Origin: Escherichia coli | GTDB taxonomy: Bacteria; Pseudomonadota; Gammaproteobacteria; Enterobacterales; Enterobacteriaceae | Reading direction: 5' to 3' (one strand) | DNA length: 64,000 nt | NCBI RefSeq assembly: GCF_001677475.2 | Contig: NZ_CP015229.1 | In this document: positions 1 through 64,000 of the stretch, piece after piece | How the letters are laid out: each line of letters opens with the position of its first letter | Numbering within the stretch: position 1 is the stretch's first letter | Position numbers and translations under genes: made by a program | The notes under the pieces: generated by a model | What the model was told of the DNA's origin: nothing | The model's input: only the letters and a program-made list of their open reading frames with translations | Databases searched by the model: none

Positions 1-1
1 G

Positions 2-784
2 ATTAACAGCAACGATAAAGATTATCAAGAATACATTGCCACCTACCCATTGCCAATAGATAGCGCAACACATAAAAAAGTCAAAAAATTAAGACCAGTC
101 TGCATCTCCCACTCTCAACATGGTAACTCGATCACTATTACAACAACTTATCTTCGTCCATTCAAAGAAAGAAGTGCAATTGAAACAAATACACTAAGCC
201 CAGCAACACAAAAAGAACTCAATTGTTTTGATGAAATAATTGGAATAAAAGATAGATACATCCAATGTTTTGACACAATTACTTTTAACTATGTTTCCGG
301 CGAAATAACATTTGAAATCGACATGTGTACAAATCTTAACCATAATGAATTGGAGCGCGCATCAACAAGATATCGTAGAATATTAATGTACCTTTTCCAT
401 AAAGAGAATTCATATCACGTCGCCTTCATTAGAAAAAATATATTTACTGCTATCGATAAACTTTACAAATCTGCCGATGGTACCATTTTAAAACTTGGGC
501 ATGCCACAGGAACAGGCTCAGTAAAAGAAGAAAAAATGAGAAAGAGAAAAGATGATTTAAGGAAGGAAAAATATCATGCCGCAGGCTTAGCGGCAATTGG
601 AGGAAAAACTAATAACTTTAGTATTTCTAAACAATGGAATGGAGCACACAATAACATTTTAACAATGCATGTACCCGGACATTTTTCTTTAATTTCATCC
701 TCGCTACCATTTATAAATCATGTTATAATCGAAGGGTGTGTTTGTAAATCAGATTATGAGTTATTGATGTCAAAGGTTTTCTAA
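2..784 (+). CDS. Hypothetical protein, 5'-truncated by window edge; first visible gene of AT-rich three-gene operon
   Basis: Reading frame is open from position 2 to stop at 782-784 (track ORF 50..784 begins at an internal TTG); stop abuts the ATG of the next gene; visibly AT-rich. Confidence 0.45.
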   Translation: MNSNDKDYQEYIATYPLPIDSATHKKVKKLRPVCISHSQHGNSITITTTYLRPFKERSAIETNTLSPATQKELNCFDEIIGIKDRYIQCFDTITFNYVSGEITFEIDMCTNLNHNELERASTRYRRILMYLFHKENSYHVAFIRKNIFTAIDKLYKSADGTILKLGHATGTGSVKEEKMRKRKDDLRKEKYHAAGLAAIGGKTNNFSISKQWNGAHNNILTMHVPGHFSLISSSLPFINHVIIEGCVCKSDYELLMSKVF

Positions 785-1177
785 ATGAATAAGCAGGAAA
801 TGAAAGATATCATACAACATTCTTTTGCTACCGACAGCAAAGTTGGTTTTGCATGTATGAATATTTATCATTACCTGCTTAATGAAGATCTGGATAATTT
901 AAAATATATAACATTCAATAACTTGCAAAAAGTCAGTAATGTTGATCAAAGTATCCTTTACGAGGCAATTACTTATCTATCTGGAGAAAAAGCACCAATA
1001 TTATCAATCGGATACGAATATATTGATGGTGATGACATTTTTGAAATCTCTCAAGATGAGTTAAGCAAAATATATTCAGAAGGAACATTTTATTTCGATG
1101 GCAAACCAGTCCTCAATTGGCAGTCGAAAGTTTACATTTACTTTTATGCATCAGAGTTCTGGAAAGGCCTAGAATGA
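785..1177 (+). CDS. Hypothetical acidic protein (130 aa)
   Basis: ORF 785..1177; ATG directly follows the upstream stop, and its own stop overlaps the next ATG (ATGA), so it is translationally coupled on both sides. Confidence 0.5.
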   Translation: MNKQEMKDIIQHSFATDSKVGFACMNIYHYLLNEDLDNLKYITFNNLQKVSNVDQSILYEAITYLSGEKAPILSIGYEYIDGDDIFEISQDELSKIYSEGTFYFDGKPVLNWQSKVYIYFYASEFWKGLE

Positions 1178-1839
1178 TGGATAATCAGAATAATTTTACG
1201 TTAGAATCGCTGAAGTTCGCAGCGTCATTCGATGAGAGCGCAGCACGCCTTTACCGAAGAATTACATGCAATTCATACGATAAATTTATTGAAATGTTTT
1301 ATATTGACTTAGAAAAAACAATCAGATTGATTGAAAAAAATGCAAGCTTAATGCAAAACGATGGAGAAGACCGTTTATCTATAGAAATAATTAATATACT
1401 AATTGGCTTCGGATATGATTCTGGTCATGATAATTATATAAATGGGCACTCAGACATTGTTGTAAGTTTCAAAAACTACACATGGATTGGAGAGGCTAAA
1501 ATTCATAGCTCATACGACTATTTAATGGAAGGATTCCATCAATTATGCTCTCGTTACTCCACAGGAAGTGAAGATGATTGTCAAGGAGGATTAATAATTT
1601 ATGTGAAAAGCAACAATGCATTAGATGTCGTAGAGAAATGGAAAAAAACATTAACCTCTAAAAAAGATGACTTTGAAGATTTTTATTTATCCGATTGCAA
1701 AACAAGAGAAAAGTTGAGCTTTTACTCTAGCCACAAACACCCTAAATCTGGATTACCATACAAAGTAAGACATTTCGCTGTAATATTGGGATTTGCACCT
1801 AAAGACAAAAGTGCGAGAACAGCAAAGTCCAGAAAATAA
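1174..1839 (+). CDS. Hypothetical protein with PD-(D/E)xK-like motif (putative nuclease fold)
   Basis: Internal ATG of track ORF 1117..1839 overlaps the upstream stop (ATGA). Protein has GEDRLSIEI ... GHSDIVVSF ... IGEAKI, an E / hydrophobic-D / ExK spacing typical of PD-(D/E)xK nucleases; assigned by eye only. Confidence 0.45.
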   Translation: MMDNQNNFTLESLKFAASFDESAARLYRRITCNSYDKFIEMFYIDLEKTIRLIEKNASLMQNDGEDRLSIEIINILIGFGYDSGHDNYINGHSDIVVSFKNYTWIGEAKIHSSYDYLMEGFHQLCSRYSTGSEDDCQGGLIIYVKSNNALDVVEKWKKTLTSKKDDFEDFYLSDCKTREKLSFYSSHKHPKSGLPYKVRHFAVILGFAPKDKSARTAKSRK

Positions 1840-1869
1840 TAAGTTTTATTATCTGGACCAAGGCTGTTT

Positions 1870-2217
1870 TTATCTATTTAGAATACACATAATACCATCA
1901 ATAAATCCAAGTGCAGTTTGCAACTCCTTTCTAATAGTTCCATCCGAGCATTTCCGCTTCTTTGCGATTGTACGGAGTGAAATCCCGATAACAAAGTGAG
2001 CAATGATCAGCTCATATTCTTCTGGTTTATATTTCCGCAACCGGGCCACACATCCATCAATCATAATTCCTTCATCATCATCGCACTGGAGACGTGACTT
2101 TTTACCGTGTGGTAGAAGCCCCTTGAAACCAGCCGCTATCGGCTGCCAGTCGACACCACTATTTTCTGCTGCAGCCCAAGCCCCCCAACGATCTAAAGCT
2201 TCGTACATATCACGCAT
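1870..2217 (-). CDS. Phage antitermination protein Q-like
   Basis: 115 aa beginning MRDMYEALDRWGAWAAAENSGVDW...GFKGLLP...SRLQCDDDEGIMIDGCVARL, which resembles the Q family of lambdoid/Qin-type prophages; it is the last gene of the minus-strand early-right operon. Confidence 0.55.
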   Translation of the reverse strand: MRDMYEALDRWGAWAAAENSGVDWQPIAAGFKGLLPHGKKSRLQCDDDEGIMIDGCVARLRKYKPEEYELIIAHFVIGISLRTIAKKRKCSDGTIRKELQTALGFIDGIMCILNR

Positions 2218-2474
2218 CAGCGCAGTACCTCCTGCACCAGTTTTTCAAACTTTCCAACTTTGGTTTCCAGCTCCGCCACACAATCCACCAGCTCATCCAC
2301 TGCTTTTTGTGCGCGATGTTTCGCCTGCATCAGTTCCCTGAGCGCTGGTACCATATCCCGACGAATGGCATCTTTTGTTACACCTGTTTTTTCCAGTTGT
2401 TCCGCCTGCCGCAACATTTCCTGTGCCTGTTTACGTAATTGCTCAGGGGTAAAAGTCATTGTCTGGTTGTTCAA
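2217..2474 (-). CDS. Hypothetical small helical phage protein (85 aa)
   Basis: ORF between the DnaB-like gene and Q-like gene on the same strand, with start/stop overlaps to both neighbours. Confidence 0.4.
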   Translation of the reverse strand: MNNQTMTFTPEQLRKQAQEMLRQAEQLEKTGVTKDAIRRDMVPALRELMQAKHRAQKAVDELVDCVAELETKVGKFEKLVQEVLR

Positions 2475-3862
2475 AAGAAACGCTCCATCTTACTGCTGTC
2501 AGTTCGTTTGTTACTGTACCTGCGCGGCTTGGACGGCTGCATTGGTGTGGAAAGAACCAGCGCACTTTCCTGGTCTACGGGCAGAAAATGTCCGTTATAA
2601 AAACGCCGGTAAATCGTTCCCAGAGAACCGTTACGTTGTTTCGTGATATTGATTTCCGCGATACCTCTGGCCTGCGTATCCGGGTTGTACACTTCATCCC
2701 TGTAAAGCATCAGAATGATGTCTGCATCAGCTTCTATTTCTCCGGAATTTTTCAGGTCTGAGTTCATAGGTCGTTTATTGGGTCTGGACTCAACTCCACG
2801 GGAAAGTTGGCTCAGCGCAATAACCGGTAATCCACCGGATTTTGCCAGGCCTTTAAGCCCTTTTGATATTTCCCCCACGGCAAGGTCATGACGGCCTGTG
2901 GATCGGGTTTTTATCAGCCCGAGATAATCAACCACCACCAGCGCCGTTTCCGGATGTTTAATCAGGTGGTGTTTCGTTGTTGCGCATATCTCGTCAATGG
3001 TCAGGTTCGCCTGGTCCACCATCCAGATATTGCGTCCGGTCATCAGCTCCACCCCCTTAATGAAACGCGCCCAGTCTTCGTCACCAAAGTGAGAGACAGA
3101 TTTCAGGCGTGATACCGGCATTCCTCCAGCCGCAGATACCATGCGTTCACCAATCTGGATGTTCGCCATTTCCATTGTGAACAGAAGAACACCATGCCCC
3201 TGCTCAGTCACCTTGTCGATGATATCCAGCGCCAGTTCTGTTTTCCCCATCGAAGGGCGAGCCGCGATGAATATCAGGTCGCCAGGCTCCATGCCGCCTG
3301 TTTTTGCGTCCAGTTCATCAATACCGGTCATCAACGTCCTGGATTTCTCCAGCCCCTTATTCCGGCATTCAACACGCTCAACCACCTCGGGAAGCACATC
3401 ATCAATATGTACCGGCTGAATAATGCCCTTTTCCGTCGACAATGAGGCCATCATGTTTTGCGCATCCTTCATGGCATCTTCAGCTGCTTCACAGGTATGC
3501 GCATCGCGTAATTTCTGCAATGCCTCATTCAGTATTTTTTCTGCATCACGCAGTGCAGCATTACGTCGCAGTGCTGCAACATAATGTTCCAGAGATGACT
3601 TCACCCAGGTTTTACGCCCGGAATCAGTAATCACCGGGGCAAGTTCCGGCATCTCATTACACAACAGCACAGGGTCAATCACGCCTGAAACACGGGCCTG
3701 TCGGCAGATGCCTGTGTAGATATCCCGATACGCTCGTACAGAAAAAACGTCTGCCGGCAATGTGGCCAGAATATCCATCACTTCATGATCAGCCCCGCGC
3801 AGAAAGAACGCACCAATGACAGCGCCTTCCAGGTCATCGTTACGCCAGACTGGAGTTGTCAT
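2471..3862 (-). CDS. Replicative DNA helicase, DnaB-like (phage-encoded)
   Basis: Walker A AARPSMGKTELAL, SQLSR motif and DnaB-like N-terminal domain; start taken at MTTPVWR, which overlaps the upstream stop (ATGA). Confidence 0.8.
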   Translation of the reverse strand: MTTPVWRNDDLEGAVIGAFFLRGADHEVMDILATLPADVFSVRAYRDIYTGICRQARVSGVIDPVLLCNEMPELAPVITDSGRKTWVKSSLEHYVAALRRNAALRDAEKILNEALQKLRDAHTCEAAEDAMKDAQNMMASLSTEKGIIQPVHIDDVLPEVVERVECRNKGLEKSRTLMTGIDELDAKTGGMEPGDLIFIAARPSMGKTELALDIIDKVTEQGHGVLLFTMEMANIQIGERMVSAAGGMPVSRLKSVSHFGDEDWARFIKGVELMTGRNIWMVDQANLTIDEICATTKHHLIKHPETALVVVDYLGLIKTRSTGRHDLAVGEISKGLKGLAKSGGLPVIALSQLSRGVESRPNKRPMNSDLKNSGEIEADADIILMLYRDEVYNPDTQARGIAEINITKQRNGSLGTIYRRFYNGHFLPVDQESALVLSTPMQPSKPRRYSNKRTDSSKMERFF

Positions 3863-4746
3863 GCTGCCACACCTCTGATACGAGAACGATAGCTGGGCCA
3901 GTTGAACGACAACCAGTTGCGCCCCCCGTCTGTGATCCTGTCGGCAATGCGGGGGCTGATAAACGCCCACAACTCTTCCGGTGAAAGGTTGCTGATCAGA
4001 ATGGTGGGCAGGATACTTTCGTACCGGGCATTGATAATTTCCTGCAAAATAGCCATTTCAGCCGCGCTGCCAAACTGAACACCAACTTCGTCGATGATCA
4101 GCAAATCCATTGACGCATAATGCTCAATAACTTCATCCGCTGTTTTTTCGCTATCATTCCGCCAGCAGTTTTTCACAGCACGGGTAAGGCGCATCACGTC
4201 GGTGATCTCCACGCTGGCCAGATGATTACGGATGATGTGTTTTGCCATTGATACCGCCAGATGATTTTTCCCGGTACCGCAACTGCCAGTCATAACAAGA
4301 CTGGTGCCGTTCTCCAGCATATCTGGCCAGTTCTCCGCATAGCGGCGACAGGCTGCAAGATTTCTGGCTGCGTCAGGATTAACCTCCAGATAGTTATCAA
4401 ACTCACAGTCCCGAAAACGCAGGGCAATTCCGGCGTTATCAGTCAGCTCTTCCGCCTTGAGGGACGACAGCTCCATGGTCAAATCGTTGGCCTCAGCGAT
4501 CAAGCAGTCAGGGCAGCATGAAATTTTTTCTCTGTCCTCGCCATTACGATCGCTCCACACCAGTATATGCGTACTGTATTTACCGTGTTTTTCGCAATAT
4601 CCACGACCATCACGCATCAGGCAGGAACGATAAGGCCATGGCTTTTCGCCCTTCTGAGCGAATGCAATCTCTGCCCGTAACTCATCCATTCGCGCCTGTA
4701 GTCTTTTTTGTTGTTCACGCAGGTTAAACGTCATCATCGCTGTCAC
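3859..4746 (-). CDS. DnaC/IstB-like AAA+ helicase loader with N-terminal Cys-rich region
   Basis: Walker A GSCGTGKNHLA and Walker B LLIIDEVG; N-terminal CEKHGKY...CCPDC cysteine cluster; sits between the O-like and DnaB-like genes. Confidence 0.75.
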   Translation of the reverse strand: MTAMMTFNLREQQKRLQARMDELRAEIAFAQKGEKPWPYRSCLMRDGRGYCEKHGKYSTHILVWSDRNGEDREKISCCPDCLIAEANDLTMELSSLKAEELTDNAGIALRFRDCEFDNYLEVNPDAARNLAACRRYAENWPDMLENGTSLVMTGSCGTGKNHLAVSMAKHIIRNHLASVEITDVMRLTRAVKNCWRNDSEKTADEVIEHYASMDLLIIDEVGVQFGSAAEMAILQEIINARYESILPTILISNLSPEELWAFISPRIADRITDGGRNWLSFNWPSYRSRIRGVAA

Positions 4747-4747
4747 C

Positions 4748-5662
4748 TCAGAATGTCAATTTGTCACTGGATTTACCGAATTTGTCAGACATGGCTCCCA
4801 GGCCAGACAGGACATCGACCTGTCGCTGTCGCCCACCTCCGGGAGCGGCTGGTTGTTGCCAGAAGTCTTCGAAGTGACGATCGGGGCCAAAGAACGTCGC
4901 TGCCTGCTTCACGAACTGTGTGCCGGTATTTCCTGTAGCACGTACCCAGGCGGCATAGCGTTTCACGCCATCAAGCATGGTTTCGGGTGTCACACCTTCC
5001 CTGATACGGGCTTTCCAGGCTTTGAAAGCAGCTGACTTGGAATTGCCACCAGCACGTTTGGGATATTCCTGCCAGGCCTGTTCAAATTCCGGTGAATATT
5101 CCTGTCGGGCAGAACGTGCTGGTGCAGACGCGTCAGCGGATGCACCAATAGTGTTTTTACTCTCTGTAGTATTCTCTGAAGTAATCTCTGTTGTATTCTC
5201 TGTAAGATCGAAATTGGTTTTCCCTTCTCCGCGGCGAGGGGTTTCCCGTGTCCGCGGTGAAGGCTTTCCCTCCTCCGCGAAATTGGGTTTTACAGTTTCC
5301 CGAAAACGGGTTTCCCCATTTCGGGAAAACTGATTGTTTTCATTGATAATTTCATTAAGGCGCTCACAATCTATACGGTAGAACATTTTGTGCTCAAGAC
5401 GCTTGTTGGTTTCAACCAAAATGCCTCTGGACACAAGATGCTTACGCGCTACAGCCTGTTGTTCAAATGTAAGTCCGGTTTCGTGTTGTATCTCTTCACG
5501 CGTTTTATGTACGCCTTCCGCTGCATGTGCTTTATCCTGCCAGTAAAAAATCTGACCAAAGAAAATAACAGCGTGCGGACTTCCCATGTATTTAACGAGC
5601 CCAGGGTAATAAGCAACCGGATGTCCAAAATCGAGCAGAAGATCAGACGGACGCATAGCCAC
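4748..5662 (-). CDS. Phage replication initiation protein (O-like replisome organiser)
   Basis: 304-aa ORF immediately upstream of the DnaC/DnaB-like pair; contains internal iteron-like direct repeats; start may be MAMRPS (5662) or MRPS (5656). Confidence 0.6.
   Translation of the reverse strand: MAMRPSDLLLDFGHPVAYYPGLVKYMGSPHAVIFFGQIFYWQDKAHAAEGVHKTREEIQHETGLTFEQQAVARKHLVSRGILVETNKRLEHKMFYRIDCERLNEIINENNQFSRNGETRFRETVKPNFAEEGKPSPRTRETPRRGEGKTNFDLTENTTEITSENTTESKNTIGASADASAPARSARQEYSPEFEQAWQEYPKRAGGNSKSAAFKAWKARIREGVTPETMLDGVKRYAAWVRATGNTGTQFVKQAATFFGPDRHFEDFWQQPAAPGGGRQRQVDVLSGLGAMSDKFGKSSDKLTF
5168..5205. repeat. Short direct repeats (ATTCTCTG-like, three copies) inside the O-like gene
   Basis: gtATTCTCTGaagtaATCTCTGttgtATTCTCTGtaag; encodes the repetitive TENTTEITSENTTES stretch. 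Confidence 0.45.
5214..5329. repeat. Iteron array (about five ~23-bp direct repeats); candidate phage replication origin inside the initiator gene
   Basis: Repeats GGTTTTCCCTTCTCCGCGGCGA / GGGGTTTCCCGTGTCCGCGGTGAA / GGCTTTCCCTCCTCCGCGAAATT / GGGTTTTACAGTTTCCCGAAAAC / GGGTTTCCCCATTTCGGGAAAAC; this mirrors the lambda ori-within-O arrangement. Confidence 0.5.
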
Positions 5663-5876
5663 CTCCCAGGCGTTTAAACATTTTTCCGGACTGAAACGCC
5701 ACCAGCGGATAACTCAGGGTATGAGTACGTCCCTGAACCTGGCAGACAACCTTCTGGCTTTCTGTATTGACCAGGCAAACCCGCAGAACGTGACCGTTGC
5801 TGGTGGTGAACCACTGCCCCACACGGGGGCAACGGTTGTATCGGTGATACAGGGAATTAACGACGCGGCGAATCAT
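5643..5876 (-). CDS. Hypothetical small protein (77 aa)
   Basis: ATG at 5874-5876 has a strong GGGAGG Shine-Dalgarno 7 nt upstream and overlaps the upstream stop (ATGA); lies just upstream of the O-like gene. Confidence 0.45.
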   Translation of the reverse strand: MIRRVVNSLYHRYNRCPRVGQWFTTSNGHVLRVCLVNTESQKVVCQVQGRTHTLSYPLVAFQSGKMFKRLGGGYASV

Positions 5877-6379
5877 GGGCGCGCCTCCCATTGATTACGG
5901 CGGAAAGCAGTGTGAGTCAGGCTGGTTTCGGCCTCATGGAATGCTTCAATGCAGCTCTCGTAGTACCGCATTGTGCGCAGACTTAACCCAAGCTGAAGCA
6001 TCATCAGACCATCAAGAGTTATGTAATAACCACGCAAAGAATCGCCATAAAGGTGATAAGTGCCGGGTATGAAATTACGGGTGAAAAACTCGCGCGAGCA
6101 GTTCAGATACTCGATTTTGTCGACGATATTCTGGTGCATGCGCTTGAAGTGGCAGGCAACATGCAGAGAGAAAATAACGGCCTTGCCGTTGACGGTCTCA
6201 ATTTTGAGGAATGGGTGAGTAGTGGTGGTAGTCATGGTGACAGCCCCGGTAGTCAGTTTGTTAGAAAACTCACCACCAAGGCTTTCCACGACCTTATAGG
6301 TGGTGAGACGTACAGGGGTGGAAATACCGGAGACTACCGAACCCGGCCCGACCGAAGTCGGCCCTGTACGCCCCACCAT
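5873..6379 (-). CDS. Hypothetical protein (start uncertain; C-terminal part of a long open frame)
   Basis: Frame is open from 7174 to 5873 but its upstream part overlaps the well-supported FinO-like gene; only the portion downstream of that gene is called. The stop overlaps the next ATG (ATGA); no convincing RBS was found at ATG 6379 or GTG 6472. Confidence 0.3.
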   Translation of the reverse strand: MVGRTGPTSVGPGSVVSGISTPVRLTTYKVVESLGGEFSNKLTTGAVTMTTTTTHPFLKIETVNGKAVIFSLHVACHFKRMHQNIVDKIEYLNCSREFFTRNFIPGTYHLYGDSLRGYYITLDGLMMLQLGLSLRTMRYYESCIEAFHEAETSLTHTAFRRNQWEARP

Positions 6380-6533
6380 AATTTGGGCGTAGCAATGCTC
6401 ATGACACGAAAAAACCGCATGAGCGCGGTTATGCTCAGTAATCAATTTCGGGTTTCCACGCCCGGCATCCACTTTACAAGATGCCTGAATAGTGTAACGT
6501 CCCGAAATTAAGGAATCAATGTTTTGATAAAAT

Positions 6534-6926
6534 TCAGCGATTAGACGCTTCTTTTCTACCCATATTAACTTTGAACAAGAGCTCCATACGACGAGTCCAG
6601 ATACCACGTTCTTTGAGTTGTGCTCTGGCTTCTTCGCGTTCAGATACGGATGTTCTGACAATACGATTTCCCGCCAGATTGCGGCGATATTCTCCAAACG
6701 CGACTGACTGAAGGTATGAATCTGAGCTTTTGTACTGATAGATGGCTCTTCGAAGGCTGTTTTTGTATTCCTTAGGTATATGTCCGAGATCGGCAAAGAG
6801 CTCATGAACGATATCGTGAACAAGCGGAACCACTTTGTATGGAATAACAAAGAAGCTTTCTGGATAGCGTTCAGCCAATACTTTAATGATTTCTTTATTT
6901 GCAAGATGCCTTGCTTTTCTTCCCAT
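6534..6926 (-). CDS. FinO/ProQ-domain RNA chaperone-like protein
   Basis: KEIIKVLAERYPESF...PL...SLRRAIYQYKSSDSYLQSVAFGEYRRNLAGN...EREEARAQLKE aligns by eye with the ProQ N-terminal FinO domain (KEVIAFLAERFPHCF...RSALRLYTSSWRYLYGV...RVDLDGN...EHARKQLEE). Confidence 0.7.
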   Translation of the reverse strand: MGRKARHLANKEIIKVLAERYPESFFVIPYKVVPLVHDIVHELFADLGHIPKEYKNSLRRAIYQYKSSDSYLQSVAFGEYRRNLAGNRIVRTSVSEREEARAQLKERGIWTRRMELLFKVNMGRKEASNR

Positions 6927-6989
6927 ATACCATTCTCCATTACTCTAGATATCAGAATGATATATCCAGGTTTTTCAAGCAGTTCAAGC

Positions 6990-7163
6990 TTATGCTGGTG
7001 CTTCACACTCAACAAAATCACGACGAAACAACCACAGCGGGCTGAAGCATTCATGCGGATAACCATCACGCAGGTAAATAACCCGCTGTGTTTCAGGCTC
7101 CCAGCGTATAACGTGGACACGACGCCCCCTTCCGTCACGGAACCAGCGATTGAGTACTTGCAT
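6990..7163 (-). CDS. Hypothetical small protein (weak call)
   Basis: Short ORF between the Lar-like and FinO-like genes; ATG at 7163 lies 8 nt after the Lar-like stop; RBS is weak. Confidence 0.2.
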   Translation of the reverse strand: MQVLNRWFRDGRGRRVHVIRWEPETQRVIYLRDGYPHECFSPLWLFRRDFVECEAPA

Positions 7164-7170
7164 TTGGATT

Positions 7171-7389
7171 TCATTCCACACCTACCCCTTCACGCTGATT
7201 CCAGTCATGAACAGCACGTTCTTTCGAATCAGGAATCTGGTTTGCGTTACAGCAAGTACATGCGACGTAATAACCATCATCGCCATCCAGAAAATATTTC
7301 ACCTCAATGAGTTGTACTTCCGGATTTCCGCAGAATGGGCAAGGTTTCAGCTCGACATCACCAGTTACACACGTCTTGATTTGCATCAT
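7171..7389 (-). CDS. Lar-family restriction alleviation protein (anti-restriction)
   Basis: ELKPCPFCG...GYYVACTCCNA...AVHDWNQR matches the Lar/restriction-alleviation zinc-ribbon signature (KPCPFCG ... C-x-x-C ... WN-R). Confidence 0.65.
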   Translation of the reverse strand: MMQIKTCVTGDVELKPCPFCGNPEVQLIEVKYFLDGDDGYYVACTCCNANQIPDSKERAVHDWNQREGVGVE

Positions 7390-8240
7390 TTGTTCTCCTG
7401 TAAAAGATTCGCAAGCTCAGTGTTATGGGTAAACAGCCCATCCCATGTTTTCTTCATCGGTAGTTCGCCGTTCAGATAATGGCGATATAACCAGGCAGCA
7501 CCTTTGGGCTTTAGTAACGGTTTAAAGGTGTCTCGCATTTCCCCATTTTCCTGCTCAACCCGGTTGTAGCGCTCCGTCAGATACTGATCACGTGCATACG
7601 CTTTTACACGCCAGCGTGGATACATAGCCTCCGGACGGTCGTCATACAGCCAGTTACGCTCTTCAAGGAACGCATTAATCTGACGAGTGTTTACACCGTT
7701 GAGTTGTTTGCAGAACTGCACAGGAGTGATGCCATCGGCGAGATGACTTTCGAGTTTGCTGATGTAGCGAGCCTGACGCTCTGCATACCCGAGAGCAAGG
7801 CGCTCGGATTTTTTGGCTTCAATCCACGCTTCAGCAGCAGCGATCGGATCGTCAAAGTCTGGAATAGTGTTTGAAGAAGGCGTTGCTTTACGAAAATACG
7901 CCTGCTCCATTTTTTCGAAGAACGACCAGGCCTCGTCTGTATCGACGATTTTTGACATGCGGGCAGCGCCGCGTTCTGTCCAGAGGACAAGTGATGTTGT
8001 ATGTTTATTAACCGACTCGCTAAAAGATAGTCGGAAAGATTTCAGCTCATCACTGCTGATTTTGAAAAAGTGTTTACCCTCAACGAAACGATCTTCATTT
8101 CGAATGTAGTTCTGTTGTATACGGATTGGCGTTGTTCCATATCCCGCCGCCAACGTTTCGGTGGTAACTACACGTACTCCCTGCCACTCAATAACTGGCA
8201 AGTTTTCAGGGTTGACTAATTTTTGTTTATTGATCATCAT
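7386..8240 (-). CDS. Phage antirepressor-like protein (ORF6N/KilA-N-type N-terminal domain)
   Basis: N-terminal IEWQGVRVVTTETLAAGYG...IRNEDRFVEGKHFFKI is characteristic of the ORF6N antirepressor domain; located immediately downstream of the Cro-like gene. Confidence 0.6.
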   Translation of the reverse strand: MMINKQKLVNPENLPVIEWQGVRVVTTETLAAGYGTTPIRIQQNYIRNEDRFVEGKHFFKISSDELKSFRLSFSESVNKHTTSLVLWTERGAARMSKIVDTDEAWSFFEKMEQAYFRKATPSSNTIPDFDDPIAAAEAWIEAKKSERLALGYAERQARYISKLESHLADGITPVQFCKQLNGVNTRQINAFLEERNWLYDDRPEAMYPRWRVKAYARDQYLTERYNRVEQENGEMRDTFKPLLKPKGAAWLYRHYLNGELPMKKTWDGLFTHNTELANLLQENK

Positions 8241-8316
8241 GAAATCCCCTTACTAATCAGAATAAGTCGGGCTGACGGAGTGCGGCCCGGCTTTTCTTTT
8301 TTCGTTCAGTAACCGT

Positions 8317-8583
8317 TCATCGCATGGACATTTCTGATGAATCACTCTGCCCATCTTCCGTGTGCGCTAAGCTTGGATGTGCTCCACGCTTGTTTTTGCG
8401 CGAGCGGTTCTTGTACAGGTTCAGATCGCACTTCAGAGCTCCATCAGTTAGTTTCTCAAGCTCCAGAGCACGCCCTTTAGGTACAATTGCTCCCCATCGA
8501 GTAACAGCCACTTGCGATACATCTAAAGCGCGCGCAACCTTTGCTTTAGTTCCAAAAAACGCAACTGCGTCTTGTGTTTTCAT
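8317..8583 (-). CDS. Cro/YdaS-like HTH DNA-binding protein
   Basis: 88 aa with N-terminal HTH (KAKVARALDVSQVAVTRW); divergent from the XRE repressor gene across a ~95-bp intergenic region. Confidence 0.55.
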   Translation of the reverse strand: MKTQDAVAFFGTKAKVARALDVSQVAVTRWGAIVPKGRALELEKLTDGALKCDLNLYKNRSRKNKRGAHPSLAHTEDGQSDSSEMSMR

Positions 8584-8678
8584 ACCACCTCCAAATAACT
8601 TATGTTTATCTTACTTCTATAACCATAGTTAGTTCAAGTTAACATATATTAATGATTCAACTAGTAGAGAGGATCCCC
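8584..8678. promoter_or_regulatory. Divergent promoter/operator region of the prophage immunity switch (predicted)
   Basis: AT-rich spacer between divergent HTH genes containing partially symmetric AGTTCAAGTTAAC / TTCAACTAGTA elements; operator sites not defined. Confidence 0.3.
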
Positions 8679-9065
8679 ATGGAAATAAGCGAACGCATTA
8701 CTATGAGACGCAAAGAGTTAGGACTTACCAAACTAGCCCTAGCCAAGACGCTAGGGCTGTCAGGTGTCAGCATATTGAAGTGGGAAAATGGGCAAAACGA
8801 GCCAAGCGGGAAAAACCTTTTCGCTCTCAGTGACGCTCTAAAATGCTCCCCGGCATGGTTGCTTTTTGGTGACGAAGATAAGTCTCCGACGCCAGTTGAT
8901 GAACTTCCAACAGAATTAGACGAGCAGCAAACTCAACTACTGAGTTTATTCAATCAACTACCAGACTCGGAAAAAACCATATTAATCAATGAGATATCAG
9001 CAAGAGTTGAGAACTTCAACAAACTATTTGAAGAATTACTAAGGGTCAGAAAACAACGCAAATAA
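8679..9065 (+). CDS. XRE-family HTH repressor (CI-like, short, no peptidase domain)
   Basis: MEISERITMRRKELGLTKLALAKTLGLSGVSILKWENG has an HTH_XRE signature; GAGAGGA RBS before ATG 8679; no S24/LexA-like autocleavage domain is visible. Confidence 0.6.
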   Translation: MEISERITMRRKELGLTKLALAKTLGLSGVSILKWENGQNEPSGKNLFALSDALKCSPAWLLFGDEDKSPTPVDELPTELDEQQTQLLSLFNQLPDSEKTILINEISARVENFNKLFEELLRVRKQRK

Positions 9066-9070
9066 TTATA

Positions 9071-9104
9071 AAACGGCAATCTATTCAGTAGGTTGCCGTT
9101 TTCT
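9071..9104 (+). terminator. Rho-independent terminator downstream of the repressor gene
   Basis: Hairpin CGGCAATCTATTCAGTAGGTTGCCG followed by TTTTC. Confidence 0.45.
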
Positions 9105-9209
9105 CACCCCCAAAAAACTAACTTTTATTAATTTTTACTTGCCCTAAAAGTTATCTTTAGTTATTGTTTGTGGCGTTTAGTTAATGCAACAAAAGTTATA
9201 GACGAAATT

Positions 9210-9668
9210 ATGAACACTCAAAATGGCGAACTTGACTTATTTGACATAGCAGACGAATCACAGATTTTGAACGATTTACTCTCAGTTATTGCATCCGTAA
9301 TCACACATGCAAGCAACGAAATAAACGAAATTGAATCGTGCATGAGCATTGCCTGGAGGATTAGCTCTTCAATTAATGAAAACTTACTTAAGCTCACCAG
9401 AACAGCACAAGCTAAATCAGCGCGTTCATGCAAACAAAATTTAGCTATTAATTCACAGAATCGTCTTCGCCACCAACGCGAAGCCTGCGGCTTAACAACC
9501 GCCGAACTCGCCAGGCTGCTCGATCTCGATGAAGAAATTATCATCCAGTGGGAGAGCGGAGAGTATGAACCAACTATCAGTATGCTTATCCCACTGGCAA
9601 ATGTTCTTGGTTGCGACCCGATATGGCTGTTAACTGGTAAACCAACAGGTGGGGATACTTGCGCATGA
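9210..9668 (+). CDS. Hypothetical protein with C-terminal XRE-type HTH domain
   Basis: C-terminal GLTTAELARLLDLDEEIIIQWESGEYEPTISMLIPLANVLGCDPIWLL is a typical HTH_XRE; the N-terminal ~90 aa are unassigned; start codon uncertain (track ORF begins at 9168). Confidence 0.5.
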   Translation: MNTQNGELDLFDIADESQILNDLLSVIASVITHASNEINEIESCMSIAWRISSSINENLLKLTRTAQAKSARSCKQNLAINSQNRLRHQREACGLTTAELARLLDLDEEIIIQWESGEYEPTISMLIPLANVLGCDPIWLLTGKPTGGDTCA

Positions 9669-9907
9669 AAAACTGTGATGCTTACCACATATGTCTCATT
9701 GGTGAATTGCTTGATTGCATACAAAAAAGCGCTGAGCGCAATAATAAAAATATAACATACGGTAATCTGGCAATAATTTCAGAGGATATTAAGAGCATCG
9801 CTCTTAAATTCAAGAGCGATGCGAACATTGACGACACTATTTACGCTTATCTTGCGAAAATAGTTGACGGATCCAAAAACCAGCCTCTGGATGAGGACCG
9901 TCAGTAA
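9665..9907 (+). CDS. Hypothetical small protein (80 aa)
   Basis: ATG overlaps the upstream stop (ATGA); its 3' end overlaps a convergent minus-strand ORF. Confidence 0.35.
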   Translation: MKNCDAYHICLIGELLDCIQKSAERNNKNITYGNLAIISEDIKSIALKFKSDANIDDTIYAYLAKIVDGSKNQPLDEDRQ

Positions 9908-10064
9908 AAAATTCATTTGATGAACATGAGAAGTGCTTCATAAAATTTACTTTATCTTCAGGTGAAACCACCTGACGAATTAATGCAGAGATAGCGACTT
10001 TGTGCCACATTAATTCTTTTTTGAGCGCTGAAATTTCTTTTTCAAGTTGCTCTTCGTTAATCAT
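9837..10064 (-). CDS. Hypothetical small coiled-coil protein (75 aa)
   Basis: ATG at 10062-10064 is preceded by a GGAGGA Shine-Dalgarno; the protein (MINEEQLEKEISALKKEL...) is predicted helical; it overlaps the 3' end of the plus-strand ORF 9665..9907. Confidence 0.4.
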   Translation of the reverse strand: MINEEQLEKEISALKKELMWHKVAISALIRQVVSPEDKVNFMKHFSCSSNEFFTDGPHPEAGFWIRQLFSQDKRK

Positions 10065-10244
10065 TTTATCCTCCATTGAGAGCTGAATTGTAAATGGAGA
10101 CCAACACGCGGCTACGTGTGGTCGTGCGCCGGACACGGATAAGCATCCGGTAACTAATTATCAATCATTGAGGAAACAGTCTCAATATGAAAACACTTCT
10201 GAGACTCGCTATATAGCAGAACATATAAGTCAGCTGAGGAAGCC

Positions 10245-10610
10245 ATGAAAAAGTTCGAAAACATAACTGTTCTCCATGTTGATGACTTTGATTATACAAA
10301 CCCGGAACTTCTCCCGGAGGTTGTAAAGGCAATAGATGTTGCCGATATAGTGATTAGAGGAAAGAGAATTGTCAAAAACAGGCTCGCATGCACTTCAGGA
10401 GCAATGACAGAAACAACCTCACAACAAGATGATTATGAAGGCATTTGTCTGGAGCCTGACTCATTTGCGGTAAATGTTTATCATTTATTGCATGCAACAC
10501 AGGTATTACATATGTCAAGTAATCACGAAACAAAAACACTTGGCAGCGAAATTCTGAATTTTGCATGTGAATATGCAAAAGCTGCTGCCGAAAAAGAATT
10601 AGCGCAATAA
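10245..10610 (+). CDS. Hypothetical protein (121 aa)
   Basis: ORF with GAGGAA RBS upstream of the ATG; no recognised motifs. Confidence 0.45.
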   Translation: MKKFENITVLHVDDFDYTNPELLPEVVKAIDVADIVIRGKRIVKNRLACTSGAMTETTSQQDDYEGICLEPDSFAVNVYHLLHATQVLHMSSNHETKTLGSEILNFACEYAKAAAEKELAQ

Positions 10611-10806
10611 CAATAAATATTCCCTGAATGTTTATTACGGTTTTATCGCCGGGGATTGTTGCAACCTTTATTCGCAGGAGATTATGTTATGACTTTCCTG
10701 AAACATAAGGCATCGTATAAAACTGCCTGCCTCATTGCACAACATGGAGATTCTTATCTTCATATAGCCAACCTGTATTTGCGCAAAGCATATGGGAGAT
10801 AAGTCA

Positions 10807-10995
10807 ATGGAAGAAAAACAACTGAACATAACACATGAAAAAGTAAGAGTGTTGCTAACTATTGAAAATGGAAAAGTAATTTACTCAAAACATCTGCTGG
10901 ATAATGAATTCGTTGGCTGCATGGATACATTTCTGTGGATGGCAAAAAGAGCAGGCTACACGATTATTCCACCAGCAAAGGAGCAAACATTATGA
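10807..10995 (+). CDS. Hypothetical small protein (62 aa)
   Basis: Internal ATG with GGGAG RBS; its stop overlaps the next ATG (ATGA). Confidence 0.35.
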   Translation: MEEKQLNITHEKVRVLLTIENGKVIYSKHLLDNEFVGCMDTFLWMAKRAGYTIIPPAKEQTL

Positions 10996-11573
10996 ATCAT
11001 TCAGAGTTCCAACCAGAAGTTACGCCACATGGCATAAAAATTGGCAATACAACCATTGATTATGTTGAGGCCGTACAGCGACTTAATGATGGTGAGTACG
11101 ACAATCCATACTGGCACGGTTTAAGAATCATGCAATGTATTGCGGAAGCCGATGATGCCGGATTCCTGGGAAGATTTTCAGTCGATCTGAAGGTTGCTCA
11201 GTGGCGCTGGCTGTATGTAGCGAAATTTATCAGTGAAGAGGAAGACAAGAACGGCACCATTGATATCCCTAACGATAACGGAACTACAGATCGCGCAGTT
11301 ATTTATAAGGGGAAGCATGGTTGCATGAGTATATACCCAGGGCCACTTCGCATTGCCCTGCAAAACCATGTCGAATGGGGATTCATTGAAAAATATGGCG
11401 AAGCTGAAGGCATGGGGCGAGTTCTGTTTCTCTATCAAAAAATGCTCATCGCAGATCCTGATAATGGCTTCATTGTCTCTGCTATGGGACGAGAAGGGCT
11501 TGAACTTCTTCTGGATGAAATGATTCACGATCTGAATACTCATGGTATGCCAGAAACACCAGTGGCACATTAA
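10992..11573 (+). CDS. Hypothetical protein (193 aa)
   Basis: ATG overlaps the upstream stop; no recognised motifs. Confidence 0.5.
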   Translation: MNHSEFQPEVTPHGIKIGNTTIDYVEAVQRLNDGEYDNPYWHGLRIMQCIAEADDAGFLGRFSVDLKVAQWRWLYVAKFISEEEDKNGTIDIPNDNGTTDRAVIYKGKHGCMSIYPGPLRIALQNHVEWGFIEKYGEAEGMGRVLFLYQKMLIADPDNGFIVSAMGREGLELLLDEMIHDLNTHGMPETPVAH

Positions 11574-11575
11574 AT

Positions 11576-11854
11576 ATGTCAAATCAGAATAAAATTAATG
11601 TATTTCAGGTTGAGTCAAAACATAAAACACCTGTGATAAAACACGTTCGCCGCCATACACGCATCTATACGCCAGAAGAGTTTATGGCAATGCCAATGAT
11701 AAAGAAACTCATACGAGACAATCCCGGTCTCGTTGCTATAGATAAAAACAGTGGAGAAATAATGTTATCACGTGAGATTGCCGAAATTTACTGTAGCGTG
11801 AATAACAGTAAAAAGTTGAAAAAGGCAATCAGAAAGATATCAGGAGGAGCATGA
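11576..11854 (+). CDS. Hypothetical basic protein (92 aa)
   Basis: ORF immediately after the previous stop; its own stop overlaps the next ATG. Confidence 0.45.
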   Translation: MSNQNKINVFQVESKHKTPVIKHVRRHTRIYTPEEFMAMPMIKKLIRDNPGLVAIDKNSGEIMLSREIAEIYCSVNNSKKLKKAIRKISGGA

Positions 11855-12039
11855 ATATTTATTTCAGAATAGTCATATCACTGGCAATTATCGCATGCAT
11901 TTACGGATTACTCGTCCCGTTTCTGATATCAATGAAGGATACGGTAGCGGTAATTTCTGGCTTTGCACTGACGTTTCTGACCCCGCCATGCATTTATGCC
12001 ATTTATAAGGGGCTTTCTTTCACTAAGGATAAAAGATGA
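11851..12039 (+). CDS. Small hydrophobic membrane protein (62 aa)
   Basis: Two hydrophobic stretches (IVISLAIIACIYGLLVPFLI and VAVISGFALTFLTPPCIYAIY); translationally coupled on both sides (ATGA overlaps). Confidence 0.45.
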   Translation: MNIYFRIVISLAIIACIYGLLVPFLISMKDTVAVISGFALTFLTPPCIYAIYKGLSFTKDKR

Positions 12040-12863
12040 AAAAAATTATTTTTTCTTTAGCCATTGTTCTGCCTGCCATTGGCCTTGTCGGTTGTGATCG
12101 TGTTGAACCAGGTAATGTTGGCATCAAGGTAAATAAACTGGGCGACGACAAAGGCGTCGGTGAGGTGGTCGGTGTTGGTCGCTACTGGACTGGCTGGAAT
12201 ACTGAAGTTTACATCTTCCCCACCTTCAAGCAAATGAAGACCTACGATGAACCGTTCAGTTTCCAGATGAGTGACGGTACAACCATCGGCTATCACATTG
12301 GCGTGGCCTACAAAGTTGATCCATCCAAAGTTACCACGGTGTTTCAGACTTACCGCAAAGGCGTGGATGACATTACCGACACTGACCTGCGCCAGAAGAT
12401 CGCCGACGCACTCAACCGACTGGCCAGCAAAATGACCACTGACAAATTTATCGACGGCGGGAAGTCTGAACTACTGGATGCAGCTCTTAAAGACATTCAG
12501 GCAGAGATGACACCTATCGGTATTCAGGTAATGAGCCTCTCATATGTGGGTAAGCCGGAGTACCCGCCTACTGTTATCGACAGCATTAATGCCAAAGTCA
12601 CGGCGAACCAGAAAACACTGCAGCGCGAGCAGGAAGTTAAACAGCGCGAAGCGGAAGCCAACATGTTGCGCGCGGAAGCTGCCGGACAGGCTGATGCGAT
12701 TCGCACAAAAGCCCAGGCCGAAGCCGATGCTATTCGTTTACGCGGTGAAGCTCTGCGCCAGAACCCCGGTGTTATGGAGCTGGAAGCCATCAATAAATGG
12801 AACGGCACACTGCCGCAATACATGACCAGCGGTGCCAATACACCATTTATCCAGGTTAAATAA
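12036..12863 (+). CDS. SPFH/band-7 (stomatin/prohibitin-like) domain lipoprotein
   Basis: Signal peptide with lipobox LVGC; body resembles SPFH domain proteins, followed by an Ala/Glu/Gln-rich coiled-coil (QREQEVKQREAEANMLRAEAAGQADAIRTKAQAEADAIRLRGEA). Confidence 0.6.
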   Translation: MKKIIFSLAIVLPAIGLVGCDRVEPGNVGIKVNKLGDDKGVGEVVGVGRYWTGWNTEVYIFPTFKQMKTYDEPFSFQMSDGTTIGYHIGVAYKVDPSKVTTVFQTYRKGVDDITDTDLRQKIADALNRLASKMTTDKFIDGGKSELLDAALKDIQAEMTPIGIQVMSLSYVGKPEYPPTVIDSINAKVTANQKTLQREQEVKQREAEANMLRAEAAGQADAIRTKAQAEADAIRLRGEALRQNPGVMELEAINKWNGTLPQYMTSGANTPFIQVK

Positions 12864-12903
12864 CTTATATGCCCGGCAGAACGCCGGGCTAAGGAAAAAA
12901 CAG

Positions 12904-13275
12904 ATGAATACCCAGAATACTCAACCGCAAATAATGAATTATGACCCGAATCTGACGTCATGCGGACGCATGGCAAAACAAACCGTTCGATTAACTTTCG
13001 GGCTATGGGAATACCGCGAAACATTCGAAGTTACTGTCGGTGGCAACCTGACCGGACTCGATGTTATCAGTTGCGCTATTGAAAGTCTGTACGCAACTCT
13101 GCCTTATGAAGAAGTCCAGAATGAGCGCACAGGGGGAACGGATATCATGGCTACCATTAATATTGGCGAACTGACATGCCAGGATGAAGACCTGTCCGGA
13201 GAGCTCTGGCTTGCCGGGATGCTTATCTCAGCAGAAATTATCAGTATTGAACCCGCTACAAACATACGGCTTTGA
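12904..13275 (+). CDS. Hypothetical protein (123 aa)
   Basis: Internal ATG of track ORF 12832..13275 with an A-rich RBS region. Confidence 0.4.
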   Translation: MNTQNTQPQIMNYDPNLTSCGRMAKQTVRLTFGLWEYRETFEVTVGGNLTGLDVISCAIESLYATLPYEEVQNERTGGTDIMATINIGELTCQDEDLSGELWLAGMLISAEIISIEPATNIRL

Positions 13276-13306
13276 AGTTCTCACTATTCAGAGAGCAGGA
13301 GAAAAA

Positions 13307-13549
13307 ATGTTCGCTTTGATTAATCAGGGACAGCTGTATACCGACAGTGCCGGTTACCCGGTAAAAATTATTCGCTGCATAAATAACACTGTGTTGTACA
13401 GAAGAATGGATGGGCGAACACAGTCGGTAAAAATAAACGATTTTAATGAAATGTTTGAACGGCTCGATCACCTAGAATACCGACAAATTCAGGCAGAAGC
13501 AGAGCAGGAAACTCATCTAAAAAAATTACGGGCCATGAAAAGGAAGTAA
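13307..13549 (+). CDS. Hypothetical protein (80 aa)
   Basis: ATG with AGGAGA RBS (cagagagcaggagaaaaaATG). Confidence 0.4.
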   Translation: MFALINQGQLYTDSAGYPVKIIRCINNTVLYRRMDGRTQSVKINDFNEMFERLDHLEYRQIQAEAEQETHLKKLRAMKRK

Positions 13550-13707
13550 AGAATGAATAAAGCGTTTGAACTATAGGTACGCCAGCGTTACGGCAATCGC
13601 TATGATCTGACGCGAGATGTTGACGGTTTCTACTGTCGTGAAATTGTGAAACGAATGTTTGAAGTGTGGTGCCACTGCCGTGGGCTAAATGTTGTATGAG
13701 GTGAACT

Positions 13708-13917
13708 GTGGGGCTGGATTGCGTACCTATATCAACCTACTGCCGCAACGCAGGAGAAACGGTTGATGCCGTTAACAAACGGATACAAAGAGGAATATGG
13801 AAAGAAGGGGTACATGTATTAAAAGTCGACGGAGTTAAAGAACGTTGGGTCGACTTAATGGAGATTACAAAATGGGCAAGAAAGAACAAGGATCATTATC
13901 TCTCCCCAGAGGAGTAA
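13708..13917 (+). CDS. Excisionase-like protein (putative Xis)
   Basis: 69-aa ORF with GTG start and GAGGTG RBS, immediately upstream of and overlapping the integrase gene; small winged-helix-like protein typical of Xis. Confidence 0.45.
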   Translation: MGLDCVPISTYCRNAGETVDAVNKRIQRGIWKEGVHVLKVDGVKERWVDLMEITKWARKNKDHYLSPEE

Positions 13918-15044
13918 CTATTCGCCAGCATAAAACTGGCAGCACCATGGTTATCACTTTTACATATAAAGGGGTTCTGTGTCGGGAGCCCCTCTCCAGA
14001 ATGGAAGTAAATGCGCGCGGTGTGAAGTACGCCGAGCGTCTGCTGGGAGAAATAAAAAATCAGATTATCGATGGTACCTTCGAATATGCAAAATACTTCC
14101 CCAACTCCCAAAAACTGGAGCTGTTCGGGGGAGTGAAAAAAAACAAAAATATAAAATCTTACCTGGATGAATACCTGATTATCTGCCAGAACCGTAACCT
14201 GTCACCATCGACAATTAAAGGTTATGAAAAATGCCTGTCGGCGCTGTCAGCACTGCACAAATTTCATGTATCAGAACTGACGCCAGCAGTACTCAAAAAC
14301 TGGATCGCCAGCAGAAAAACAAAACTGAAAACGATCCGCAATAATCTTTCATTTCTGCGCAGCGCCATAGATGAAGCGGTAACAGATGGTTTGTTAACAA
14401 TAAATCCTGTCACGCTAGTCAGCGCCAGCCGATATCACGTATTAGACAACACACCAGGCAGTGATGATTACGAGGTCGATCCTTTTACGCCAGCGGAGAC
14501 AGCAGCAATCTATGACGCCTGTCATTACCCGGAATGGCGAAATCTGTTTCGCTTCGCCTTTAATACCGGGCTGCGCAGCTCAGAATTGTGCGCGCTGCGC
14601 TGGACAGATATAGACTTCATCGACAACACAGCGCATGTCCAGACTGCAAGCGTAGTCGGGGTAATCAAAAGCACCAAAACAAAAGCCGGCACTCGCAAAG
14701 TACAACTGAACAGCGAAGCGCTGGCGGCTCTTCAGGCACAAAAGCCCTACACAGCGCTAAAAAGCGACTTTATATTCAGCGATCCGAAAACTCGCGCCCC
14801 TTGGGCAAACGCGGACGCGATTCGAAAAAAAGCCTGGCTACCAACCCTTAAAAAGGCTGGAGTACGCTATCGCAATCCGTACCAGACACGCCACACGTTC
14901 GCCACTAGGCACATTAGCCAGGGCGTTAATCTGTTCTGGCTTGCTGGTCAGATGGGGCATAAAGGACCGGAAATGCTGTTCAGACATTACGGTTCTTACC
15001 TTGCAGAATACGATGGAAAAACGGCGATTTCTGCAACCCCGTGA
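13872..15044 (+). CDS. Phage tyrosine integrase (IntR/IntS-like)
   Basis: C-terminal catalytic region with RHTFATRHISQGVNLFWLAGQMGHKGPEMLFRHYGSYL (R/H/Y motif region); N-terminal arm-binding-like domain; GGAG RBS before ATG 13872. Confidence 0.8.
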   Translation: MGKKEQGSLSLPRGVTIRQHKTGSTMVITFTYKGVLCREPLSRMEVNARGVKYAERLLGEIKNQIIDGTFEYAKYFPNSQKLELFGGVKKNKNIKSYLDEYLIICQNRNLSPSTIKGYEKCLSALSALHKFHVSELTPAVLKNWIASRKTKLKTIRNNLSFLRSAIDEAVTDGLLTINPVTLVSASRYHVLDNTPGSDDYEVDPFTPAETAAIYDACHYPEWRNLFRFAFNTGLRSSELCALRWTDIDFIDNTAHVQTASVVGVIKSTKTKAGTRKVQLNSEALAALQAQKPYTALKSDFIFSDPKTRAPWANADAIRKKAWLPTLKKAGVRYRNPYQTRHTFATRHISQGVNLFWLAGQMGHKGPEMLFRHYGSYLAEYDGKTAISATP

Positions 15045-15313
15045 CGGCAAAATATTTCAAAATGTTGTACATAATCAGGACGTTACAGGGACAACAATAT
15101 GTACGTAAAATGCACATAATTCCTTGTTTGAAAAAATAAATCGTTCATATTCAATAAATTGGATTAATCACGATCACGGGTTCAACTCCCGCCAGCCAAT
15201 CATGATTGGACGGTGTAAGGACAACACCAACAAAAACAGGAAGTTAGAAGTCTCAGCAGGACACCGACCAGACGGTGAGGAGACATAAAAGGATACGCAA
15301 AGGAGCCGCGGCT

Positions 15314-15340
15314 CCTGGTGACATGAAAGCCCACAGATGT
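15314..15340 (+). terminator. Rho-independent terminator-like hairpin in the int-ypjA intergenic region
   Basis: AGCCCACAGATGTGGGCT followed by TTTTT. Confidence 0.4.
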
Positions 15341-15358
15341 GGGCTTTTTCGTTGATGG

Positions 15359-27181: not shown

Positions 27182-28450
27182 ATGTATGATTTTGTGATTA
27201 TTGGCGGCGGCATCATCGGCATGTCGACCGCCATGCAACTGATTGATGTTTATCCGGATGCCCGCATTGCGTTGCTGGAAAAAGAGTCCGGCCCGGCCTT
27301 TCATCAGACGGGCCACAACAGCGGCGTGATCCATGCCGGGGTCTATTACACGCCCGGTAGCCTGAAGGCACAGTTTTGCCTGGCGGGAAACCGCGCCACC
27401 AAAGCCTTTTGCGATCAAAACGGCATTCGCTATGACAACTGCGGAAAGATGCTGGTCGCCACCTCTGAACTCGAAATGGAACGGATGCGCGCGTTGTGGG
27501 AACGTACGGCGGCGAATGGTATCGAGCGCGAGTGGCTAAACGCCGACGAACTGCGCGAGCGCGAACCGAATATCACCGGGCTTGGCGGTATTTTTGTGCC
27601 GTCCAGCGGCATCGTCAGCTATCGCGAAGTGACGGCGGCAATGGCAAAAATTTTCCAGGCCAGAGGCGGCGAGATTATTTATAACGCCGAAGTCAGCGCC
27701 CTCAGTGAGCATAAAAACGGCGTGGTGATACGTACCCGTCAGGGCGGTGAATATGAAGCATCGACGCTGATTAGCTGTTCCGGGCTGATGGCTGACCGGC
27801 TGGTGAAAATGCTCGGCCTCGAACCGGGCTTTATTATCTGCCCGTTCCGTGGCGAGTATTTCCGCCTTGCGCCGGAGCATAACCAGATTGTTAACCACCT
27901 GATTTACCCCATTCCCGACCCCGCGATGCCATTTTTGGGCGTGCATCTCACCCGCATGATCGACGGCAGCGTGACCGTTGGGCCAAACGCGGTGCTGGCT
28001 TTCAAACGCGAAGGCTATCGCAAGCACGACTTCTCATTTAGCGACACGCTGGAGATTTTGAGCTCGTCGGGGATTCGCCGGGTGCTGCAAAACCATCTAC
28101 GCTCAGGACTGGGCGAGATGAAAAACTCGCTGTGCAAAAGCGGCTATCTGCGGCTGGTGCAAAAGTATTGTCCCCGGCTTTCGTTAAGCGATCTCCAGCC
28201 CTGGCCCGCCGGTGTGCGGGCGCAGGCGGTATCGCCGGACGGCAAGCTGATTGACGATTTTCTGTTTGTCACCACCCCGCGCACGATCCACACCTGCAAT
28301 GCGCCCTCCCCGGCAGCGACATCAGCAATTCCTATTGGTGCGCATATTGTCAGCAAGGTACAAACGCTGTTGGCAAGCCAGAGTAACCCCGGACGCACGC
28401 TGCGAGCGGCACGTAGTGTGGATGCCTTACACGCCGCATTTAATCAATAA
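27182..28450 (+). CDS. lhgO: L-2-hydroxyglutarate oxidase
   Basis: Start MYDFVIIGGGIIGMSTAMQL (FAD-binding GxGxxG); 422 aa. Confidence 0.85.
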   Translation: MYDFVIIGGGIIGMSTAMQLIDVYPDARIALLEKESGPAFHQTGHNSGVIHAGVYYTPGSLKAQFCLAGNRATKAFCDQNGIRYDNCGKMLVATSELEMERMRALWERTAANGIEREWLNADELREREPNITGLGGIFVPSSGIVSYREVTAAMAKIFQARGGEIIYNAEVSALSEHKNGVVIRTRQGGEYEASTLISCSGLMADRLVKMLGLEPGFIICPFRGEYFRLAPEHNQIVNHLIYPIPDPAMPFLGVHLTRMIDGSVTVGPNAVLAFKREGYRKHDFSFSDTLEILSSSGIRRVLQNHLRSGLGEMKNSLCKSGYLRLVQKYCPRLSLSDLQPWPAGVRAQAVSPDGKLIDDFLFVTTPRTIHTCNAPSPAATSAIPIGAHIVSKVQTLLASQSNPGRTLRAARSVDALHAAFNQ

Positions 28451-28472
28451 CCTTTGAAAACAGGACGTAACA

Positions 28473-29921
28473 ATGAAACTTAACGACAGTAACTTATTCC
28501 GCCAGCAGGCGTTGATTAACGGGGAATGGCTGGACGCCAACAATGGTGAAGTCATCGACGTCACCAATCCGGCGAACGGCGACAAGCTGGGTAGCGTGCC
28601 GAAAATGGGCGCTGATGAAACCCGCGCCGCTATCAACGCCGCCAACCGCGCCCTGCCCGCCTGGCGTGCGCTCACAGCCAAAGAACGCGCCAACATTCTG
28701 CGCAACTGGTTCAATTTGATGATGGAGCATCAGGACGATTTAGCGCGCCTGATGACCCTCGAACAGGGCAAACCACTGGCCGAAGCGAAAGGCGAAATCA
28801 GCTACGCAGCCTCTTTTATTGAGTGGTTTGCCGAAGAAGGCAAACGTATTTATGGCGATACCATTCCCGGTCATCAGGCCGACAAACGCCTGATTGTTAT
28901 CAAACAGCCGATTGGCGTTACCGCCGCCATCACGCCGTGGAACTTCCCGGCGGCGATGATTACCCGTAAAGCCGGTCCGGCGCTGGCGGCAGGCTGCACG
29001 ATGGTGCTGAAACCTGCCAGTCAGACGCCGTTCTCTGCGCTGGCGCTGGCGGAACTGGCGATTCGCGCAGGCGTTCCGGCTGGCGTATTTAACGTGGTCA
29101 CCGGTTCGGCGGGCGCGGTGGGTAATGAACTGACCAGCAATCCGCTGGTGCGCAAGCTGTCGTTTACCGGCTCGACCGAAATTGGCCGCCAGTTAATGGA
29201 ACAGTGCGCGAAAGACATCAAGAAAGTGTCGCTGGAGCTGGGCGGCAACGCGCCGTTTATCGTCTTTGACGATGCCGACCTCGACAAAGCCGTGGAAGGC
29301 GCACTGGCCTCGAAATTCCGCAACGCCGGGCAAACCTGCGTCTGCGCCAACCGTTTATACGTGCAGGACGGCGTGTATGACCGCTTTGCCGAAAAATTAC
29401 AGCAGGCGGTGAGCAAACTGCACATCGGCGACGGGCTGGAGAATGGCGTCACCATCGGGCCGCTGATTGATGAAAAAGCGGTAGCAAAAGTGGAAGAGCA
29501 TATTGCCGATGCGCTGGAGAAAGGTGCGCGTGTGGTTTGCGGCGGTAAAGCGGATGAACGCGGCGGCAACTTCTTCCAGCCGACCATTCTGGTGGACGTT
29601 CCGGCCAACGCCAAAGTGTCGAAAGAAGAGACGTTCGGCCCCCTTGCCCCGCTATTCCGCTTTAAAGATGAAGCCGATGTGATTGCGCAGGCCAATGACA
29701 CCGAGTTTGGCCTTGCCGCCTATTTCTACGCCCGTGATTTAAGCCGCGTCTTCCGCGTGGGCGAAGCGCTGGAGTACGGCATCGTCGGCATTAATACTGG
29801 CATTATTTCCAATGAAGTGGCCCCGTTCGGCGGCATTAAAGCCTCGGGTCTGGGTCGTGAAGGTTCGAAGTATGGCATCGAAGATTACTTAGAAATCAAA
29901 TATATGTGCATCGGTCTTTAA
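28473..29921 (+). CDS. gabD: Succinate-semialdehyde dehydrogenase (NADP+)
   Basis: 482-aa aldehyde dehydrogenase; synteny. Confidence 0.9.
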   Translation: MKLNDSNLFRQQALINGEWLDANNGEVIDVTNPANGDKLGSVPKMGADETRAAINAANRALPAWRALTAKERANILRNWFNLMMEHQDDLARLMTLEQGKPLAEAKGEISYAASFIEWFAEEGKRIYGDTIPGHQADKRLIVIKQPIGVTAAITPWNFPAAMITRKAGPALAAGCTMVLKPASQTPFSALALAELAIRAGVPAGVFNVVTGSAGAVGNELTSNPLVRKLSFTGSTEIGRQLMEQCAKDIKKVSLELGGNAPFIVFDDADLDKAVEGALASKFRNAGQTCVCANRLYVQDGVYDRFAEKLQQAVSKLHIGDGLENGVTIGPLIDEKAVAKVEEHIADALEKGARVVCGGKADERGGNFFQPTILVDVPANAKVSKEETFGPLAPLFRFKDEADVIAQANDTEFGLAAYFYARDLSRVFRVGEALEYGIVGINTGIISNEVAPFGGIKASGLGREGSKYGIEDYLEIKYMCIGL

Positions 29922-29934
29922 CTGGAGAACGCGA

Positions 29935-31215
29935 ATGAGCAGCAATAAAGAGTTAATGCAGCGCCGCAGTCAGGCGATTCCCCGTGGCGTTGGGCAAATT
30001 CACCCCATTTTCGCTGATCGCGCGGAAAACTGCCGGGTGTGGGACGTTGAAGGCCGTGAGTATCTTGATTTCGCGGGCGGCATTGCAGTGCTCAATACCG
30101 GGCACCTGCATCCGAAAGTGGTTGCGGCGGTGGAAGCGCAGTTGAAAAAACTGTCGCACACCTGCTTCCAGGTGCTGGCCTACGAGCCGTATCTGGAGCT
30201 GTGCGAAATAATGAATCAGAAGGTGCCAAGCAATTTTGCCAAAAAAACGCTGCTGGTAACGACCGGTTCTGAAGCGGTGGAGAACGCGGTGAAAATCGCC
30301 CGCGCCGCCACCAAACGTAGCGGCACCATCGCCTTTAGCGGTGCGTATCATGGGCGCACGCACTATACGCTGGCGCTGACAGGCAAGGTGAATCCGTACT
30401 CTGCGGGCATGGGCCTGATGCCAGGGCATGTTTATCGCGCGCTTTATCCGTGTCCACTGCACGGCATCAGTGAAGATGACGCTATCGCCAGCATCCACCG
30501 GATCTTCAAAAATGACGCCGCGCCGGAAGATATCGCCGCCATCGTGATTGAGCCGGTTCAGGGTGAAGGCGGTTTCTACGCCGCGACGCCAGCCTTTATG
30601 CAGCGTTTACGCGCGCTGTGTGACGAGCACGGGATTATGCTGATTGCCGATGAAGTGCAGAGCGGCGCGGGGCGTACCGGCACGCTGTTTGCGATGGAGC
30701 AGATGGGCGTTGCGCCGGATCTCACCACCTTTGCGAAATCGATCGCAGGCGGCTTCCCGCTGGCGGGCGTCACCGGGCGTACGGAAGTGATGGACGCCGT
30801 CGCACCGGGCGGTCTGGGCGGCACCTATGCCGGTAACCCGATTGCCTGCGTAGCAGCGCTGGAAGTGTTGAAAGTGTTCGAGCAGGAAAATCTGCTGCAA
30901 AAAGCCAACGATCTGGGGCAGAAGCTAAAAGACGGATTGCTGGCGATCGCCGAAAAACACCCGGAGATCGGCGACGTACGCGGGCTGGGAGCGATGATCG
31001 CCATCGAGCTGTTTGAAGATGGCGATCACAGCAAACCGGACGCAAAACTCACCGCTGAGATCGTGGCACGCGCCCGCGATAAGGGCCTGATTCTTCTCTC
31101 CTGCGGCCCGTATTACAACGTGCTGCGCATCCTTGTACCGCTCACCATTGAAGACGCTCAGATCCGTCAGGGTCTGGAGATCATCAGCCAGTGTTTTGAT
31201 GAGGCGAAGCAGTAG
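29935..31215 (+). CDS. gabT: 4-aminobutyrate aminotransferase
   Basis: 426-aa class-III PLP aminotransferase; synteny. Confidence 0.9.
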   Translation: MSSNKELMQRRSQAIPRGVGQIHPIFADRAENCRVWDVEGREYLDFAGGIAVLNTGHLHPKVVAAVEAQLKKLSHTCFQVLAYEPYLELCEIMNQKVPSNFAKKTLLVTTGSEAVENAVKIARAATKRSGTIAFSGAYHGRTHYTLALTGKVNPYSAGMGLMPGHVYRALYPCPLHGISEDDAIASIHRIFKNDAAPEDIAAIVIEPVQGEGGFYAATPAFMQRLRALCDEHGIMLIADEVQSGAGRTGTLFAMEQMGVAPDLTTFAKSIAGGFPLAGVTGRTEVMDAVAPGGLGGTYAGNPIACVAALEVLKVFEQENLLQKANDLGQKLKDGLLAIAEKHPEIGDVRGLGAMIAIELFEDGDHSKPDAKLTAEIVARARDKGLILLSCGPYYNVLRILVPLTIEDAQIRQGLEIISQCFDEAKQ

Positions 31216-31300
31216 CGCCGCTCCCATGCCGGAGGCGACGCTGCGCGTCTTGTCCGGCCTACGAGAATCCAGGTCGGATAAGGCGGAGCCGCTCTCCGGC
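31216..31300. repeat. REP (repetitive extragenic palindromic) element(s)
   Basis: GACGCTGCGCGTCTTGTCCGGCCTAC and GGATAAGGCG motifs typical of REP/BIME. Confidence 0.45.
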
Positions 31301-31389
31301 AAAAAGAATCAATAACAATTAAACGCGTGACCCGACGCGGGAAATGTCGGGGCGCTCTCCCAAGTGACACACTTTCGAGAGGATTCAGG

Positions 31390-32790
31390 ATGGGGCAATC
31401 ATCGCAACCACATGAGTTAGGCGGCGGGCTGAAGTCACGCCACGTCACCATGTTGTCTATTGCCGGTGTTATCGGCGCAAGTCTGTTTGTCGGTTCCAGC
31501 GTCGCCATCGCCGAAGCGGGCCCGGCGGTATTACTGGCCTATCTGTTCGCCGGATTACTGGTGGTTATGATTATGCGGATGTTGGCGGAAATGGCGGTTG
31601 CCACGCCCGACACGGGTTCGTTTTCCACCTATGCAGATAAAGCTATTGGTCGTTGGGCGGGCTATACCATCGGCTGGTTGTACTGGTGGTTTTGGGTACT
31701 GGTTATCCCGCTGGAAGCCAACATCGCCGCCATGATCCTGCACTCGTGGGTTCCAGGCATTCCCATCTGGTTATTTTCCCTCGTCATTACCCTCGCCTTA
31801 ACTGGCAGTAATTTATTAAGCGTTAAAAACTACGGCGAATTTGAGTTCTGGCTGGCGCTGTGCAAAGTCATCGCTATCCTGGCCTTTATTTTCCTTGGTG
31901 CAGTCGCAATTAGCGGTTTTTACCCTTATGCCGAAGTGAGCGGGATCTCAAGATTGTGGGATAGCGGCGGCTTTATGCCCAACGGCTTCGGCGCGGTATT
32001 AAGCGCGATGTTGATCACCATGTTCTCGTTTATGGGCGCAGAAATTGTCACCATTGCCGCCGCGGAATCCGACACGCCGGAAAAACATATTGTCCGCGCC
32101 ACCAACTCGGTTATCTGGCGTATTTCTATCTTCTATTTGTGTTCTATTTTTGTCGTTGTGGCATTAATACCGTGGAATATGCCGGGGCTGAAAGCCGTTG
32201 GATCTTATCGCTCGGTTCTGGAATTGCTCAATATTCCCCATGCGAAATTAATCATGGACTGCGTGATATTACTTTCCGTAACCAGTTGCCTGAACTCGGC
32301 GCTGTATACCGCTTCCAGAATGCTCTACTCCTTAAGCCGTCGCGGTGATGCTCCCGCGGTAATGGGTAAAATCAACCGCAGTAAAACCCCGTATGTGGCG
32401 GTGTTACTCTCCACCGGAGCGGCATTTTTAACGGTGGTGGTGAATTATTACGCGCCTGCGAAAGTGTTTAAATTCCTGATCGACAGTTCCGGCGCTATCG
32501 CCCTGCTGGTTTATTTAGTCATCGCCGTTTCACAGTTGCGGATGCGCAAAATTCTGCGAGCAGAAGGAAGCGAAATTCGCCTGCGTATGTGGCTTTATCC
32601 CTGGCTCACCTGGCTGGTCATCGGCTTTATTACCTTTGTGTTGGTAGTGATGCTATTCCGTCCGGCGCAACAGTTAGAAGTGATCTCCACCGGCTTATTA
32701 GCGATAGGGATTATCTGTACCGTGCCAATTATGGCTCGCTGGAAAAAGCTGGTATTGTGGCAAAAAACACCCGTTCATAATACGCGCTGA
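31390..32790 (+). CDS. gabP: GABA permease
   Basis: Start MGQSSQPHELGGGLKSRHVTMLSIAG; 466-aa APC-family transporter. Confidence 0.85.
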   Translation: MGQSSQPHELGGGLKSRHVTMLSIAGVIGASLFVGSSVAIAEAGPAVLLAYLFAGLLVVMIMRMLAEMAVATPDTGSFSTYADKAIGRWAGYTIGWLYWWFWVLVIPLEANIAAMILHSWVPGIPIWLFSLVITLALTGSNLLSVKNYGEFEFWLALCKVIAILAFIFLGAVAISGFYPYAEVSGISRLWDSGGFMPNGFGAVLSAMLITMFSFMGAEIVTIAAAESDTPEKHIVRATNSVIWRISIFYLCSIFVVVALIPWNMPGLKAVGSYRSVLELLNIPHAKLIMDCVILLSVTSCLNSALYTASRMLYSLSRRGDAPAVMGKINRSKTPYVAVLLSTGAAFLTVVVNYYAPAKVFKFLIDSSGAIALLVYLVIAVSQLRMRKILRAEGSEIRLRMWLYPWLTWLVIGFITFVLVVMLFRPAQQLEVISTGLLAIGIICTVPIMARWKKLVLWQKTPVHNTR

Positions 32791-32810
32791 TCATGATCAG
32801 GAGTCACACC

Positions 32811-33473
32811 ATGACCATTACGTCTCTGGATGGCTATCGCTGGCTGAAGAACGATATTATTCGCGGTAATTTTCAACCGGATGAAAAATTACGGATGAGT
32901 TTGCTGACATCGCGTTATGCACTTGGCGTTGGGCCGTTACGGGAAGCTCTTTCGCAACTGGTGGCGGAACGGCTGGTCACGGTGGTGAATCAAAAAGGGT
33001 ATCGGGTGGCGTCAATGTCAGAGCAGGAGCTTCTCGATATTTTCGACGCCCGCGCCAATATGGAAGCGATGTTAGTGAGTCTGGCTATTGCCCGCGGTGG
33101 CGATGAGTGGGAGGCAGACGTTCTTGCGAAGGCGCATCTGCTCAGTAAGCTTGAGGCCTGTGACGCCAGTGAGAAAATGCTTGATGAGTGGGATCTGCGT
33201 CATCAGGCGTTTCATACTGCAATTGTGGCGGGCTGTGGTTCTCACTATTTGCTGCAAATGCGTGAACGGTTGTTTGATCTGGCGGCGCGCTATCGATTTA
33301 TCTGGCTGCGGCGAACAGTGCTTTCGGTGGAAATGCTGGAGGATAAACACGATCAGCACCAGACCCTGACTGCGGCGGTACTGGCGCGAGATACCGCGCG
33401 CGCCAGTGAGTTAATGCGCCAGCATTTACTGACGCCAATTCCCATTATCCAGCAGGCGATGGCTGGCAATTAA
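32811..33473 (+). CDS. csiR: GntR-family transcriptional repressor CsiR
   Basis: Start MTITSLDGYRWLKNDII; 220 aa. Confidence 0.8.
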   Translation: MTITSLDGYRWLKNDIIRGNFQPDEKLRMSLLTSRYALGVGPLREALSQLVAERLVTVVNQKGYRVASMSEQELLDIFDARANMEAMLVSLAIARGGDEWEADVLAKAHLLSKLEACDASEKMLDEWDLRHQAFHTAIVAGCGSHYLLQMRERLFDLAARYRFIWLRRTVLSVEMLEDKHDQHQTLTAAVLARDTARASELMRQHLLTPIPIIQQAMAGN

Positions 33474-33923
33474 CTACTCTTCAGGAATACGCAACACTTG
33501 CCCCGGGTAAATTTTATCCGGGCTTTTTAGCATCGGTTTATTCGCTTCGAAGATTTTATTGTACAGATTGGCGTTACCGTAGACCTGTTTGGAAATGGCA
33601 CTCAGAGTGTCGCCAGACTTAACGGTATAAAACTGGCTGGCAGTGGCTGGTGTCACCGTTTTCACCTGATCATCGACACTGGCAATACCGGAAATATTCC
33701 CCACCGCAACAAGGATTTTCTCCTTTGCCTCCTGACTTAAGCCGTCACCAGTGACCGTCGCTTTGCCGTCGGCAATTTGAATGTTCACTTTATCGGCATC
33801 AGGTATACCGGTTTTGTTCAGATGCTCCTGCACCTTCTTCGCCTGATCGTCTTTATCGTGCTGACCTGTAACCGCGTCCCAGAGTTTTTCTCCGGCATCT
33901 TTCACAAAATTGAACAGACCCAT
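33474..33923 (-). CDS. kbp: Potassium-binding protein Kbp (BON + LysM domains)
   Basis: Start [15 protein letters not shown]; 149 aa; formerly ygaU. Confidence 0.8.
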
Positions 33924-34006
33924 AGCTACCTCATTCGTTAACGGAAACACTCAGAAAGTGTAGCAGAGGAACGCGGCGCGTTAACGCCGCGGGGGTGAGG
34001 ACAGGT

Positions 34007-34166
34007 TTAATCGCGGGTTTGCACCCAGAACGCGTGAATCAAACCGGGGATATAGCCAAGCAGTGTCAGCAGAATATTAATAATGAACGCCCAACCGAAC
34101 CCTTTACCGAGCAGCACGCCGAGCGGCGGCAGAATGATGGTGATGACGATTCTCCAGAAACCCATA
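34007..34166 (-). CDS. yqaE: Small membrane protein YqaE (Pmp3/UPF0057 family)
   Basis: Reverse strand reads ATGGGTTTCTGGAGAATCGTCATCACC... (MGFWRIVITIILPPLGVLLGKGFGWAFIINILLTLLGYIPGLIHAFWVQTRD); 52 aa, below the track's ORF length cutoff. Confidence 0.6.
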
Positions 34167-34347
34167 TGTACTCCCTATAAGAAAATTACTCATTGTTTAA
34201 AAAGAGATTTTATCTCTTAAGCGTAGTAATTTTAGCGGAGCCTGCCAGTTTGAGCTTACGCTTTTACTCTCATTTACGCTGCTGATGCTGGTATATGTTG
34301 CATTTTTAGTTTAGAGTTTACTTAATTTAGAAAAAACTTAAATAACT

Positions 34348-34647
34348 ATGACTGAACTCGCGCAATTACAGGCCAGTGCCGAACAGGCAGCGGCCTTATT
34401 GAAAGCAATGAGCCACCCTAAACGGTTGCTGATTCTGTGCATGCTTAGCGGTTCCCCCGGTACCAGTGCGGGAGAGCTGACGCGCATTACCGGACTGAGT
34501 GCCTCTGCGACATCACAGCATCTCGCTCGTATGCGGGACGAAGGGCTTATCGACAGCCAACGGGATGCCCAACGCATTCTATATTCCATTAAAAATGAGG
34601 CGGTAAATGCCATTATCGCCACCCTGAAAAATGTCTATTGTCCGTAA
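34348..34647 (+). CDS. ygaV: ArsR-family transcriptional regulator
   Basis: 99 aa; HTH ArsR-like; synteny with ygaP. Confidence 0.8.
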   Translation: MTELAQLQASAEQAAALLKAMSHPKRLLILCMLSGSPGTSAGELTRITGLSASATSQHLARMRDEGLIDSQRDAQRILYSIKNEAVNAIIATLKNVYCP

Positions 34648-34656
34648 GGAGTCACT

Positions 34657-35181
34657 ATGGCTTTGACAACCATTTCGCCGCATGATGCACAAGAATTAAT
34701 CGCACGCGGCGCAAAGTTAATCGATATTCGTGATGCTGATGAATATCTTCGTGAACATATTCCTGAAGCAGATCTGGCTCCATTATCCGTGCTCGAAAAG
34801 TCAGGTCTTCCGCCTAAATTACGTCGCGAGCAAATTATCTTCCACTGCCAGGCAGGTAAACGCACCAGTAATAACGCCGATAAATTAGCAGCGATTGCCG
34901 CACCCGCAGAAATCTTTTTACTCGAAGATGGGATTGATGGCTGGAAAAAAGCAGGATTGCCAGTTGCGGTAAATAAATCTCAACCCTTGCCGTTAATGCG
35001 CCAGGTGCAGATCGCCGCAGGTGGTTTAATATTAATCGGCGTTGTACTGGGTTATACCGTAAATAGCGGTTTCTTCTTATTAAGCGGCTTTGTTGGTGCC
35101 GGGTTACTGTTTGCAGGAATTAGCGGTTTTTGTGGGATGGCAAGGTTGTTAGATAAGATGCCTTGGAACCAACGAGCTTGA
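34657..35181 (+). CDS. ygaP: Inner-membrane rhodanese-domain protein
   Basis: 174 aa; rhodanese domain plus C-terminal transmembrane segments. Confidence 0.8.
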
Positions 35182-35227
35182 GAAGCGACGCCGGACGCGC
35201 CATAGCAGCGACATCCGGCCTCAGTAA

Positions 35228-35632
35228 TTAGATCAGGAAATCGTCGAGAGATTTACCTTCTGCCAGCGCCTGAGCGATTGGCTTCGGTGTACGGCCCTGA
35301 CCGGTCCAGGTTTTAGTTTCACCGTTAACATCGGTGAATTTATATTTTGCCGGACGCGGCTGGCGTTTTTTACCAGCGCGTGGGGCGGCCGCGGAGCTAT
35401 TACCCAATAACTCTTCCGGGTTAATTCCGTCAGCTTTCATCAGCTCCAGCCAGGTACTAATTTTTTCCTGGCGCTCTGCCAGTTCACGCTGCTGCTGTTC
35501 TTCTTCTTCACGTCTTTCTTTAGTGACAACCCTGAATTTTTCGAGCATTTCTTCAAGAACGTCAATGGAGAATTCGCGAGCCATCGCACGGAGGGTGCGA
35601 ATGTTATTTAAACTTTGTAACATTACGGACAT
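35228..35632 (-). CDS. stpA: H-NS paralogue StpA
   Basis: 134 aa [33 protein letters not shown]...; long AT-rich upstream region. Confidence 0.9.
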
Positions 35633-36299
35633 AATAAAGAAAACCTTTTAACGCCAAAACAAAAAAGTATTTCGTCGCGTAGTGTAAGCGATCACTTATT
35701 ATATTTCCACAAAATTTAATCTATTTACAGTCCTGCGCGAGATTATTTCAGCTGTTATTTTCTGAAACTCTCAGAATAATTTCAAGATTATATATTAGCC
35801 ATTTTGATGAGTAATTTAGGTTATTGGTGAACAGAGCGGCGCTCTCTGCTCGCTAATTCCGCAAGCCTGACAACACCAAAGTGAATAAAAATGCAATATA
35901 ACAGAATAAAAGAAAACATCCATCACTGGTGCTTTCTGCTGTTAATGTACATTGTCTGGCATAAAAAATGCTGAAAATGACCCGGTCACGACATACACCG
36001 AATTCTCTACGCTTATAGCGTTACCTCACCCCCAAACTTTCATTAGTGAAATTAAAGGCAAGCTAATATCTAATTGATTTAATTGAAAATAAATCATATC
36101 GGCATGTAAAAATCCACAATGTACAAAAAACGCGCCGTTACGGAATATTTTATCTACAAAAACTGACTAAATAAAAATTTTTCACTAATTGATTAGTCAT
36201 AGCCAGCGATATACGCTATGCGAAAATGCAGATGGCAATGAGATCCACTGCTTTCATCTCCATTAACATCCCATTACGCTTTTATTAAGGAGCATTAGC

Positions 36300-36749
36300 A
36301 TGTTCTCACCGCAGTCACGCTTGCGTCATGCAGTTGCAGATACGTTCGCGATGGTTGTTTACTGTTCTGTCGTGAACATGTGTATTGAAGTTTTCCTCTC
36401 CGGAATGAGCTTCGAACAGTCTTTTTATTCCAGATTGGTAGCGATTCCGGTGAACATCTTAATTGCATGGCCATACGGTATGTACCGCGATCTGTTTATG
36501 CGCGCGGCACGCAAAGTTAGCCCGTCGGGCTGGATAAAAAATCTGGCGGATATCCTGGCTTATGTGACGTTCCAGTCACCGGTGTATGTGGCGATCTTGT
36601 TAGTGGTGGGCGCAGACTGGCATCAGATTATGGCGGCGGTCAGTTCAAACATCGTTGTTTCGATGTTGATGGGGGCGGTTTATGGCTACTTCCTCGATTA
36701 TTGCCGCCGACTGTTTAAAGTCAGCCGTTACCAGCAGGTAAAAGCCTGA
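36300..36749 (+). CDS. alaE: L-alanine exporter
   Basis: 149-aa membrane protein; synteny (formerly ygaW). Confidence 0.8.
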
Positions 36750-36785
36750 CTCTTCTTTTCGCGACTGGCATCGCCAGTCGCGTCT

Positions 36786-37130
36786 TTAACTGGCTTCGCC
36801 AAATAAACCATTTAAATAACGTTCAAGCGCAACACGCGAACTAAAGCCATGCGGGATACCGTAATGCTCGTGTCGCTCGCCTGCTAAATAGAGCGGAAAT
36901 TGTTGATAATGATCGCAAGTTTTAATATCGGAAGCGGGTTCAGCCAGTGTCGAACTACGTTCTTTTAATGTTGGATGAATTACCAGTGCGGTACGTCCCA
37001 TTCGCGCTTCGCGATTAACATAGACATAATTTTCCCCACGGCGGTAACCATACGCTTTCTGGGTTACCACATCGACAGTAAAACCGACTTTTTCAAGTAC
37101 GCGCGCCACCTCGTCTGGTCGTAAATACAT
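36786..37130 (-). CDS. ygaC: Uncharacterised protein YgaC
   Basis: 114 aa; synteny. Confidence 0.75.
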
Positions 37131-37281
37131 ATTTGATCCTCGTTATTATCAACCGCGGGCCTACCTTACCTGATTGCGCATTCACAACGCTTTCAGAAAA
37201 GTCCATAAAGCCGCGATGAACCTCAGTTAAGAAAATTATGGTCTACACTGAAAATTACATCGAATTCTAATGGGGGATCAT

Positions 37282-37611
37282 ATGTTTAACCGACCGAACC
37301 GCAACGACGTTGATGATGGCGTGCAGGATATCCAGAATGATGTCAATCAATTAGCTGACAGCCTCGAATCTGTATTGAAGTCCTGGGGCAGCGACGCCAA
37401 AGGGGAAGCTGAAGCCGCACGCAGTAAAGCTCAGGCATTGCTGAAAGAAACCAGGGCGCGAATGCATGGTCGTACTCGCGTCCAGCAAGCCGCACGCGAT
37501 GCCGTTGGCTGCGCGGATTCTTTTGTTCGTGAAAGACCCTGGTGTAGCGTGGGTACAGCAGCTGCGGTAGGTATTTTTATCGGCGCACTGTTAAGCATGC
37601 GCAAATCGTAG
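37282..37611 (+). CDS. ygaM: Ribosome-associated membrane protein YgaM (ElaB family)
   Basis: Start MFNRPNRNDV; C-terminal transmembrane anchor GTAAAVGIFIGALLSM. Confidence 0.75.
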   Translation: MFNRPNRNDVDDGVQDIQNDVNQLADSLESVLKSWGSDAKGEAEAARSKAQALLKETRARMHGRTRVQQAARDAVGCADSFVRERPWCSVGTAAAVGIFIGALLSMRKS

Positions 37612-37858
37612 TGCAAAAATGATAATAAATACGCGTCTTTGACCCCGAAGCCTGTCTTCGGGGTTTCTTTTTGCCTGGTGAATCACAAAAATCCCCCTAC
37701 CCCGTCACGCTCATATCCAGGGTAATTTCGACCACTATTTGCTATATATTGTGTGGTTGAATCTTTTTTCAACTACATCTAGTATCTCTGTATCAACAGA
37801 GAGACAACCCGACGCGTATCATCGCGCCGTATCTTCATTTTAAACGGAAATACGAATC

Positions 37859-38104
37859 ATGCGCATTACTATTTACACTCGTAACGATTGCGTTCAGTGC
37901 CACGCCACCAAACGGGCGATGGAAAACCGGGGCTTTGATTTTGAAATGATTAATGTCGATCGCGTTCCAGAAGCGGCAGAAGCGCTGCGTGCTCAGGGCT
38001 TTCGTCAGTTGCCGGTAGTGATTGCTGGCGATCTTAGCTGGTCTGGTTTCCGTCCGGACATGATTAACCGTCTGCATCCAGCGCCACACGCGGCCAGTGC
38101 ATGA
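37859..38104 (+). CDS. nrdH: Glutaredoxin-like protein NrdH
   Basis: 81 aa, [18 protein letters not shown] (CxxC); nrdHIEF operon. Confidence 0.9.
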
Positions 38105-38511
38105 GCCAGCTCGTCTACTTCTCCAGCAGCTCCGAAAACACGCAGCGTTTTATCGAACGTTTAGGTCTGCCCGCGGTGCGCATCCCGCTCAATGAGCGGG
38201 AACGGATTCAGGTAGACGGGCCTTACATCCTGATCGTGCCCTCTTACGGCGGCGGCGGTACGGCTGGCGCGGTGCCACGACAGGTAATCCGCTTTTTAAA
38301 CGACGAGCACAACCGGGCGTTGCTTCGCGGCGTTATTGCTTCGGGTAATCGCAACTTTGGTGAGGCGTATGGCCGCGCCGGAGATGTGATTGCTCAGAAA
38401 TGCGGCGTGCCGTGGCTGTACCGCTTTGAACTCATGGGTACGCAAAGCGATATCGAAAACGTTCGTAAAGGAGTAACTGAATTTTGGCAACGACAACCGC
38501 AGAATGCCTGA
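38101..38511 (+). CDS. nrdI: Flavodoxin-like protein NrdI
   Basis: 136 aa; overlaps the nrdH stop. Confidence 0.9.
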
Positions 38512-40628
38512 CGCAGGAAACGATGGATTACCACGCGCTGAATGCGATGCTTAACCTCTACGACAGCGCAGGTCGCATTCAGTTCGATAAAGACCGCCAG
38601 GCCGTTGACGCCTTTATTGCGACGCATGTGCGTCCGAACAGTGTGACCTTCGGTAGCCAGCAGCAGCGCCTGAACTGGCTGGTCAACGAAGGTTACTATG
38701 ATGAAAGCGTTCTTAATCGCTACTCTCGCGACTTTGTCATTACGCTGTTTGCCCACGCACACACCAGCGGTTTTCGTTTTCAGACATTCCTCGGAGCATG
38801 GAAGTTTTACACCAGCTATACGTTGAAGACATTCGACGGTAAGCGTTATCTGGAAGATTTTGCCGATCGAGTCACGATGGTGGCGCTGACGCTGGCACAA
38901 GGCGATGAAACACTGGCGACGCAACTGACCGATGAGATGCTGTCAGGACGCTTTCAGCCTGCAACACCGACATTCCTCAACTGTGGTAAGCAGCAGCGCG
39001 GCGAACTGGTTTCCTGTTTTTTGCTGCGTATTGAAGACAATATGGAGTCGATTGGTCGGGCGGTAAATTCCGCACTGCAACTGTCGAAACGCGGCGGCGG
39101 CGTAGCATTTTTGCTGTCGAATCTGCGGGAAGCGGGCGCGCCAATTAAACGTATTGAAAATCAATCTTCTGGCGTAATTCCGGTGATGAAAATGCTGGAA
39201 GACGCATTTTCCTATGCCAACCAACTCGGCGCGCGTCAGGGGGCTGGTGCAGTCTATTTACATGCTCATCATCCCGATATTCTGCGTTTTCTCGACACGA
39301 AACGGGAAAATGCCGACGAAAAAATCCGCATTAAAACACTGTCGCTTGGCGTGGTGATCCCGGATATCACTTTCCATCTGGCAAAAGAGAATGCGCAGAT
39401 GGCGCTGTTTTCGCCTTATGACGTAGAGCGAGTTTATGGCAAGCCGTTTGCCGATGTCGCCATTAGCGAACACTATGACGAACTGGTTGCCGATGAACGC
39501 ATCCGCAAAAAATACCTCAACGCCCGTGATTTCTTCCAGCGACTGGCAGAAATCCAGTTTGAGTCCGGCTATCCCTACATCATGTATGAAGACACGGTAA
39601 ACCGTGCTAACCCTATCGCCGGGCGCATAAATATGAGCAATCTTTGCTCAGAGATTTTGCAGGTTAACAGCGCATCAGAGTATAACGAGAATCTCGACTA
39701 TGCCCGCACAGGCCATGATATTTCCTGCAATTTAGGTTCGTTGAATATTGCGCACACCATGGATTCCCCGGACTTTGCCCGCACGGTAGAGACTGCCGTA
39801 CGCGGTTTAACGGCGGTGTCAGATATGAGTCATATCCGCAGCGTGCCGTCCATCGAAGCCGGAAATGCCGCCTCACACGCCATCGGGCTGGGGCAGATGA
39901 ATTTACACGGTTATCTGGCGCGAGAAGGCATCGCTTATGGTTCGCCGGAAGCACTGGATTTCACCAATCTCTATTTCTATACCATCACCTGGCACGCACT
40001 GCGTACCTCAATGTTGCTGGCACGCGAACGCGGTGAAACCTTCGCCGGGTTCAAACAGTCACGCTATGCCAGTGGTGAATATTTTAGCCAATATCTGCAA
40101 GGGAACTGGCAGCCGAAAACGGCGAAAGTTGGCGAACTGTTTACCCGTAGCGGTATTACGTTACCTACCCGTGAGATGTGGGCGCAGCTGCGCGACGACG
40201 TGATGTGCTACGGCATTTACAACCAGAATCTTCAGGCGGTGCCGCCAACCGGTTCTATCTCTTATATCAACCATGCTACGTCGAGTATTCATCCGATTGT
40301 GGCGAAAGTAGAGATACGCAAAGAGGGCAAAACAGGACGCGTTTACTACCCTGCCCCGTTTATGACTAACGAGAATCTGGCGCTGTATCAGGATGCTTAC
40401 GCAATCGGCGCAGAAAAGATCATCGACACCTACGCGGAAGCGACTCGCCATGTCGATCAGGGTTTGTCGCTGACGCTGTTTTTCCCCGATACCGCCACCA
40501 CTCGCGATATCAACAAAGCGCAGATTTACGCCTGGCGCAAGGGTATCAAAACGCTCTATTACATTCGCCTGCGTCAGATGGCGCTGGAAGGCACTGAAAT
40601 TGAAGGCTGCGTCTCCTGTGCACTTTAA
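38484..40628 (+). CDS. nrdE: Class Ib ribonucleotide reductase alpha subunit
   Basis: 714 aa; C-terminal CxxC (CVSCAL). Confidence 0.9.
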
Positions 40629-41597
<969 letters not shown>

Positions 41598-41952
41598 GGG
41601 TGTTATTTTCAAAAATATCACTACCCGCGACAGGGAAATAATTCCCGCCAAATAGCTTTTTATCACGCAAATATTTTGTGGCGATCTACACTGATACTCT
41701 GTTGCATTATTCGCCTGAAACCACAATATTCAGGCGTTTTTTCGCTATCTTTGACAAAAAATATCAACTTTTCTCGATTTGCTCTCAGCCCTTATATCAC
41801 GGGAAATTCCGGCGATTTGCTCGCATCAATATTCATGCCACATTTGCCATCAGGGGTTGCCTCAGATTCTCAGTATGTTAGGGTAGAAAAAAGTGACTAT
41901 TTCCATTGGGTAATATATCGACATAAACAAATAACAGGAATCTTTCTATTGC

Positions 41953-43155
41953 ATGGCAATTAAATTAGAAATTAAAAATCTTTATAAAATATTTGGTGAG
42001 CATCCACAGCGAGCGTTCAAATATATCGAACAAGGACTTTCAAAAGAACAAATTCTGGAAAAAACTGGGCTATCGCTTGGCGTAAAAGACGCCAGTCTGG
42101 CCATTGAAGAAGGCGAGATATTTGTCATCATGGGATTATCCGGCTCGGGTAAATCCACAATGGTACGCCTTCTCAATCGCCTGATTGAACCCACCCGCGG
42201 GCAAGTGCTGATTGATGGTGTGGATATTGCCAAAATATCCGACGCCGAACTCCGTGAGGTGCGCAGAAAAAAGATTGCGATGGTCTTCCAGTCCTTTGCC
42301 TTAATGCCGCATATGACCGTGCTGGACAATACTGCGTTTGGTATGGAATTGGCCGGAATTAATGCCGAAGAACGCCGGGAAAAAGCCATTGATGCACTGC
42401 GTCAGGTCGGGCTGGAAAATTATGCCCACAGCTACCCGGATGAACTCTCTGGCGGGATGCGTCAACGTGTGGGATTAGCCCGCGCGTTAGCGATTAATCC
42501 GGATATATTATTAATGGACGAAGCCTTCTCGGCGCTCGATCCATTAATTCGTACAGAGATGCAGGATGAGCTGGTAAAATTACAGGCGAAACATCAGCGC
42601 ACCATTGTCTTTATTTCCCACGATCTCGATGAAGCTATGCGTATTGGCGACCGAATTGCCATTATGCAAAATGGTGAAGTGGTGCAGGTTGGTACACCGG
42701 ATGAAATTCTTAATAATCCGGCGAATGATTATGTCCGTACCTTCTTCCGTGGCGTCGATATTAGCCAGGTGTTCAGTGCGAAAGATATTGCCCGTCGTAC
42801 ACCGAACGGCTTAATTCGTAAAACCCCCGGCTTCGGCCCGCGTTCGGCACTGAAATTATTGCAGGATGAAGATCGCGAATATGGCTACGTCATCGAACGC
42901 GGTAATAAGTTTGTCGGCGCTGTGTCTATCGATTCGCTTAAAGCCGCGTTAACGCAGCAGCAAGGTCTTGATGCGGCGCTGATTGATGCGCCGTTAGCGG
43001 TCGATGCACAAACGCCTCTTAGCGAGTTGCTCTCTCATGTCGGACAGGCACCCTGTGCGGTGCCCGTGGTCGACGAGGACCAACAGTATGTCGGCATCAT
43101 TTCGAAAGGAATGCTGCTGCGCGCTTTAGATCGTGAGGGGGTAAATAATGGCTGA
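41953..43155 (+). CDS. proV: Glycine betaine/proline ABC transporter ATPase
   Basis: 400 aa; Walker [10 protein letters not shown], signature LSGGMRQR, C-terminal CBS domains. Confidence 0.9.
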
Positions 43156-44212
43156 TCAAAATAATCCGTGGGATACCACGCCAGCGGCGGACAGTGCTGC
43201 ACAATCCGCAGACGCCTGGGGTACACCGACGACTGCACCGACTGACGGCGGTGGTGCTGACTGGCTGACCAGTACGCCTGCGCCAAACGTCGAGCATTTT
43301 AATATTCTCGATCCGTTCCATAAAACGCTGATCCCGCTCGACAGTTGGGTCACTGAAGGGATCGACTGGGTCGTTACCCATTTCCGTCCCGTCTTCCAGG
43401 GCGTGCGCGTTCCGGTTGATTATATCCTCAACGGTTTCCAGCAATTGCTGCTGGGTATGCCAGCGCCAGTGGCGATTATCGTTTTTGCTCTCATCGCCTG
43501 GCAGATTTCCGGGGTCGGAATGGGCGTGGCGACGCTGGTTTCGCTGATTGCCATCGGCGCAATCGGTGCCTGGTCGCAGGCAATGGTGACTCTGGCGCTG
43601 GTGTTAACCGCCCTGCTGTTCTGTATCGTCATCGGTTTGCCGTTGGGGATATGGCTGGCGAGAAGTCCGCGAGCGGCGAAAATTATTCGTCCACTGCTTG
43701 ATGCCATGCAGACCACGCCAGCGTTTGTTTATCTGGTGCCAATCGTCATGCTATTTGGTATCGGTAACGTGCCGGGCGTGGTGGTGACGATCATCTTTGC
43801 TCTGCCGCCGATTATCCGTCTGACCATTCTGGGGATTAACCAGGTTCCGGCGGATCTGATTGAAGCCTCGCGCTCATTCGGTGCCAGCCCGCGCCAGATG
43901 CTGTTCAAAGTTCAGTTACCGCTGGCGATGCCGACCATTATGGCGGGCGTTAACCAGACGCTGATGCTGGCCCTTTCTATGGTGGTCATTGCCTCGATGA
44001 TTGCCGTCGGCGGGCTGGGTCAGATGGTACTTCGCGGTATCGGTCGTCTGGATATGGGGCTTGCCACCGTTGGCGGCGTCGGGATTGTGATCCTCGCCAT
44101 TATCCTCGATCGCCTGACGCAGGCCGTTGGGCGCGACTCACGCAGTCGCGGCAACCGTCGCTGGTACACCACTGGCCCTGTTGGTCTGCTGACCCGCCCA
44201 TTCATTAAGTAA
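43148..44212 (+). CDS. proW: Glycine betaine/proline ABC transporter permease
   Basis: 354-aa polytopic membrane protein; overlaps the proV stop. Confidence 0.9.
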
Positions 44213-44269
44213 CTCTGCACTTGCCCGGTGACGCCGGGCATTATCACCCTGCCAAAAAAAGGAATAACA

Positions 44270-45262
44270 ATGCGACATAGCGTACTTTTTGCGACAGCGT
44301 TTGCCACGCTTATCTCTACACAAACTTTTGCTGCCGATCTGCCGGGCAAAGGCATTACTGTTAATCCAGTTCAGAGCACCATCACTGAAGAAACCTTCCA
44401 GACGCTGCTGGTCAGTCGTGCGCTGGAGAAATTAGGTTATACCGTCAATAAACCCAGTGAAGTGGATTACAACGTTGGCTACACCTCGCTTGCTTCCGGC
44501 GATGCAACCTTCACCGCCGTGAACTGGACGCCACTCCATGACAACATGTACGAAGCTGCCGGTGGCGATAAGAAATTTTATCGTGAAGGGGTATTTGTTA
44601 ACGGCGCGGCACAGGGTTACCTGATCGATAAGAAAACCGCCGACCAATACAAAATCACCAACATCGCACAACTTAAAGATCCGAAGATCGCCAAACTGTT
44701 CGATACCAACGGCGACGGTAAAGCGGATTTAACCGGCTGTAACCCAGGCTGGGGCTGCGAAGGTGCGATCAACCACCAGCTTGCCGCGTATGAACTGACC
44801 AACACCGTGACGCATAATCAGGGGAACTACGCAGCGATGATGGCCGACACCATCAGTCGCTACAAAGAGGGCAAACCGGTGTTTTATTACACCTGGACGC
44901 CGTACTGGGTGAGTAATGAGCTGAAGCCAGGGAAAGATGTGGTCTGGTTGCAGGTGCCGTTCTCCGCACTGCCGGGCGATAAAAACGCCGATACCAAACT
45001 GCCGAATGGTGCGAATTATGGCTTCCCGGTCAGCACCATGCATATCGTTGCCAACAAAGCCTGGGCCGAGAAAAACCCGGCAGCAGCGAAACTGTTTGCC
45101 ATTATGCAGTTGCCAGTGGCAGATATTAACGCCCAGAACGCCATTATGCATGACGGCAAAGCCTCAGAAGGCGATATTCAGGGCCATGTTGATGGTTGGA
45201 TCAAAGCCCACCAGCAGCAGTTCGATGGCTGGGTGAATGAGGCGCTGGCAGCGCAGAAGTAA
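44270..45262 (+). CDS. proX: Glycine betaine/proline periplasmic binding protein
   Basis: Start [26 protein letters not shown] (signal peptide); 330 aa. Confidence 0.85.
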
Positions 45263-45269
45263 TTTTTAT

Positions 45270-45360
45270 TCGGGCGGATAAGGCGTTTTTGCCTCATCCG
45301 CCGTTCTGTGCACAATGCCTGATGCGACGCTGGCGCGTCTTATCATGCCTACAAACCACA
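45270..45360. repeat. REP/BIME elements
   Basis: CGGGCGGATAAGGCG...CATCCGCC and GCCTGATGCGACGCTGGCGCGTCTTATCATGCCTAC, classic REP palindromes. Confidence 0.55.
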
Positions 45361-45453
45361 TCGCACATTTCAACAATCTATCTTTCATCCCATATTCATC
45401 AACATCCGCTATTATTGATTTCCAGCTTAATCATCACCTGATGAACAAAAATA

Positions 45454-46638
45454 ATGACTAAACCTAATCATGAGCTTAGCCCGGCGCTGATCGTGCTGAT
45501 GTCTATCGCCACCGGTCTGGCGGTAGCCAGTAACTATTACGCCCAGCCGTTGCTCGACACCATCGCGCGTAACTTTTCCCTTTCCGCCAGTTCGGCAGGC
45601 TTTATTGTTACCGCCGCGCAGTTGGGCTATGCCGCAGGTCTACTGTTTCTTGTTCCCCTCGGTGATATGTTTGAACGCCGCCGCCTGATTGTCTCGATGA
45701 CCTTACTGGCAGCGGGCGGTATGTTAATCACTGCCAGCAGTCAGTCACTGGCGATGATGATCCTCGGTACGGCATTAACCGGTTTATTCTCAGTCGTGGC
45801 ACAAATTCTGGTTCCGCTGGCAGCGACGCTGGCTTCACCGGACAAACGCGGCAAAGTGGTCGGCACCATTATGAGCGGGCTGCTGTTGGGGATCTTGCTG
45901 GCACGAACCGTTGCCGGGTTGCTGGCAAACCTCGGCGGCTGGCGCACCGTCTTTTGGGTTGCCTCGGTGTTAATGGCACTGATGGCGCTGGCATTATGGC
46001 GTGGTCTGCCACAAATGAAATCAGAAACCCACCTCAACTACCCACAGTTGCTTGGTTCCGTTTTCAGCATGTTTATCAGCGATAAGATCCTGCGCACCCG
46101 CGCGTTGCTGGGCTGCCTGACCTTTGCCAACTTCAGCATTCTCTGGACCTCAATGGCCTTTTTGCTTGCCGCTCCACCTTTTAACTACAGCGATGGTGTA
46201 ATTGGTCTGTTTGGACTTGCGGGAGCTGCCGGAGCGTTGGGCGCTCGTCCGGCGGGCGGTTTTGCCGACAAGGGCAAATCGCACCACACAACAACTTTCG
46301 GTCTGCTGCTGCTGTTACTTTCATGGCTGGCAATCTGGTTTGGTCACACTTCCGTACTGGCGCTGATTATCGGCATTCTGGTGCTGGACCTCACCGTGCA
46401 GGGCGTGCATATCACTAACCAGACGGTAATTTATCGAATACACCCTGATGCGCGTAATCGCCTGACCGCAGGTTACATGACCAGCTACTTTATTGGCGGT
46501 GCCGCCGGTTCGCTAATTTCAGCCTCAGCCTGGCAACATGGCGGTTGGGCTGGCGTTTGTCTGGCTGGCGCGACGATTGCCCTGGTTAACTTACTGGTCT
46601 GGTGGCGAGGTTTTCATCGTCAGGAAGCCGCAAATTAA
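45454..46638 (+). CDS. ygaY: MFS transporter, intact
   Basis: 394-aa 12-TM-like ORF without interruption; I recall ygaY as a pseudogene in K-12. Confidence 0.7.
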   Translation: MTKPNHELSPALIVLMSIATGLAVASNYYAQPLLDTIARNFSLSASSAGFIVTAAQLGYAAGLLFLVPLGDMFERRRLIVSMTLLAAGGMLITASSQSLAMMILGTALTGLFSVVAQILVPLAATLASPDKRGKVVGTIMSGLLLGILLARTVAGLLANLGGWRTVFWVASVLMALMALALWRGLPQMKSETHLNYPQLLGSVFSMFISDKILRTRALLGCLTFANFSILWTSMAFLLAAPPFNYSDGVIGLFGLAGAAGALGARPAGGFADKGKSHHTTTFGLLLLLLSWLAIWFGHTSVLALIIGILVLDLTVQGVHITNQTVIYRIHPDARNRLTAGYMTSYFIGGAAGSLISASAWQHGGWAGVCLAGATIALVNLLVWWRGFHRQEAAN

Positions 46639-46761
46639 GCAATCAGCAACCGTTTTCGTGGCTTTACACTTATAAGGGTGTTAAGAAGCCCATCAGTCTG
46701 ATAAGGTTAAGATATTCATTCAGTCTATTTATAATATTAACAATCGTTAAGCGTACACTCT

Positions 46762-47499
46762 ATGGAAAGCCCTACTCCACAGCCTGCTCCTGGTTCGGCG
46801 ACCTTCATGGAAGGATGCAAAGACAGTTTACCGATTGTTATTAGTTATATTCCGGTGGCCTTTGCGTTCGGTCTGAATGCGACCCGTCTGGGATTCTCTC
46901 CTCTCGAAAGCGTTTTTTTCTCCTGCATCATTTATGCAGGCGCGAGCCAGTTCGTCATTACCGCGATGCTGGCAGCCGGGAGTAGTTTGTGGGTTGCTGC
47001 ACTGACCGTCATGGCAATGGATGTTCGCCATGTGTTGTATGGCCCGTCACTGCGTAGCCGTATTATTCAGCGTCTGCAAAAATCGAAAACCGCCCTGTGG
47101 GCGTTTGGCCTGACGGATGAGGTTTTTGCCGCCGCAACCGCAAAACTGGTACGCAATAATCGCCGCTGGAGCGAGAACTGGATGATCGGCATTGCCTTCA
47201 GTTCATGGTCATCGTGGGTATTTGGTACGGTAATAGGGGCATTCTCCGGCAGCGGCTTGCTGCAAGGTTATCCCGCCGTTGAAGCTGCATTAGGTTTTAT
47301 GCTTCCGGCACTCTTTATGAGTTTCCTGCTCGCCTCTTTCCAGCGCAAACAATCTCTTTGCGTTACCGCAGCGTTAGTTGGTGCCCTTGCAGGCGTAACG
47401 CTATTTTCTATTCCCGTCGCCATTCTGGCAGGCATTGTCTGTGGCTGCCTCACTGCGTTAATCCAGGCATTCTGGCAAGGAGCGCCCGATGAGCTATGA
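46762..47499 (+). CDS. ygaZ: Branched-chain amino acid exporter subunit (AzlC family)
   Basis: 245-aa membrane protein; synteny. Confidence 0.85.
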
Positions 47500-47824
47500 G
47501 GTTCTGCTGCTTGGGTTACTGGTTGGCGCGGCGAATTATTGCTTCCGCTATTTGCCGCTGCGCCTGCGTGTGGGTAATGCCCGCCCAACCAAACGTGGCG
47601 CGGTAGGTATTTTGCTCGACACCATTGGCATCGCCTCGATATGCGCTCTGCTGGTTGTCTCTACCGCACCAGAAGTGATGCACGATACACGCCGTTTCGT
47701 GCCCACGCTGGTCGGCTTCGCGGTACTGGGTGCCAGTTTCTATAAAACACGCAGCATTATCATCCCAACACTGCTTAGTGCGCTGGCCTATGGGCTCGCC
47801 TGGAAAGTGATGGCGATTATATAA
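47489..47824 (+). CDS. ygaH: Branched-chain amino acid exporter subunit (AzlD family)
   Basis: 111 aa; overlaps the ygaZ stop. Confidence 0.85.
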
Positions 47825-47914
47825 CCCACAAGAATCATTTTTCTAAAACAATACATTTACTTTATTTGTCACTGTCGTTACTATATCGGCTGAAATTAAT
47901 GAGGTCATACCCAA

Positions 47915-48445
47915 ATGGATAGTTCGTTTACGCCCATTGAACAAATGCTAAAATTTCGCGCCAGCCGCCACGAAGATTTTCCTTATCAGGAGATCCTTCT
48001 GACTCGTCTTTGCATGCACATGCAAAGCAAGCTGCTGGAGAACCGCAATAAAATGCTGAAGGCTCAGGGGATTAACGAGACGTTGTTTATGGCGTTGATT
48101 ACGCTGGAGTCTCAGGAAAACCACAGTATTCAGCCTTCTGAATTGAGTTGTGCTCTTGGATCATCCCGTACCAACGCGACGCGTATTGCCGATGAACTGG
48201 AAAAACGCGGTTGGATCGAACGTCGTGAAAGCGATAACGATCGCCGCTGCCTGCATCTGCAATTAACGGAAAAAGGTCACGAGTTTTTGCGCGAGGTTTT
48301 ACCACCGCAGCATAACTGCCTGCATCAACTCTGGTCCGCGCTCAGCACAACAGAAAAAGATCAGCTCGAGCAAATCACCCGCAAATTGCTCTCCCGTCTC
48401 GACCAGATGGAACAAGACGGTGTGGTTCTCGAAGCGATGAGCTAA
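47915..48445 (+). CDS. mprA: MarR-family repressor of emrAB
   Basis: 176 aa; synteny upstream of emrAB. Confidence 0.9.
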
Positions 48446-48571
48446 CGCGTCATCTCGCTCAAAAATCCAGATTTATAAAAGAAAAAATGACTGGCCAGCA
48501 TCGCAACATGCTGGCCTTTTTGGCAAGCAGGTCGGCTCAGCCGATGAGTTAAGAAGATCGTGGAGAACAAT

Positions 48572-49744
48572 ATGAGCGCAAATGCGGAGACTCAAACCCC
48601 GCAGCAACCGGTAAAGAAGAGCGGCAAACGTAAGCGTCTGCTCCTCCTTCTCACCTTGCTCTTTATAATTATTGCCGTAGCGATAGGGATTTATTGGTTT
48701 TTGGTACTGCGTCATTTCGAAGAAACCGATGACGCATACGTGGCAGGGAATCAGATTCAAATTATGTCTCAGGTGTCTGGCAGCGTGACGAAAGTCTGGG
48801 CCGATAACACCGATTTTATAAAAGAAGGCGATGTTCTGGTCACTCTCGACCCGACAGATGCTCGCCAGGCGTTTGAAAAAGCCAAAACTGCACTGGCTTC
48901 CAGCGTTCGCCAAACCCACCAGCTGATGATTAACAGCAAACAGTTGCAGGCGAATATTGAGGTGCAAAAAATCGCCCTCGCGAAAGCACAAAGCGACTAC
49001 AACCGCCGAGTGCCGCTGGGCAATGCCAACCTGATTGGTCGCGAAGAGCTGCAACACGCCCGCGACGCCGTCACCAGTGCCCAGGCGCAACTGGACGTCG
49101 CTATTCAACAATACAATGCCAATCAGGCGATGATTCTGGGGACTAAACTGGAAGATCAGCCTGCCGTGCAACAGGCTGCCACCGAAGTACGTAACGCCTG
49201 GCTGGCGCTGGAGCGTACCCGTATTGTCAGTCCGATGACCGGTTATGTTTCCCGTCGTGCCGTGCAACCGGGTGCGCAAATTAGCCCAACGACGCCGCTG
49301 ATGGCGGTCGTTCCAGCCACCAATATGTGGGTGGATGCCAACTTTAAAGAGACGCAGATTGCCAATATGCGCATCGGTCAGCCGGTCACCATCACCACCG
49401 ATATTTACGGCGATGATGTGAAATACACCGGTAAAGTGGTTGGTCTGGATATGGGCACAGGTAGCGCATTCTCACTGCTTCCGGCGCAAAATGCGACCGG
49501 TAACTGGATCAAAGTCGTTCAGCGCCTGCCTGTGCGTATTGAACTGGACCAGAAACAGCTGGAGCAATACCCGCTGCGTATCGGTTTGTCCACGCTGGTG
49601 AGCGTCAATACCACTAACCGTGACGGTCAGGTACTGGCAAATAAAGTACGTTCCACACCGGTCGCGGTAAGTACCGCGCGTGAAATCAGCCTGGCACCTG
49701 TCAATAAACTGATCGACGATATCGTAAAAGCTAACGCTGGCTAA
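48572..49744 (+). CDS. emrA: Multidrug efflux membrane fusion protein
   Basis: Start MSANAETQTPQQPVKKSGKRK; 390 aa. Confidence 0.9.
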   Translation: MSANAETQTPQQPVKKSGKRKRLLLLLTLLFIIIAVAIGIYWFLVLRHFEETDDAYVAGNQIQIMSQVSGSVTKVWADNTDFIKEGDVLVTLDPTDARQAFEKAKTALASSVRQTHQLMINSKQLQANIEVQKIALAKAQSDYNRRVPLGNANLIGREELQHARDAVTSAQAQLDVAIQQYNANQAMILGTKLEDQPAVQQAATEVRNAWLALERTRIVSPMTGYVSRRAVQPGAQISPTTPLMAVVPATNMWVDANFKETQIANMRIGQPVTITTDIYGDDVKYTGKVVGLDMGTGSAFSLLPAQNATGNWIKVVQRLPVRIELDQKQLEQYPLRIGLSTLVSVNTTNRDGQVLANKVRSTPVAVSTAREISLAPVNKLIDDIVKANAG

Positions 49745-49760
49745 TCCAGAGGTGCGTGTG

Positions 49761-51299
49761 ATGCAACAGCAAAAACCGCTGGAAGGCGCGCAACTGGTCA
49801 TTATGACGATTGCGCTGTCACTGGCGACATTCATGCAGGTGCTGGACTCCACCATTGCTAACGTGGCGATCCCCACTATCGCCGGGAATCTGGGCTCATC
49901 GCTCAGCCAGGGAACGTGGGTAATCACTTCTTTCGGGGTGGCGAATGCCATCTCGATCCCGCTTACCGGCTGGCTGGCAAAGCGCGTCGGGGAAGTGAAA
50001 CTGTTCCTCTGGTCAACCATCGCCTTTGCTATTGCGTCGTGGGCGTGTGGTGTCTCCAGCAGCCTGAATATGCTGATCTTCTTCCGCGTGATTCAGGGGA
50101 TTGTCGCCGGGCCGTTGATCCCGCTTTCGCAAAGTCTATTGCTGAATAACTACCCGCCAGCCAAACGCTCGATCGCGCTGGCACTGTGGTCGATGACGGT
50201 GATTGTCGCGCCAATTTGCGGCCCAATCCTCGGCGGGTATATCAGTGACAATTACCACTGGGGCTGGATATTCTTCATCAACGTACCGATTGGCGTGGCG
50301 GTGGTGTTGATGACACTGCAAACCCTGCGCGGACGCGAAACCCGCACCGAACGGCGGCGGATTGATGCCGTGGGGCTGGCACTGCTGGTTATTGGTATCG
50401 GCAGCCTACAGATTATGCTCGACCGCGGTAAAGAGCTGGACTGGTTTTCATCACAGGAAATTATCATCCTTACCGTGGTGGCAGTGGTGGCTATCTGCTT
50501 CCTGATTGTCTGGGAGCTGACCGACGATAACCCGATAGTCGATCTGTCGTTGTTTAAGTCGCGCAACTTCACCATCGGCTGTTTGTGTATCAGCCTCGCG
50601 TATATGCTCTACTTCGGCGCTATTGTTCTGCTGCCGCAGTTGTTGCAGGAGGTCTACGGTTACACGGCAACGTGGGCAGGTCTGGCCTCTGCGCCGGTAG
50701 GAATTATTCCGGTGATCCTGTCGCCGATTATCGGCCGCTTCGCGCATAAACTGGATATGCGGCGGCTGGTAACCTTCAGCTTTATTATGTATGCCGTCTG
50801 CTTCTACTGGCGTGCCTATACCTTTGAACCGGGTATGGATTTTGGCGCGTCGGCCTGGCCGCAGTTTATCCAGGGGTTTGCGGTGGCCTGCTTCTTTATG
50901 CCGCTGACCACCATTACGCTGTCTGGTTTGCCACCGGAACGACTGGCGGCAGCATCGAGCCTCTCCAACTTTACGCGAACGCTGGCGGGGTCTATCGGCA
51001 CGTCCATCACCACCACCATGTGGACCAACCGCGAGTCGATGCACCATGCGCAGTTGACTGAGTCGGTAAACCCGTTCAACCCGAATGCCCAGGCGATGTA
51101 CAGTCAACTGGAAGGGCTTGGGATGACGCAACAGCAGGCATCAGGCTGGATTGCCCAGCAGATCACCAATCAGGGGCTGATTATTTCCGCCAATGAGATC
51201 TTCTGGATGTCAGCCGGGATATTCCTCGTCCTGCTGGGGCTGGTGTGGTTTGCTAAACCGCCATTTGGCGCAGGTGGCGGCGGAGGCGGTGCGCACTAA
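49761..51299 (+). CDS. emrB: Multidrug efflux MFS transporter
   Basis: Start MQQQKPLEGAQLVIMTIALSL; 512 aa. Confidence 0.9.
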   Translation: MQQQKPLEGAQLVIMTIALSLATFMQVLDSTIANVAIPTIAGNLGSSLSQGTWVITSFGVANAISIPLTGWLAKRVGEVKLFLWSTIAFAIASWACGVSSSLNMLIFFRVIQGIVAGPLIPLSQSLLLNNYPPAKRSIALALWSMTVIVAPICGPILGGYISDNYHWGWIFFINVPIGVAVVLMTLQTLRGRETRTERRRIDAVGLALLVIGIGSLQIMLDRGKELDWFSSQEIIILTVVAVVAICFLIVWELTDDNPIVDLSLFKSRNFTIGCLCISLAYMLYFGAIVLLPQLLQEVYGYTATWAGLASAPVGIIPVILSPIIGRFAHKLDMRRLVTFSFIMYAVCFYWRAYTFEPGMDFGASAWPQFIQGFAVACFFMPLTTITLSGLPPERLAAASSLSNFTRTLAGSIGTSITTTMWTNRESMHHAQLTESVNPFNPNAQAMYSQLEGLGMTQQQASGWIAQQITNQGLIISANEIFWMSAGIFLVLLGLVWFAKPPFGAGGGGGGAH

Positions 51300-51307
51300 G
51301 GTTGTCA

Positions 51308-51331
51308 AAGGGAGCTGCGGCTCCCTTTTTA
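51308..51331 (+). terminator. Rho-independent terminator after emrB
   Basis: GGGAGCTGCGGCTCCC hairpin followed by TTTTTA. Confidence 0.6.
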
Positions 51332-51556
51332 TTTGCTCATTCTGCAAACGGTTGTTTTATCCACTCATTCGGTGTATCTTTTCGCCGCCCCAAACTCTTC
51401 CATTCACCATTAACCGGTTCTGAGCATTCGCTCAGGTTGTTAATTCTCTTTTTCTTTCGCCCTCGCTTTCGCGGGTGATACTCACATTTTTCTTTTAACC
51501 CCATAACTCGCACCCTCGCGGGCGTACATTTATTACACACAAAATAATGGATTATT

Positions 51557-52264
51557 ATGAATACCCAACGAAAATACGGGAGAACCTGGCATTACCCTTT
51601 CTCCCCAGGCACCACCAGCGATGACCGTATTAACACCGATTACTGGCAGGATTTACAGGCCATCACGCAATTGGTGCACACAGAAAAACTCGACGGTGAA
51701 AATAACTGCCTTAACCGCTACGGCGTGTTTGCCCGTTCCCATGCCGCGCCTACGCAGTCGGCATGGACCTATAAAATTCGCCAACGCTGGCAACTGCTGA
51801 AAAACGATCTCGGCGATCTGGAGTTGTTTGGTGAAAATCTTTATGCCGTCCATTCGATTGAATATCGCGCCCTGGAGCAGGATTTTTATCTGTTTGCCGT
51901 TCGCTGCCAGGATATGTGGCTGAGCTGGGAAGAGGTGCAGTTTTACGCCGCTCTGTTTGATTTCCCCTGCGTTCCCGAAATCTCCGGCCCGCAGCCGGGG
52001 AATGATGAAAAAAGCTGGCAACGTGATTTTCTGGCGCTGACCAATGCGCGCGGCGCGTTCGATCCCTGGGATACGCAAACCGGGCAACCCTGTACGCTGG
52101 AAGGCATTGTCAGCCGAAATCGTGACGCGTTTTCCGTCGCTGACTTTTCGCATAACGTCTTCAAGTATGTGCGCAAAAATCATGTCAAAACCACCGTGCA
52201 CTGGAAACGACACTGGCAACGGGCGCGGATGGCCCATGAGTTCGCTTATGGAGAACAGTCATGA
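51557..52264 (+). CDS. Minimal RNA/DNA ligase-like nucleotidyltransferase (putative RNA ligase)
   Basis: Covalent nucleotidyltransferase motifs in canonical order: [11 protein letters not shown] (KxDGxN), [35 protein letters not shown]; 235 aa; not present at this junction in K-12 as I recall it. Confidence 0.65.
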
Positions 52265-53373
52265 TTTGGCAGCTTACCGACGACAAACGCTGGTCGACGC
52301 TACGCCAGCGTTTCAGTTGGGTTGAGGAGATGCATCACACGCCACAAGACCCGGAGCATCATGGTGAAGGTGACGTCGGCGTGCATACGGAAATGGTGCT
52401 TAACGCCCTCGTTACTCAGCCAGAATTCCAGCAACTCCCCGCTCAACAGCAGGAAGTTTTATGGGCGGCGGCGTTATTGCATGATGTTGAAAAGCGCAGC
52501 ACTACCGTGCAGGAAAACGGACGTATTCAGTCTCCAGGCCATGCTCGTCGGGGCGAACTGACGGCCCGACAAATTTTATGGCGCGATATCCCAACGCCGT
52601 TCGTGCTACGCGAGCAAATTGTTGCGCTGGTGCGTCTGCATGGGTTACCGCTATGGTTACTGGAACGTCCGGAACCGGAGCGTTTGCTGCTCACGGCTGC
52701 AATGCGCATCGACACGCGTCTGCTCGCTTTGCTTGCTCGTGCCGACCTGCTTGGTCGCCAAAGCCCGGATCAGCAATCAATGCTGGAACGCATCGATCTG
52801 TTCGAGCTGTTTTGCCATGAGCAACAATGCTGGGGAAAAGTGCGCCCGTTCGTTTCTGATTCCGCACGCTGGCACTACCTGACTCATGAGCAAAGTTCTC
52901 CTGATTTTGTTCCCTGGGGGGCTGAACCTTTTGAGGTTATTTTGCTGTGTGGCTTACCGGGTATGGGCAAAGATCGCTATATCAGTGAACAGTGCCAGGG
53001 AATGGACGTTATCAGCCTTGATGATATGCGGCGGCGAATCAATGCCAGCCCGGACGACAAAACCGCCACCGGGCGTATTGTGCAACAGGCAAAAGAAGAG
53101 GCGCGCGTTTTTTTACGCCAGAAAAAGCCGTTCATCTGGAATGCAACGAACATTACCCGCCAGCTGCGTAGCCAGCTCATCAGCTTGTTTACGGCCTACG
53201 GTGCAAGGGTAAAAATTATCTATCTGGAAGTGCCGTGGGCACAATGGAAGCAGCAAAATGCCAGGCGTGTGTATGCAGTTCCTGAAGTGGTCGTAATGCG
53301 GATGGCCTCAAGGCTGGAAGTTCCTCAACCTGATGAAGCACATAGCGTGGAGTATCGGGTGATTGAAAGGTAA
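52261..53373 (+). CDS. HD-domain phosphohydrolase fused to P-loop NTPase/kinase (putative HD-Pnk-type polynucleotide end-healing enzyme)
   Basis: N-terminal HD signature ([14 protein letters not shown] ... LLHDVEKR), C-terminal P-loop [13 protein letters not shown] with downstream [12 protein letters not shown] overlaps the ligase stop (ATGA). Confidence 0.6.
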
Positions 53374-53378
53374 AAAAA

Positions 53379-53411
53379 CCGGGCGGTGCTGTCACCTGCC
53401 CGGCTTCTTTT
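53379..53411. terminator. Bidirectional rho-independent terminator between the HD/P-loop gene and luxS
   Basis: CCGGGCGGTGCTGTCACCTGCCCGG hairpin flanked by an A-run on the left and a T-run on the right. Confidence 0.55.
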
Positions 53412-53421
53412 GTTCCACTGA

Positions 53422-53937
53422 CTAAATGTGCAGTTCTTGCAACTTCTCTTTCGGCAGCGCCAGCTCTTCGTTGCTGTTGATGCGTACGTCACGTTCCAGA
53501 ATGCTACGCGCAATATCCTGCGCTTCCTGCAACGAGTGCATCTGGTAAGTGCCACACTGGTAGACGTTCAGTTCTGGGATCTGATTCTGATCCTGCACTT
53601 TCAGCACGTCTTCCATTGCCGCTTTCCAGGCATCAGCAACACGCTGCTCATCTGGCGTACCAATCAGACTCATATAAAAACCGGTGCGGCAGCCCATTGG
53701 CGAGATATCGATAATCTCTACACCATTACCGTTAAGATGGTTACGCATAAAACCAGCAAACAGGTGCTCCAGGGTATGGATCCCTCTTTCTGGCATCACT
53801 TCTTTGTTCGGCACGCAGAAGCGCAGATCGAACACGGTGATTGCGTCGCCATGCGGGGTGTTCATTGTTTTCGCCACCCGAACTGCAGGCGCTTCCATCC
53901 GGGTATGATCGACTGTGAAGCTATCTAACAACGGCAT
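53422..53937 (-). CDS. luxS: S-ribosylhomocysteine lyase (autoinducer-2 synthase)
   Basis: 171 aa [14 protein letters not shown]...[10 protein letters not shown] (HxxEH metal motif). Confidence 0.9.
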
Positions 53938-54005
53938 TTAGCCACCTCCGGTAATTTTTTTAAAAATTTTCTGAACTCTTTCTTCCCAGGCGAGTCTGAG
54001 TATAT

Positions 54006-54079
54006 GAAAGACGCGCATTTGTTATCATCATCCCTGAATTCAGAGATGAAATTTTGGCCACTCACGAGTGGCCTTTTTC
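54006..54079 (+). ncRNA. micA: MicA (SraD) small regulatory RNA
   Basis: GAAAGACGCGCATTTGTTATCATCATCCCTGAATTCAGAGATGAAATTTTGGCCACTCACGAGTGGCCTTTTT in the luxS-gshA intergenic region, ending in a terminator hairpin plus T-run. Confidence 0.75.
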
Positions 54080-54086
54080 TTTTCTG

Positions 54087-55670
<1,584 letters not shown>

Positions 55671-55715
55671 TTAATTAGCATAACTGTAATGGTGACCATA
55701 TGTGCAGGCCTACAA

Positions 55716-56144
55716 TTAGTGCCACCACATCATGCCCTGAACGGTCGCTGCTGCAACTGCAACATAGCGTAACGCTTTACCAAGGCACAAAAAAAAGATT
55801 ACCGGCCCCCAGGAGATGCGCATCCATCCCGCTAACAGACACAGTAAATCGCCAACTACGGGCATCCAGCTTAATAATAGCGTGACTGCACCATAGCGTT
55901 TCAGCCAGCCAGTAGCTTTCTCTTGCCAGCGCGATGTTTTACGCAATGGAAAGAAACGCCCAAGGATAACGTTAGTTAACCCTCCAAGGCTATTACCCAT
56001 TGTTGCTGTTAAAACTAAAACCCAGGGATGACTGATCCCGGAAAGCAACATTGCCACCAGCACGACTTCGGAGTTGCCGGGTAATAGTGTAGCGCTGAGA
56101 AAACTACTGGCAAACAACGAGAAAAGCGATAACGCTTCACTCAC
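55716..56144 (-). CDS. yqaA: DedA/YqaA-family inner membrane protein
   Basis: 142 aa; synteny. Confidence 0.8.
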   Translation of the reverse strand: MSEALSLFSLFASSFLSATLLPGNSEVVLVAMLLSGISHPWVLVLTATMGNSLGGLTNVILGRFFPLRKTSRWQEKATGWLKRYGAVTLLLSWMPVVGDLLCLLAGWMRISWGPVIFFLCLGKALRYVAVAAATVQGMMWWH

Positions 56145-56707
56145 AGCAAGCGAACATCCACAGCGTCCATGCCTGCTGCGCGGGCCGCCTGAATACCGAA
56201 ATCGGCATCTTCAAAGACCACACACTGTGTCGGTTGCACGCCCATACGCTGCGCGCACAACAAAAATGTGTCTGGCGCGGGTTTATGGTGTTTGACGTGA
56301 TCGGCAGCGACGACGGCGTCAAAATAACGGCGTAATCCCAGGTGCGCCAGCAATGCCTCAGCGATGGCGCTTTCACTCCCCGTTCCTACAGCCATTGGGC
56401 GACGACCATGCCAACTTTTCACCACTTCAACAAGAGGAAGCGGCTCGACACTATCCAGCAGCATACTTCTTACTGCTTCTGTTTTTTCACGCGCTAACGC
56501 ATGCGGGTCGAGATCGGCCTGATTCAGCTCAATAATCGCCTGAGCAATACGCCAGGTGGGCGAGCCATTAAGCGCAATCATTGCCTGAACATCGTACTGA
56601 AGACCGTAGTGCCCTAATACTTCGCGCCACGCTTTACGGTGCGTAGGCTCCGTATCCAGGATTGTGCCATCCATATCAAAAATTAAACCTGCATAACGCT
56701 CGTACAT
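56141..56707 (-). CDS. yqaB: HAD-family sugar phosphatase
   Basis: 188 aa with N-terminal DxD motif (LIFDMDGTILDT). Confidence 0.85.
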   Translation of the reverse strand: MYERYAGLIFDMDGTILDTEPTHRKAWREVLGHYGLQYDVQAMIALNGSPTWRIAQAIIELNQADLDPHALAREKTEAVRSMLLDSVEPLPLVEVVKSWHGRRPMAVGTGSESAIAEALLAHLGLRRYFDAVVAADHVKHHKPAPDTFLLCAQRMGVQPTQCVVFEDADFGIQAARAAGMDAVDVRLL

Positions 56708-56917
56708 GGTCTTCTCGCAAGTCGAAAAATATGACGCTACTTTAGCGTAATTGCTTGATTTTGTCGCTGATGGCGAAGGAGAAGAAAATTCAGGAAATAG
56801 ATAAAGTAGTTATTTAGAAATGAGATATTTTTGAAGGAAATTTGTGGGAGAAGATGGTGCCTGCGGTTAGTACTGCTACCTCTTCGATACCTTCATTGCT
56901 GAAGATTACGGAGAATA

Positions 56918-56994
56918 TGGTGCATCCGGGAGGATTCGAACCTCCGACCGCTCGGTTCGTAGCCGAGTACTCTATCCAGCTGAGCTACGGATGC
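56918..56994 (-). tRNA. argQ: tRNA-Arg (anticodon ACG)
   Basis: Reverse complement is GCATCCGTAGCTCAGCTGGATAGAGTACTCGGCTACGAACCGAGCGGTCGGAGGTTCGAATCCTCCCGGATGCACCA; name assigned by position in the array. Confidence 0.85.
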
Positions 56995-57096
56995 ATCGGG
57001 AAAACTTATTTTACTGCTGATATTGATACCGCTACTAAAGCCATATCAAATAAGAAAATCCATCTTAACCATCATCACTGATGATTACGGAGAATA

Positions 57097-57173
57097 TGGT
57101 GCATCCGGGAGGATTCGAACCTCCGACCGCTCGGTTCGTAGCCGAGTACTCTATCCAGCTGAGCTACGGATGC
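57097..57173 (-). tRNA. argZ: tRNA-Arg (anticodon ACG)
   Basis: Identical 77-nt tRNA-Arg sequence; second copy. Confidence 0.85.
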
Positions 57174-57235
57174 ATCGGGAAATTTATTTTACTGCTGATA
57201 TTGATACCGCTACTAAAGCCATATCAAGTAAGAGA

Positions 57236-57312
57236 TGGTGCATCCGGGAGGATTCGAACCTCCGACCGCTCGGTTCGTAGCCGAGTACTCTATCCAGCTG
57301 AGCTACGGATGC
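57236..57312 (-). tRNA. argY: tRNA-Arg (anticodon ACG)
   Basis: Identical 77-nt tRNA-Arg sequence; third copy. Confidence 0.85.
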
Positions 57313-57376
57313 ATCGGGAAACTTACTTTACTGCAGATTTTTTGATACCGCTACTAAAGCCGTATCAAGTAAGAGA

Positions 57377-57395
57377 TGGTGCATCCGGGAGGATT
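57377..57395 (-). other. Truncated tRNA-Arg fragment (3'-terminal ~19 nt only)
   Basis: TGGTGCATCCGGGAGGATT matches the 3' end of the tRNA-Arg copies, then diverges into unrelated sequence. Confidence 0.4.
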
Positions 57396-57511
57396 ACTCG
57401 CCTTGCGGCTCGCCCTTCGGGCCGTTGCTAAAGCAACGTTATCCTTCCTGGTGCTTGCGGCTAGTACCGCCACCTCTTCCACATCTTCATCGCTGAAGAT
57501 TACGGATAATA

Positions 57512-57588
57512 TGGTGCATCCGGGAGGATTCGAACCTCCGACCGCTCGGTTCGTAGCCGAGTACTCTATCCAGCTGAGCTACGGATGC
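57512..57588 (-). tRNA. argV: tRNA-Arg (anticodon ACG)
   Basis: Identical 77-nt tRNA-Arg sequence; fourth copy, 3 nt from serV. Confidence 0.85.
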
Positions 57589-57591
57589 AAA

Positions 57592-57684
57592 TGGCGGTGA
57601 GGCGGGGATTCGAACCCCGGATGCAGCTTTTGACCGCATACTCCCTTAGCAGGGGAGCGCCTTCAGCCTCTCGGCCACCTCACC
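57592..57684 (-). tRNA. serV: tRNA-Ser (anticodon GCU)
   Basis: Reverse complement is GGTGAGGTGGCCGAGAGGCTGAAGGCGCTCCCCTGCTAAGGGAGTATGCGGTCAAAAGCTGCATCCGGGGTTCGAATCCCCGCCTCACCGCCA, with a long variable arm. Confidence 0.85.
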
Positions 57685-57998
57685 ACACGCCTCTTACGAG
57701 TGCTTCGAAGAACTTGTTTATCGCTCATCGTCGCTGCGTGGCGCACATATTACTTTCTGAGACTTATAAGTCAAACAATTTTTCCCACACTTTTATCGTT
57801 TGCACACTTCACGCTCAATTAGTCTGTAAAAACGTCAAAAAGAGTGTTTTATCAACAGAAAAACGGAGGTCTGTCAGATAGCAGTAATGCAAAAAAATGG
57901 AGACTTAAGTTGAATGAACGGGAGTAAAGCGAAAAGACAATGGAGTGAAGAAGAAATTTGAGGGTGCGTCTCACCGATAAAGATGAGACGCGGAAAGA

Positions 57999-58184
57999 TT
58001 AGTAACTGGACTGCTGGGATTTTTCAGCCTGGATACGCTGGTAGATCTCTTCACGGTGAACAGAAACTTCCTTCGGGGCATTTACGCCAATACGTACCTG
58101 GTTGCCCTTTACCCCTAAAACTGTCACGGTGACCTCATCCCCAATCATGAGGGTCTCACCAACTCGACGAGTCAGAATCAGCAT
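57999..58184 (-). CDS. csrA: Carbon storage regulator (RNA-binding global regulator)
   Basis: 61 aa [61 protein letters not shown]. Confidence 0.95.
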
Positions 58185-58418
58185 TCTTTGCTCCTTGAAA
58201 GATTAAAAGAGTCGGGTCTCTCTGTATCCCGGCATTATCCATCATATAACGCCAAAAAGTAAGCAATGACAAACACATTACATGTAAGCAGTCATGGCAT
58301 TACATTCTGTTAAACCTAAGTTTAGCCGATATACACAACTTCAACCTGACTTTATCGTTGTCGATAGCGTTAATGCGAATGCCGTGAAGCGAGTCCACGG
58401 CATTGCCTGACGCTTATA

Positions 58419-61049
58419 TTATTGCAATTTCGCGCTGACCCAGCCTTTCACACTGGCTAACGCTGCAGGTAAGGCCGCAGCATCCGTACCACCGGCTTGC
58501 GCCATGTCAGGACGTCCACCACCCTTGCCGCCCACCTGCTGAGCGACCACACCAATCAGTTCCCCTGCTTTCACACGATCTGTGACGTCCTTAGATACGC
58601 CTGCAATCAGAGAAACCTTACCTTCGACTACCGTTGCCAGCACGATAATTGTCGACCCCAGCTGATTTTTTAAATCGTCAACCATGGTACGCAACATTTT
58701 CGGCTCAACACCGCTAAGCTCGCTAACCAACAGCTTAACACCATTAACATCAATTGCCTTACTGGAAAGATTTGCGCTCTCCTGTGCGGCAGCTTGTTCT
58801 TTAAGCTGTTGTAACTCTTTTTCCAGCTGACGCGTACGTTCCAGTACTGAGCGCACTTTATCAGCCAGATTATTGCTATCGCCTTTCAGCAGATGCGCGA
58901 CTTCGCTTAAGCGATCGCTGTCTGCATGAACGGTCGCGATAGCGCCTTCTCCGGTTACCGCTTCGATACGACGAACGCCTGCAGCAGTACCCGATTCAGA
59001 GATGATGCGGAACAGACCAATATCACCAGTGCGACTGGCGTGAGTACCGCCACACAGCTCGGTGGAGAAATCGCCCATGCTCAGCACGCGTACGCGCTCA
59101 TCATACTTCTCACCAAACAGCGCCATCGCACCTTTCGCTTTCGCCGCTTCGAGATCCATGATGTTGGTTTCGATCGGCAAGTTACGGCGAATCTGTGCGT
59201 TCACCAGGTCTTCGACCGCACGAATCTCTTCTGGTTTCATCGCTTCGTTGTGTGAGAAGTCGAAGCGCAGCACTTTGTCGTTAACCAGTGAACCTTTCTG
59301 CGATACATGAGTACCCAGAACCTGGCGCAGCGCAGCGTGCATCAGGTGCGTTGCGGAGTGATTCAGACGAATACGGGCGCGAAGAGCCTCATCAACATCA
59401 GCCTGCACCGCGTCGCCCACTTTCAGAGAACCCGCAGCAAGTTTACCGATGTGACCAATCGCCTGGCCGTATTTCTGCGTATCTTCCACCGCAAAGGAGA
59501 AGTTAGCGCCTTTCAGTTCGCCTTTATCACCAACCTGACCGCCGGATTCCGCATAGAATGGCGTTTGATCCAGCACGACCACAGCTTCCTGGCCTGCATT
59601 GATGGCATCAACCGCTTTACCATCAACAAACAGCGCGGTCACTTTGCCGTTCAGTTCCAGATGGTCATAGCCTTTAAATTCAGATGCGCTGTCAACACGG
59701 ATCATTGCGTTGTAATCGGCACCAAAGCCGCTGGCTTCGCGCGCGCGACGACGCTGCTCTTCCATTGCTGCTTCGAAACCAGCTTCGTCAACTTTGATGT
59801 TGCGCTCACGACAAACATCAGCCGTCAGGTCAACCGGGAAGCCATAGGTGTCGTACAGACGGAAAGCCGTTTCACCATCCAGCGTATCACCAGAAAGTTT
59901 TGCCAGCTCTTCATCCAGCAGCGCCAGACCGCGCTCCAGAGTACGGGCAAACTGCTCTTCTTCAGTCTTCAGCACCTGCTCAACCTGCGCCTGCTGGCGT
60001 TTCAGGTCTTCACCCGCAGAGCCCATTACGTCGATCAGCGGACCAACCAGTTTGTAGAAGAAGGTTTCTTTCGCGCCCAGCATATTGCCGTGACGCACTG
60101 CGCGACGAATGATACGACGCAGTACATAACCACGGTTTTCATTGGACGGCATTACGCCATCCGCGATCAGGAACGCACAAGAACGAATGTGGTCAGCGAT
60201 TACGCGCAGCGATTTATTGCTCAGATCGGTCGCGCCAGTGACTTTCGCTACCGCCTGGATCAGCGTGCGGAACAGGTCGATGTCATAGTTAGAGTTAACG
60301 TGTTGCAGCACCGCAGCAATACGCTCCAGACCCATACCGGTATCTACAGACGGCTTCGGCAGCGGTTCCATCGTGCCATCTGCCTGGCGGTTGAACTGCA
60401 TGAAGACGATGTTCCAGATCTCAATGTAGCGATCGCCGTCTTCTTCCGGACTTCCCGGAGGGCCACCCCAAATGTGGTCGCCGTGATCGTAGAAGATTTC
60501 GGTGCACGGGCCGCACGGACCAGTGTCACCCATCTGCCAGAAGTTGTCAGATGCGTATGGCGCACCTTTGTTATCGCCGATGCGAATAATACGTTCGCGC
60601 GGGATCCCTACTTCTTTTTCCCAGATTTCGTAGGCTTCGTCGTCGCTTTCATAGACGGTAACCCACAGACGCTCTTTCGGCAGGGCAAACCATTTTTCAC
60701 TGGTCAGCAGTTCCCATGCAAACTGAATGGCATCGTGTTTGAAATAGTCGCCGAAGCTGAAGTTGCCCAGCATTTCGAAGAAGGTATGGTGACGCGCGGT
60801 GTAACCGACGTTTTCCAGGTCGTTGTGTTTACCACCCGCACGCACGCAGCGTTGGGAAGTGGTAGCGCGGGAATAATTACGCTTGTCGAGCCCAAGGAAC
60901 ACATCCTTGAACTGGTTCATCCCGGCGTTGGTAAACAACAAAGTTGGGTCGTTATGGGGTACCAGGGAGCTGCTGGCAACTACCTGATGTCCCTTACTAT
61001 GGAAAAAGTCGAGAAACGCCTGACGGATCTCAGCGGTGCTCTTGCTCAT
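58419..61049 (-). CDS. alaS: Alanine-tRNA ligase
   Basis: 876 aa; [24 protein letters not shown]. Confidence 0.95.
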
Positions 61050-61176
61050 AATTATCCTGAAATCAAGCTAACGAAATATCGCCACCAGCTCCAGCGTGTC
61101 TTAACCGCCGGGCTGGTAACTGAAAAGTGGGAATAAGATAAGTTTTCTTGACTGGGAAGTAAAATACCGTATGCGT

Positions 61177-61677
61177 TCAGTCGGCAAAATTTCGCCAAAT
61201 ATCCTGGATATCTTCCATCAGATAGCCACGATAGAGCAGAAAACGCTGGATCTTAACTTTTTCTGAAAAGACAGTTGGCAAAGGTTCACCATATTTTCGC
61301 GTCGCCTGATCGCGCGCCAGTGCGCACCAGTCGATGTCACATTCACGCATCGCTTTTTCTGTCGCTTCGCGGGAAATACCTTTCTGATTCAGTTCCTGAC
61401 GAATACGCGCAGGTCCATAACCTTTGCGGCTACGGCTGGCGATAAAGCGCGCAACAAATCGGCTGTCATCAAGATAGCCATGTTCATGGCACCAGGCAAT
61501 AACGCGCTCGTAATCTTCTGCCGTGGCATCAATCTCTTCCGGGCCATTTTTGCCCATAATCGGTGCCGCGAGTTTACGTCGCAGTTCTTGCTCACTGTGA
61601 TCGCGCACCGCCAGAATGCGTACCGCACGATCCAACAGGCGAGCATATGCCGGGCGACGGGACGTTGATTCTGTCAT
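61177..61677 (-). CDS. recX: RecA regulator RecX
   Basis: 166 aa; immediately downstream of recA on the same strand. Confidence 0.9.
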
Positions 61678-61694
61678 GGCATATCCTTACAACT

Positions 61695-61725
61695 TAAAAA
61701 AGCAAAAGGGTCGCAGATGCGACCC
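61695..61725 (-). terminator. Rho-independent terminator between recA and recX (attenuates read-through into recX)
   Basis: On the minus strand, GGGTCGCATCTGCGACCC hairpin followed by TTTTGCTTTTTT. Confidence 0.6.
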
Positions 61726-61919
61726 AGGTTTTGCTGATAAACAGATTTAATAGTCAATGAGTGTGCAGAATGTTCCCGCAGGCCCAATTCGTTAGAAGAT
61801 CGAGGTGAGAGTAATTTTTCACGCCAGTGCTGACCTGTTCCCCTCACCCTCACCCTCTCCCCAAAGGGGCGAGGGGACCGTCCGTGCACACATTATCTAT
61901 TATCATCAATAACGAACGA

Positions 61920-63060
<1,141 letters not shown>

Positions 63061-63558
63061 TCAAGTGTTTTGTAGAAATTGTTGCCACAAGGTCTGCAAT
63101 GCATACGCAGTAGCCCGACGACGCACCGCATCACGGTCACCGCTGAAGCATTCCCGCCGGATAATGCCTTCACCGCGGGCAGTGGCAAAAGCAAACCAGA
63201 CGGTGCCGACAGGCTTCTCTTCACTGCCGCCATCCGGCCCGGCGATACCACTAATAGACACGGCATAATCAGCACGAGCCGCTTTCAGTGCGCCTATCGC
63301 CATTTCCACCACGACGGGTTCGCTCACCGCGCCATGCTGCGCCAGCGTCTCTTCGCGTACGCCGATCATTTGCGCTTTCGCTTCGTTACTGTAGGTGACA
63401 AATCCGCGTTCAAACCAGGCGGAACTGCCGGCAATATCGGTAATCACTTTCGCTACCCAACCACCGGTACAAGACTCAGCAGTTGTTACGGTTGCGCCAC
63501 GGGCTTTCAGCGCCTGCCCAACCTGTTCGCTTAACTGCATCAGTTCACTGTCAGTCAT
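63061..63558 (-). CDS. pncC: NMN amidohydrolase (CinA-like domain)
   Basis: Start MTDSELMQLSEQVGQALKARGATVTTAESCTGG; 165 aa; formerly ygaD. Confidence 0.85.
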   Translation of the reverse strand: MTDSELMQLSEQVGQALKARGATVTTAESCTGGWVAKVITDIAGSSAWFERGFVTYSNEAKAQMIGVREETLAQHGAVSEPVVVEMAIGALKAARADYAVSISGIAGPDGGSEEKPVGTVWFAFATARGEGIIRRECFSGDRDAVRRRATAYALQTLWQQFLQNT

Positions 63559-63702
63559 CACAACCTCTGTCAGTCAAAAATTTATGCCGGACAAGATAGC
63601 ACTTTCGTCAGGAAGATGGTGTTGGCGTTGCAATTTTACGAGGAGGATTCAGAAAAAAGCTGATTAGCCAGAGGGAAGCTCACGCCCCCCTCTTGCAAAT
63701 AG

Positions 63703-64000
63703 TTACTGCACGCGCGCCAGCGCCACGGCTTGTCCTAACTGCCAGACCGCCATTGCGTAATGGGTGCTGTGGTTATAACGGGTAATGGTGTAGAAGTTCG
63801 GCAGACCGTACCAGTACTGGTAACCTGTTCCAACATCCAGACGCAGCAGGCTGGCTTGTTGATGGTTGCCTAGCGGCTGCTGTGGCGTTAAACCTGCCGC
63901 GGCAAGCTGCGAAATGCTGTACTTGGTTTTGAAGCCATTTGGCAAGCCTGGAGCCTGACCGTTTGCCATTACCGCGACCTGATCGCCTTTCACCCAGCCG
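63703..64000 (-). CDS. mltB: Membrane-bound lytic murein transglycosylase B, C-terminal part (gene continues beyond window end)
   Basis: Partial minus-strand ORF ending ...MAVWQLGQAVALARVQ; synteny with pncC-recA. Confidence 0.8.
   Translation of the reverse strand, partial: GWVKGDQVAVMANGQAPGLPNGFKTKYSISQLAAAGLTPQQPLGNHQQASLLRLDVGTGYQYWYGLPNFYTITRYNHSTHYAMAVWQLGQAVALARVQ

Follow-up and report, generated by a model that had tools for sequence, protein, structure and literature searches.

The convergent pair of small open reading frames (ORFs) in the accessory region of this prophage poses two linked problems: whether both frames are genes and, if they are, whether the overlap of their 3′ ends has a regulatory role. 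The window, a 64,000-nucleotide stretch of an Escherichia coli genome given on one strand, contains a plus-strand ORF of 80 aa (9665..9907; ATG at 9665 to TAA at 9905-9907) and a minus-strand ORF of 75 aa (9837..10064; ATG at 10064-10062 to TAG at 9839-9837). The initial annotation had put their 3′ overlap at about 70 bp and considered transcriptional interference, antisense pairing or a toxin-antitoxin arrangement, or else that one of the two frames is spurious. Both sets of coordinates hold, and the 3′ ends share 71 bp (9837-9907). The prophage setting that had been proposed is also correct. The locus corresponds to genes L10-L09-L08 of a phiP27-like E. coli prophage adjoining ypjA, and it lies between the immunity genes and the integrase (13845-15044), which marks one prophage end in the window and is followed by chromosomal ypjA. 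Positions 9459-10700 share 98.5% DNA identity with phage phiP27 (AJ298298 / NC_003356), in which L10 is the helix-turn-helix (HTH) gene and L09 and L08 follow. The segment 9640-10100 is carried by 56 complete E. coli genomes, which fall into identity bands of ≥99%, 95-99% and 90-95%; E. coli MFDS1022581 matches the window at 100% across it. Public E. coli assemblies contain thousands of copies, one variant (P0027) by itself occurring on at least 1000 contigs. Our haplotype set, which includes metagenome and IMG/VR copies, comprises 20 distinct sequences in three clades up to 10% apart, and both ORFs are open in 17 of them.

The plus ORF is joined to an HTH regulator gene of the XRE/DicA-like, phiP27 L10 type (9210..9668, plus strand), the start of which is ambiguous between ATG 9210 and TTG 9168. 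Its product carries a C-terminal HTH_3 domain (Pfam, E=2e-11), matches phrog_4739/phrog_4836, labelled 'CII-like' by PHROGs, and resembles the NCBIfam DicA subfamily at E=7e-11, under the cutoff for that family. This gene is annotated in all relatives and is found without the plus ORF in related phages. The coupling suggested by the initial annotation is evident in the anatomy, as the plus ORF's ATG overlaps the TGA of the HTH gene (9666-9668) in the form ATGA. The 27 bases that precede this ATG are the most variable of the locus (13 events, 0.48 per bp), and the hypervariable stretch on the plus strand at 9638..9659 retains a purine motif resembling a Shine-Dalgarno (SD) sequence. The motif (GGGGA, GGAGA or AAGGA) stands 8-11 nt upstream of the ATG in four of four sequence variants, and the anti-SD duplex amounts to -5.4 to -6.4 kcal/mol in all of them. 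The plus ORF would be translated through this coupling, with the ATGA and the SD-like motif, on the transcript of the HTH gene.

On the opposite strand, the minus ORF has the strong ribosome-binding site ascribed to it, with GGAGGA at 10074-10069, 4 nt before the ATG, and an anti-SD duplex of -9.3 kcal/mol. It is recorded in RefSeq (WP_032082696.1 / WP_000606214.1) and fits phrog_20080 from end to end (E=5.5e-42, profile positions 1-75/75). For selection, every variable site among the haplotypes was classified in all six frames and compared with a permutation null, in which identical base changes fell at random positions holding the identical base. In the part of the minus frame outside the overlap (9908-10061), 10 of 26 changes are synonymous against 5.96 expected (P=0.048), the amino-acid changes are cheap by BLOSUM cost (P=0.033), and codon positions 1/2/3 hold 6/4/16 changes. 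The dN/dS ratio there is 0.11-0.21 relative to clade C (L002) and the recombinant L012, and 1.2-1.4 relative to clade B, where it is based on 1 synonymous change. A codon-usage log-odds score trained on 18 trusted prophage genes, which in leave-one-out trials ranked the true frame first in 18/18 and gave the trusted genes 0.035-0.204 per codon, assigns the minus ORF 0.128 per codon and its unique part 0.176. GTG 10136 was considered as an earlier start for the minus ORF and rejected, since in clade C a 1-nt deletion separating the SD from the ATG disrupts the GTG frame. Taken together, these features make it very probable that the minus ORF is a gene. It is correspondingly very improbable that the plus ORF is the sole gene and the minus ORF spurious. 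An older annotation of at least one genome apparently lacked the minus ORF, its tag in strain ZH063 (AVR76_RS26745) being out of series, and the codon-usage score within the overlap favours the plus frame. Against this stand the minus ORF's third-position bias, its strong SD, a promoter and leader that it has in common with other genes, and the finding, described below, that constraint in the overlap falls on its frame.

The case for the plus ORF is built from several properties of its own part. Between 9668 and 9836 the plus frame has 0 stops, while each of the other five frames has 1-10, so that the openness of the plus ORF exceeds chance. In the same interval 12 of 28 changes are synonymous in the plus frame against 7.75 expected (P=0.043 by permutation), the BLOSUM cost is reduced (P=0.045), and the changes are distributed 9/6/13 over codon positions 1/2/3, or 6/4/13 when only full-length haplotypes are counted. 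None of the other five frames shows either signal in the plus ORF's own part (synonymous P ≥0.48, cost P ≥0.22). Three clade comparisons of the part outside the overlap give a dN/dS of 0.20-0.21, equal to that of the neighbouring HTH gene, L08 and L07. The individual selection tests reach P values of only 0.02-0.05 because about 25 variable sites in three clades are available to them. Codon usage points the same way. The plus ORF scores 0.206 per codon (0.177 in its unique part), as high as the best trusted genes, and ranks 2 among the 52 non-training prophage ORFs of at least 55 codons; no ORF contained entirely within a trusted gene in a different frame exceeds 0.142. Population samples contain similar numbers of protein variants for the two ORFs (103 cluster members for plus vs 83 for minus), with 31 of 80 residues variable in the plus product and 21 of 75 in the minus product among the listed members. 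The earlier impression that both ORFs look plausible is thus strengthened by purifying selection, seen in dN/dS across related prophages, and by gene-like codon usage in the non-overlapping part of each frame. On this sequence-based evidence, the plus ORF is probably a gene.

That the plus ORF is spurious, as the initial annotation had allowed, is less probable. In such a reading, the main rival of the one we favour though rather unlikely, the minus ORF would be the only gene, the plus ORF a chance frame within the 198-bp 3′ flank of the minus-strand cassette, which holds the terminator hairpin of the minus gene, and the ATGA coupling fortuitous. The annotation record partly agrees with it. 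Current RefSeq annotates the minus ORF alone in every relative examined and omits the plus ORF. Many GenBank records for E. coli have listed both ORFs as proteins, at times as neighbours (C9Z13_09285/09290, EFA4903651/52); both are among the stored gene calls of the contig collection, and each has a PHROGs family. The plus ORF of strain ETEC6 used to bear the tag FNW97_10510, and the RefSeq tags now jump from FNW97_RS10505 to RS10515, a gap suggesting that RefSeq dropped it. A chance frame would also be consistent with the lack of distant homologues of the plus ORF, with a palindrome at 9795-9822, inside the plus ORF, where a terminator of the minus gene would be expected, with the neutrality of the plus frame in the overlap, and with one low-coverage metagenome contig in which a 31-bp deletion destroys the plus ORF and leaves the minus ORF intact. 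Moreover, the 3′ gap to the next gene measures 0-186 bp in other cassettes that carry this leader, so a long flank would be unremarkable. It is less easily reconciled with the selection signals, since from 9665 to 9836 the plus frame alone of six combines a synonymous excess, cheaper amino-acid changes and a codon-position order of third over first over second, with a dN/dS of 0.2. Codon usage equal to that of the best trusted genes and above that of every clearly spurious ORF, and an SD-like motif kept within the hypervariable stretch, likewise argue for a translated frame.

The predicted proteins suggest how two genes could come to share their ends. The plus product, which is acidic and fits phrog_23054 nearly throughout (E=4.4e-48, profile positions 3-82/82), is modelled by AlphaFold2 at pLDDT 66 with three helices (residues 4-25, 32-48 and 55-67). 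Its pLDDT falls below 50 at residues 71-80, and the tail from 68 to 80 is predicted to be disordered; the low-pLDDT tail coincides with the neutral part of the overlap. The minus product, modelled at pLDDT 67 with a long N-terminal helix, is helical as had been predicted, at the modest confidence that applies to both models. Searches of Pfam, NCBIfam and PADLOC (E up to 0.1-1) and of PDB sequences gave no match for either ORF, a word-based search of 5.8 billion proteins found only relatives at ≥69% identity for both, and a HMMER search of 1.84 billion representative proteins returned for the plus ORF its own cluster and no outside relative. No PDB fold matched the plus ORF model under E=1. We considered whether the plus ORF might be the C-terminal domain of longer L10-type regulators, split off from them, and discarded the idea, as there is no similarity and a second HTH occupies that place in those proteins. 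Our literature search found no publication on either ORF.

Within the 71-bp overlap, constraint acts on the minus frame only and the plus frame is neutral. In the minus frame 6 of 15 changes are synonymous against 3.87 expected (P=0.14), the cost is reduced (P=0.022), the codon positions hold 4/5/6 changes and dN/dS is 0.22-0.58; in the plus frame 3 of 15 are synonymous against 3.34 expected (P=0.71; cost P=0.51), the codon positions hold 4/6/5 and dN/dS is 0.7-2.1. The purifying selection on both frames that a dual-coding pair would display was therefore not found in the overlap. Nor is the overlap conserved above its flanks, as an antisense pairing region should be; it varies more than any other segment of the locus, with 0.20-0.21 events per bp vs 0.13-0.17. 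Variation within it is uneven, with 2 variable sites in 9837-9865 vs 13 in 9866-9907, and the quiet part matches a second inverted repeat (9836..9864; 11-nt arms, 91% complementary) that spans the minus ORF's stop.

These observations bear directly on whether the two ORFs work together as a regulatory pair, either toxin-antitoxin-like or similar to cII and oop, in which RNA pairing or convergent transcription would set the ratio of the two products. The ORFs always co-occur, degenerate-pattern scans of IMG/VR finding both in the same 21 contigs, although this is trivial because the ORFs physically overlap. The promoters are convergent with no plus-strand terminator in between, variation in the overlap is lowest over its first 29 bp, which make up an inverted repeat, and the upstream gene is of the XRE-type HTH class, a common type of antitoxin. 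On the other side, variability peaks in the overlap as a whole, contrary to what would be expected of a conserved pairing region, and neither ORF matches a toxin, antitoxin or defence family. Both products are also charge-rich by sequence and modelled as amphipathic helices, which, as far as sequence and model can tell, does not resemble the small hydrophobic toxins of type I systems. We therefore regard a regulatory pair as unlikely. As to the interference or antisense effect originally envisaged, the anatomy makes convergent transcription across the overlap likely, but nothing points to its regulatory use; the overlap looks incidental.

The two ORFs also have a common evolutionary context. 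Homology with phage PhiR49_2 ends at 9638 and resumes at 10158, and homology with phage ASU11 ends at 9638 and resumes at 10161. In PhiR49_2 a different 158-bp segment takes the place of 9639-10157, and in ASU11 9639-10157 is missing. This delimits a variable cassette of 519 bp (9639..10157), the left boundary of which falls in the hypervariable stretch and which encompasses the final 10 HTH codons together with both ORFs, the plus ORF's SD and the minus ORF's leader. Because the segment is replaced or absent in otherwise collinear phages, it behaves as an exchangeable block. At the same site PhiR49_2 and ASU11 carry a different minus-strand small gene (MIDKNVRMYLEGRSGDY... / MVERNVRMYLDGRSGDY...), which is conserved as a protein between the two phages and of which the window retains a remnant, MIDN*, on the minus strand at 10154..10168, the intact gene being that in PhiR49_2 and ASU11. 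As read from the sequence, the HTH gene and the alternative small gene of ASU11 overlap convergently by about 20 bp, indicating that end-to-end crowding recurs at this site.

Signals for expression of the minus strand are found immediately upstream of the minus ORF. A candidate sigma-70-like promoter at 10157..10185 (minus strand; TTGAGA-17-GATAAT, 10/12 matches) has a -10-like hexamer ending 6 nt before position 10150, the first base of a GC-rich, near-invariant 5′ leader of 86 nt (10065..10150, minus strand). Although the coding parts of the clades diverge by about 9%, only 2 of the leader's 86 positions vary. Folding predictions give the leader three hairpins, of which the third pairs CUCCAU with the AUGGAG of the SD (z=-2.2). 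As the stems are invariant, the alignment contains 0 compensatory pairs and the structure is a prediction only. A search of 8200-11200 with Rfam covariance models (E up to 5) gave only three chance-level, unrelated matches, and our literature search found no publication on the leader. Beyond the minus ORF's stop, by 15 nt, lies the 28-bp palindrome at 9795..9822, which has an 11-12 bp stem and a predicted RNA fold of -21.8 kcal/mol on the minus strand (z=-3.6; z=-3.2 on the plus strand). Its minus-strand tail (UCUUAAUAU) is U-rich but under the U-tract threshold of the terminator scan, and it is plausible that the hairpin 9822-9795 is a non-canonical terminator or stabiliser of the minus-strand mRNA. 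A boxA/nut site in the palindrome (CGCTCTTA) was considered and set aside, as the motif occurs at chance frequency (2 found vs 1.9 expected). No plus-strand terminator was found by the scan between 9907 and 10250, so that the transcript carrying the HTH gene and the plus ORF likely reads through over the minus ORF, and antisense interference with the minus ORF may follow.

The leader is not confined to this locus. Copies at 82-100% identity number 1627 in complete E. coli genomes, spread over 972 of the 5426, and more than 120 IMG/VR contigs carry it too; wherever a start codon can be placed, the leader ends at the start codon of a small ORF. The cargo that follows the leader and its ribosome-binding site belongs to at least eight sequence-unrelated families of 57-101 aa, including a BssS-like protein, a GhoS-like protein (PF11080, E=3e-4), CxxC proteins and several orphans; kinship of the minus ORF with the BssS-like protein found under the same leader was looked for, and there is no similarity. 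The leader has three settings, namely this locus, beside cro, and between a ydfC-like gene and dicB, the last in O157:H7 and O145 prophages, where it is antisense to the dicB operon. In the Qin prophage of K-12, only the first 28 nt of the leader are present, between ydfC and dicF. A -10-like hexamer precedes the leader's first base by 6-7 nt in three non-homologous upstream contexts. These observations allow a speculative reading, which we hold to be improbable as it stands, in which the leader would be an undescribed SD-hiding cis-regulatory RNA or a recombination anchor, serving as a common expression platform with a cargo that at this locus is additionally tuned by transcription converging on it from the coupled operon of the HTH gene and the plus ORF. 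The SD-hiding element might perhaps be a switch that responds to temperature or to a trans-acting factor. If such a reading is right, swappable small prophage ORFs would be carried on one platform in about 18% of complete E. coli genomes. The shared leader, with its predicted occluded ribosome-binding site, points to a common, unstudied mechanism of control or exchange of prophage accessory genes. This by-product of the analysis is possibly more important than the overlap itself.

The explanation that we favour, and consider slightly likelier to be right than wrong, is that one accessory cassette carries both ORFs as genuine genes for small proteins and that their overlap stems from a dispensable tail of the plus ORF. 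The two would travel jointly in the 519-bp cassette at 9639-10157 of phiP27-like E. coli prophages, in which the minus ORF would constitute a stand-alone unit of the moron type. The promoter at 10185-10157 would produce an mRNA with the 86-nt leader, whose third hairpin may pair with the strong SD ahead of the 75-aa ORF, and this transcript would probably end at the hairpin 9822-9795. The structured part of the plus product would extend to about residue 67, its last 13 or so codons encoding an unconstrained, disordered tail laid over the end of the minus ORF, and the 71-bp overlap would be a by-product of tight packing. The anatomy, the limits of the cassette, the signals of selection in either frame and the wide distribution of the leader are direct observations; the ends of the transcripts, translation of the two ORFs and the lack of a regulatory role for the overlap are inferred. 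Little is at stake in the overlap itself. As regards annotation, the locus probably has an 80-aa gene that current RefSeq lacks, and L09 is misread in the phiP27 reference. More generally, a convergent overlap as long as 71 bp can arise from a dispensable tail, which advises caution before regulation is assumed in every such overlap.

Among the closest known systems is the L10-L09-L08 segment of phiP27, which has a gene order identical to that of the window, where both ORFs fit their PHROG profiles over the full length. The repressor of cI type and the N-terminal portion of L10 are different in the window. A single additional T in the phiP27 record, within the T-run at window positions 10017-10022, shifts the frame of the 75-aa ORF, so that the annotated 'L09' is a different reading of 59 aa, and the record leaves the plus ORF unannotated. 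Type II toxin-antitoxin operons with an XRE-HTH antitoxin, such as those of HipB/HipA-like organisation, are brought to mind by an HTH gene followed by a translationally coupled small ORF, although here the plus ORF is without toxin homology, its acidic product is modelled as helical, and the HTH gene also occurs alone. Apart from the generic HTH of the upstream gene, Pfam, NCBIfam and PADLOC reveal no homology to toxin or antitoxin families for either ORF, and together with the charge-rich make-up of both products and an overlap constrained in the minus frame only, this leaves nothing to support the toxin-antitoxin or dedicated regulatory locus that the arrangement had first suggested. In phage lambda, the antisense RNA oop runs against cII, and 3′-overlapping convergent transcripts exist generally. 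The present locus resembles that system in having a convergent transcript over the 3′ end of a gene beside a 'CII-like' HTH regulator. It differs in that the antisense partner encodes a protein and the genes lie on the cI-int side rather than the cro-O side; there is no sequence similarity, and the pairing region is not conserved above background. Phage morons are accessory genes that bring along a promoter and terminator of their own and run counter to the operon into which they are inserted. The minus ORF resembles them in its promoter-like site, leader, post-stop hairpin and orientation opposite to its neighbours, and in being present or absent between otherwise collinear phages. Unlike a typical moron, its cassette includes a second, opposite ORF that relies on an upstream phage gene for expression, and its leader is common to many unrelated cargo ORFs. 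Overall, the arrangement is ordinary for the accessory regions of mosaic prophages.

The 75-aa minus-strand ORF (9837-10064) is headed by a near-invariant 86-nt leader (10065-10150, minus strand) that would fold into three hairpins, with a promoter-like site at 10157-10185 on the same strand; in the predicted fold, the third and last hairpin pairs the Shine-Dalgarno sequence. The same leader heads small ORFs of at least eight sequence-unrelated families. Among 5426 complete E. coli genomes, 972 carry the leader, with 1627 occurrences in all, and more than 120 IMG/VR contigs have it as well. The leader has no match in Rfam, and a search for covariation in its hairpins found none.

Leader copies also occur in other E. 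coli prophages. In lambdoid prophages of O157:H7 and O145, the leader and a 61- to 69-aa ORF are flanked by a ydfC-like gene on one side and dicB on the other, and run antisense to the dicB operon (e.g., L040 2501-2772, from E. coli O157:H7 86-24; also comparison sequences L041 and L042). In the Qin prophage of K-12, the leader is reduced to its first 28 nt, corresponding to hairpin 1, between ydfC and dicF (NC_000913, about 1649102-1649129; L185 2603-2630).

At the site of the exchangeable cassette (9639-10157), the window retains a remnant of another small gene, the four codons MIDN* (10154-10168, minus strand). This gene is intact, and its protein conserved, in phages PhiR49_2 (L016 2679-2846, minus strand) and ASU11 (L017, about 2554-2718, minus strand), where its 3′-end likewise runs over the 3′-end of the L10 HTH gene as annotated. 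The left cassette boundary coincides with a hypervariable stretch comprising the last nine codons of the HTH gene (9638-9664), which, with 13 events in 27 bp, is the locus maximum of variability; the C-terminal peptide of the HTH protein is clade dependent (KPTGGDTCA versus ETAAKDICA). Within the 75-aa ORF, the T-run at 10017-10022 is T7 in the phiP27 reference (L003, AJ298298) and T6 in every other copy. The seventh T, either a genuine mutation or perhaps an error made in sequencing, shifts the frame, and the published 59-aa L09 is therefore a different reading.

The L08 gene (10245-10610) encodes 121 aa according to the phage authors and the contig gene calls, and 68 aa (10404-10610) in RefSeq. 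Its N-terminal part is five times less variable than its C-terminal part (0.05 versus 0.25 events/bp), and the latter is similar to the domain at the N-terminus of certain L10-type regulators (phrog_4836 match; PhiR49_2 L10). In Stx phages, the L10-type regulator has 216 aa and two tandem HTH domains (L015 2284-2934, Stx1a phage Stx1_14040), indicating that this regulator family is modular.

Directly after the 137-aa cI-like HTH gene (8652-9065) lies an inverted repeat, AAAACGGCAA...TTGCCGTTTT (9070-9102), that looks like an intrinsic terminator, and thus transcription of the L10-type HTH gene probably starts from a separate promoter; a second inverted repeat (9114-9127/9145-9158) lies upstream of that gene. 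Beyond cro is an ORF6N/KilAC antirepressor-type gene (7386-8240), whose presence together with the repressor-like 137-aa HTH protein, which has no S24 peptidase domain, hints that induction may be driven by an antirepressor. In lacking this domain, the window's protein differs from phiP27 L11 and most relatives, in which it is present.

What the first reader, a model, noticed from the sequence alone, without database searches (positions are those of the whole stretch)
10245..13549. Prophage early-left operon is entirely uncharacterised cargo, including a small membrane protein coupled to an SPFH/band-7 lipoprotein
Between the repressor region and xis/int, where lambda carries N, recombination and kil/gam functions, I recognise no recombination or antitermination genes. 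Instead there is a chain of eight mostly translationally coupled ORFs of unknown function. Two adjacent genes stand out: a 62-aa two-helix membrane protein (11851..12039) whose stop overlaps the start of a 275-aa lipoprotein with an SPFH/band-7 domain and a long coiled-coil (12036..12863). Envelope-located pairs like this in prophage accessory regions are candidates for superinfection exclusion or membrane-acting defence.
Basis: partly seen in the sequence, partly recalled or inferred. Interest (0 to 1): 0.55.

Follow-up and report, generated by a model that had tools for sequence, protein, structure and literature searches.

The report
Phage SPFH lipoprotein plus hairpin partner
A phiP27-like E. 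coli prophage carries a two-gene membrane module, a 62-aa two-helix hairpin and an HflK/C-like SPFH lipoprotein, that recurs in hundreds of phages including the virulent model phage N4 (gp19-gp20); its function has never been tested, so this is an ordinary copy of a common but unexplained phage module rather than special prophage cargo.

Summary
Window 10245-13549 carries eight real, same-strand, tightly packed genes in the left arm of a phiP27-like prophage. None resembles Exo, Bet, Gam or N.

The 275-aa protein is a confident SPFH/Band-7 lipoprotein (Pfam E=8e-31; AF2 pLDDT 92). Its best fold matches are the cage-forming proteins HflK/C, prohibitin and erlin. The 62-aa ORF is a two-helix hairpin joined to it by an ATGA overlap.

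The "prophage cargo / defence" framing is weak:
- Seven of the eight ORFs belong to established phage families.
- The pair is homologous to gp19-gp20 of virulent phage N4.
- SPFH homologues occur in 650 of 50,697 phage genomes.
- The hairpin lies directly upstream of the SPFH gene in 261 of 273 loci from four phage clades, and is fused in frame to it in at least 13 distant family clusters.
- PADLOC gives no hit.

Best reading, which is an inference: the hairpin supplies the transmembrane posts and the Asp+2 lipoprotein supplies the periplasmic wall of a split HflK/C-like cage on the inner membrane. The cage would act early in infection on a conserved host target, with FtsH the leading candidate. 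Superinfection exclusion remains a live rival. This copy is ordinary, but the family is uncharacterised and can be tested in N4.

The parts
10245..10610 (+). L08-like ORF, 121 aa, unknown function (phrog_5451)
   Evidence: PHROG E=2e-83 over the full length. No Pfam hit and no PDB sequence relative. 99% identical to phiP27 L08.
10792..10995 (+). L07-like ORF, 67 aa, unknown function (phrog_340)
   Evidence: PHROG E=3e-24. Its stop overlaps the next start as ATGA.
10992..11573 (+).
11576..11854 (+). orf92, a basic 92-aa ORF; a variable insert of uncertain status
   Evidence: No PHROG, Pfam or PDB hit. Present in 6 of 83 related loci. Starts 2 nt after the L06 stop, and its stop overlaps the orf62 start.
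11851..12039 (+). orf62, a two-helix inner-membrane hairpin (N-in/C-in) and partner of the SPFH lipoprotein; homologue of N4 gp19 (phrog_1130)
   Evidence: PHROG E=2e-23. Hydropathy and Shine-Dalgarno sequence. Alignment with N4 gp19, Pylas gp28, PVP-SE1 gp116, ORM_20_191 and fused N-termini shows invariant Pro23 and near-invariant Ser27. Found upstream of the SPFH gene in 261 of 273 loci.
12036..12863 (+). SPFH/Band-7 lipoprotein, 275 aa (phiP27 L05, N4 gp20 family, phrog_200): signal peptide and lipobox LVGC (Cys20, Asp21), SPFH domain about 22-175, wall helix 178-242, short helix 244-254, conserved C-tail W255/G257/P260
   Evidence: Pfam Band_7 E=8e-31. PHROG E=2e-114. AF2 pLDDT 92. Foldseek top hits are HflK/C, prohibitin and erlin at E about 1e-13. 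Conserved columns are listed.
12904..13275 (+).
   Evidence: PHROG E=1e-52 over the full profile. RefSeq name 'DUF5406 family protein'. Shine-Dalgarno sequence before 12904.
13307..13549 (+).
   Evidence: PHROG E=4e-32. RefSeq name 'DUF4222 domain-containing protein'. Shine-Dalgarno sequence AGGAG before 13307.
13708..15044 (+). Excisionase (13708-13917) and tyrosine integrase (13845-15044), closing the left arm next to ypjA/ehaD
   Evidence: phrog_2917 excisionase E=1.5e-40. phrog_1 integrase E=2e-65. RefSeq annotation of close relatives.
8317..9668 (.). Immunity region that bounds the block: cro-like regulator (8317-8583, - strand), 137-aa HTH repressor (8652-9065, +), terminator-like hairpin (9070-9102), CII-like HTH regulator (9168-9668, +)
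   Evidence: PHROGs. Inverted repeat I2. The motif AACTAACT occurs exactly at 8625-8634 and 9116-9125, with a near-copy at 10152-10161. This is weak evidence for shared operators.

Best explanation
orf62 and the SPFH lipoprotein form one two-part membrane device, a 'split HflK/C'.

Shown here:
1. The 275-aa protein has the full architecture of cage-forming SPFH proteins: an SPFH domain, a 65-residue wall helix and a conserved C-terminal cap motif.
2. In place of a transmembrane helix it has a lipoprotein signal with Asp at +2.
3. A conserved two-helix hairpin gene is translationally coupled to it across very different phages, and is fused in frame to it in many distant relatives.
4. The hairpin's only invariant residues lie at the periplasmic turn.

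Inferred:
1. The mature lipoprotein stays on the periplasmic face of the inner membrane and oligomerises into a dome, as HflK/C does.
2. The hairpins dock under its rim through their periplasmic loop and supply the transmembrane fence that the lipid anchor cannot.
3. The device is made early, from the repressor-controlled leftward operon in this prophage and from the early/middle region in N4. It serves the phage's own development by fencing off a conserved host inner-membrane client.
4. The leading candidate client is the FtsH protease, which HflK/C cages and which controls CII-type regulators. Functionally this would be analogous to lambda CIII, which sits at the same operon position.

My confidence in the architectural part is about 0.7, and in the FtsH-client part about 0.3.
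For: SPFH identity and architecture:
- Pfam Band_7 E=8e-31 and AF2 pLDDT 92.
- The top structural matches are HflK/HflC (7vhq, E=4e-14), prohibitin and erlin. These are the extracytoplasm-facing SPFH cages that partner with membrane proteolysis. Stomatin, QmcA and flotillin score lower.
- HflK is the only family detected by sequence in the PDB (E=1e-3) and in NCBIfam (weak HflC/HflK hits).

Lipoprotein and sorting:
- Cys20 is at least 90% conserved.
- Asp is at +2 in about 85% of hairpin-associated loci in four clades, with Tyr or Glu in most of the rest. Asp+2 is the established Lol-avoidance signal in E. coli (my knowledge).

Coupling of the two genes:
- The ATGA overlap is kept in 81 of 81 close loci.
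- The hairpin lies upstream of the SPFH gene in 79/79 P27-like, 78/78 N4-like, 70/80 PVP-SE1-like (plus 9 divergent two-TM ORFs) and 34/36 phiE125-like loci.
- Of 20 N-terminally extended family representatives, 13 match orf62 at E<0.001 and 15 at E<0.01 (against a 20-sequence set), and 19 keep a lipobox Cys.
- The phrog_200 profile itself has about 80 extra N-terminal positions.
- Hairpin Pro23 and Ser27 at the TM1/loop boundary are the only (near-)invariant residues.

A role for the phage rather than for the lysogen:
- Homologues occur in virulent phages N4 (gp19-gp20, 62% identity), Pylas, PVP-SE1 and others, among early, middle or replication genes.
- Conservation across podo-, myo- and siphoviruses of several host genera points to a conserved host target.

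FtsH context:
- HflK/C is a 24-mer periplasmic cage that encloses FtsH hexamers (PMC13086221).
- This prophage encodes a CII-like regulator at 9168-9668 (phrog_4836, E=1e-41).
- Other authors have independently speculated about an HflK/C-like role (PMC8540360 and PMC4936722).
Against: - No experiment exists for any family member in the searched literature, and the role is called 'unclear' (PMC13239085).
- Similarity to HflK/C is remote (16-17% identity). NCBIfam scores are far below the cut-offs (24.6 bits against 134).
- Prohibitin, erlin and stomatin match almost as well, so nothing points specifically to FtsH.
- I could not model oligomerisation, hairpin-SPFH contact or FtsH binding.
- The +2 residue is not Asp in every member (Tyr in N4 gp20, Glu in PVP-SE1 gp118), and it varies widely (T, S, G) across the whole family. 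Outer-membrane sorting of some members therefore cannot be excluded.
- It is not obvious why a virulent phage would need to gate FtsH.
- More distant SPFH phage proteins (Panisse, Ab22, phiCbK, Staphylococcus 812) lack this hairpin.
- One natural prophage keeps the SPFH gene after losing the hairpin (L002).
- The promoter and terminator scans were no better than chance, so the timing of expression in this prophage is inferred only from gene order.
Confidence: 0.35

Rival explanations
1. Superinfection exclusion or membrane-acting defence. The inner-membrane hairpin and the periplasmic lipoprotein would block DNA entry by secondary phages. The analogy is T4 Imm (membrane protein) plus Sp (periplasmic, membrane-anchored), or lipoproteins such as T5 Llp or TP-J34 Ltp.
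For: - The pair is envelope-located and lies in an early operon.
- Its distribution is accessory and mosaic. orf62 is only about 90% identical where the SPFH protein is about 99% identical, and the SPFH protein is absent from some members of otherwise related phage groups (PMC8540360).
- N4's superinfection-exclusion system is explicitly unidentified, although superinfection is thought to trigger its lysis inhibition (PMC12642591).
- One fused family member sits next to an Acb2/Tad1-like gene, in a counter-defence neighbourhood.
Against: - No PADLOC hit, and no paper links SPFH to anti-phage defence.
- Known exclusion proteins are narrow and fast-evolving. This module is conserved at 40-60% identity across phages with unrelated virions, receptors and hosts, which fits a generic host target better than a specific incoming phage.
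- More than 60 N4 rapid-lysis isolates yielded no gp19/gp20 mutations. This is weak evidence against a role upstream of lysis inhibition.
- No known exclusion protein has an SPFH cage architecture.
Confidence: 0.25
2. Generic membrane organisation or protection without a specific client. The phage SPFH scaffold would stiffen or compartmentalise the inner membrane. This could preserve proton-motive force and integrity during a long, high-yield infection, or protect against membrane-disrupting abortive-infection effectors.
For: - SPFH proteins generally organise membrane microdomains (PMC9872710 introduction; PMC13086221).
- Homologues occur very widely, in 650 phage genomes including jumbo, crAss-like and Lak phages and in giant viruses.
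- A fused member lies next to an Acb2/Tad1-like gene.
- In Staphylococcus phage 812 the SPFH gene lies beside the holin and endolysin genes.
Against: - This reading is hard to distinguish from the best explanation.
- It does not explain the invariant periplasmic-loop residues of the hairpin, or why a dedicated partner is so tightly coupled.
- There are no data on membrane phenotypes.
Confidence: 0.2
3. Lysis-timing regulator. The 62-aa N-in/C-in hairpin with a charged tail looks like a class II holin or antiholin, and the SPFH cage would restrain or time it.
For: - Size, topology and the basic C-terminus resemble pinholin-type proteins.
- The Staphylococcus phage 812 SPFH gene is adjacent to the holin and endolysin genes.
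- N4 shows lysis inhibition by an unresolved mechanism.
Against: - The pair lies far from the lysis cassettes and in early regions.
- N4's lysis genes are gp60-63, and rapid-lysis mutants do not map to gp19/20.
- No holin Pfam match was found for the hairpin alignment (best E=0.04 for one member).
Confidence: 0.08
4. Lysogenic-conversion surface or virulence lipoprotein. The model is the prophage-island HflK/C-like protein PM0222 of Pasteurella multocida, which is reported to be released in outer-membrane vesicles and to trigger TLR1/2 signalling.
For: - PMC9872710 reports a prophage-encoded SPFH protein as a virulence factor.
- The window's prophage type includes Stx-converting phages.
- The pair is found in 569 of 5,426 E. 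coli genomes.
Against: - Presence in strictly virulent phages and in phages of environmental bacteria argues against a role aimed at animal hosts.
- Asp+2 predicts inner-membrane retention.
- Any triacylated lipoprotein can stimulate TLR2 (my knowledge).
- Homology between PM0222 and this family was not tested because no sequence was available.
Confidence: 0.05

Closest known systems
Phage N4 gp19-gp20, phiP27 L05, Pylas gp28-gp29, PVP-SE1 gp116/gp118 (PHROG families 1130 and 200)
   Same: These are direct homologues. The SPFH protein is 99% (phiP27), 62% (N4) and 49% (PVP-SE1) identical. They share the two-TM hairpin with the P-x-L-[IV]-S motif, the same gene order and an overlapping stop/start.
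   Different: Nothing material. The window copy has an extra 92-aa ORF upstream, and its hairpin allele is 90% identical to the phiP27 one. None of these homologues has a tested function. The phiP27 record labels L05 'putative serine protease', which looks like a name carried over from 'membrane protease subunit' annotations. No protease domain is present.
E. coli HflK/HflC-FtsH complex
   Same: It shares the periplasm-facing topology on the inner membrane, the SPFH domain plus long wall helix plus C-terminal cap architecture, and it gives the best structural and sequence matches. The link to phage lysis-lysogeny control through CII is classical.
   Different: The phage protein has a lipid anchor instead of an N-terminal TM helix. 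It is a single SPFH protein rather than a K/C heteropair, with a separate (or fused) two-TM hairpin. Identity is only 16-17% and NCBIfam scores are far below cut-off. FtsH binding is untested.
SPFH-NfeD operons (for example E. coli QmcA-YbbJ)
   Same: An SPFH gene is translationally coupled to a small membrane-protein partner gene. The QmcA-YbbJ complex is among the structural matches (8z5g).
   Different: The partner here has no NfeD OB-fold or protease domain and no Pfam family at all. It lies upstream, not downstream. The SPFH domain faces the periplasm, whereas QmcA faces the cytoplasm (my knowledge).
Lambda CIII (pL operon FtsH inhibitor)
   Same: It occupies the same operon position, between the immunity region and xis/int in the leftward early operon. 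It would have the same proposed target, FtsH, in a phage that also encodes a CII-like regulator.
   Different: There is no sequence or structural relation. CIII is a 54-aa cytoplasmic amphipathic peptide (my knowledge). The analogy is positional and hypothetical only.
T4 Imm / Sp superinfection-exclusion pair
   Same: It is an early-expressed pair of a small inner-membrane protein and a membrane-anchored periplasmic protein (my knowledge; T4 exclusion is summarised in PMC12642591).
   Different: No homology was detected. Imm and Sp are not SPFH proteins and are confined to T-even phages, whereas this module spans many phage families.

Membership tests
SPFH / Band 7 superfamily (Pfam PF01145) | Significant match to the Band_7 profile | tested here: met
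   E=8.2e-31, residues 22-208, covering model positions 2-176 of 176
SPFH / Band 7 superfamily (Pfam PF01145) | SPFH alpha/beta fold followed by a long coiled-coil helix, as in cage-forming members | tested here: met
   AF2 pLDDT 92, helix 178-242. Foldseek probability 1.00 to HflK/C, prohibitin, erlin, stomatin, flotillin and QmcA.
SPFH / Band 7 superfamily (Pfam PF01145) | Assembly into large ring or cage oligomers on a membrane | not testable with these tools
   No multimer prediction or experiment was available. The feature is inferred from the architecture only.
Bacterial lipoprotein, inner-membrane retained | Signal peptide ending in a lipobox [LVI][ASTVI][GAS]C | tested here: met
   MKKIIFSLAIVLPAIGLVG-C20. 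Cys20 is at least 90% conserved. 108 of 150 representatives have a lipobox.
Bacterial lipoprotein, inner-membrane retained | Lol-avoidance residue (Asp) at +2 | tested here: met
   Asp21 in the window. Asp is at +2 in about 85% of hairpin-associated loci, but N4 has Tyr and PVP-SE1 has Glu. Actual sorting is not testable here.
PHROG 200 (lipoprotein) / PHROG 1130 (membrane protein) phage gene pair | Full-length profile matches for both proteins, with the genes adjacent | tested here: met
   E=2e-114 and E=2e-23. Adjacency or overlap in 261 of 273 loci.
HflK / HflC (FtsH modulators, NCBIfam TIGR01933 / TIGR01932) | Score above the curated equivalog cut-off | tested here: not met
   24.6 and 22.7 bits against cut-offs of 134.4 and 159.4
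HflK / HflC (FtsH modulators, NCBIfam TIGR01933 / TIGR01932) | N-terminal transmembrane anchor and a K/C heteropair | tested here: not met
   The protein has a lipoprotein signal instead of a TM anchor and there is a single SPFH gene. The adjacent hairpin may substitute for the TM part, which is an inference.
HflK / HflC (FtsH modulators, NCBIfam TIGR01933 / TIGR01932) | Binds and encloses FtsH | not testable with these tools
   This needs co-purification or complex modelling.
SPFH-NfeD operon | Partner protein carries an NfeD (OB-fold, with or without ClpP-like) domain | tested here: not met
   The hairpin is 62 aa, and 21 members have no Pfam family.
Known anti-phage defence systems (PADLOC-DB v2) | Any protein of the block matches a defence-system model | tested here: not met
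   0 hits at E<=0.01 for the ten proteins searched, which include all eight ORFs of the block
Lambda-type early-left functions (Exo, Bet, Gam, N, Kil, CIII) | Sequence or fold similarity of any ORF to these proteins | tested here: not met
Class II holin / pinholin | Two TMDs N-in/C-in with a charged C-tail, plus holin family membership or a lysis-cassette context | tested here: inconclusive
   The topology fits, but there is no holin Pfam match and no lysis-gene neighbourhood.

The most novel reading that the evidence does not exclude
Many phages, from temperate P27-like prophages to virulent N4 and rV5-like phages and possibly crAss-like and Lak phages, would carry a 'split HflK/C': a lipoprotein SPFH dome plus a previously undescribed hairpin partner class that replaces NfeD or a TM anchor. 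It would cage the host FtsH protease, or another conserved inner-membrane machine, from the periplasmic side. That would be a widespread viral strategy for reprogramming host membrane proteolysis, and an envelope-side functional analogue of lambda CIII.
Probability: 0.2. Interest if true: 0.75.

Novelty: new member of a known kind. Interest (0 to 1): 0.4.

Why it matters
SPFH lipoproteins are among the more common phage genes with no known function. Homologues occur in 650 of 50,697 phage genomes, the pair occurs in about 10% of complete E. coli genomes, and they are also carried on phage-plasmids. Genome papers repeatedly call their role unclear.

Three results turn a vague annotation into a concrete model. 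The SPFH protein comes with a dedicated hairpin partner that is fused to it in distant relatives. It carries an inner-membrane sorting signal. It has an exact counterpart in the tractable model phage N4 (gp19-gp20).

If the cage holds FtsH, the classical Hfl pathway of lysis-lysogeny control would connect to a phage-encoded mimic. If instead the pair excludes secondary phages, it would fill the gap recently pointed out for N4's unidentified exclusion system. For this particular window, the practical message is that the locus is a routine copy of phiP27 L03-L08 and not unusual cargo.

Tried and rejected
- Defence system: PADLOC gave no hits for any ORF. A literature search for SPFH with anti-phage defence found nothing.
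- 'Serine protease' (the GenBank label of phiP27 L05): rejected. Only a Band_7 domain is present.
- NfeD-like partner: rejected, because the hairpin has no Pfam family.
- First survey of phiE125-type loci gave 0 hairpins. This was an artefact of ORF starts over-extended in high-GC DNA. After re-anchoring on the profile alignment it was corrected to 34 of 36.
- Promoter and terminator scan: counts were at or below the shuffled expectation, so it gives no support for or against operon boundaries. The shared operator motif AACTAACT is only weakly enriched (19 matches against 11 expected; 5 of 100 shuffles reach 19).
- Profile search with the hairpin alignment in the 5.8-billion-protein set returned only 34 stand-alone proteins of about 62-69 aa. 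It was too insensitive to size the family.
- N4 rapid-lysis mutants (PMC12642591): none map to gp19/gp20.
- The CRISPRi-ART paper could not be queried for N4 because the search term was too short.
- Homology of Pasteurella PM0222 to this family could not be tested because no sequence was available.

Full report
**Context.** Window positions 1 to about 15,100 are one arm of an E. coli prophage integrated next to the ypjA/ehaD autotransporter gene. The 5.1 kb around the finding is 95-98% identical to prophages in complete E. coli genomes, where RefSeq labels the genes 'hypothetical', 'SPFH domain-containing', 'DUF5406', 'DUF4222', excisionase and integrase. It is also 96% identical to genes L03-L09 of the Stx2e phage phiP27. 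PHROGs shows a lambdoid layout. The immunity region (cro-like gene, a 137-aa HTH repressor, a CII-like HTH regulator) lies at 8.3-9.7 kb. A rightward arm on the minus strand carries anti-repressor, O-like, DnaC-like and DnaB-like genes. The block in question runs leftward to xis/int.

**Observation.** All eight ORFs are present. Seven match phage protein families at E = 3e-24 to 2e-114. The eighth, the 92-aa ORF, matches nothing and occurs in only 6 of 83 related loci. Three ATGA stop/start overlaps and one 2-nt gap link L07-L06-orf92-orf62-SPFH. Starts at 10992, 12904 and 13307 fit the family profiles, the ribosome-binding sites and the RefSeq calls. No + strand terminator is predicted inside the block, but the promoter and terminator scans perform no better than shuffled sequence. 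The motif AACTAACT occurs exactly in the repressor/cro intergenic region and just after a terminator-like hairpin that follows the repressor gene, with a near-copy upstream of L08. This is only weak support for a repressor-controlled leftward operon.

**The SPFH lipoprotein.** Pfam gives Band_7 at E=8e-31. An AF2 model built on 78 diverse homologues is confident (pLDDT 92). It shows a signal helix, an SPFH alpha/beta domain (about 20-175), a single 65-residue helix (178-242), a short helix, and a flexible tail that carries the family's invariant W255/G257/P260. Foldseek ranks E. coli HflK/HflC first (E=4e-14), followed by prohibitin, erlin, stomatin, QmcA, flotillin and the vault protein. These are the cage-forming SPFH proteins. 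By sequence alone, HflK is the only solved relative (E=1e-3), and NCBIfam gives HflC/HflK hits far below cut-off. The protein is therefore SPFH but not an HflK/C orthologue. The N-terminus ends in the lipobox LVGC followed by Asp. The 'putative serine protease' label in the phiP27 record has no domain support.

**The hairpin and its coupling.** orf62 has two hydrophobic helices, a short loop, a basic C-terminus and a strong Shine-Dalgarno sequence. In 81 of 81 close viral loci with intact upstream DNA it overlaps the SPFH start by ATGA. One prophage (OkiPb01695) has a deletion that removes it. Among 150 representatives of the SPFH lipoprotein family (221 clusters at E<1e-30), 20 carry N-terminal extensions. 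Thirteen of these match orf62 at E<0.001 and fifteen at E<0.01 (E-values relative to a 20-sequence set). The hairpin is fused in frame ahead of a retained lipobox. The PHROG 200 profile likewise has about 80 extra N-terminal positions. The same hairpin, with the motif P-x-L-[IV]-S-A-x-[DS]-T, precedes the SPFH gene in N4 (gp19), Pylas (gp28), PVP-SE1 (gp116), phiE125 (gp44), Ochrobactrum phage ORM_20 and a prophage with PolA/SNF2 replication genes. With an HMM of 21 hairpins I found it directly upstream in 79/79 P27-like, 78/78 N4-like, 70/80 PVP-SE1-like and 34/36 phiE125-like loci. Nine of the ten PVP-SE1-group misses have a divergent two-TM ORF in the same place. The only invariant or near-invariant hairpin residues, Pro23 and Ser27, sit at the TM1/loop boundary on the periplasmic side. 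The hairpin has no Pfam family. More distant SPFH phage proteins (Panisse, Ab22, phiCbK, Staphylococcus 812) lack this hairpin, although some have other small membrane ORFs upstream.

**Localisation.** Asp occupies position +2 in about 85% of hairpin-associated loci across the four clades. Tyr (N4) or Glu (PVP-SE1) fill most of the rest. Asp+2 is the established Lol-avoidance signal in E. coli (my knowledge). Together with a partner whose conserved residues face the periplasm, and with natural fusions that insert both parts into the same membrane, this supports a periplasm-facing inner-membrane location. That is the topology of HflK/C. It is inferred, not shown.

**Distribution.** Homologues of the SPFH protein occur in 650 of 50,697 phage records. 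These include strictly virulent phages: N4 and N4-like phages, rV5-like, PaP3-like, phiCbK, Staphylococcus K/812, crAss-like and Lak phages. BFVD shows SPFH folds even in giant viruses. The window's pair is found in 569 of 5,426 complete E. coli genomes, and 240 of the 658 matching places are on plasmids of about 95-107 kb that look like phage-plasmids. In virulent phages the pair sits among early, middle or replication genes: after the N4 RNAPII genes, and beside dUTPase in Pylas. One fused member lies next to an Acb2/Tad1-like gene.

**Literature.** Genome papers note phage SPFH lipoproteins and call their role unclear, or speculate about an HflK/C-like influence on lysogeny or about DNA entry. 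A Pasteurella prophage-island 'HflK/C-like' protein was reported as a TLR1/2-stimulating virulence factor, but I could not test its homology to this family. A 2025 preprint on N4 lysis states that N4's superinfection-exclusion system is unidentified. Among more than 60 rapid-lysis mutants, none maps to gp19/gp20. HflK/C is described as a 24-mer periplasmic cage that encloses FtsH hexamers.

**Interpretation.** The firm conclusion is that orf62 and the SPFH lipoprotein are one conserved two-component phage module, identical in kind to N4 gp19-gp20. They are not lysogen-specific cargo. My preferred mechanism is a split HflK/C-like cage. The lipoprotein forms the periplasmic dome and the hairpins form the transmembrane fence. 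The cage acts early in infection on a conserved host inner-membrane client, with FtsH the leading candidate. The reasons for favouring FtsH are that the closest architectures (HflK/C, prohibitin, erlin) all gate membrane proteolysis from the extracytoplasmic side, that the prophage encodes a CII-like regulator, and that the module occupies the position of cIII in the lambda map. I put about 0.7 on the architectural part and about 0.3 on the FtsH part. Superinfection exclusion (about 0.25) remains a serious rival, particularly given the open question in N4. Generic membrane stabilisation (about 0.2), lysis timing (about 0.08) and lysogenic conversion (about 0.05) follow.

**Verdict.** The SPFH call is correct and already in public annotation. 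The 'uncharacterised' claim is correct, while the 'prophage cargo / defence candidate' framing is only weakly supported. The locus is a routine member of a known but functionally unexplored phage gene family. The added value of this analysis is the hairpin-SPFH linkage (conservation and fusions), the inner-membrane sorting signal, and the N4 equivalence, which makes experiments straightforward.

Noticed in passing
L002 (NZ_AP042570.1, E. coli OkiPb01695) 6993-7337: A natural deletion removes the 3' end of L06, orf92 and the hairpin gene but leaves the SPFH gene 100% identical and intact. This is an 'orphan SPFH' lysogen that could serve as a natural control.
   Followed up: partly
L087 218-1807 (Logan SRR31638522 contig): A family member with the hairpin fused to the SPFH protein (P0144, 365 aa) sits two genes downstream of a protein with an Acb2/Tad1-hairpin Pfam hit (an anti-CBASS/anti-Thoeris sponge family). 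This hints at a counter-defence gene neighbourhood.
   Followed up: no
window 1-2300: A low-GC stretch (33-34%, against about 50% elsewhere) carries three + strand ORFs (50-784, 785-1177, 1117-1839). They match PHROGs of unknown function (12777, 11490, 9664) and lie beyond the DnaB-like gene, so they may be accessory cargo of the prophage's other arm.
   Followed up: no
window 8652-9065: The repressor-position protein is a 137-aa HTH protein with no sign of a LexA/S24 peptidase domain, whereas related prophages carry 218-230-aa LexA-family repressors (L001, L002). Two anti-repressor-type genes follow on the other strand (7386-8240 and 5873-7174). This suggests a different immunity type and anti-repressor-based induction.
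   Followed up: partly
window 9659-10136: Two convergent ORFs overlap by about 70 nt: 9659-9907 (+, phrog_23054, E=2e-49) and 9837-10136 (-, phrog_20080, E=1e-41). Both have strong PHROG support. A minus-strand gene would sit inside the presumed leftward operon.
   Followed up: no
window 9070-9102: A 14-bp inverted repeat followed by a T-run lies right after the repressor gene stop (terminator-like). It is followed by an exact copy of the AACTAACT motif that also lies in the repressor/cro intergenic region.
   Followed up: partly
window 15359-20056 (- strand): An intact 1,565-aa YpjA/EhaD-type autotransporter adhesin gene lies directly beside the prophage integrase end. The same gene is frameshifted or split in at least one related genome (L003).
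   Followed up: no
window 13307-13549; L002 2698-2871: DUF4222 small proteins occur twice in related prophages: once here next to xis/int, and once in the rightward arm of strain OkiPb01695. This looks like a duplicated small phage gene family of unknown role.
   Followed up: no
L094 (Staphylococcus phage 812) 1-2253: In Kayvirus phages the distant SPFH homologue ('prohibitin domain membrane protein', with a TM anchor and no lipobox) lies immediately after the holin and endolysin genes and a one-TM ORF. This context differs from that in the Gram-negative phages.
   Followed up: no
window 56918-57684: A cluster of four tRNA-Arg(ACG) genes and one tRNA-Ser(GCU) lies on the minus strand, and a lone tRNA-Met is at 22961-23036. 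These are ordinary chromosomal features unrelated to the finding.
   Followed up: no

Follow-up and report, generated by a model that had tools for sequence, protein, structure and literature searches.

Features of the locus

The window (the whole 64-kb stretch of DNA that was analysed) has the gene order of the ssrA-ypjA-ileY-...-argQZYV-serV region of E. coli K-12. Its features, including those around the integrase-proximal end of a prophage, are as follows.

1870-2217, minus strand: Q antiterminator gene, with three ORFs (50-1839) just beyond it
13708..13917, plus strand: small ORF overlapping the integrase start, with no Pfam match
13845..15044, plus strand: tyrosine integrase, longest ORF (Pfam; annotated as integrase in all related genomes)
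15045..15176, plus strand: attachment-site P arm (phage), filling the gap from the integrase stop codon to the block identical to ssrA
15066, 15100 and 15111 (15066..15119), plus strand: three direct copies of TGYACRTAA, candidate arm-type integrase-binding sites
15177..15198, plus strand: displaced ssrA 3' end (from alignments to unoccupied sites and to attL, and from a partial Rfam tmRNA match)
15177-15180, plus strand: T-stem CGGG
15181-15187, plus strand: T-loop TTCAACT
15188-15191, plus strand: T-stem 3' strand CCCG
15192-15196, plus strand: acceptor strand CCAGC, then CA at 15197-15198
15196..15197, plus strand: site of a 5-bp deletion, TCCAC (equivalently CTCCA) being absent relative to intact ssrA
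15199..15358, plus strand: original host ssrA trailer (B' side), from comparison with unoccupied sites
15326-15349, plus strand: intrinsic ssrA terminator, a hairpin at 15326-15347 and then TTTTT
15359..20056, minus strand: ypjA/ehaD-like autotransporter gene, a 1565-aa ORF (ypjA annotated in related genomes)
22961-23036, minus strand: tRNA with a CAT anticodon (tRNA-Met by ARAGORN; tRNA-Ile as annotated in related genomes)
56918-57684: cluster of four Arg tRNAs and a Ser tRNA (ARAGORN)

Relatives of the integrase annotate its start at about 13872. Pfam searches detected the domains Arm-DNA-bind_2 (9e-19), Phage_int_SAM_5 (3e-5) and Phage_integrase (6e-20); with arm-binding, SAM-like and catalytic domains, the protein is, by its domain content, a lambda-type heterobivalent recombinase. 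The gene is transcribed toward the junction, and its stop codon at 15044 is located 132 bp upstream of the ssrA block. The counterpart of the small ORF at its start is annotated as 'excisionase' in strain MFDS1022581 and as 'hypothetical protein' in other relatives, which hints weakly at a possible excisionase.

The P arm was found linked to this integrase in eight E. coli genomes, whatever adjoins it on the right. When the P arm and core block were aligned across relatives including the free phage LMessi (PP925823, 37 kb), the mean column identity was 90%, higher than the 79% DNA identity between the integrase regions of LMessi and the window; LMessi is thus a relative of the window prophage and not the same phage. 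Three of the four TGYACRTAA matches in the window fall within the 54 bp listed above, the pattern having been chosen after the copies were seen, and a paired ATGCAC motif is kept in the LMessi P arm and present again in its P' arm. We infer that the TGYACRTAA repeats are candidate arm-type integrase-binding sites. A promoter-like site at 15082-15111 was at chance level and was set aside.

On the host side, the stop codon of ypjA, the first host gene past the junction, is at 15359. At unoccupied sites, the sequence directly 3' of ssrA is ~96% identical to the interval 15199..15358; the EDL933 junction matches this interval at 100% identity. A terminator hairpin had been predicted at 15314-15340; it is real, with coordinates a few bases off, since folding of the region resolved two hairpins, at 15301-15316 and 15326-15347, with a joint stability of -28.2 kcal/mol (z = -4.7). 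The terminator scanner gave no call for the plus-strand hairpin at 15326-15347, and weak matches to isrB, rsmX and mir-138 in a permissive Rfam scan were discounted as nothing but the terminator hairpin read from the minus strand. From its position in the aligned host sequence, the terminator belongs to the host ssrA trailer and is not a phage att element. A perfect 16-bp palindrome, AGGAGCCGCGGCTCCT, lies at 15301-15316 just upstream of the ssrA terminator hairpin and is kept in most of the trailers compared; it may, for instance, have a part in processing or act as a further terminator element.

The original prediction had also pointed to a palindrome following the tRNA-like motif. This palindrome, CCAATCATGATTGG, is present at 15196-15209, where it shares 3 nt with the motif instead of following it. 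The number of perfect 14-bp palindromes in the window (5 observed vs 4.3 expected from shuffles) was not beyond chance, and a functional role for CCAATCATGATTGG was rejected. Furthermore, neither the phage nor the CP4-57 replacement arm contains it, and it lies mostly in 15199-15358; on this comparison it is host trailer sequence and not a phage att element.

Elsewhere in the window, we take the tRNA at 22961-23036 to be ileY, with a CAT anticodon modified by lysidine. In the prophage early region, a C4 antisense RNA and isrK (81.9 and 53.4 bits, respectively) were detected side by side at 6296-6484 on the minus strand, inside a long ORF that encodes Ash and Rha domains. An antirepressor gene of the ORF6N/KilAC type is close by (7386-8240), and by its content this region looks like a P1/P7-style antisense-controlled antirepressor module. 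The three ORFs at 50-1839 (244, 130 and 240 aa, plus strand) have no Pfam match, and similarity to the two closest related prophages begins only at about 2175-2213. At the same position, the prophage of OkiPb01695 carries a type I restriction-modification system, IS elements and stx2g. The three ORFs may be uncharacterised cargo (a moron) or a defence cassette.

Origin of the motif downstream of the integrase

A tRNA-like motif, resembling a T-stem-loop plus the 3' strand of an acceptor stem, had been predicted downstream of the integrase. It is present on the plus strand as the 24-mer CACGGGTTCAACTCCCGCCAGCCA at 15175-15198, in a single copy within the 64-kb window; no further match with up to 3 mismatches was found in the window, and none in 100 shuffles. 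ARAGORN detected neither a tRNA nor a tmRNA gene at 15045-15313 and no tmRNA gene anywhere in the window, and Rfam at the gathering threshold likewise gave zero matches at 15045-15313 and no tmRNA gene in the window, in agreement with the prediction that the motif is not part of an intact tRNA. A permissive Rfam scan returned a partial tmRNA match (model positions 348-362 of 374; 9 bits, E=0.16) at 15177-15191, which coincides exactly with the T-arm. The RNA-gene scans therefore yielded this tmRNA match and no tRNA match by ARAGORN or Rfam at the motif, and the best match overall was to the tmRNA model and to ssrA. The T-arm and palindrome together folded with a stability like that of shuffled sequence (z = -0.55).

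Positions 15177-15196 are identical to the ssrA 3' end at 20/20 positions and 15197-15198 are its terminal CA, with 5 bp absent between them. From these alignments, the motif is the T-arm and 3' acceptor strand of the tmRNA gene ssrA and not a tRNA remnant. The predicted anatomy was thus correct and the predicted tRNA source was not, the unoccupied-site alignments and Rfam both pointing to ssrA as the target. The motif had further been described as not followed by CCA, with no proper acceptor end, because TCCAC is absent; the CA at 15197-15198 is what the 5-bp deletion has left of the terminal CCA of ssrA.

We then used BLAST to compare 15140-15360 with 5,426 complete E. coli genomes, in which ~1,800 records cover at least 80% of the query. 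In the sampled records with an unoccupied site, the match begins at 15177, under the annotated ssrA gene, and extends to ypjA. Unoccupied E. coli sites read ...GCGGGTTCAACTCCCGCCAGCTCCACCA|ATCATGATTGG... and then directly ypjA. In strain 219, for example, smpB, ssrA (363 nt) and ypjA follow one another with nothing between; this strain reads ...GGACGCGGGTTCAACTCCCGCCAGCTCCACCA|ATCATGATTGGACGGTGTAAGG..., and the window reads ...CGATCACGGGTTCAACTCCCGCCAGC-----CAATCATGATTGGACGGTGTAAGG.... The window is therefore similar to the unoccupied sites from 15177 through to ypjA, save for the TCCAC gap, and the proposed comparison with an empty site bore out the prediction in strain 219 and many other genomes, which join ssrA directly to ATCATGATTGG... 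and then to ypjA.

Other E. coli genomes also contain the integrase together with the 132 bp on its 3' side, and the matches in genomes H10-H20 end at 15196. In H10 (strain 2015C-4136CT1), the only one of these inspected, the sequence past 15196 consists of TCCACCA, a CP4-57-like arm and a degraded integrase; judged from this arrangement, the strain carries a tandem array at ssrA. The closest complete E. coli genome in the collection is about 95-96% identical to the window. The second ssrA block would lie beyond the window start, and the direct repeat was seen in OkiPb01695, a relative ~96% identical over the integrase region. Its related prophage (about 60 kb, with stx2g) lies between an intact ssrA and a ypjA-side junction. 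The intact 363-nt ssrA (L006:11334-11696) is at the far prophage end, carries the same block and is followed by phage tail genes; it is completed by CTTTTGATAGGACTGC..., the phage P' arm, which has its own hairpin terminator (-19.4 kcal/mol). The ypjA-side junction has the same structure as in the window, including the 5-bp deletion, and is 98.6% identical over 15140-15360.

Moreover, the free phage LMessi contains the P arm, the 27-bp block CGGGTTCAACTCCCGCCAGCTCCACCA and the P' arm contiguously (L007:2690-3020), and its P' arm is the same as the attL P' arm of OkiPb01695. Positions 15177-15198 of the window correspond to 22 of the 27 bp common to attP and attB. The unoccupied sites, the intact ssrA of OkiPb01695 and the contiguous attP of LMessi agree with the prediction of an att core that is a duplicated 3' fragment of the target gene. 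We propose, with a probability of about 93%, that 15045-15358 is the integrase-proximal junction (attR, P-O-B') of a lambda-like prophage in the ssrA 3' end. The insertion site is thereby identified as ssrA and the right prophage boundary is placed, with phage sequence up to about 15176-15196 and host sequence from about 15197.

Alternatively, the motif might have nothing to do with integration and derive from a tRNA, either as a decayed gene or as what is left of a phage-encoded one. The T-arm-like hairpin CGGG/TTCAACT/CCCG would suit this, as would the fact that no intact tRNA was found. Nevertheless, the full 20/20 match to the ssrA 3' end plus CA, the Rfam match to tmRNA positions 348-362, the ordinary fold of the fragment (z = -0.55 vs shuffles) and a similarity to unoccupied loci that spans the whole trailer all speak for ssrA; the unoccupied-site comparison refutes the decayed tRNA, to which we give next to no weight. 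We also considered that the ssrA fragment is the leftover junction of an earlier and different occupant, OI-108-like or P4-like, and that the att site of this integrase is elsewhere. Tandem arrays at ssrA do exist, as in 2015C-4136CT1, and the scar with its surrounding 171 bp (15190-15360) is 100% identical to the EDL933 OI-108 junction. However, the EDL933 element has no more than CGCCAGC in common with ssrA, against a complete T-arm in the window; in eight genomes whose right-hand neighbours differ, the block from 15177 invariably accompanies this integrase and P arm; and the LMessi attP holds the block contiguously. Such a leftover junction is very unlikely, and at most the scar, not the junction, may have been inherited from an earlier occupant.

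The five-base scar in ssrA

Alignment of the window (CGCCAGCCA) with intact ssrA (CGCCAGCTCCACCA) revealed an exact 5-bp loss (Δ5) between CCAGC and CA. The scar equals the published entry CGCCAGC-----CA (PMC10107115, Table 1). In that table, compiled largely from Williams 2003, Onodera et al. (2022) list CGCCAGC-----CA for EDL933 OI-108, E. coli RS218 and Salmonella LT2, and a 1-bp scar for K-12 CP4-57 (PMC10107115). Such mutations abolish trans-translation when put into tmRNA, and the association of ssrA scars with integrases has been published mainly for P4-type and other integrases (PMC10107115). In our own alignments, the EDL933 junction carries Δ5 and the K-12 junction carries Δ1.

With a 40-nt probe across the scar, 831/3,667 matching E. 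coli records were found at 95% identity or more, the scar lying beside the native trailer. Δ5 is present on at least four B' haplotypes and adjoins at least three different elements. A single origin was rejected, because the trailer haplotypes that carry Δ5 show between 0 and 19 differences over 165 positions. Among the junctions of the phage family (n=8), five are intact, two have Δ5 (the window and OkiPb01695) and one has Δ4. From this distribution, the Δ5 scar is recurrent and not a property of the phage family of the window, because several haplotypes and elements carry it and most junctions of the family are intact. The Δ4 junction was observed in strain A36 (NZ_CP028739.1, L014:~1679-1705), a member of the same phage family whose 4-bp deletion, CCAGCCCAATC, resembles the Yersinia-type scar (PMC10107115, Table 1).

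To find Δ5 in an unoccupied ssrA, we used a probe in which the ssrA body is joined to the scarred end and required a full-length ungapped match. Only one of the 5,426 complete genomes, that of strain WB61 (NZ_CP020025.1, L008:2656-3014), had this allele. The state of WB61 matches the expected product of precise excision from a scarred junction, and the strain is presumably a natural tmRNA-defective one left by excision.

The gap may also have been made in place, after integration, by the phage's own integrase, a possibility that concerns only the origin of the scar. Williams reportedly blamed such ssrA damage on integrase action in 2003. The Δ5, Δ4 and Δ1 scars all start directly after CCAGC in many lineages including Salmonella, which suggests a mechanistic hot spot, and the Δ4 variant occurs with the same phage family. 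On the other hand, 5/8 junctions of the family are intact, published reports link such scars mainly to P4-type and other integrases, and the trailer of the window equals that of EDL933, where a different element has the same scar. We consider this origin rather unlikely, and the scar is probably older than this prophage copy or of an origin unrelated to phage type. The phage could have lysogenised a scarred host and thereby repaired ssrA; an inner or earlier occupant could have been lost on resolution of a tandem array like that of 2015C-4136CT1; or the damage could have occurred in place after integration.

Integration model and known ssrA occupants

In the integration that we propose for this prophage, attP would hold a 27-bp copy of the ssrA 3' end (CGGGTTCAACTCCCGCCAGCTCCACCA), with the P arm beside int and the P' arm opposite, and the P' arm would provide a substitute ssrA trailer and terminator. 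Recombination of attP with ssrA by the heterobivalent tyrosine integrase would rebuild an intact ssrA at the far prophage end, outside the window, and the displaced host copy would stay at the int side, followed by the host trailer, terminator and ypjA. Upstream of the window, the far end would thus be expected to consist of smpB, a 363-nt ssrA ending in ...CCAGCTCCACCA, the P' arm CTTTTGATAGGAC... and tail-fibre genes. While the prophage is integrated, read-through transcripts from int would stop at the host ssrA terminator.

We infer that strand exchange most likely takes place in or near the T-loop, left of the scar, because the identity block begins at the 5' strand of the T-stem and the dyad CGGG/TTCAACT/CCCG suits core-type binding. 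The deletion begins 9 bp to the right of the T-loop, and a core site of lambda size would therefore stay intact. If the exchange is left of the scar, then the phage would have supplied the intact ssrA 3' end in this strain. A defective ssrA, as in WB61, would be the probable outcome of precise excision; after excision left of the scar, attB would read ...CCCGCCAGCCAATCATG (Δ5), a tmRNA-defective allele. At slightly less than even odds, the only intact ssrA 3' end of this strain may be the phage-supplied one, such that precise excision or curing of this lambdoid prophage, itself perhaps still inducible, would yield ssrA Δ5 and shift the cell from trans-translation to ArfA-dependent rescue, or else lysogeny may have repaired a scarred ssrA. 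If the phage entered a scarred ssrA, lysogeny itself would be the restorer of tmRNA function. To our knowledge, a switch of this kind from trans-translation to ArfA-dependent rescue has been demonstrated experimentally only for CP4-57, which is cryptic and P4-type, and tmRNA loss on excision is already documented for other ssrA occupants.

The ssrA gene is a well-documented hot spot for prophages, Stx phages included. According to the Islander paper, a tRNA or tmRNA gene that has been split by an integrating island is made whole again by the island, and the displaced fragment ends up at the island's other end (PMC4383910). As in the known elements at the ssrA site, a tyrosine integrase in the window targets the ssrA 3' end, the gene would be restored at one end with the displaced fragment at the other, and the element would bring its own ssrA terminator. 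We found no essential difference from these elements; the window represents another prophage lineage at the site. Insertion into a tRNA or tmRNA gene is textbook behaviour for integrative elements, and the junction, with its published scar, stays within known biology throughout.

The individual systems differ in detail. The EDL933 OI-108 junction shares with the window the CGCCAGC-----CA scar and a host trailer 100% identical over 15190-15360, but it belongs to another element with other integrases, which are transcribed away from the junction, and has 7 bp (CGCCAGC) in common with ssrA in place of the whole T-arm found in the window. At the K-12 CP4-57 attR (ssrA ΔT357), a scarred and displaced ssrA 3' end likewise lies upstream of ypjA, and excision of CP4-57 was shown experimentally to move the scar into ssrA and to inactivate tmRNA (PMC10107115). 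In contrast to the window, CP4-57 is a cryptic and not a lambdoid prophage, has a P4-type integrase at the ssrA-proximal end, and shows a 1-bp instead of a 5-bp deletion and a short identity block. The int-proximal junction of lambda also has an arm-binding integrase, encoded beside attP and transcribed toward it, and an AT-rich flanking arm with repeated short motifs. Lambda, however, targets the gal-bio intergenic region with a 15-bp block, whereas the window involves the tmRNA gene and a 27-bp block, and the candidate arm-site motifs of the window are unlike those of lambda. The LMessi attP shares a homologous integrase, the P-arm blocks and the ssrA block with the window and differs in that its similarity to ssrA reaches 8 bp further left with one mismatch.

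Two minor observations concern repeats between the phage arms and the host trailer. The trailer at 15199-15290 is significantly similar to the phage P' arm of OkiPb01695 (L006:11697-11780) and of LMessi (L007:2860-2940). Local alignments scored 20-22, a level that none of 500 shuffles reached (shuffle mean 9.3, z = 6.5-8.4), and the same alignments detected no similarity of the trailer to the CP4-57-like arm. Either the host trailer gave rise to the P' arm, or an ancient phage of the same family left the trailer behind as a relic. In addition, a 19-nt direct repeat with 79% identity between its copies is located in the P arm (GGACGTTACAGGGACAACA, 15078-15096) and in the host trailer (GGACGGTGTAAGGACAACA, 15208-15226), and it may be a site for an accessory protein or a by-product of the homology between the trailer and the P' arm.

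Follow-up and report, generated by a model that had tools for sequence, protein, structure and literature searches.

An intact ygaY transporter gene in Escherichia coli at the locus of the frameshifted K-12 pseudogene

The window analysed here, a stretch of 64,000 nucleotides from an Escherichia coli genome (assembly GCF_001677475.2, contig NZ_CP015229.1), features the gene order proV-proW-proX-ORF-ygaZ-ygaH-emrR(mprA)-emrA-emrB, which is the same in K-12. The ORF at 45454-46638 of the plus strand was listed as a single reading frame of 394 codons, extending from ATG to TAA without an internal stop. Its translation matches the Pfam model MFS_1 (PF07690) with 142.2 bits at a gathering threshold of 33.4 and the ORF is therefore not a chance one; Sugar_tr and MFS_4 give weaker matches which overlap that of MFS_1. 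The uninterrupted MFS-type ORF of 394 amino acids described by the sequence-only reading was thus found at its exact coordinates. The same start and end were called 'MFS transporter' by PGAP in other E. coli genomes, and the adjacent genes ygaZ-ygaH are annotated as an AzlC/AzlD-type L-valine exporter. Both the position (proVWX upstream, ygaZH-mprA-emrAB downstream) and the near-identical sequence agree with K-12 b2681, and the ORF is almost certainly the intact orthologue of K-12 ygaY. The features of the locus are compiled in Table 1.

Table 1. Features at and around ygaY, in positions of the window unless stated otherwise
Feature	Position	Strand	Basis
proX, upstream neighbour, synteny anchor	44270..45262	+	ORF, annotation; protein identical to K-12 ProX
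REP-type repeat in the proX-ygaY spacer, outside the gene	45272..45349	+	Rfam RF02564 naRNA4/CssrE, 69.7 bits vs gathering score 59.5
AT-rich 5' leader, putative ygaY promoter region	45353..45453	+	GC 33.7% vs 55.4% in the ORF
Intact ygaY, 12-helix MFS transporter, 394 aa	45454..46638	+	ORF, Pfam, AlphaFold2, synteny, ~97% nt identity
Gly88Cys repeat site	HS30-1 locus 1537-1553, corresponding to window 45703-45720		Allele comparison
7 bp absent from K-12, GGCAGCG as aligned	45708..45714	+	Alignment columns 305-311, allele series
ygaZ-ygaH, downstream neighbours, synteny anchor	46762..47824	+	ORFs, annotation, Pfam AzlC/AzlD

The spacer between proX and ygaY is occupied by a REP-type repeat, which includes a 12-nt inverted repeat at 45273-45302, followed by an AT-rich leader. 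Because of this REP-type repeat, a 1.6-kb query gave a median of 9 matches per E. coli genome; a plasmid was matched, too. Besides, the length of this spacer differs between strains, with matches starting from query base 20 or 109 and insertions of about 100 bp in some of them. Upstream of 45454, the promoter scan gave no consensus sigma-70 promoter, with counts equal to the shuffle expectation, and the segment was read without a clear Shine-Dalgarno sequence; the promoter and terminator scan as a whole gave no convincing ygaY promoter. Downstream, ygaY and ygaZ are separated by a gap of 123 bp. The sole sigma-70-like consensus site of the region, TTAAGA-17-TATAAT (10/12), is situated in this gap upstream of ygaZ (46707-46735, plus strand), and here the count likewise equals the shuffle expectation. 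Its position suggests that ygaZH is transcribed from a separate promoter and not by read-through from ygaY, and co-transcription of ygaY and ygaZ is therefore not implied.

Among 5,426 complete RefSeq E. coli genomes, none is close to the window; the highest identity was 98.3% for 20 kb with core genes (36000-56000) and 98.7% for the ygaY region. A 40-mer taken from ygaY had no match in the set of species-representative genomes. Nevertheless, each of the proteins ProW, ProX, YgaY, YgaZ, YgaH and EmrR has the sequence of a common E. coli allele. Positions 1-25000 reached only about 95% identity to complete E. coli genomes at a coverage of at most 81%. The E. coli regions matching this part are annotated with an integrase, a replicative helicase, a primase-helicase, IS3-family transposases and ypjCB, and this part accordingly resembles an integrated mobile element. 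Within it, Rfam models revealed a C4 antisense RNA (81.9 bits) beside isrK (53.4 bits) at 6296-6484 on the minus strand, as is usual for P4/P1-type or satellite prophage elements, and a tRNA gene was found at 22964-23036 (minus strand). An ORF of 1565 amino acids (15359-20056, minus strand) shares just about 94-95% nucleotide identity with E. coli regions annotated as ypjA/EhaD adhesin-like autotransporter or 'AIDA repeat-containing protein'. Further RNA genes are the sRNA MicA (83.9 bits) at 54006-54077 (plus strand) and a cluster of five tRNAs at 56921-57684 (minus strand), one of which is longer than the other four; these four are probably repeated copies of one tRNA, as their scores are identical.

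The hydropathy of YgaY reveals 11 clear and one weak hydrophobic segments, and the even-numbered loops are enriched in lysine and arginine in a positive-inside pattern. The predicted topology hence follows the MFS pattern of 6+6 helices with both termini inside, in line with the classification given by the sequence-only reading. An AlphaFold2 model, built on an alignment of 71 diverse relatives, is all-helical (mean pLDDT 95.4, pTM 0.93). Hydropathy, this model and the structural match to SotB agree on the characters of the MFS, i.e., 12 TM helices in two six-helix bundles with a cytoplasmic linker and termini inside. A Foldseek search of the PDB returned SotB first (TM-score 0.85-0.90, rmsd 2.4-2.6 A), followed by MdfA and NorA, and a search of the PDB with the sequence profile likewise found SotB over its full length (E = 6.6e-16), followed by EmrD and YajR. 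Taken together, the structures of SotB (6kki/6kkk/6kkl), MdfA (4zow) and NorA (8tte) feature the fold of YgaY with TM-scores of 0.80-0.90 and rmsd values of 2.4-4.3 A. A cytoplasmic loop resembling motif A, although not in its strict form, can be discerned in both halves of YgaY. The identity of these DHA1 antiporters to YgaY is just 15-18%, YgaY is devoid of motif C and the cutoffs of the DHA1 families are widely missed.

In detail, the scores of the DHA1 models against their cutoffs were 63.8/401 for PRK03545 (SotB-like), 50.4/200.9 for Bcr/CflA, 52.5/400 for Cmx/CmrA and 38.1/479 for EmrD. The top NCBIfam match, the aromatic acid/H+ symport subfamily, is confined to the N-terminal half and reaches 78 bits versus a cutoff of 418; no curated NCBIfam model applied at its cutoff to YgaY or to 70 of its relatives. 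The subfamily around YgaY comprises 1144 clusters at 50% identity (E <= 1e-30). The top homologue match was a protein of 596 amino acids (P0001) from an ENA contig of 5.4 kb, which with 73% identity scored 1092 bits and thereby exceeded the self-match of 834 bits; possibly, ygaY was called here in a fused or partly duplicated form on a contig of metagenomic origin. In the TCDB, YgaY (P76628) is listed as 2.A.1.36.3 in the YnfM family with the function 'unknown' (PMC5417439). Full-length similarity to K-12 YnfM was significant, as this family assignment implies, with 26% BLASTP identity over 409 columns (E = 2e-20) and a hhalign probability of 99.7%. Both proteins are homologous over their full length and have 12 TM helices, but YnfM is a distant paralogue and not the orthologue, and YgaY is 23 residues shorter. 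With regard to motifs, motif A in its strict form (G-x3-D-R/K-x-G-R-R/K) is absent from the TM2-TM3 loop, where a degenerate GDMFERR is located at residue 70, and the equivalent TM8-TM9 loop contains a clearer motif-A-like copy, GGFADKGK, at residue 268. The antiporter motif C (G-x8-G-x3-G-P-x2-G-G) was sought in TM5 without a match, and no GP dipeptide occurs anywhere in YgaY. Moreover, Asp312 (TM10) and Arg151 (TM5) lie inside TM segments and are at least 90% conserved in the alignment of relatives. Judged from position and conservation, both may serve as candidate proton or substrate sites.

In the K-12 reference (NC_000913.3), ygaY (b2681) spans 2808316-2809493 (1178 bp) between proX and ygaZ and is annotated as a pseudogene; in another K-12 assembly, it is marked as 'frameshifted' by PGAP. 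When the window, K-12 and strain Res13 are aligned, a single indel becomes apparent, namely a 7-bp gap in K-12, which could equally be placed a few bases away owing to the GGC/GCGG repeats on its flanks. It corresponds to codons 85-88 (L-A-A-G) inside TM3 (residues 78-96). Translated in its native frame, K-12 ygaY yields 88 residues and stops at codon 89, still within TM3, whereas the window reads through to 394 amino acids. The disruption of the K-12 gene, which the sequence-only reading had put forward, is thus borne out by annotation and alignment, and the intact ORF of the window is absent from K-12. The two loci are otherwise alike, sharing about 97% nucleotide identity. With the 7 bp restored, K-12 ygaY (UniProt P76628) differs from the window at 39 of 1185 aligned nucleotides and encodes the same protein apart from Gly88Cys.

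The nature of the lesion becomes apparent from further alleles. The commensal strain HS30-1, which has an intact ygaY, reads TACTG GCGGCAT GCGGCAT GTTG at this site, and K-12 reads TACTG GCGGCAT GTTG. Insertion of one GCGGCAT into K-12 ygaY makes it identical to that of HS30-1 in 1185 of 1185 nucleotides; the K-12 lesion is therefore the loss of one 7-bp tandem repeat unit, and no other decay has affected the K-12 gene. Three site alleles can be distinguished among intact genes: CTG GCA GCG GGC GGT ATG in the window, Res13 and AR_451; CTG GCG GCA GGC GGC ATG in S42 and the majority of the loci whose protein is identical; and CTG GCG GCA TGC GGC ATG in HS30-1. The latter differs from the S42 type by one G-to-T change, which causes Gly88Cys and at the same time creates the perfect 7-bp tandem repeat GCGGCAT GCGGCAT. 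Citrobacter features a similar GCA GGC GGC ATG at this site and carries GCAGGCGGCATG. As this series shows, the common allele (...GCG GCA GGC GGC ATG...) acquired the G-to-T change and with it the doubled GCGGCAT; replication slippage between the two units would then have produced the 7-bp deletion of K-12. The window very likely carries ygaY in its functional wild-type form, and the pseudogene of K-12 would be a lineage-specific accident.

The distribution of both states was assessed with a 60-mer, in which the 7 nt are preceded by 40 nt and followed by 13 nt and which had to be covered at 80% or more. At the 7-bp site, to which these counts refer irrespective of lesions elsewhere in ygaY, 5052 of the 5406 matching complete E. 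coli genomes (about 93%) are undeleted and 354 are not. When the K-12 junction was used as query, the best 60 full-length matches and four spread rows all appear to be K-12 laboratory derivatives, as judged from strain name, genome size or an MG1655-like coordinate; the restriction of the deletion to K-12 hence refers to a sample of 64 of the approximately 354 carriers and not to a census. Named carriers include MG1655, C600, J53, DH5alpha, DH1, HST04, NCM3722, RR1, HMS174, AG100 and BW25113-type strains, and less familiar ones, e.g., WCHEC035053S1G0 and PS200, were judged to be K-12-like. The junction query matched 1146 genomes at 80% coverage or more. About 792 of these are intact genomes of the HS30-1 type which match the K-12 query to base 49, because the GCGGCATGCGGCAT allele fits the query by chance up to this base. 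The Gly88Cys repeat allele accordingly occurs in approximately 790 of the 5,406 complete E. coli genomes (about 15%), and these are diverse isolates. In addition, the exact YgaY protein of the window was found in 55,857 blocks of an assembly collection. Intact ygaY is thus the rule in E. coli and K-12 the exception. The occurrence of intact YgaY in other E. coli is already known in so far as it is visible in RefSeq annotation, and the K-12 pseudogene is standard annotation.

The fact that HS30-1 equals K-12 plus a tandem copy of GCGGCAT could also be read in the opposite direction, with the K-12 state being ancestral and intact alleles like that of HS30-1 being frame-restoring 7-bp duplications. 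The differences between HS30-1 and the window at nucleotides 258, 261, 262 and 267, all within 10 nt, resemble an indel scar at first and would fit such an origin. However, the S42-type intermediate (GCG GCA GGC GGC) is intact and a single G-to-T change away from HS30-1, and Citrobacter has GCAGGCGGCATG as well, so that no indel cycle is needed. By the same two observations, the HS30-1 allele as the scar of a deletion plus a duplication was ruled out. Furthermore, the deletion was met just in K-12 derivatives among the 64 rows inspected, whereas the repeat allele is spread over about 790 diverse isolates. An ancestral K-12 state is therefore extremely improbable. Likewise, the K-12 'frameshift' might be an artefact of sequencing or assembly, but the same junction appears in about 354 independently assembled complete genomes, including derivatives of MG1655, W3110-type, DH5alpha, DH1, C600, BW25113 and HMS174, by which this explanation is effectively excluded.

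Selection on the intact gene was estimated by the Nei-Gojobori method. Eight E. coli loci encode the exact protein of the window and differ from it by 24-41 nucleotides, all of which are synonymous. Within E. coli, the dN/dS of ygaY amounts to 0.008-0.053, and against the Citrobacter orthologue to 0.041; the corresponding values of its neighbours against Citrobacter are 0.040 for proW, 0.039 for ygaZ, 0.043 for ygaH and 0.043 for emrR. Orthologues of 394 amino acids are present in Shigella (99% identity), E. fergusonii and E. marmotae (98%), E. albertii (96%) and Citrobacter (93%), the latter with the same synteny as E. coli, and throughout Shigella, Escherichia spp. and Citrobacter they are named just 'MFS transporter'. 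These substitution patterns show that purifying selection acts on intact ygaY with the same strength as on the functional genes beside it, and ygaY is very probably a functional gene in wild strains.

Alternatively, ygaY could be intact but silent or dispensable, i.e., a cryptic gene heading to decay which has not yet been struck in this strain. This would agree with the missing consensus promoter and Shine-Dalgarno sequence upstream and with the fact that K-12 lives without ygaY, so that its deletion serves as a neutral control. Moreover, an H-NS signal at ygaY was reported for some K-12 ChIP experiments, and a bridge between the downstream regulatory element of proU and ygaY, mediated by NAPs, was confirmed in K-12. 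In K-12 work, ygaY transcripts have been reported and the gene has been called cryptic; the searched literature mentioning ygaY yielded no experiment on expression or transport by intact YgaY. A decaying gene, however, would not keep 24-41 purely synonymous differences, nor dN/dS ratios equal to those of functional neighbours, nor a Citrobacter counterpart 93% identical at the same place, and silence of the intact gene is accordingly quite unlikely. The direction of transport is less clear-cut. An importer or symporter, e.g., for aromatic acids, sugars or osmoprotectants, would be consistent with the aromatic acid/H+ symport subfamily as the top NCBIfam match (despite its partial coverage and low score), with the missing antiporter motif C and with the adjoining proVWX uptake system, and it is established that the MFS fold does not set direction. 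Still, the full-length neighbours in sequence and structure (SotB, EmrD, MdfA, NorA, Cmx, Bcr/CflA) are efflux proteins, and in the TCDB, YgaY is grouped with the putative efflux systems of the YnfM family. Import is thus a possible but rather doubtful function.

MFS proteins are secondary transporters which operate by alternating access, and their fold alone leaves the transport direction unfixed. YgaY would accordingly be an inner-membrane MFS secondary transporter of 12 helices with cytoplasmic N- and C-termini, alternating in a rocker-switch manner. As it most closely resembles efflux proteins of the YnfM family and the DHA1 type, a proton-coupled exporter rather than an importer appears to be the most probable function, with a chance of about one half. 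The neighbourhood of the exporters ygaZH and emrRAB is suggestive of export by YgaY, and only suggestive. A further-reaching idea would be that YgaY is a relevant exporter missed by K-12 genetics and the Gly88Cys repeat a slippage-prone on/off locus, with K-12 in the 'off' state. This combination is unlikely, and if it were true, the 'off' ygaY of K-12 could revert through re-duplication of GCGGCAT.

All in all, ygaY of the window is intact and ordinary, the orthologue of a gene which is broken in K-12. The loss of one unit from a repeat that Gly88Cys had created, the lack of further decay and the neighbour-like dN/dS add detail to this picture that has the value of a footnote. In K-12, a ygaY deletion has been employed as a pseudogene control, and the locus is used as a chromosomal integration site in metabolic engineering and for marker insertion. 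Since the K-12 lesion is clean, concerns a single unit and was not followed by further decay, a 7-bp insertion could restore the gene for a phenotype search. As in about 93% of complete E. coli genomes, judged at this site, a conserved MFS transporter has been retained in the genome of the window. In wild strains, ygaY is under selection and presumably functional, so that neutrality of this locus should not be assumed outside K-12.

Follow-up and report, generated by a model that had tools for sequence, protein, structure and literature searches.

We favour the view that two genes lying between emrB and luxS in Escherichia coli form a two-enzyme heal-and-seal module for cleaved RNA, probably rRNA or tRNA damaged by ribotoxins; RNA is the likely target. 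The genes lie in a 64,000-nucleotide stretch of contig NZ_CP015229.1 that was analysed as a whole (the window). From their sequences, the first (ORF1) is a stand-alone ATP-dependent RNA-ligase-type nucleotidyltransferase domain and the second (ORF2) a fusion of an HD phosphoesterase with a P-loop 5'-OH polynucleotide kinase (HD-Pnk). Judged by homology, the pair belongs to a known repair family and is not a new system. New here are the constant pairing of the two genes (80/80 loci), their synteny with emrB, their links to rtcB-prfH, their distribution in E. coli and the broken alleles.

In MG1655 the gap between emrB and luxS is 63 bp and holds no cassette. Homology to K-12 ends just past the emrB stop codon and restarts about 6 nt beyond the stop of luxS, which ends at 53422. 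The features in between are as follows:

51307..51328, plus strand: intrinsic terminator of emrB, a hairpin with a U-run after it (terminator scan), the left edge of the cassette
51329..51556, plus strand: conserved non-coding leader of the operon, with blocks kept across seven enterobacterial genera
51557..52264, plus strand: ORF1, ligase-type nucleotidyltransferase, 235 aa
52261..53373, plus strand: ORF2, HD-Pnk, 370 aa
53376..53408, either strand: bidirectional intrinsic terminator that folds on both strands and serves the cassette (plus) and luxS (minus)

The emrB hairpin folds at -15.7 kcal/mol (z -3.3); the hairpin at the right edge, with an A-run on one side and a U-run on the other, folds at -18.0 and -25.8 kcal/mol on the two strands (z -2.6 and -6.7). 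The ORF1 stop and the ORF2 start overlap as ATGA (52261-52264), and the cassette has no third gene and no Hen1 methyltransferase. The layout agrees with an earlier note on this DNA, which had described two translationally coupled genes, bracketed by terminators, at a junction unlike that of K-12. The same note called the cassette inserted, which probably gets the direction of change wrong. Seven enterobacterial genera have the pair downstream of emrB (Escherichia, Phytobacter, Klebsiella spallanzanii, Kosakonia, an Enterobacter sp., Superficieibacter and one MAG), and we found no direct or inverted repeats and no IS elements at the cassette flanks, which disfavours insertion by a mobile element. 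Because the pair trails emrB across these genera and the cassette has no flanking repeats or IS, the K-12 state is probably a loss of the pair.

The leader contains an invariant hairpin (CUGAGC/GCUCAG, 51419-51436; -12.7 kcal/mol, z -3.5). Covariation by RNAalifold was almost nil, so we limit any claim of structured RNA to this one hairpin. The leader had no match in Rfam, and an Rfam E-value scan of 51000-54300 returned MicA as its sole match. A consensus promoter scan gave no sigma-70 site upstream of the ligase gene; by eye, a possible promoter (TTGTTT ... TATCTT) lies at about 51353-51381.

ORF1 matches the Pfam family RNA_ligase (PF09414; E 4.4e-28) and holds the nucleotidyltransferase motifs in order: I KLDGEN, Ia FARSH, III FGEN, IIIa FYLFAVR, IV EGIVSR and V FKYVRK. 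All four motifs previously quoted for a 235-aa ligase-like protein could be located among them. The principal motifs and the elements specific to the family, all on the plus strand, map to:

51572-51628: family-specific N-terminal element, 19 residues
51686-51703: motif I, KLDGEN
51686-51688: K44, the predicted AMP acceptor
51827-51838: motif III, FGEN
51851-51865: family-specific HSIEY
52100-52117: motif IV, EGIVSR
52160-52177: motif V, FKYVRK
52178-52225: basic C-tail, NHVKTxxHWxRxWxRA

Across 61 homologues, K44, D46, G47, E93, E182, G183 and K203 are invariant. AF2, given 61 diverse sequences, predicted an adenylyltransferase fold for ORF1; a shallow alignment of 16 sequences gave a pLDDT of 49.8. 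Approximately 175-186 residues can be aligned to adenylyltransferase domains, which leaves no more than 37 residues at the N-terminus and a C-terminal tail of 30. ORF1 lacks the appended substrate-binding domain, C-terminal or N-terminal OB, of the Rnl1-Rnl6 clades; being no more than an adenylyltransferase domain, it probably depends on a partner to keep hold of its substrate. Its best PDB profile match is the adenylyltransferase domain of the Candida glabrata tRNA ligase (E 2e-4). H99 of HSIEY, near-invariant in the family, aligns with the His beside motif III of the fungal enzyme, and further basic residues follow motif V (R206, K207, H209, K211 and R222). A single-sequence PDB search with the ligase also returned hemocyanins, which we discarded as spurious, repetitive matches.

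ORF2 matches AAA_33 in Pfam at 3.5e-30 and HD weakly (E 0.021); NCBIfam gave weak matches to the kinase of bacterial Pnkp and, at 4.5e-5, to CCA-adding enzymes in their HD region. In a PDB profile search, its kinase domain matched PSTK (1.8e-10), the C. thermocellum Pnkp kinase (8.8e-9) and T4 Pnk (4e-3). Its predicted domains, by residue, and its motifs, by position on the plus strand, are:

residues ~1-215: metal-dependent HD phosphoesterase domain (H34, H74-D75, H94, H127, D162)
residues ~225-360: P-loop 5'-OH polynucleotide kinase domain (AAA_33)
52474-52506: HD motif, LLHDVEK
52951-52974: P-loop, GLPGMGKD
53011-53034: ISLDD, with the predicted catalytic Asp

The HD ligands H34, H74-D75, H94, H127 and D162 and the kinase residues K237, D254, R257, R303 and R336 are invariant among ORF2 homologues and all retained here, in keeping with the proposed 370-aa HD/P-loop fusion. 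Its Walker A motif had been called atypical. It does end in GKD, not GKS/T, but this is no local oddity; it is a signature of the clade, found in all 171 homologues with a recognisable motif.

How might such a pair work? We infer the activities of the E. coli proteins, their dependence on each other and their RNA or ribosome target as follows. The HD domain of ORF2 would strip 2',3'-cyclic, 3'- or 2'-phosphates from the 3' end of a break, and the P-loop domain would phosphorylate the 5'-OH end. ORF1 would then self-adenylylate at K44, pass the AMP to the new 5'-phosphate and join the ends, its substrate being held by a partner, most likely the co-translated HD-Pnk. The preferred substrates would probably be 16S/23S rRNA or tRNA anticodon loops cut by ribonuclease toxins of the colicin, CDI or T6SS type, and the module would provide an ATP-dependent alternative to RtcB.

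The two genes keep company well beyond E. coli. At all 80 loci from other species the ligase gene lies directly upstream of the HD-Pnk gene in the same orientation, and at 76 of 81 loci, a set that adds the E. coli reference locus to these 80, the ligase stop codon overlaps the HD-Pnk start or is at most 4 nt from it. The E. coli proteins are 55-65% identical to homologues in Bacteroidota, including Dyadobacter, a genus of the same family as Runella. For both genes, dN/dS is 0.03-0.11 within Escherichia and between genera; these are therefore not chance ORFs, and purifying selection is strong. As for neighbours, rtcB lies directly upstream of the pair at 24/80 loci, with prfH between rtcB and the ligase gene at 15/80, and Tpt1 is nearby at 3/80. 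We also found fusion proteins that combine a 2H phosphoesterase, the ligase (x2), an NT5C phosphatase and an AAA_33 kinase.

The suggested likeness to HD-Pnk and ligase pairs studied in other bacteria was borne out. Over their full lengths, ORF1 is 36% identical to DR_B0100 (LigB/DdrP) of Deinococcus radiodurans and ORF2 28% identical to DR_B0098 (E 3e-31). Like ORF1, DR_B0100 is an adenylyltransferase domain alone and carries the N-terminal, HSxxY and C-tail signatures; DR_B0098 shares the HD plus P-loop kinase architecture of ORF2, and both operons open with the ligase gene and close with the kinase gene. In Deinococcus, however, a PARG-like gene (DR_B0099) separates the two, the P-loop is a canonical GSGKS in place of the GMGKD of the E. 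coli clade, and the operon is radiation-induced and on a megaplasmid, whereas the E. coli pair is chromosomal.

If the Deinococcus operon is taken as the guide, then the substrate may be DNA. In the main rival to the RNA reading, which we think unlikely, the pair repairs DNA strand breaks as proposed for the ligB operon: HD-Pnk heals 3'-phosphate/5'-OH ends, such as those produced by oxidation, radiation or nucleases that leave 3'-phosphates, and the ligase seals the nick. Radiation induction of the operon and the sensitivity of the HD-Pnk mutant to ionising radiation and mitomycin C point to DNA, and DR_B0098 is a 5' kinase active on a DNA oligonucleotide with a 5'-OH end. DR_B0100 becomes adenylylated at K40 and has been reported to ligate DNA in the presence of DR_B0098 and PprA, but alone it ligated neither DNA nor RNA, and in one study its mutant was as radiation-resistant as wild type. 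Also against DNA repair, in both fold and profile it is RNA ligases, rather than DNA ligases, that come closest to ORF1, which lacks an OB or DNA-binding domain, and the conserved neighbours elsewhere, RtcB, PrfH and Tpt1, are RNA enzymes. The reported dependence of DR_B0100 on DR_B0098 and PprA also backs a need for a partner, as does the isolated adenylyltransferase domain of the fungal tRNA ligase, which self-adenylylates without ligating.

The pair of Runella slithyformis, by its published description, resembles that of E. coli in its N-terminal HD and C-terminal kinase domains and in its overlapping upstream ORF for a putative ATP-dependent ligase. The Runella HD-Pnk is a 2',3'-phosphoesterase and 5'-OH kinase; its ligase forms an AMP adduct, but no 3'-OH/5'-PO4 DNA or RNA tested was sealed (PMC6097658). 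Unlike in E. coli, where neither adjoins the pair, Tpt1 and a methyltransferase-HIT gene lie upstream. Our homologue search, seeded from Dyadobacter, did not recover the Runella HD-Pnk. The sealing in the label given earlier is putative: both studied orthologues form the ligase-AMP, and neither joins the substrates tested. That no ligase orthologue has been shown to seal standard substrates counts against RNA heal-and-seal.

This pattern would also fit an ORF1 of a non-conventional kind, either a Trl1-type ligase that depends on a 2'-phosphate, with Tpt1/KptA cleaning the junctions, or an AMP-transferase that merely caps or marks 5'-phosphate ends. Two orthologues self-adenylylate and do not ligate 2'-OH substrates. 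The C. glabrata match and the alignment of H99 point the same way, as in the fungal tRNA ligase that His and two Arg just past motif V bind the 2'-PO4; the tail of ORF1 beyond motif V is basic and invariant. Tpt1 adjoins the pair in Runella (PMC6097658) in addition to the 3 loci found here, and the fusion proteins, in which a relative is joined to a kinase and a 2H phosphoesterase, reproduce the Trl1 domain set. Fungal Trl1 (Rnl6) resembles the pair in uniting an adenylyltransferase, a P-loop kinase and 2',3'-phosphate processing, but it does so in one protein chain, its cyclic phosphodiesterase is of the 2H type, and its 2'-PO4 is read by a helical C-domain. The E. coli pair has an HD domain instead of 2H and a 30-residue basic tail instead of the C-domain. 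Moreover, the His lies 6 residues past the motif III Glu, compared with 9 in fungi, the partner of ORF1 is an HD enzyme, and linkage to Tpt1 is rare. The Runella HD-Pnk reportedly removes 2'-phosphates as well, and K-12 has kptA but not this ligase. Weighing these points, we consider a non-conventional ORF1 quite improbable.

RNA heal-and-seal, the reading that we prefer, has relatives of known function. In phage T4 Pnkp with Rnl1 and in bacterial Pnkp/Hen1, as would be the case here, a 5' kinase, a 3' phosphatase and an ATP-dependent ligase mend ribotoxin-cut RNA, and the kinases of T4 and C. thermocellum Pnkp are homologous to that of ORF2. The phosphatase differs, being HD in ORF2 and of the DxDxT or calcineurin type in those systems; the pair also differs from them in the missing C-terminal specificity domain of ORF1, the absence of Hen1 and its division into two polypeptides. 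PADLOC matched neither protein to any defence family, and a known catalogued defence system was dropped with these 0 matches. The absence of a PADLOC match, like the inactivation of one gene in some E. coli lineages, also counts against RNA heal-and-seal.

PrfH and RtcB2 are a published pair for ribosome rescue and 16S rRNA repair against colicin E3. Like the ligase and HD-Pnk, they would counter RNase toxins, and in Serratia and many Bacteroidota the ligase/HD-Pnk pair lies directly behind rtcB-prfH on the same strand. RtcB joins 3'-P/5'-OH ends with GTP, whereas the ligase/HD-Pnk pair would use 3'-OH/5'-P ends with ATP; at any one break the two would be in competition, as HD-Pnk would remove the ends on which RtcB depends. 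In E. coli, unlike in Serratia, the two are at separate loci: rtcB2-prfH is at yafP-pepD, and neither rtcB nor prfH adjoins the pair in the window or elsewhere in E. coli. This lack of adjacency in E. coli, together with its occurrence at just 24/80 loci elsewhere, is a further point against RNA heal-and-seal. The PrfH/RtcB literature that could be searched nowhere mentions a neighbouring ATP-dependent ligase or kinase.

A bolder version, to our minds rather unlikely, would make the pair a second, ATP-dependent arm of PrfH/RtcB ribosome repair in which the bare ligase works on nothing but a special substrate. That substrate may be toxin-cut rRNA within the ribosomal subunit, with HD-Pnk as the adaptor, or a 3'-OH/2'-PO4 end, as for the fungal tRNA ligase. 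Either would account for the self-adenylylation of the enzymes from Runella and Deinococcus without ligation of the substrates tested in two studies, and the latter would supply the natural substrate still missing for bacterial Tpt1/KptA.

To see how widely E. coli keeps the pair, we surveyed 5426 complete genomes, a distribution that the earlier note had left to be mapped. The pair is present in 999 (~18%) and absent from 4427; rtcB2 totals 2674/5426. In an ST73-type lineage, which includes Nissle, CFT073 and ATCC 25922, a 10-bp deletion frameshifts the ligase gene (85-87/998 carriers), and one O145:H28 strain has W219* in HD-Pnk. Some lineages having inactivated one gene, the function is dispensable in those niches. 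The absences and broken alleles would suit a decaying enterobacterial remnant without function in present E. coli. Yet the window, the type strain and one ST131 strain each have two intact ORFs, the deletion site is undamaged in ~91% of carriers, all active-site residues are retained and the dN/dS within Escherichia (0.03-0.10) indicates strong constraint. We therefore regard a functionless remnant as very unlikely.

For the RNA heal-and-seal reading, the broken alleles matter in practice. The ligase is frameshifted in popular B2 model strains (Nissle, CFT073 and ATCC 25922), and the strain of the published colicin E3/RtcB2-PrfH work is among those affected, so existing experiments on those strains do not test the module. 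The ligase family is a standing puzzle, as both studied orthologues charge with AMP and join nothing; the position of the pair behind rtcB-prfH in Serratia and Bacteroidota suggests substrates, namely colicin E3-cut ribosomes and toxin-cut tRNA. Laboratory E. coli is usually credited with RtcB as its sole RNA repair route, and is stated in the literature to be without polynucleotide kinase. The type strain and one ST131 strain are among the ~18% of complete E. coli genomes that carry an intact-looking predicted kinase/phosphatase together with a predicted ATP-dependent ligase.

The earlier note placed two coupled ORFs between emrB and luxS, bracketed by the emrB terminator and a bidirectional terminator and lacking in K-12. 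All of this holds, and the sequence motifs that it quoted lie at their expected positions. The features are as follows:

51307-51328, emrB terminator hairpin, left bracket of the cassette
51557-52264, + strand, ORF1, ligase-like protein, 235 aa
52261-53373, + strand, ORF2, HD-Pnk (HD phosphoesterase plus P-loop kinase), 370 aa
~53376-53408, second terminator hairpin, a stable fold on both strands with flanking A- and U-runs

The ORF1 stop and the ORF2 start overlap in ATGA, and the two ORFs take up the emrB-luxS gap, which spans only 63 bp in K-12 MG1655. Homology to K-12 ends directly after the emrB stop codon and restarts ~6 nt beyond the luxS stop, and no repeats or IS elements were found at the cassette edges. 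The spacer 5' of the ligase gene (51329-51556, ~230 nt) contains sequence blocks kept across seven enterobacterial genera, and also an invariant hairpin (CUGAGC/GCUCAG, 51419-51436), alongside a conserved AATAATGGATTATYATG start region and two more hairpin-like elements rich in GC. Rfam gave no match for this spacer, which shows hardly any covariation; it may comprise a promoter and a structured 5' leader. The MicA small RNA (54006-54077; Rfam, 83.9 bits) lies between luxS and gshA, as in K-12.

ORF1 proved to be a ligase-type nucleotidyltransferase, as proposed. It matches Pfam RNA_ligase (PF09414, E 4.4e-28), with no NCBIfam equivalog, and an AlphaFold model from a 61-sequence alignment is confident (pLDDT 95.1). 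Structurally, this model lies closest to RNA-ligase adenylyltransferase domains. Because ~175-186 of its 235 residues suffice for the match and there is no additional domain, ORF1 is just an adenylyltransferase domain, extended by 37 N-terminal residues and a basic tail of 30 residues. K44, D46, G47, E93, Y103, E182, G183 and K203 are invariant in 61 diverse homologues, and the family-specific elements KYxRTxH...SPG...DD, HSIEY and VRKxHVxT..HW are almost so. The family comprises 1283 clusters at 50% identity. Bare-ligase homologues (33-45% identity) also occur in jumbo phages (LR756502.1, LR745206.1, LR756500.1, MF403008.1 (Atu_ph07) and Caulobacter phages) and on several large plasmids of Deinococcus, Bacillus cereus and Rhodobacter.

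The fusion of HD and P-loop domains claimed for ORF2 was likewise confirmed. Its C-terminal half matches AAA_33 (3.5e-30) and is a P-loop kinase related to the tRNA(Sec) kinase PSTK, the Clostridium thermocellum Pnkp kinase domain and T4 polynucleotide kinase. The N-terminal HD domain scores weakly (E 0.021), but its His/Asp ligands (H34, H74-D75, H94, H127 and D162) are invariant in Enterobacterales and Bacteroidota. The Walker A motif GLPGMGKD does carry a non-canonical Asp in the usual Ser/Thr position; it is, however, no local oddity, since all 171 clade members whose motif could be recognised have it or a near variant of the form G..G.GKD. By contrast, the Deinococcus relative has a canonical GKS.

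The pair resembles known HD-Pnk and ligase pairs, as the note had suggested in outline. ORF1 shares 36% identity with Deinococcus radiodurans DR_B0100 (LigB/DdrP), and ORF2 shares 28%, across its whole length, with the HD-Pnk DR_B0098. Given this homology and the published descriptions from Deinococcus and Runella, the window genes belong to a known, partly characterised family. DR_B0100 becomes adenylylated on K40, which corresponds to K44 in ORF1, and joins neither DNA nor RNA (PMC1997131); DR_B0098 is a 5' kinase in published work. Radiation induces the Deinococcus operon, mutation of its HD-Pnk sensitises cells to radiation and mitomycin C, and ligase activity was reported solely with DR_B0098 and PprA present (PMC6300522). 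A PARG encoded between the two Deinococcus genes strips ADP-ribose off 5'-phosphate ends (PMC11833690). In Runella, HD-Pnk is a 2',3'-phosphoesterase and 5'-OH kinase, and the upstream, overlapping ORF encodes a ligase that forms ligase-AMP and sealed no 3'-OH/5'-PO4 substrate among those tested (PMC6097658). With Bacteroidota homologues the E. coli proteins share 62-65% (ligase) and 55-58% (HD-Pnk) identity. Some ligase relatives are fused to end-healing domains: three proteins of 1000-1400 aa from the representative search (P0348, P0327 and P0285) have two ORF1-type ligase domains with a 2H phosphoesterase or RWD domain, an NT5C phosphatase and an AAA_33 kinase, in the manner of 'Swiss army knife' repair proteins, and one protein combines 2H, two ligase, NT5C and AAA_33 domains.

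We scanned one genome per species, finding relatives in 344 species and retaining 80 loci. The ligase gene lies directly upstream of HD-Pnk on the same strand in 80/80, and the two genes overlap or are ≤4 nt apart in 76 of 81 loci (the 80 plus the E. coli reference locus), usually with a GGAG-type ribosome-binding site within the end of the ligase gene. The pair directly follows an RtcB-family gene in 24/80 loci (Serratia, many Bacteroides, Mucilaginibacter and Dysgonomonas), and an rtcB-prfH arrangement precedes it in 15/80 (PrfH scored 322 bits; cut-off, 167). The one-strand rtcB-prfH-ligase-HD-Pnk cluster occurs in Serratia and Bacteroidota (loci L011-L015, L031, L034, L039, L048, L053, L057, L058, L074, L079 and L082); in another eight Bacteroides loci prfH is missing and the order is rtcB-ligase-HD-Pnk. 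Tpt1 is near the pair in three loci, one of them in Dysgonomonas with the order rtcB, prfH, tpt1, ligase, HD-Pnk. Serratia and Bacteroides RtcB share only ~29% identity; therefore two different RtcB types associate with the pair. A very basic protein of ~245 aa, with no NCBIfam match, heads the cluster in two Bacteroidota loci (L073, 5398-6135; L074, ~4.2 kb upstream of HD-Pnk). Burroughs and Aravind reportedly noted 'highly charged helical' accessory proteins near prfH-rtcB, of which it might be a counterpart. Published work describes PrfH and RtcB2 as a pair that rescues ribosomes and repairs 16S rRNA in defence against colicin E3, and we found no mention of the adjoining ligase/HD-Pnk genes in the searchable PrfH/RtcB literature.

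Transesterifying nucleases leave 2',3'-cyclic-phosphate or 3'-phosphate ends and 5'-OH ends; most likely, HD-Pnk would convert these to 3'-OH and 5'-phosphate, and the ligase would then load AMP on K44, activate the 5'-phosphate and close the break. As the ligase lacks a substrate-binding domain, and isolated adenylyltransferase domains of other ligases self-adenylylate and join no ends in published work, we infer that it would need HD-Pnk or a substrate particle in trans; the strict gene coupling and the reported Deinococcus dependence on DR_B0098 fit this need. Our preferred target is RNA of the translation apparatus, because of the RNA-ligase-type fold and the recurring neighbours RtcB, PrfH and Tpt1; the main alternative is the repair of DNA breaks, the role argued for in Deinococcus. 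Alternatively, the ligase could resemble fungal tRNA ligase in needing an end with a 2'-phosphate: the 2'-phosphate-binding His of the fungal enzyme aligns with near-invariant H99, and the conserved basic tail follows motif V at the position of the fungal Arg pair, but the His spacing differs and the fungal-type C-domain is absent.

The cassette is present, always on the chromosome, in 999 of 5426 complete E. coli genomes, annotated just as 'RNA ligase family protein' and 'ATP-binding protein' or 'AAA family ATPase'. No carrier in this set has an allele more than 97.6% identical to that of the window (flank, at most 98.7%). Although the cassette is extra relative to K-12, its description as inserted fits less well than repeated loss of an old resident: the pair follows emrB in E. 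coli, Escherichia sp., Phytobacter, an Enterobacteriaceae MAG, Klebsiella spallanzanii, Kosakonia, Enterobacter sp. and Superficieibacter, mostly with luxS 3' of it, and synonymous sites are saturated between these genera. The ST73-type lineage, which includes Nissle 1917, CFT073, ABU 83972, clone D and ATCC 25922 (the strain of the published RtcB2-PrfH colicin E3 work), has a 10-bp deletion at the equivalent of window 51905-51914 that shifts the ligase reading frame beyond residue 117; the allele occurs in 85-87 of 998 carriers. One strain, O145:H28 RM12761, has TGG->TGA (W219*; equivalent to window 52915-52917), severing the kinase from the HD domain. Both genes are intact in type strain ATCC 11775 and ST131 strain ZH063. 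That the window allele is a functionless remnant is unlikely, as its ORFs are intact and constraint on both genes is strong (dN/dS = 0.03-0.11). In E. coli, rtcB2-prfH occupies a separate yafP-pepD locus, with full-length rtcB2 in 2674/5426 genomes; ISEc20 splits rtcB2 in O145 RM12275-C1, and only a ykfJ fragment is left in K-12 (locus L083, 2968-3703).

The finding is thus real and its first interpretation right in outline, in a family already known. What is new is the context, namely the link to ribosome-repair operons, an old enterobacterial locus and broken alleles in model strains, which makes an old biochemical puzzle experimentally testable in E. coli.

Follow-up and report, generated by a model that had tools for sequence, protein, structure and literature searches.

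Organization of the serV–tRNA-Arg array

The window analyzed here, by which we mean the whole 64,000-nucleotide stretch of Escherichia coli DNA, contains an array of five tRNA genes between csrA and yqaB, in the order serV-argV-argY-argZ-argQ and all on the minus strand. The first gene of the operon, serV (57592..57684), encodes tRNA-Ser(GCU); ARAGORN calls it as tRNA-Ser(GCT), it scores 56.8 bits against the Rfam tRNA model, and it agrees with the annotation of K-12 and strain 7/2. It is followed by four tRNA-Arg(ACG) genes that are identical to one another over 77/77 nt and that are equivalent, in transcription order, to argV (57512..57588; ARAGORN and Rfam tRNA), argY (57236..57312; ARAGORN), argZ (57097..57173; ARAGORN) and argQ (56918..56994; ARAGORN). 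A promoter-like site, TTGACT-16-TAATAT, lies upstream of serV (57747..57774, minus strand), and a terminator-like hairpin with a T-run lies between the array and yqaB (56734..56748, minus strand); both are candidates identified by consensus match.

The spacers following argV, argY and argZ are 199, 62 and 102 nt long, respectively. They are related to each other: the motif GATACCGCTACTAAAGCC has exactly three copies, at 57025, 57203 and 57344, where the chance expectation is 0. To this extent our results agree with a preliminary description of the locus, which had noted serV and four identical tRNA-Arg(ACG) genes with related spacers that have a motif in common. The 199-nt spacer consists of a 135-nt element immediately downstream of argV (57377..57511, minus strand) and a short spacer of 64 nt (57313..57376, minus strand) that forms the 5' leader of the next tRNA and is identical to the entire argV-argY spacer of strains that do not have the element. 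The 62-nt spacer (57174..57235, minus strand) is also of the short type. The 102-nt spacer after argZ (56995..57096, minus strand) combines a part resembling the short spacer with a remnant of approximately 40 nt, at about 57057-57096, from the 5' head of a second copy of the element. One hairpin is retained in this remnant by means of a compensatory change (CUUCA-gcaa-UGAAG to CAUCA-guga-UGAUG). Strain 7/2, O157:H7 and CEC08123 also have this 102-nt allele, whereas K-12 has a full-length copy (raZ) at this site. Downstream of argQ there is a truncated copy, equivalent to raQ of K-12, of which only the 5' 63 nt are present (56855..56917, minus strand). Compared to K-12 it has lost 70 nt, comprising the core and the copy of the tRNA end, with the gap lying between two GCACCA direct repeats, and the distance from the array to the yqaB ATG codon is 210 nt in the window versus 280 nt in K-12.

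Identity of the argV-argY spacer element

The sequence TGGTGCATCCGGGAGGATT has five mismatch-free copies (chance expectation 0), four of which are the 3' ends of the tRNA-Arg genes and one of which is an orphan, at 57377-57395 on the minus strand. As the preliminary description had recognized, the orphan is an exact copy of the tRNA-Arg 3' end. It corresponds to tRNA positions 58-76 (AAUCCUCCCGGAUGCACCA) and is exactly 19 nt long, the identity to the tRNA being broken at 57396 (A, not C). The same description regarded the fragment as being followed by unrelated sequence, which is incorrect in two respects. Because the genes are on the minus strand, 57396-57511 precedes the fragment in transcription and comes directly after argV; and it is not unrelated, but homologous to elements located beside other tRNA genes, as both the RtT model and an HMM of non-Arg elements indicate.

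[quoted passage not shown] There are 22 TLRs in K-12, and the supplement entry 'argY/Z/Q, raQ/Z/V' covers the serV-Arg array; the supplement also includes a strain from which all 22 are absent (PMC8144298). In the window, the first base of the TLR (57511) is the base right after the CCA of argV, whose gene end is 57512, on the same strand and inside the array of serV and four Arg genes, and the 19-nt copy forms its 3' terminus. In K-12, the RtT match terminates in a repeat of 18-19 nt from the tRNA 3' end at all the TLR loci that we checked; beside its tRNA genes for Tyr, Lys, Ser and Pro, a body of about 80-120 nt containing a homologous core is followed by 18-19 nt of the 3' end of the upstream gene.

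The Rfam RtT model aligned over its whole length (1-130/130) to 57377-57506, with the core aligned at high posterior probability, and scored 29.3 bits (E = 0.0039) in one run and 34.6 bits (E = 2e-5) in a second, in both cases below the gathering score of 45 bits for RtT (RF00391), so there is no match at the gathering threshold. By Rfam's own threshold the window TLR is RtT-like and not a member of RtT. The K-12 copies behave similarly–raZ scores 31.0 bits, raV scores 29.2 bits, and raQ is undetected–while the Tyr copies score 133-137 bits. An nhmmer search using an HMM made from 14 non-Arg K-12 TLRs (Tyr, Pro, Lys and Ser) had its sole significant match in the 64 kb at 57447-57378 (minus strand; E = 4.8e-13). 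Compared to the K-12-type raV, which occupies the equivalent position, the window TLR has 92.6% identity, and the K-12 argV-argY spacer can be aligned over its whole length. Among all the copies in 5,426 complete genomes, the closest one to the window allele has at most 96.3% identity.

We conclude that the element at 57377-57511 is almost certainly a TLR, and that the 19-nt fragment is very probably its built-in 3' terminus, the TLR being the ortholog of raV and a divergent relative of RtT/RttR. It is an old, conserved spacer element of tRNA operons that has already been catalogued: TLRs, in the form of RtT or RttR of the tyrT operon, were reportedly described by Egan and Landy in 1978, and raV, raZ and raQ are said to be included, under their EcoGene names, in the TLR catalogue of Rudd in 1999. 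The proper label for the odd fragment is therefore a raV-like TLR, and not a scar of recombination or integration. Because its RtT score is below the gathering threshold, the element is left unannotated by standard pipelines, and Arg-type TLRs in general, which fall below this threshold and have no RefSeq annotation, are prone to repeated rediscovery as anomalies.

Predicted structure of the element

The TLR has a conserved core of three small hairpins (57400..57438, minus strand), consisting of near-invariant alignment columns that align to the RtT consensus. The hairpins are CGUUGC-UUUA-GCAACG (57423-57438), GCCC-GAA-GGGC (57412-57422) and GCC-GCAA-GGC (57400-57409), the last of which has a pair that alternates between C-G (23 sequences) and G-C (21 sequences). 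The variable 5' half (57457..57500, minus strand) contains two further hairpins, at 57483-57500 (with a GNRA loop) and 57457-57470, in which 4/7 and 4/5 base pairs, respectively, show changes on both sides. Between these parts lies an internal segment, GCACCAGGAAGGAU (57441..57454, minus strand; its 57441-57448 stretch is GGGAGGAU), that is complementary to the tRNA-derived end according to both the minimum free energy (MFE) fold and duplex prediction. The 19-nt copy at 57377..57395 is thus predicted to be also the 3' strand of a helix that closes the core, leaving NCCA as a 3' overhang. In K-12 raV the internal segment is GCACCAGGGAGGAU, whose first 12 nt agree at 10 positions with the tRNA acceptor 5' strand plus the T-stem 5' strand.

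The MFE of the window TLR is -52.8 kcal/mol (z = -3.4). In an alignment of 47 distinct sequences, 85.5% of cells were paired in the structure named above, compared to 33-50% with slid partners, a percentage that is inflated relative to these controls since the tested structure was taken from the window sequence. The covariation score was 0.178, whereas controls reached at most 0.081 and none of 500 shuffles attained the observed value; both-sided, compensatory changes are present in three hairpins. The internal segment and the tRNA-derived end are paired in 96.5% of cells in the same 47 sequences. Because the 3' strand of the closing helix is invariant within the Arg family, this helix has no covariation within the family. 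Of 18 single-sequence folds, 16 pair the tRNA-derived end with a segment that is specific to the tRNA type–GCACCAGGGAGGAU in Arg, UGCGGGGAAGGAU in Tyr, CGUGUAGGAU in Lys, GGGGGGAU in Ser and GAGGAU in Pro. Duplex energies calculated for TLR bodies with each of the five tRNA ends do not form a clean diagonal, since any G-rich segment can pair with a C-rich end. RNAalifold, applied to a MAFFT alignment, recovered only some of the helices and placed the 3' end in a local AUCC/GGAU hairpin, which may be an alternative conformation of the tRNA-derived end.

Conservation and distribution

Full-length copies are found in nearly all E. coli: 5294 of 5426 complete genomes (97.6%) have at least one, and in about 2% no full-length copy was found. 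The matches are at chromosomal sites in 24,948 of 24,951 places. Salmonella and the genomes of 16 Enterobacterales species, from about 12 genera, have Arg-type TLRs at the orthologous locus, although the cross-species set was retrieved by an exact pattern (part of the core plus the tRNA end), so that the conservation of those 31 nt is partly ascertained. Conservation with compensatory changes spans three families of Enterobacterales. In Pantoea, tandem TLRs occur inside a single spacer. The preliminary description had named, as a result that would count against its reading, that the fragment and its flank are invariant core sequence of the species with no similarity to mobile elements; we found no such similarity in collections of phages, plasmids and viral contigs, and the family is invariant in E. 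coli, but the particular spacer varies.

Gain and loss of TLRs in the array

A comparison of the array across strains, which had been suggested in the preliminary description, revealed 3-4 Arg genes and 1-4 TLRs among 11 E. coli arrays (a sample, not a census, of the 5,426 E. coli arrays). K-12 has three full TLRs, after argV, argZ and argQ, and the window has one full TLR after argV, the head remnant of about 40 nt after argZ, and the truncated 63-nt copy after argQ. Individual TLR copies are dispensable, because E. coli has both TLR-containing and TLR-free spacers and two copies in the window are degraded. At the argV-argY spacer, the difference between the occupied and empty alleles is exactly 116+19 nt, with the 19-nt direct repeat at its boundaries. 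The array of another strain has a 22-nt deletion.

The 19-nt direct repeats, together with the repeated modules of tRNA plus spacer, are substrates for slippage and unequal recombination. These processes explain why strains have gained and lost TLRs and Arg genes, and why two TLR copies of the window are degraded. The proposal that unequal recombination has occurred here was therefore correct insofar as recombination shapes the array, as seen in the 11 arrays and in the exact 116+19 nt alleles, but not in taking the fragment to be its footprint, since the fragment belongs to a conserved TLR family: it is a substrate of the recombination that reshapes the array, and not a scar of it. The array clearly illustrates how a direct repeat of 18-19 nt drives the gain and loss of modules.

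Alternative origins of the fragment

A scar of unequal or illegitimate recombination would be a tRNA copy that lacks its 5' 58 nt and is joined to unrelated DNA. The array is evidently active, with 3-4 Arg genes, 1-4 TLRs, an indel of exactly 135 nt with the 19-nt repeat at its edges, the 70-nt deletion between GCACCA repeats in the window, the 22-nt deletion elsewhere and the tandem TLRs of Pantoea, all of which fit such an origin. But the supposedly unrelated DNA has homologs in the TLR bodies found beside tRNA genes for Tyr, Lys, Ser and Pro, all the families break at one and the same point (tRNA position 58/59), and the tRNA-specific ends exclude the other TLR families being recent copies of the Arg spacer. 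Conservation with compensatory changes in three Enterobacterales families also makes a local accident in one array insufficient, and we consider this origin very unlikely. We view a decayed pseudogene, that is, a fifth tRNA-Arg copy with mutated D and anticodon arms, as marginally less probable again. Its last 19 nt are those of the tRNA, and GCACCAGGGAGG (in the K-12 raV form) matches the acceptor 5' and T-stem 5' strands (GCAUCCG+GGAGG) at 10 of 12 positions, but the approximately 45 nt between the tRNA-like strands are the TLR core that non-Arg TLRs have in common, rather than remnants of D and anticodon arms, and a near-invariant 3' end and core would be unexpected in a pseudogene whose neighbours diverge. 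Neither ARAGORN nor the Rfam tRNA model found a tRNA at the TLR, and both report just the five real genes in the region. A 42-codon ORF on the minus strand (57354-57482), which has an ATG start in K-12 raV by our reading of the sequence, raises the question of a small basic peptide like tpr, which is annotated inside the tyrT TLR. We rejected it as coding because it is not conserved: the start codon is missing in raZ, raQ and most orthologs, variation of 1-2 nt in the length of hairpin 5 between orthologs shifts the frame, the substitutions preserve base pairs without any codon pattern, and the Tpr sequence is unrelated. A peptide is, in our judgement, hardly credible and the least probable of the alternatives.

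The origin in a mobile element is improbable too, though somewhat less so than the others. The fragment could be an attR-like remnant of an element (a phage, an island or a miniature element) that integrated into the tRNA-Arg 3' end and later decayed or was imprecisely excised or, more broadly, TLRs could derive from an ancient element that targeted tRNA 3' ends. The geometry is as expected for this–an intact tRNA, foreign DNA, and a second copy, in direct orientation, of the tRNA 3' end from the T-loop onwards–and homologous cores beside different tRNA types imply some past dispersal. A 19-nt direct repeat of the tRNA 3' end is, however, common to TLRs and to elements bounded by att sites, so it does not discriminate between them. 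The insert is only 116 nt long, without an integrase or other conserved ORF, its orthologous position is kept across genera, and 24,948 of the 24,951 E. coli places are chromosomal. The preliminary description had proposed looking for a mobile-element match to the sequence beside the fragment. Our blastn searches (distant mode) of 50,697 phage and 72,556 plasmid records yielded no genuine mobile-element match to the TLR; the matches were to draft chromosome contigs of Salmonella, to 'plasmids' of 0.1-5 Mb that resemble misfiled chromosomes, and to an UNVERIFIED_ORG 'Salmonella phage' contig that contains a proK-like tRNA plus an RtT element, i.e. host DNA. Among 40 loci in viral contigs with a 16-mer from the core, nhmmer identified real TLRs in only three, all of them in host DNA. 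Two of the three are the host valU-valX-valY-lysV operon. The third site has a tRNA-Lys gene and three tandem TLRs at the contig end, in the host flank of a Mu-like prophage (MuA, MuB and a repressor); Mu-like prophages transpose randomly. A recent integration as the source of the fragment is already contradicted by these results, and the suggestion of an integration or excision footprint gives way to a catalogued TLR at a conserved orthologous locus.

Possible processing and role

Returning to the element as a TLR, its position makes it likely to be co-transcribed with the tRNAs. As its end copies the tRNA end (the stem, the ACCA and a similar U-rich trailer), its 3' end may be set by the enzymes of tRNA 3' maturation. 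Processing would then release a stable RNA of approximately 135 nt, in line with the RttR annotation. In K-12, rttR is annotated as ending at the last base of its 19-nt copy of tRNA-Tyr, and RrB ends 3 nt past its copy of the 5S rRNA 3' end (PMC8144298). Discrete processed RNAs have been shown for RttR and RrB only, and by analogy to these we give even odds to the window TLR being a processed, structured RNA.

In the published view, TLRs are without known function (PMC8144298), and any specific function that we might propose for the window TLR is unlikely to be the right one. We tentatively suggest, as a possibility that falls well short of being probable, that Arg-type TLRs, and TLRs generally, are selected structured RNAs that mimic the acceptor/T-arm of tRNA, are matured and stabilized by the tRNA 3'-end machinery, and act in cis or in trans. 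In such a mimic, the T-stem and acceptor strand of the tRNA itself would supply the 3' strand of the helix that closes the three-hairpin core, with NCCA left as an overhang; the idea of a minihelix mimic draws on the position-specific partners in the MFE folds. In cis, it could act in operon processing or 3'-end formation, and in trans it could be a decoy or sponge for factors that recognize tRNA 3' ends. The compensatory changes in three hairpins, the type-matched partners in five families and the conservation are compatible with such mimicry but are not proof of it. No function has been assigned to TLRs since 1978, and their conservation and covariation are concrete grounds for examining whether they are processed RNAs that end like tRNAs.

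Comparison with known systems

An arrangement similar to that of the window is seen at att sites in tRNA genes, such as the tRNA 3' pseudogenes that flank prophages in K-12, where an intact tRNA is followed, some way downstream, by a direct repeat of its 3' end that begins in or near the T-loop. The window differs from these in having only 116 nt between the repeats, no mobility genes, no phage or plasmid similarity, and membership of a conserved chromosomal family.

RrA, RrB and RrF, located downstream of 5S rRNA in rrnA, rrnB and rrnD, belong to the same repeat class but are linked to 5S rRNA and not to a tRNA. They are transcribed with their stable-RNA operon, and copy the 3' end of the upstream gene at their own end, a copy that has been proposed to guide processing by RNase E (PMC8144298). 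They bind Hfq and CsrA, whereas 19 tRNA-linked TLRs, including the Arg ones, scored <0.01 in a predictor of CsrA binders (PMC8144298).

RtT/RttR of tyrT-tyrV (RF00391) resembles the window TLR in lying after a tRNA gene, in its homologous core (AACGUUGC..GCAACGGCCCGAAGGGCGAG..CGAGUAAUCC), in ending with 19 nt of the upstream tRNA, and in having a closing helix that uses the tRNA-derived strand. In the Arg TLR, however, the complementary strand is located centrally and not close to the 5' end, the 5' half is unrelated, and there is no tpr-like ORF. An RtT/RttR RNA of the tyrT-tyrV operon was reportedly described by Bosl and Kersten in 1991, and we know of no report of an RNA product from the Arg version. 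The closest relatives of the window TLR are raV, raZ and raQ of the K-12 serV-argVYZQ operon, with which it has in common the locus, the site after an Arg(ACG) gene, the length of approximately 134 nt, the core and the 19-nt end.

The serV-tRNA-Arg array and its spacers

Five tRNA genes lie within 56918-57684, every one on the minus strand: a tRNA-Ser(GCU) gene at 57592-57684, and tRNA-Arg(ACG) genes at 57512-57588, 57236-57312, 57097-57173 and 56918-56994, all four of which are identical over their 77 nt. The array is flanked by csrA and alaS upstream and by yqaB and yqaA downstream, and is the csrA / serV-argV-argY-argZ-argQ / yqaB locus of E. coli; the alaS-recX-recA DNA beside it shares 99.2% identity with the best-matching E. 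coli genomes, which places the window in E. coli or something very closely related. In transcription order the spacers are argV-199 nt-argY-62 nt-argZ-102 nt-argQ-210 nt-yqaB ATG. The 19-mer TGGTGCATCCGGGAGGATT occurs five times without mismatch, at the four tRNA 3' ends and once as an orphan (57377-57395) in the 199-nt argV-argY spacer, 116 nt past the argV CCA and followed by 64 nt to argY. This exact orphan, the tRNA calls, the 77-nt identity, and three occurrences of the motif GATACCGCTACTAAAGCC where none is expected confirm what the preliminary description observed: four identical tRNA-Arg genes with serV, a shared spacer motif, and a 19-nt tRNA fragment.

Elsewhere in the window, a C4 antisense RNA (6296-6383, minus strand; 81.9 bits in Rfam) adjoins isrK (6408-6484, minus strand; 53.4 bits). 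We take these to be RNAs from the immunity regions of P1/P7/P4-type phages; near 6.3 kb there is therefore probably a prophage or its remnant. The sRNA MicA (54006-54077, plus strand; 83.9 bits), a naRNA4/CssrE match (45272-45349, plus strand; 69.7 bits) and a lone tRNA with anticodon CAT (22961-23036, minus strand) look like ordinary chromosomal features.

The spacer element is a tRNA-linked repeat

Directly after argV lies a 135-nt element (57377-57511, minus strand) that ends in the orphan 19-mer. The same element sits in the same spacer of K-12, where two further copies follow argZ and argQ, each K-12 copy consisting of about 115 nt and then 18-19 nt of the tRNA-Arg 3' end. Repeats of this class are called tRNA-linked repeats (TLRs) in a paper on their 5S-linked members (PMC8144298), which traces the first sighting to Egan and Landy (1978) and cites Rudd (1999) for a count of 22 TLRs at ten K-12 loci. 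These are itemised in its supplementary strain table, which includes 'argY/Z/Q, raQ/Z/V'. Because raQ, raZ and raV are catalogued for the K-12 Arg array, the window element is the ortholog of raV, and was already known.

We re-examined this identity apart from the literature, by RtT matches, recurrence of tRNA ends and a hidden Markov model (HMM). The Rfam family RtT (RF00391) aligns to 57377-57506 (minus strand) end to end. A search of 1.9 kb scored it at 29.3 bits (E = 0.0039) and a search confined to the spacer at 34.6 bits (E = 2e-5); neither reaches the gathering score of 45, and the best label is therefore 'RtT-like, a TLR of the Arg type'. Among the K-12 TLR loci examined, there are four RtT matches after tyrT and tyrV (133-137 bits), one after proK (101 bits), five in the lysT-valT-lysW-valZ-lysYZQ cluster (47-60 bits), one after lysV (47 bits), and three at serX (46, 46 and 36 bits). 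The Arg copies score weakest (raZ 31.0, raV 29.2, raQ undetected). The local tRNA's final 18-19 nt reappear at each such locus, coinciding with the 3' end of the RtT match. An HMM built from 14 non-Arg TLRs has one significant match in the 64-kb window, at 57447-57378 (minus strand; E = 4.8e-13), which extends into the sequence beside the fragment that had been called unrelated. What TLRs have in common is a core, AACGUUGC-loop-GCAACGGCCCGAAGGGCGAG-hairpin-CGAGU(A/C)AUCC, and past AUCC the sequence changes over to that of the local tRNA. All the defining features of TLRs that could be tested are present in the window element, whose catalogued counterpart is raV.

Near the K-12 serW TLR locus, between clpA and serW (L009, 754-781), there is a single CRISPR-DR4 repeat match (50.1 bits), presumably the degenerate CRISPR remnant already known from the clpA-infA interval.

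Conservation

At least one place covering at least 80% of the element is present in 5294 of 5426 E. coli genomes, and no RefSeq annotation lies under the element among the matches listed. A pattern search in which each species was represented by a single genome found 16 loci, from Enterobacter, Phytobacter, Escherichia, Brenneria, Pluralibacter, Citrobacter, Klebsiella, Pantoea, Huaxiibacter, Lelliottia and one more member of the Enterobacteriaceae. The serV-Arg(ACG) array is present at 15 of them, the Huaxiibacter contig stopping within the array, short of serV. Salmonella enterica subsp. houtenae carries an orthologous locus, csrA-serV-Arg x3-yqaB, where a TLR follows the second of the Arg genes. 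From these loci and E. coli we extracted 52 Arg-type TLRs. In a 47-sequence alignment the 5' half is variable and the 3' half nearly invariant, a conservation that is partly ascertained because 31 nt were dictated by the search pattern in one or more copies at every locus; invariant columns extend beyond the pattern, for example GGAUAACGUUGC and GCAAC. At four comparison loci (L019, L027, L029 and L030) ARAGORN calls of antisense 'tRNA-Arg(tcg)' overlap genuine tRNA-Arg(ACG) genes that lie on the other strand, and are prediction artefacts.

Predicted RNA structure

The window element has a minimum free energy (MFE) of -52.8 kcal/mol (z = -3.4) and its predicted fold consists of a pair of 5' hairpins followed by a 3' domain, in which GCACCAGGAAGGAU (57441-57454) pairs with the tRNA-derived AUCCUCCCGGAUGC, enclosing three small hairpins. 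On the 47 sequences, 85.5% of cells are paired, compared to 33-50% with slid partners, and the covariation score is 0.178, compared to at most 0.081 when slid and reached by none of 500 shuffles; the tested structure derives from one aligned sequence, which favours it over the slid controls. Both-side changes occur in four of the seven pairs of hairpin 1 (57483-57500), whose register varies between subfamilies, in four of the five pairs of hairpin 2 (57457-57470; for example G-C 24, A-U 15, G-U 5, U-A 2), and in hairpin 5 of the core (57400-57409; C-G 23, G-C 21).

For the closing helix the share of paired cells is 96.5%; within the Arg family this helix cannot covary, because the tRNA sequence fixes its 3' strand. 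Comparison among TLR families lends it support at the level of modelled folds: in 16 of 18 MFE folds, each of a single sequence, a tRNA-type-specific upstream segment ending in GGAU pairs with tRNA-derived nucleotides 59-72, this segment being GCACCAGGGAGGAU (Arg), UGCGGGGAAGGAU (Tyr), CGUG(U/A)AGGAU (Lys), GGGGGGAU (Ser) or GAGGAU (Pro). In these 16 folds the final 1-12 nt are unpaired, always including the terminal A of the NCCA end. The prediction is of a closing stem that has the tRNA-identical end as its 3' strand and carries an ACCA overhang. Duplex energies arranged as a matrix gave a diagonal only in part. The exception among the 18 folds is the rtlysQ/rlV type, alone in having an MFE fold that is not closed by the tRNA-derived end. 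This Lys-linked type (K-12 L005, 1684-1809, and L008, 860-985) has a different 5' half containing GAUUCGAACCUGCAGCAGGUUUGAG, a palindrome resembling the tRNA-Lys T-arm. The same closing helix is already present in the Rfam RtT consensus structure and so is not a new feature. Over its first 12 nt the Arg internal strand agrees with the tRNA acceptor 5' strand plus T-stem 5' strand at 10 positions, so that the modelled 3' domain looks like an acceptor/T-arm minihelix with the T-loop replaced by a three-hairpin core.

Recombination in the array and the mobile-element reading

The preliminary description read the 19-nt fragment as a footprint either of unequal recombination or of integration or excision at a tRNA 3' end. 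The array comparison across strains that it proposed bears out part of the first reading. In 11 parsed E. coli arrays the Arg genes number 3-4 and the TLRs 1-4. Six of the arrays have an argV-argY spacer of 197-199 nt (window, 7/2, K-12, EC2648-R1, DSM 103246, MEI008), and in the other five it measures 64 nt (O157:H7, CEC08123, APEC O1, M1/5, CRECJHTL34). The last 64 nt of the window's 199-nt spacer are identical to the 64-nt allele, so what separates the two forms is exactly one 116-nt body and one 19-nt repeat, a 135-nt indel. The window's tail TLR after the last Arg gene (56855-56917, minus strand) is truncated: relative to K-12 it lacks 70 nt between two GCACCA direct repeats, a loss that removes the conserved core and the tRNA-end copy and is common to the window and strain 7/2 but absent from the other nine arrays. 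Past the tail copy the array's 18-19-nt repeat is lengthened to about 27 nt, because the trailer UCUUCUCC/UAUUCUCC restarts at that point. In the 102-nt spacer just ~40 nt of a TLR head are left (57057-57096, minus strand), the hairpin of which is preserved by a compensatory change (CUUCA-gcaa-UGAAG to CAUCA-guga-UGAUG, the loop still GNRA); O157:H7 and CEC08123 have the same allele. Recombination and slippage between the array's repeats are therefore real, but the 19-mer did not arise from a local accident: it is a constant piece of a conserved element that acts as a recombination substrate. In the DNA, it is through the 18-19-nt repeat that TLRs are lost, gained and tandemly amplified.

As for integration or excision, the suggested BLAST search against mobile elements gave no genuine match. 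Four of 50,697 phage records matched the 135-nt element by blastn. Three are Salmonella draft chromosome contigs, and the fourth is a 7.3-kb record, 'UNVERIFIED_ORG: Salmonella phage S.Kent 1-2-1' (OR850888.1), in which a tRNA and then an RtT element of 95.7 bits (1268-1513) lie in what looks like host chromosomal DNA. The 17 plasmid-collection matches were all typed non-mobilizable; they include 4.8-5.4 Mb records (PLSDB) that are chromosomes, and the others, mostly 0.1-1.3 Mb, also look misfiled. Scanning 2.9 million viral contigs with a core 16-mer gave 40 loci, three of which are real TLRs by nhmmer. Two of these are the host valU-valX-valY-lysV operon. The third, a tRNA-Lys with three tandem TLRs at the extreme contig end, adjoins a Mu-like prophage (MuA, MuB, repressor); because phages of this kind insert at random sites, it is host flank. 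Across 5,426 complete E. coli genomes, all but three of the 24,951 matching places (24,948) lie on chromosomes. We thus found no link between TLRs and mobile DNA in the phage, plasmid or viral-contig collections or in the complete E. coli genomes. For the window element, an att-site remnant and a tRNA pseudogene were both rejected.

Tandem TLRs occur in other genomes. Spacers 3 and 4 of the Pantoea ananatis Arg array (L027) have two Arg-type TLRs in tandem within a single spacer, resembling the 178-bp tandem repeats of tyrT, so the unit can amplify. In the isolate genome of the third viral-contig locus (L062, 12216-12712, minus strand), the three tandem Lys-type units behind the tRNA-Lys measure 153 nt apiece, and each starts with an intrinsic-terminator-like hairpin (AAGCGCCUAAGGCGCUUUUUUU); this stretch adjoins the repressor end of a Mu-like prophage.

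A possible processed RNA

The element lies within a tRNA operon, on the transcribed strand, and has a conserved core and compensatory changes. Single TLR copies are dispensable, yet at least one is nearly always retained. We suggest that the Arg TLR is co-transcribed with the tRNAs, that the RNase P and RNase E cuts freeing the flanking tRNAs would also release it, and that it may then be trimmed to an RNA of about 135 nt whose tRNA-like end would resist 3' exonucleases. Conservation and covariation make this hypothesis, a processed RNA with a tRNA-like end, worth direct testing. In known relatives, the annotated end of the K-12 rttR RNA is exactly the last base of its 19-nt tRNA-Tyr copy, and the end of RrB lies 3 nt past its copy of the 5S rRNA 3' end, a repeat for which RNase E recognition was proposed by the authors (PMC8144298).
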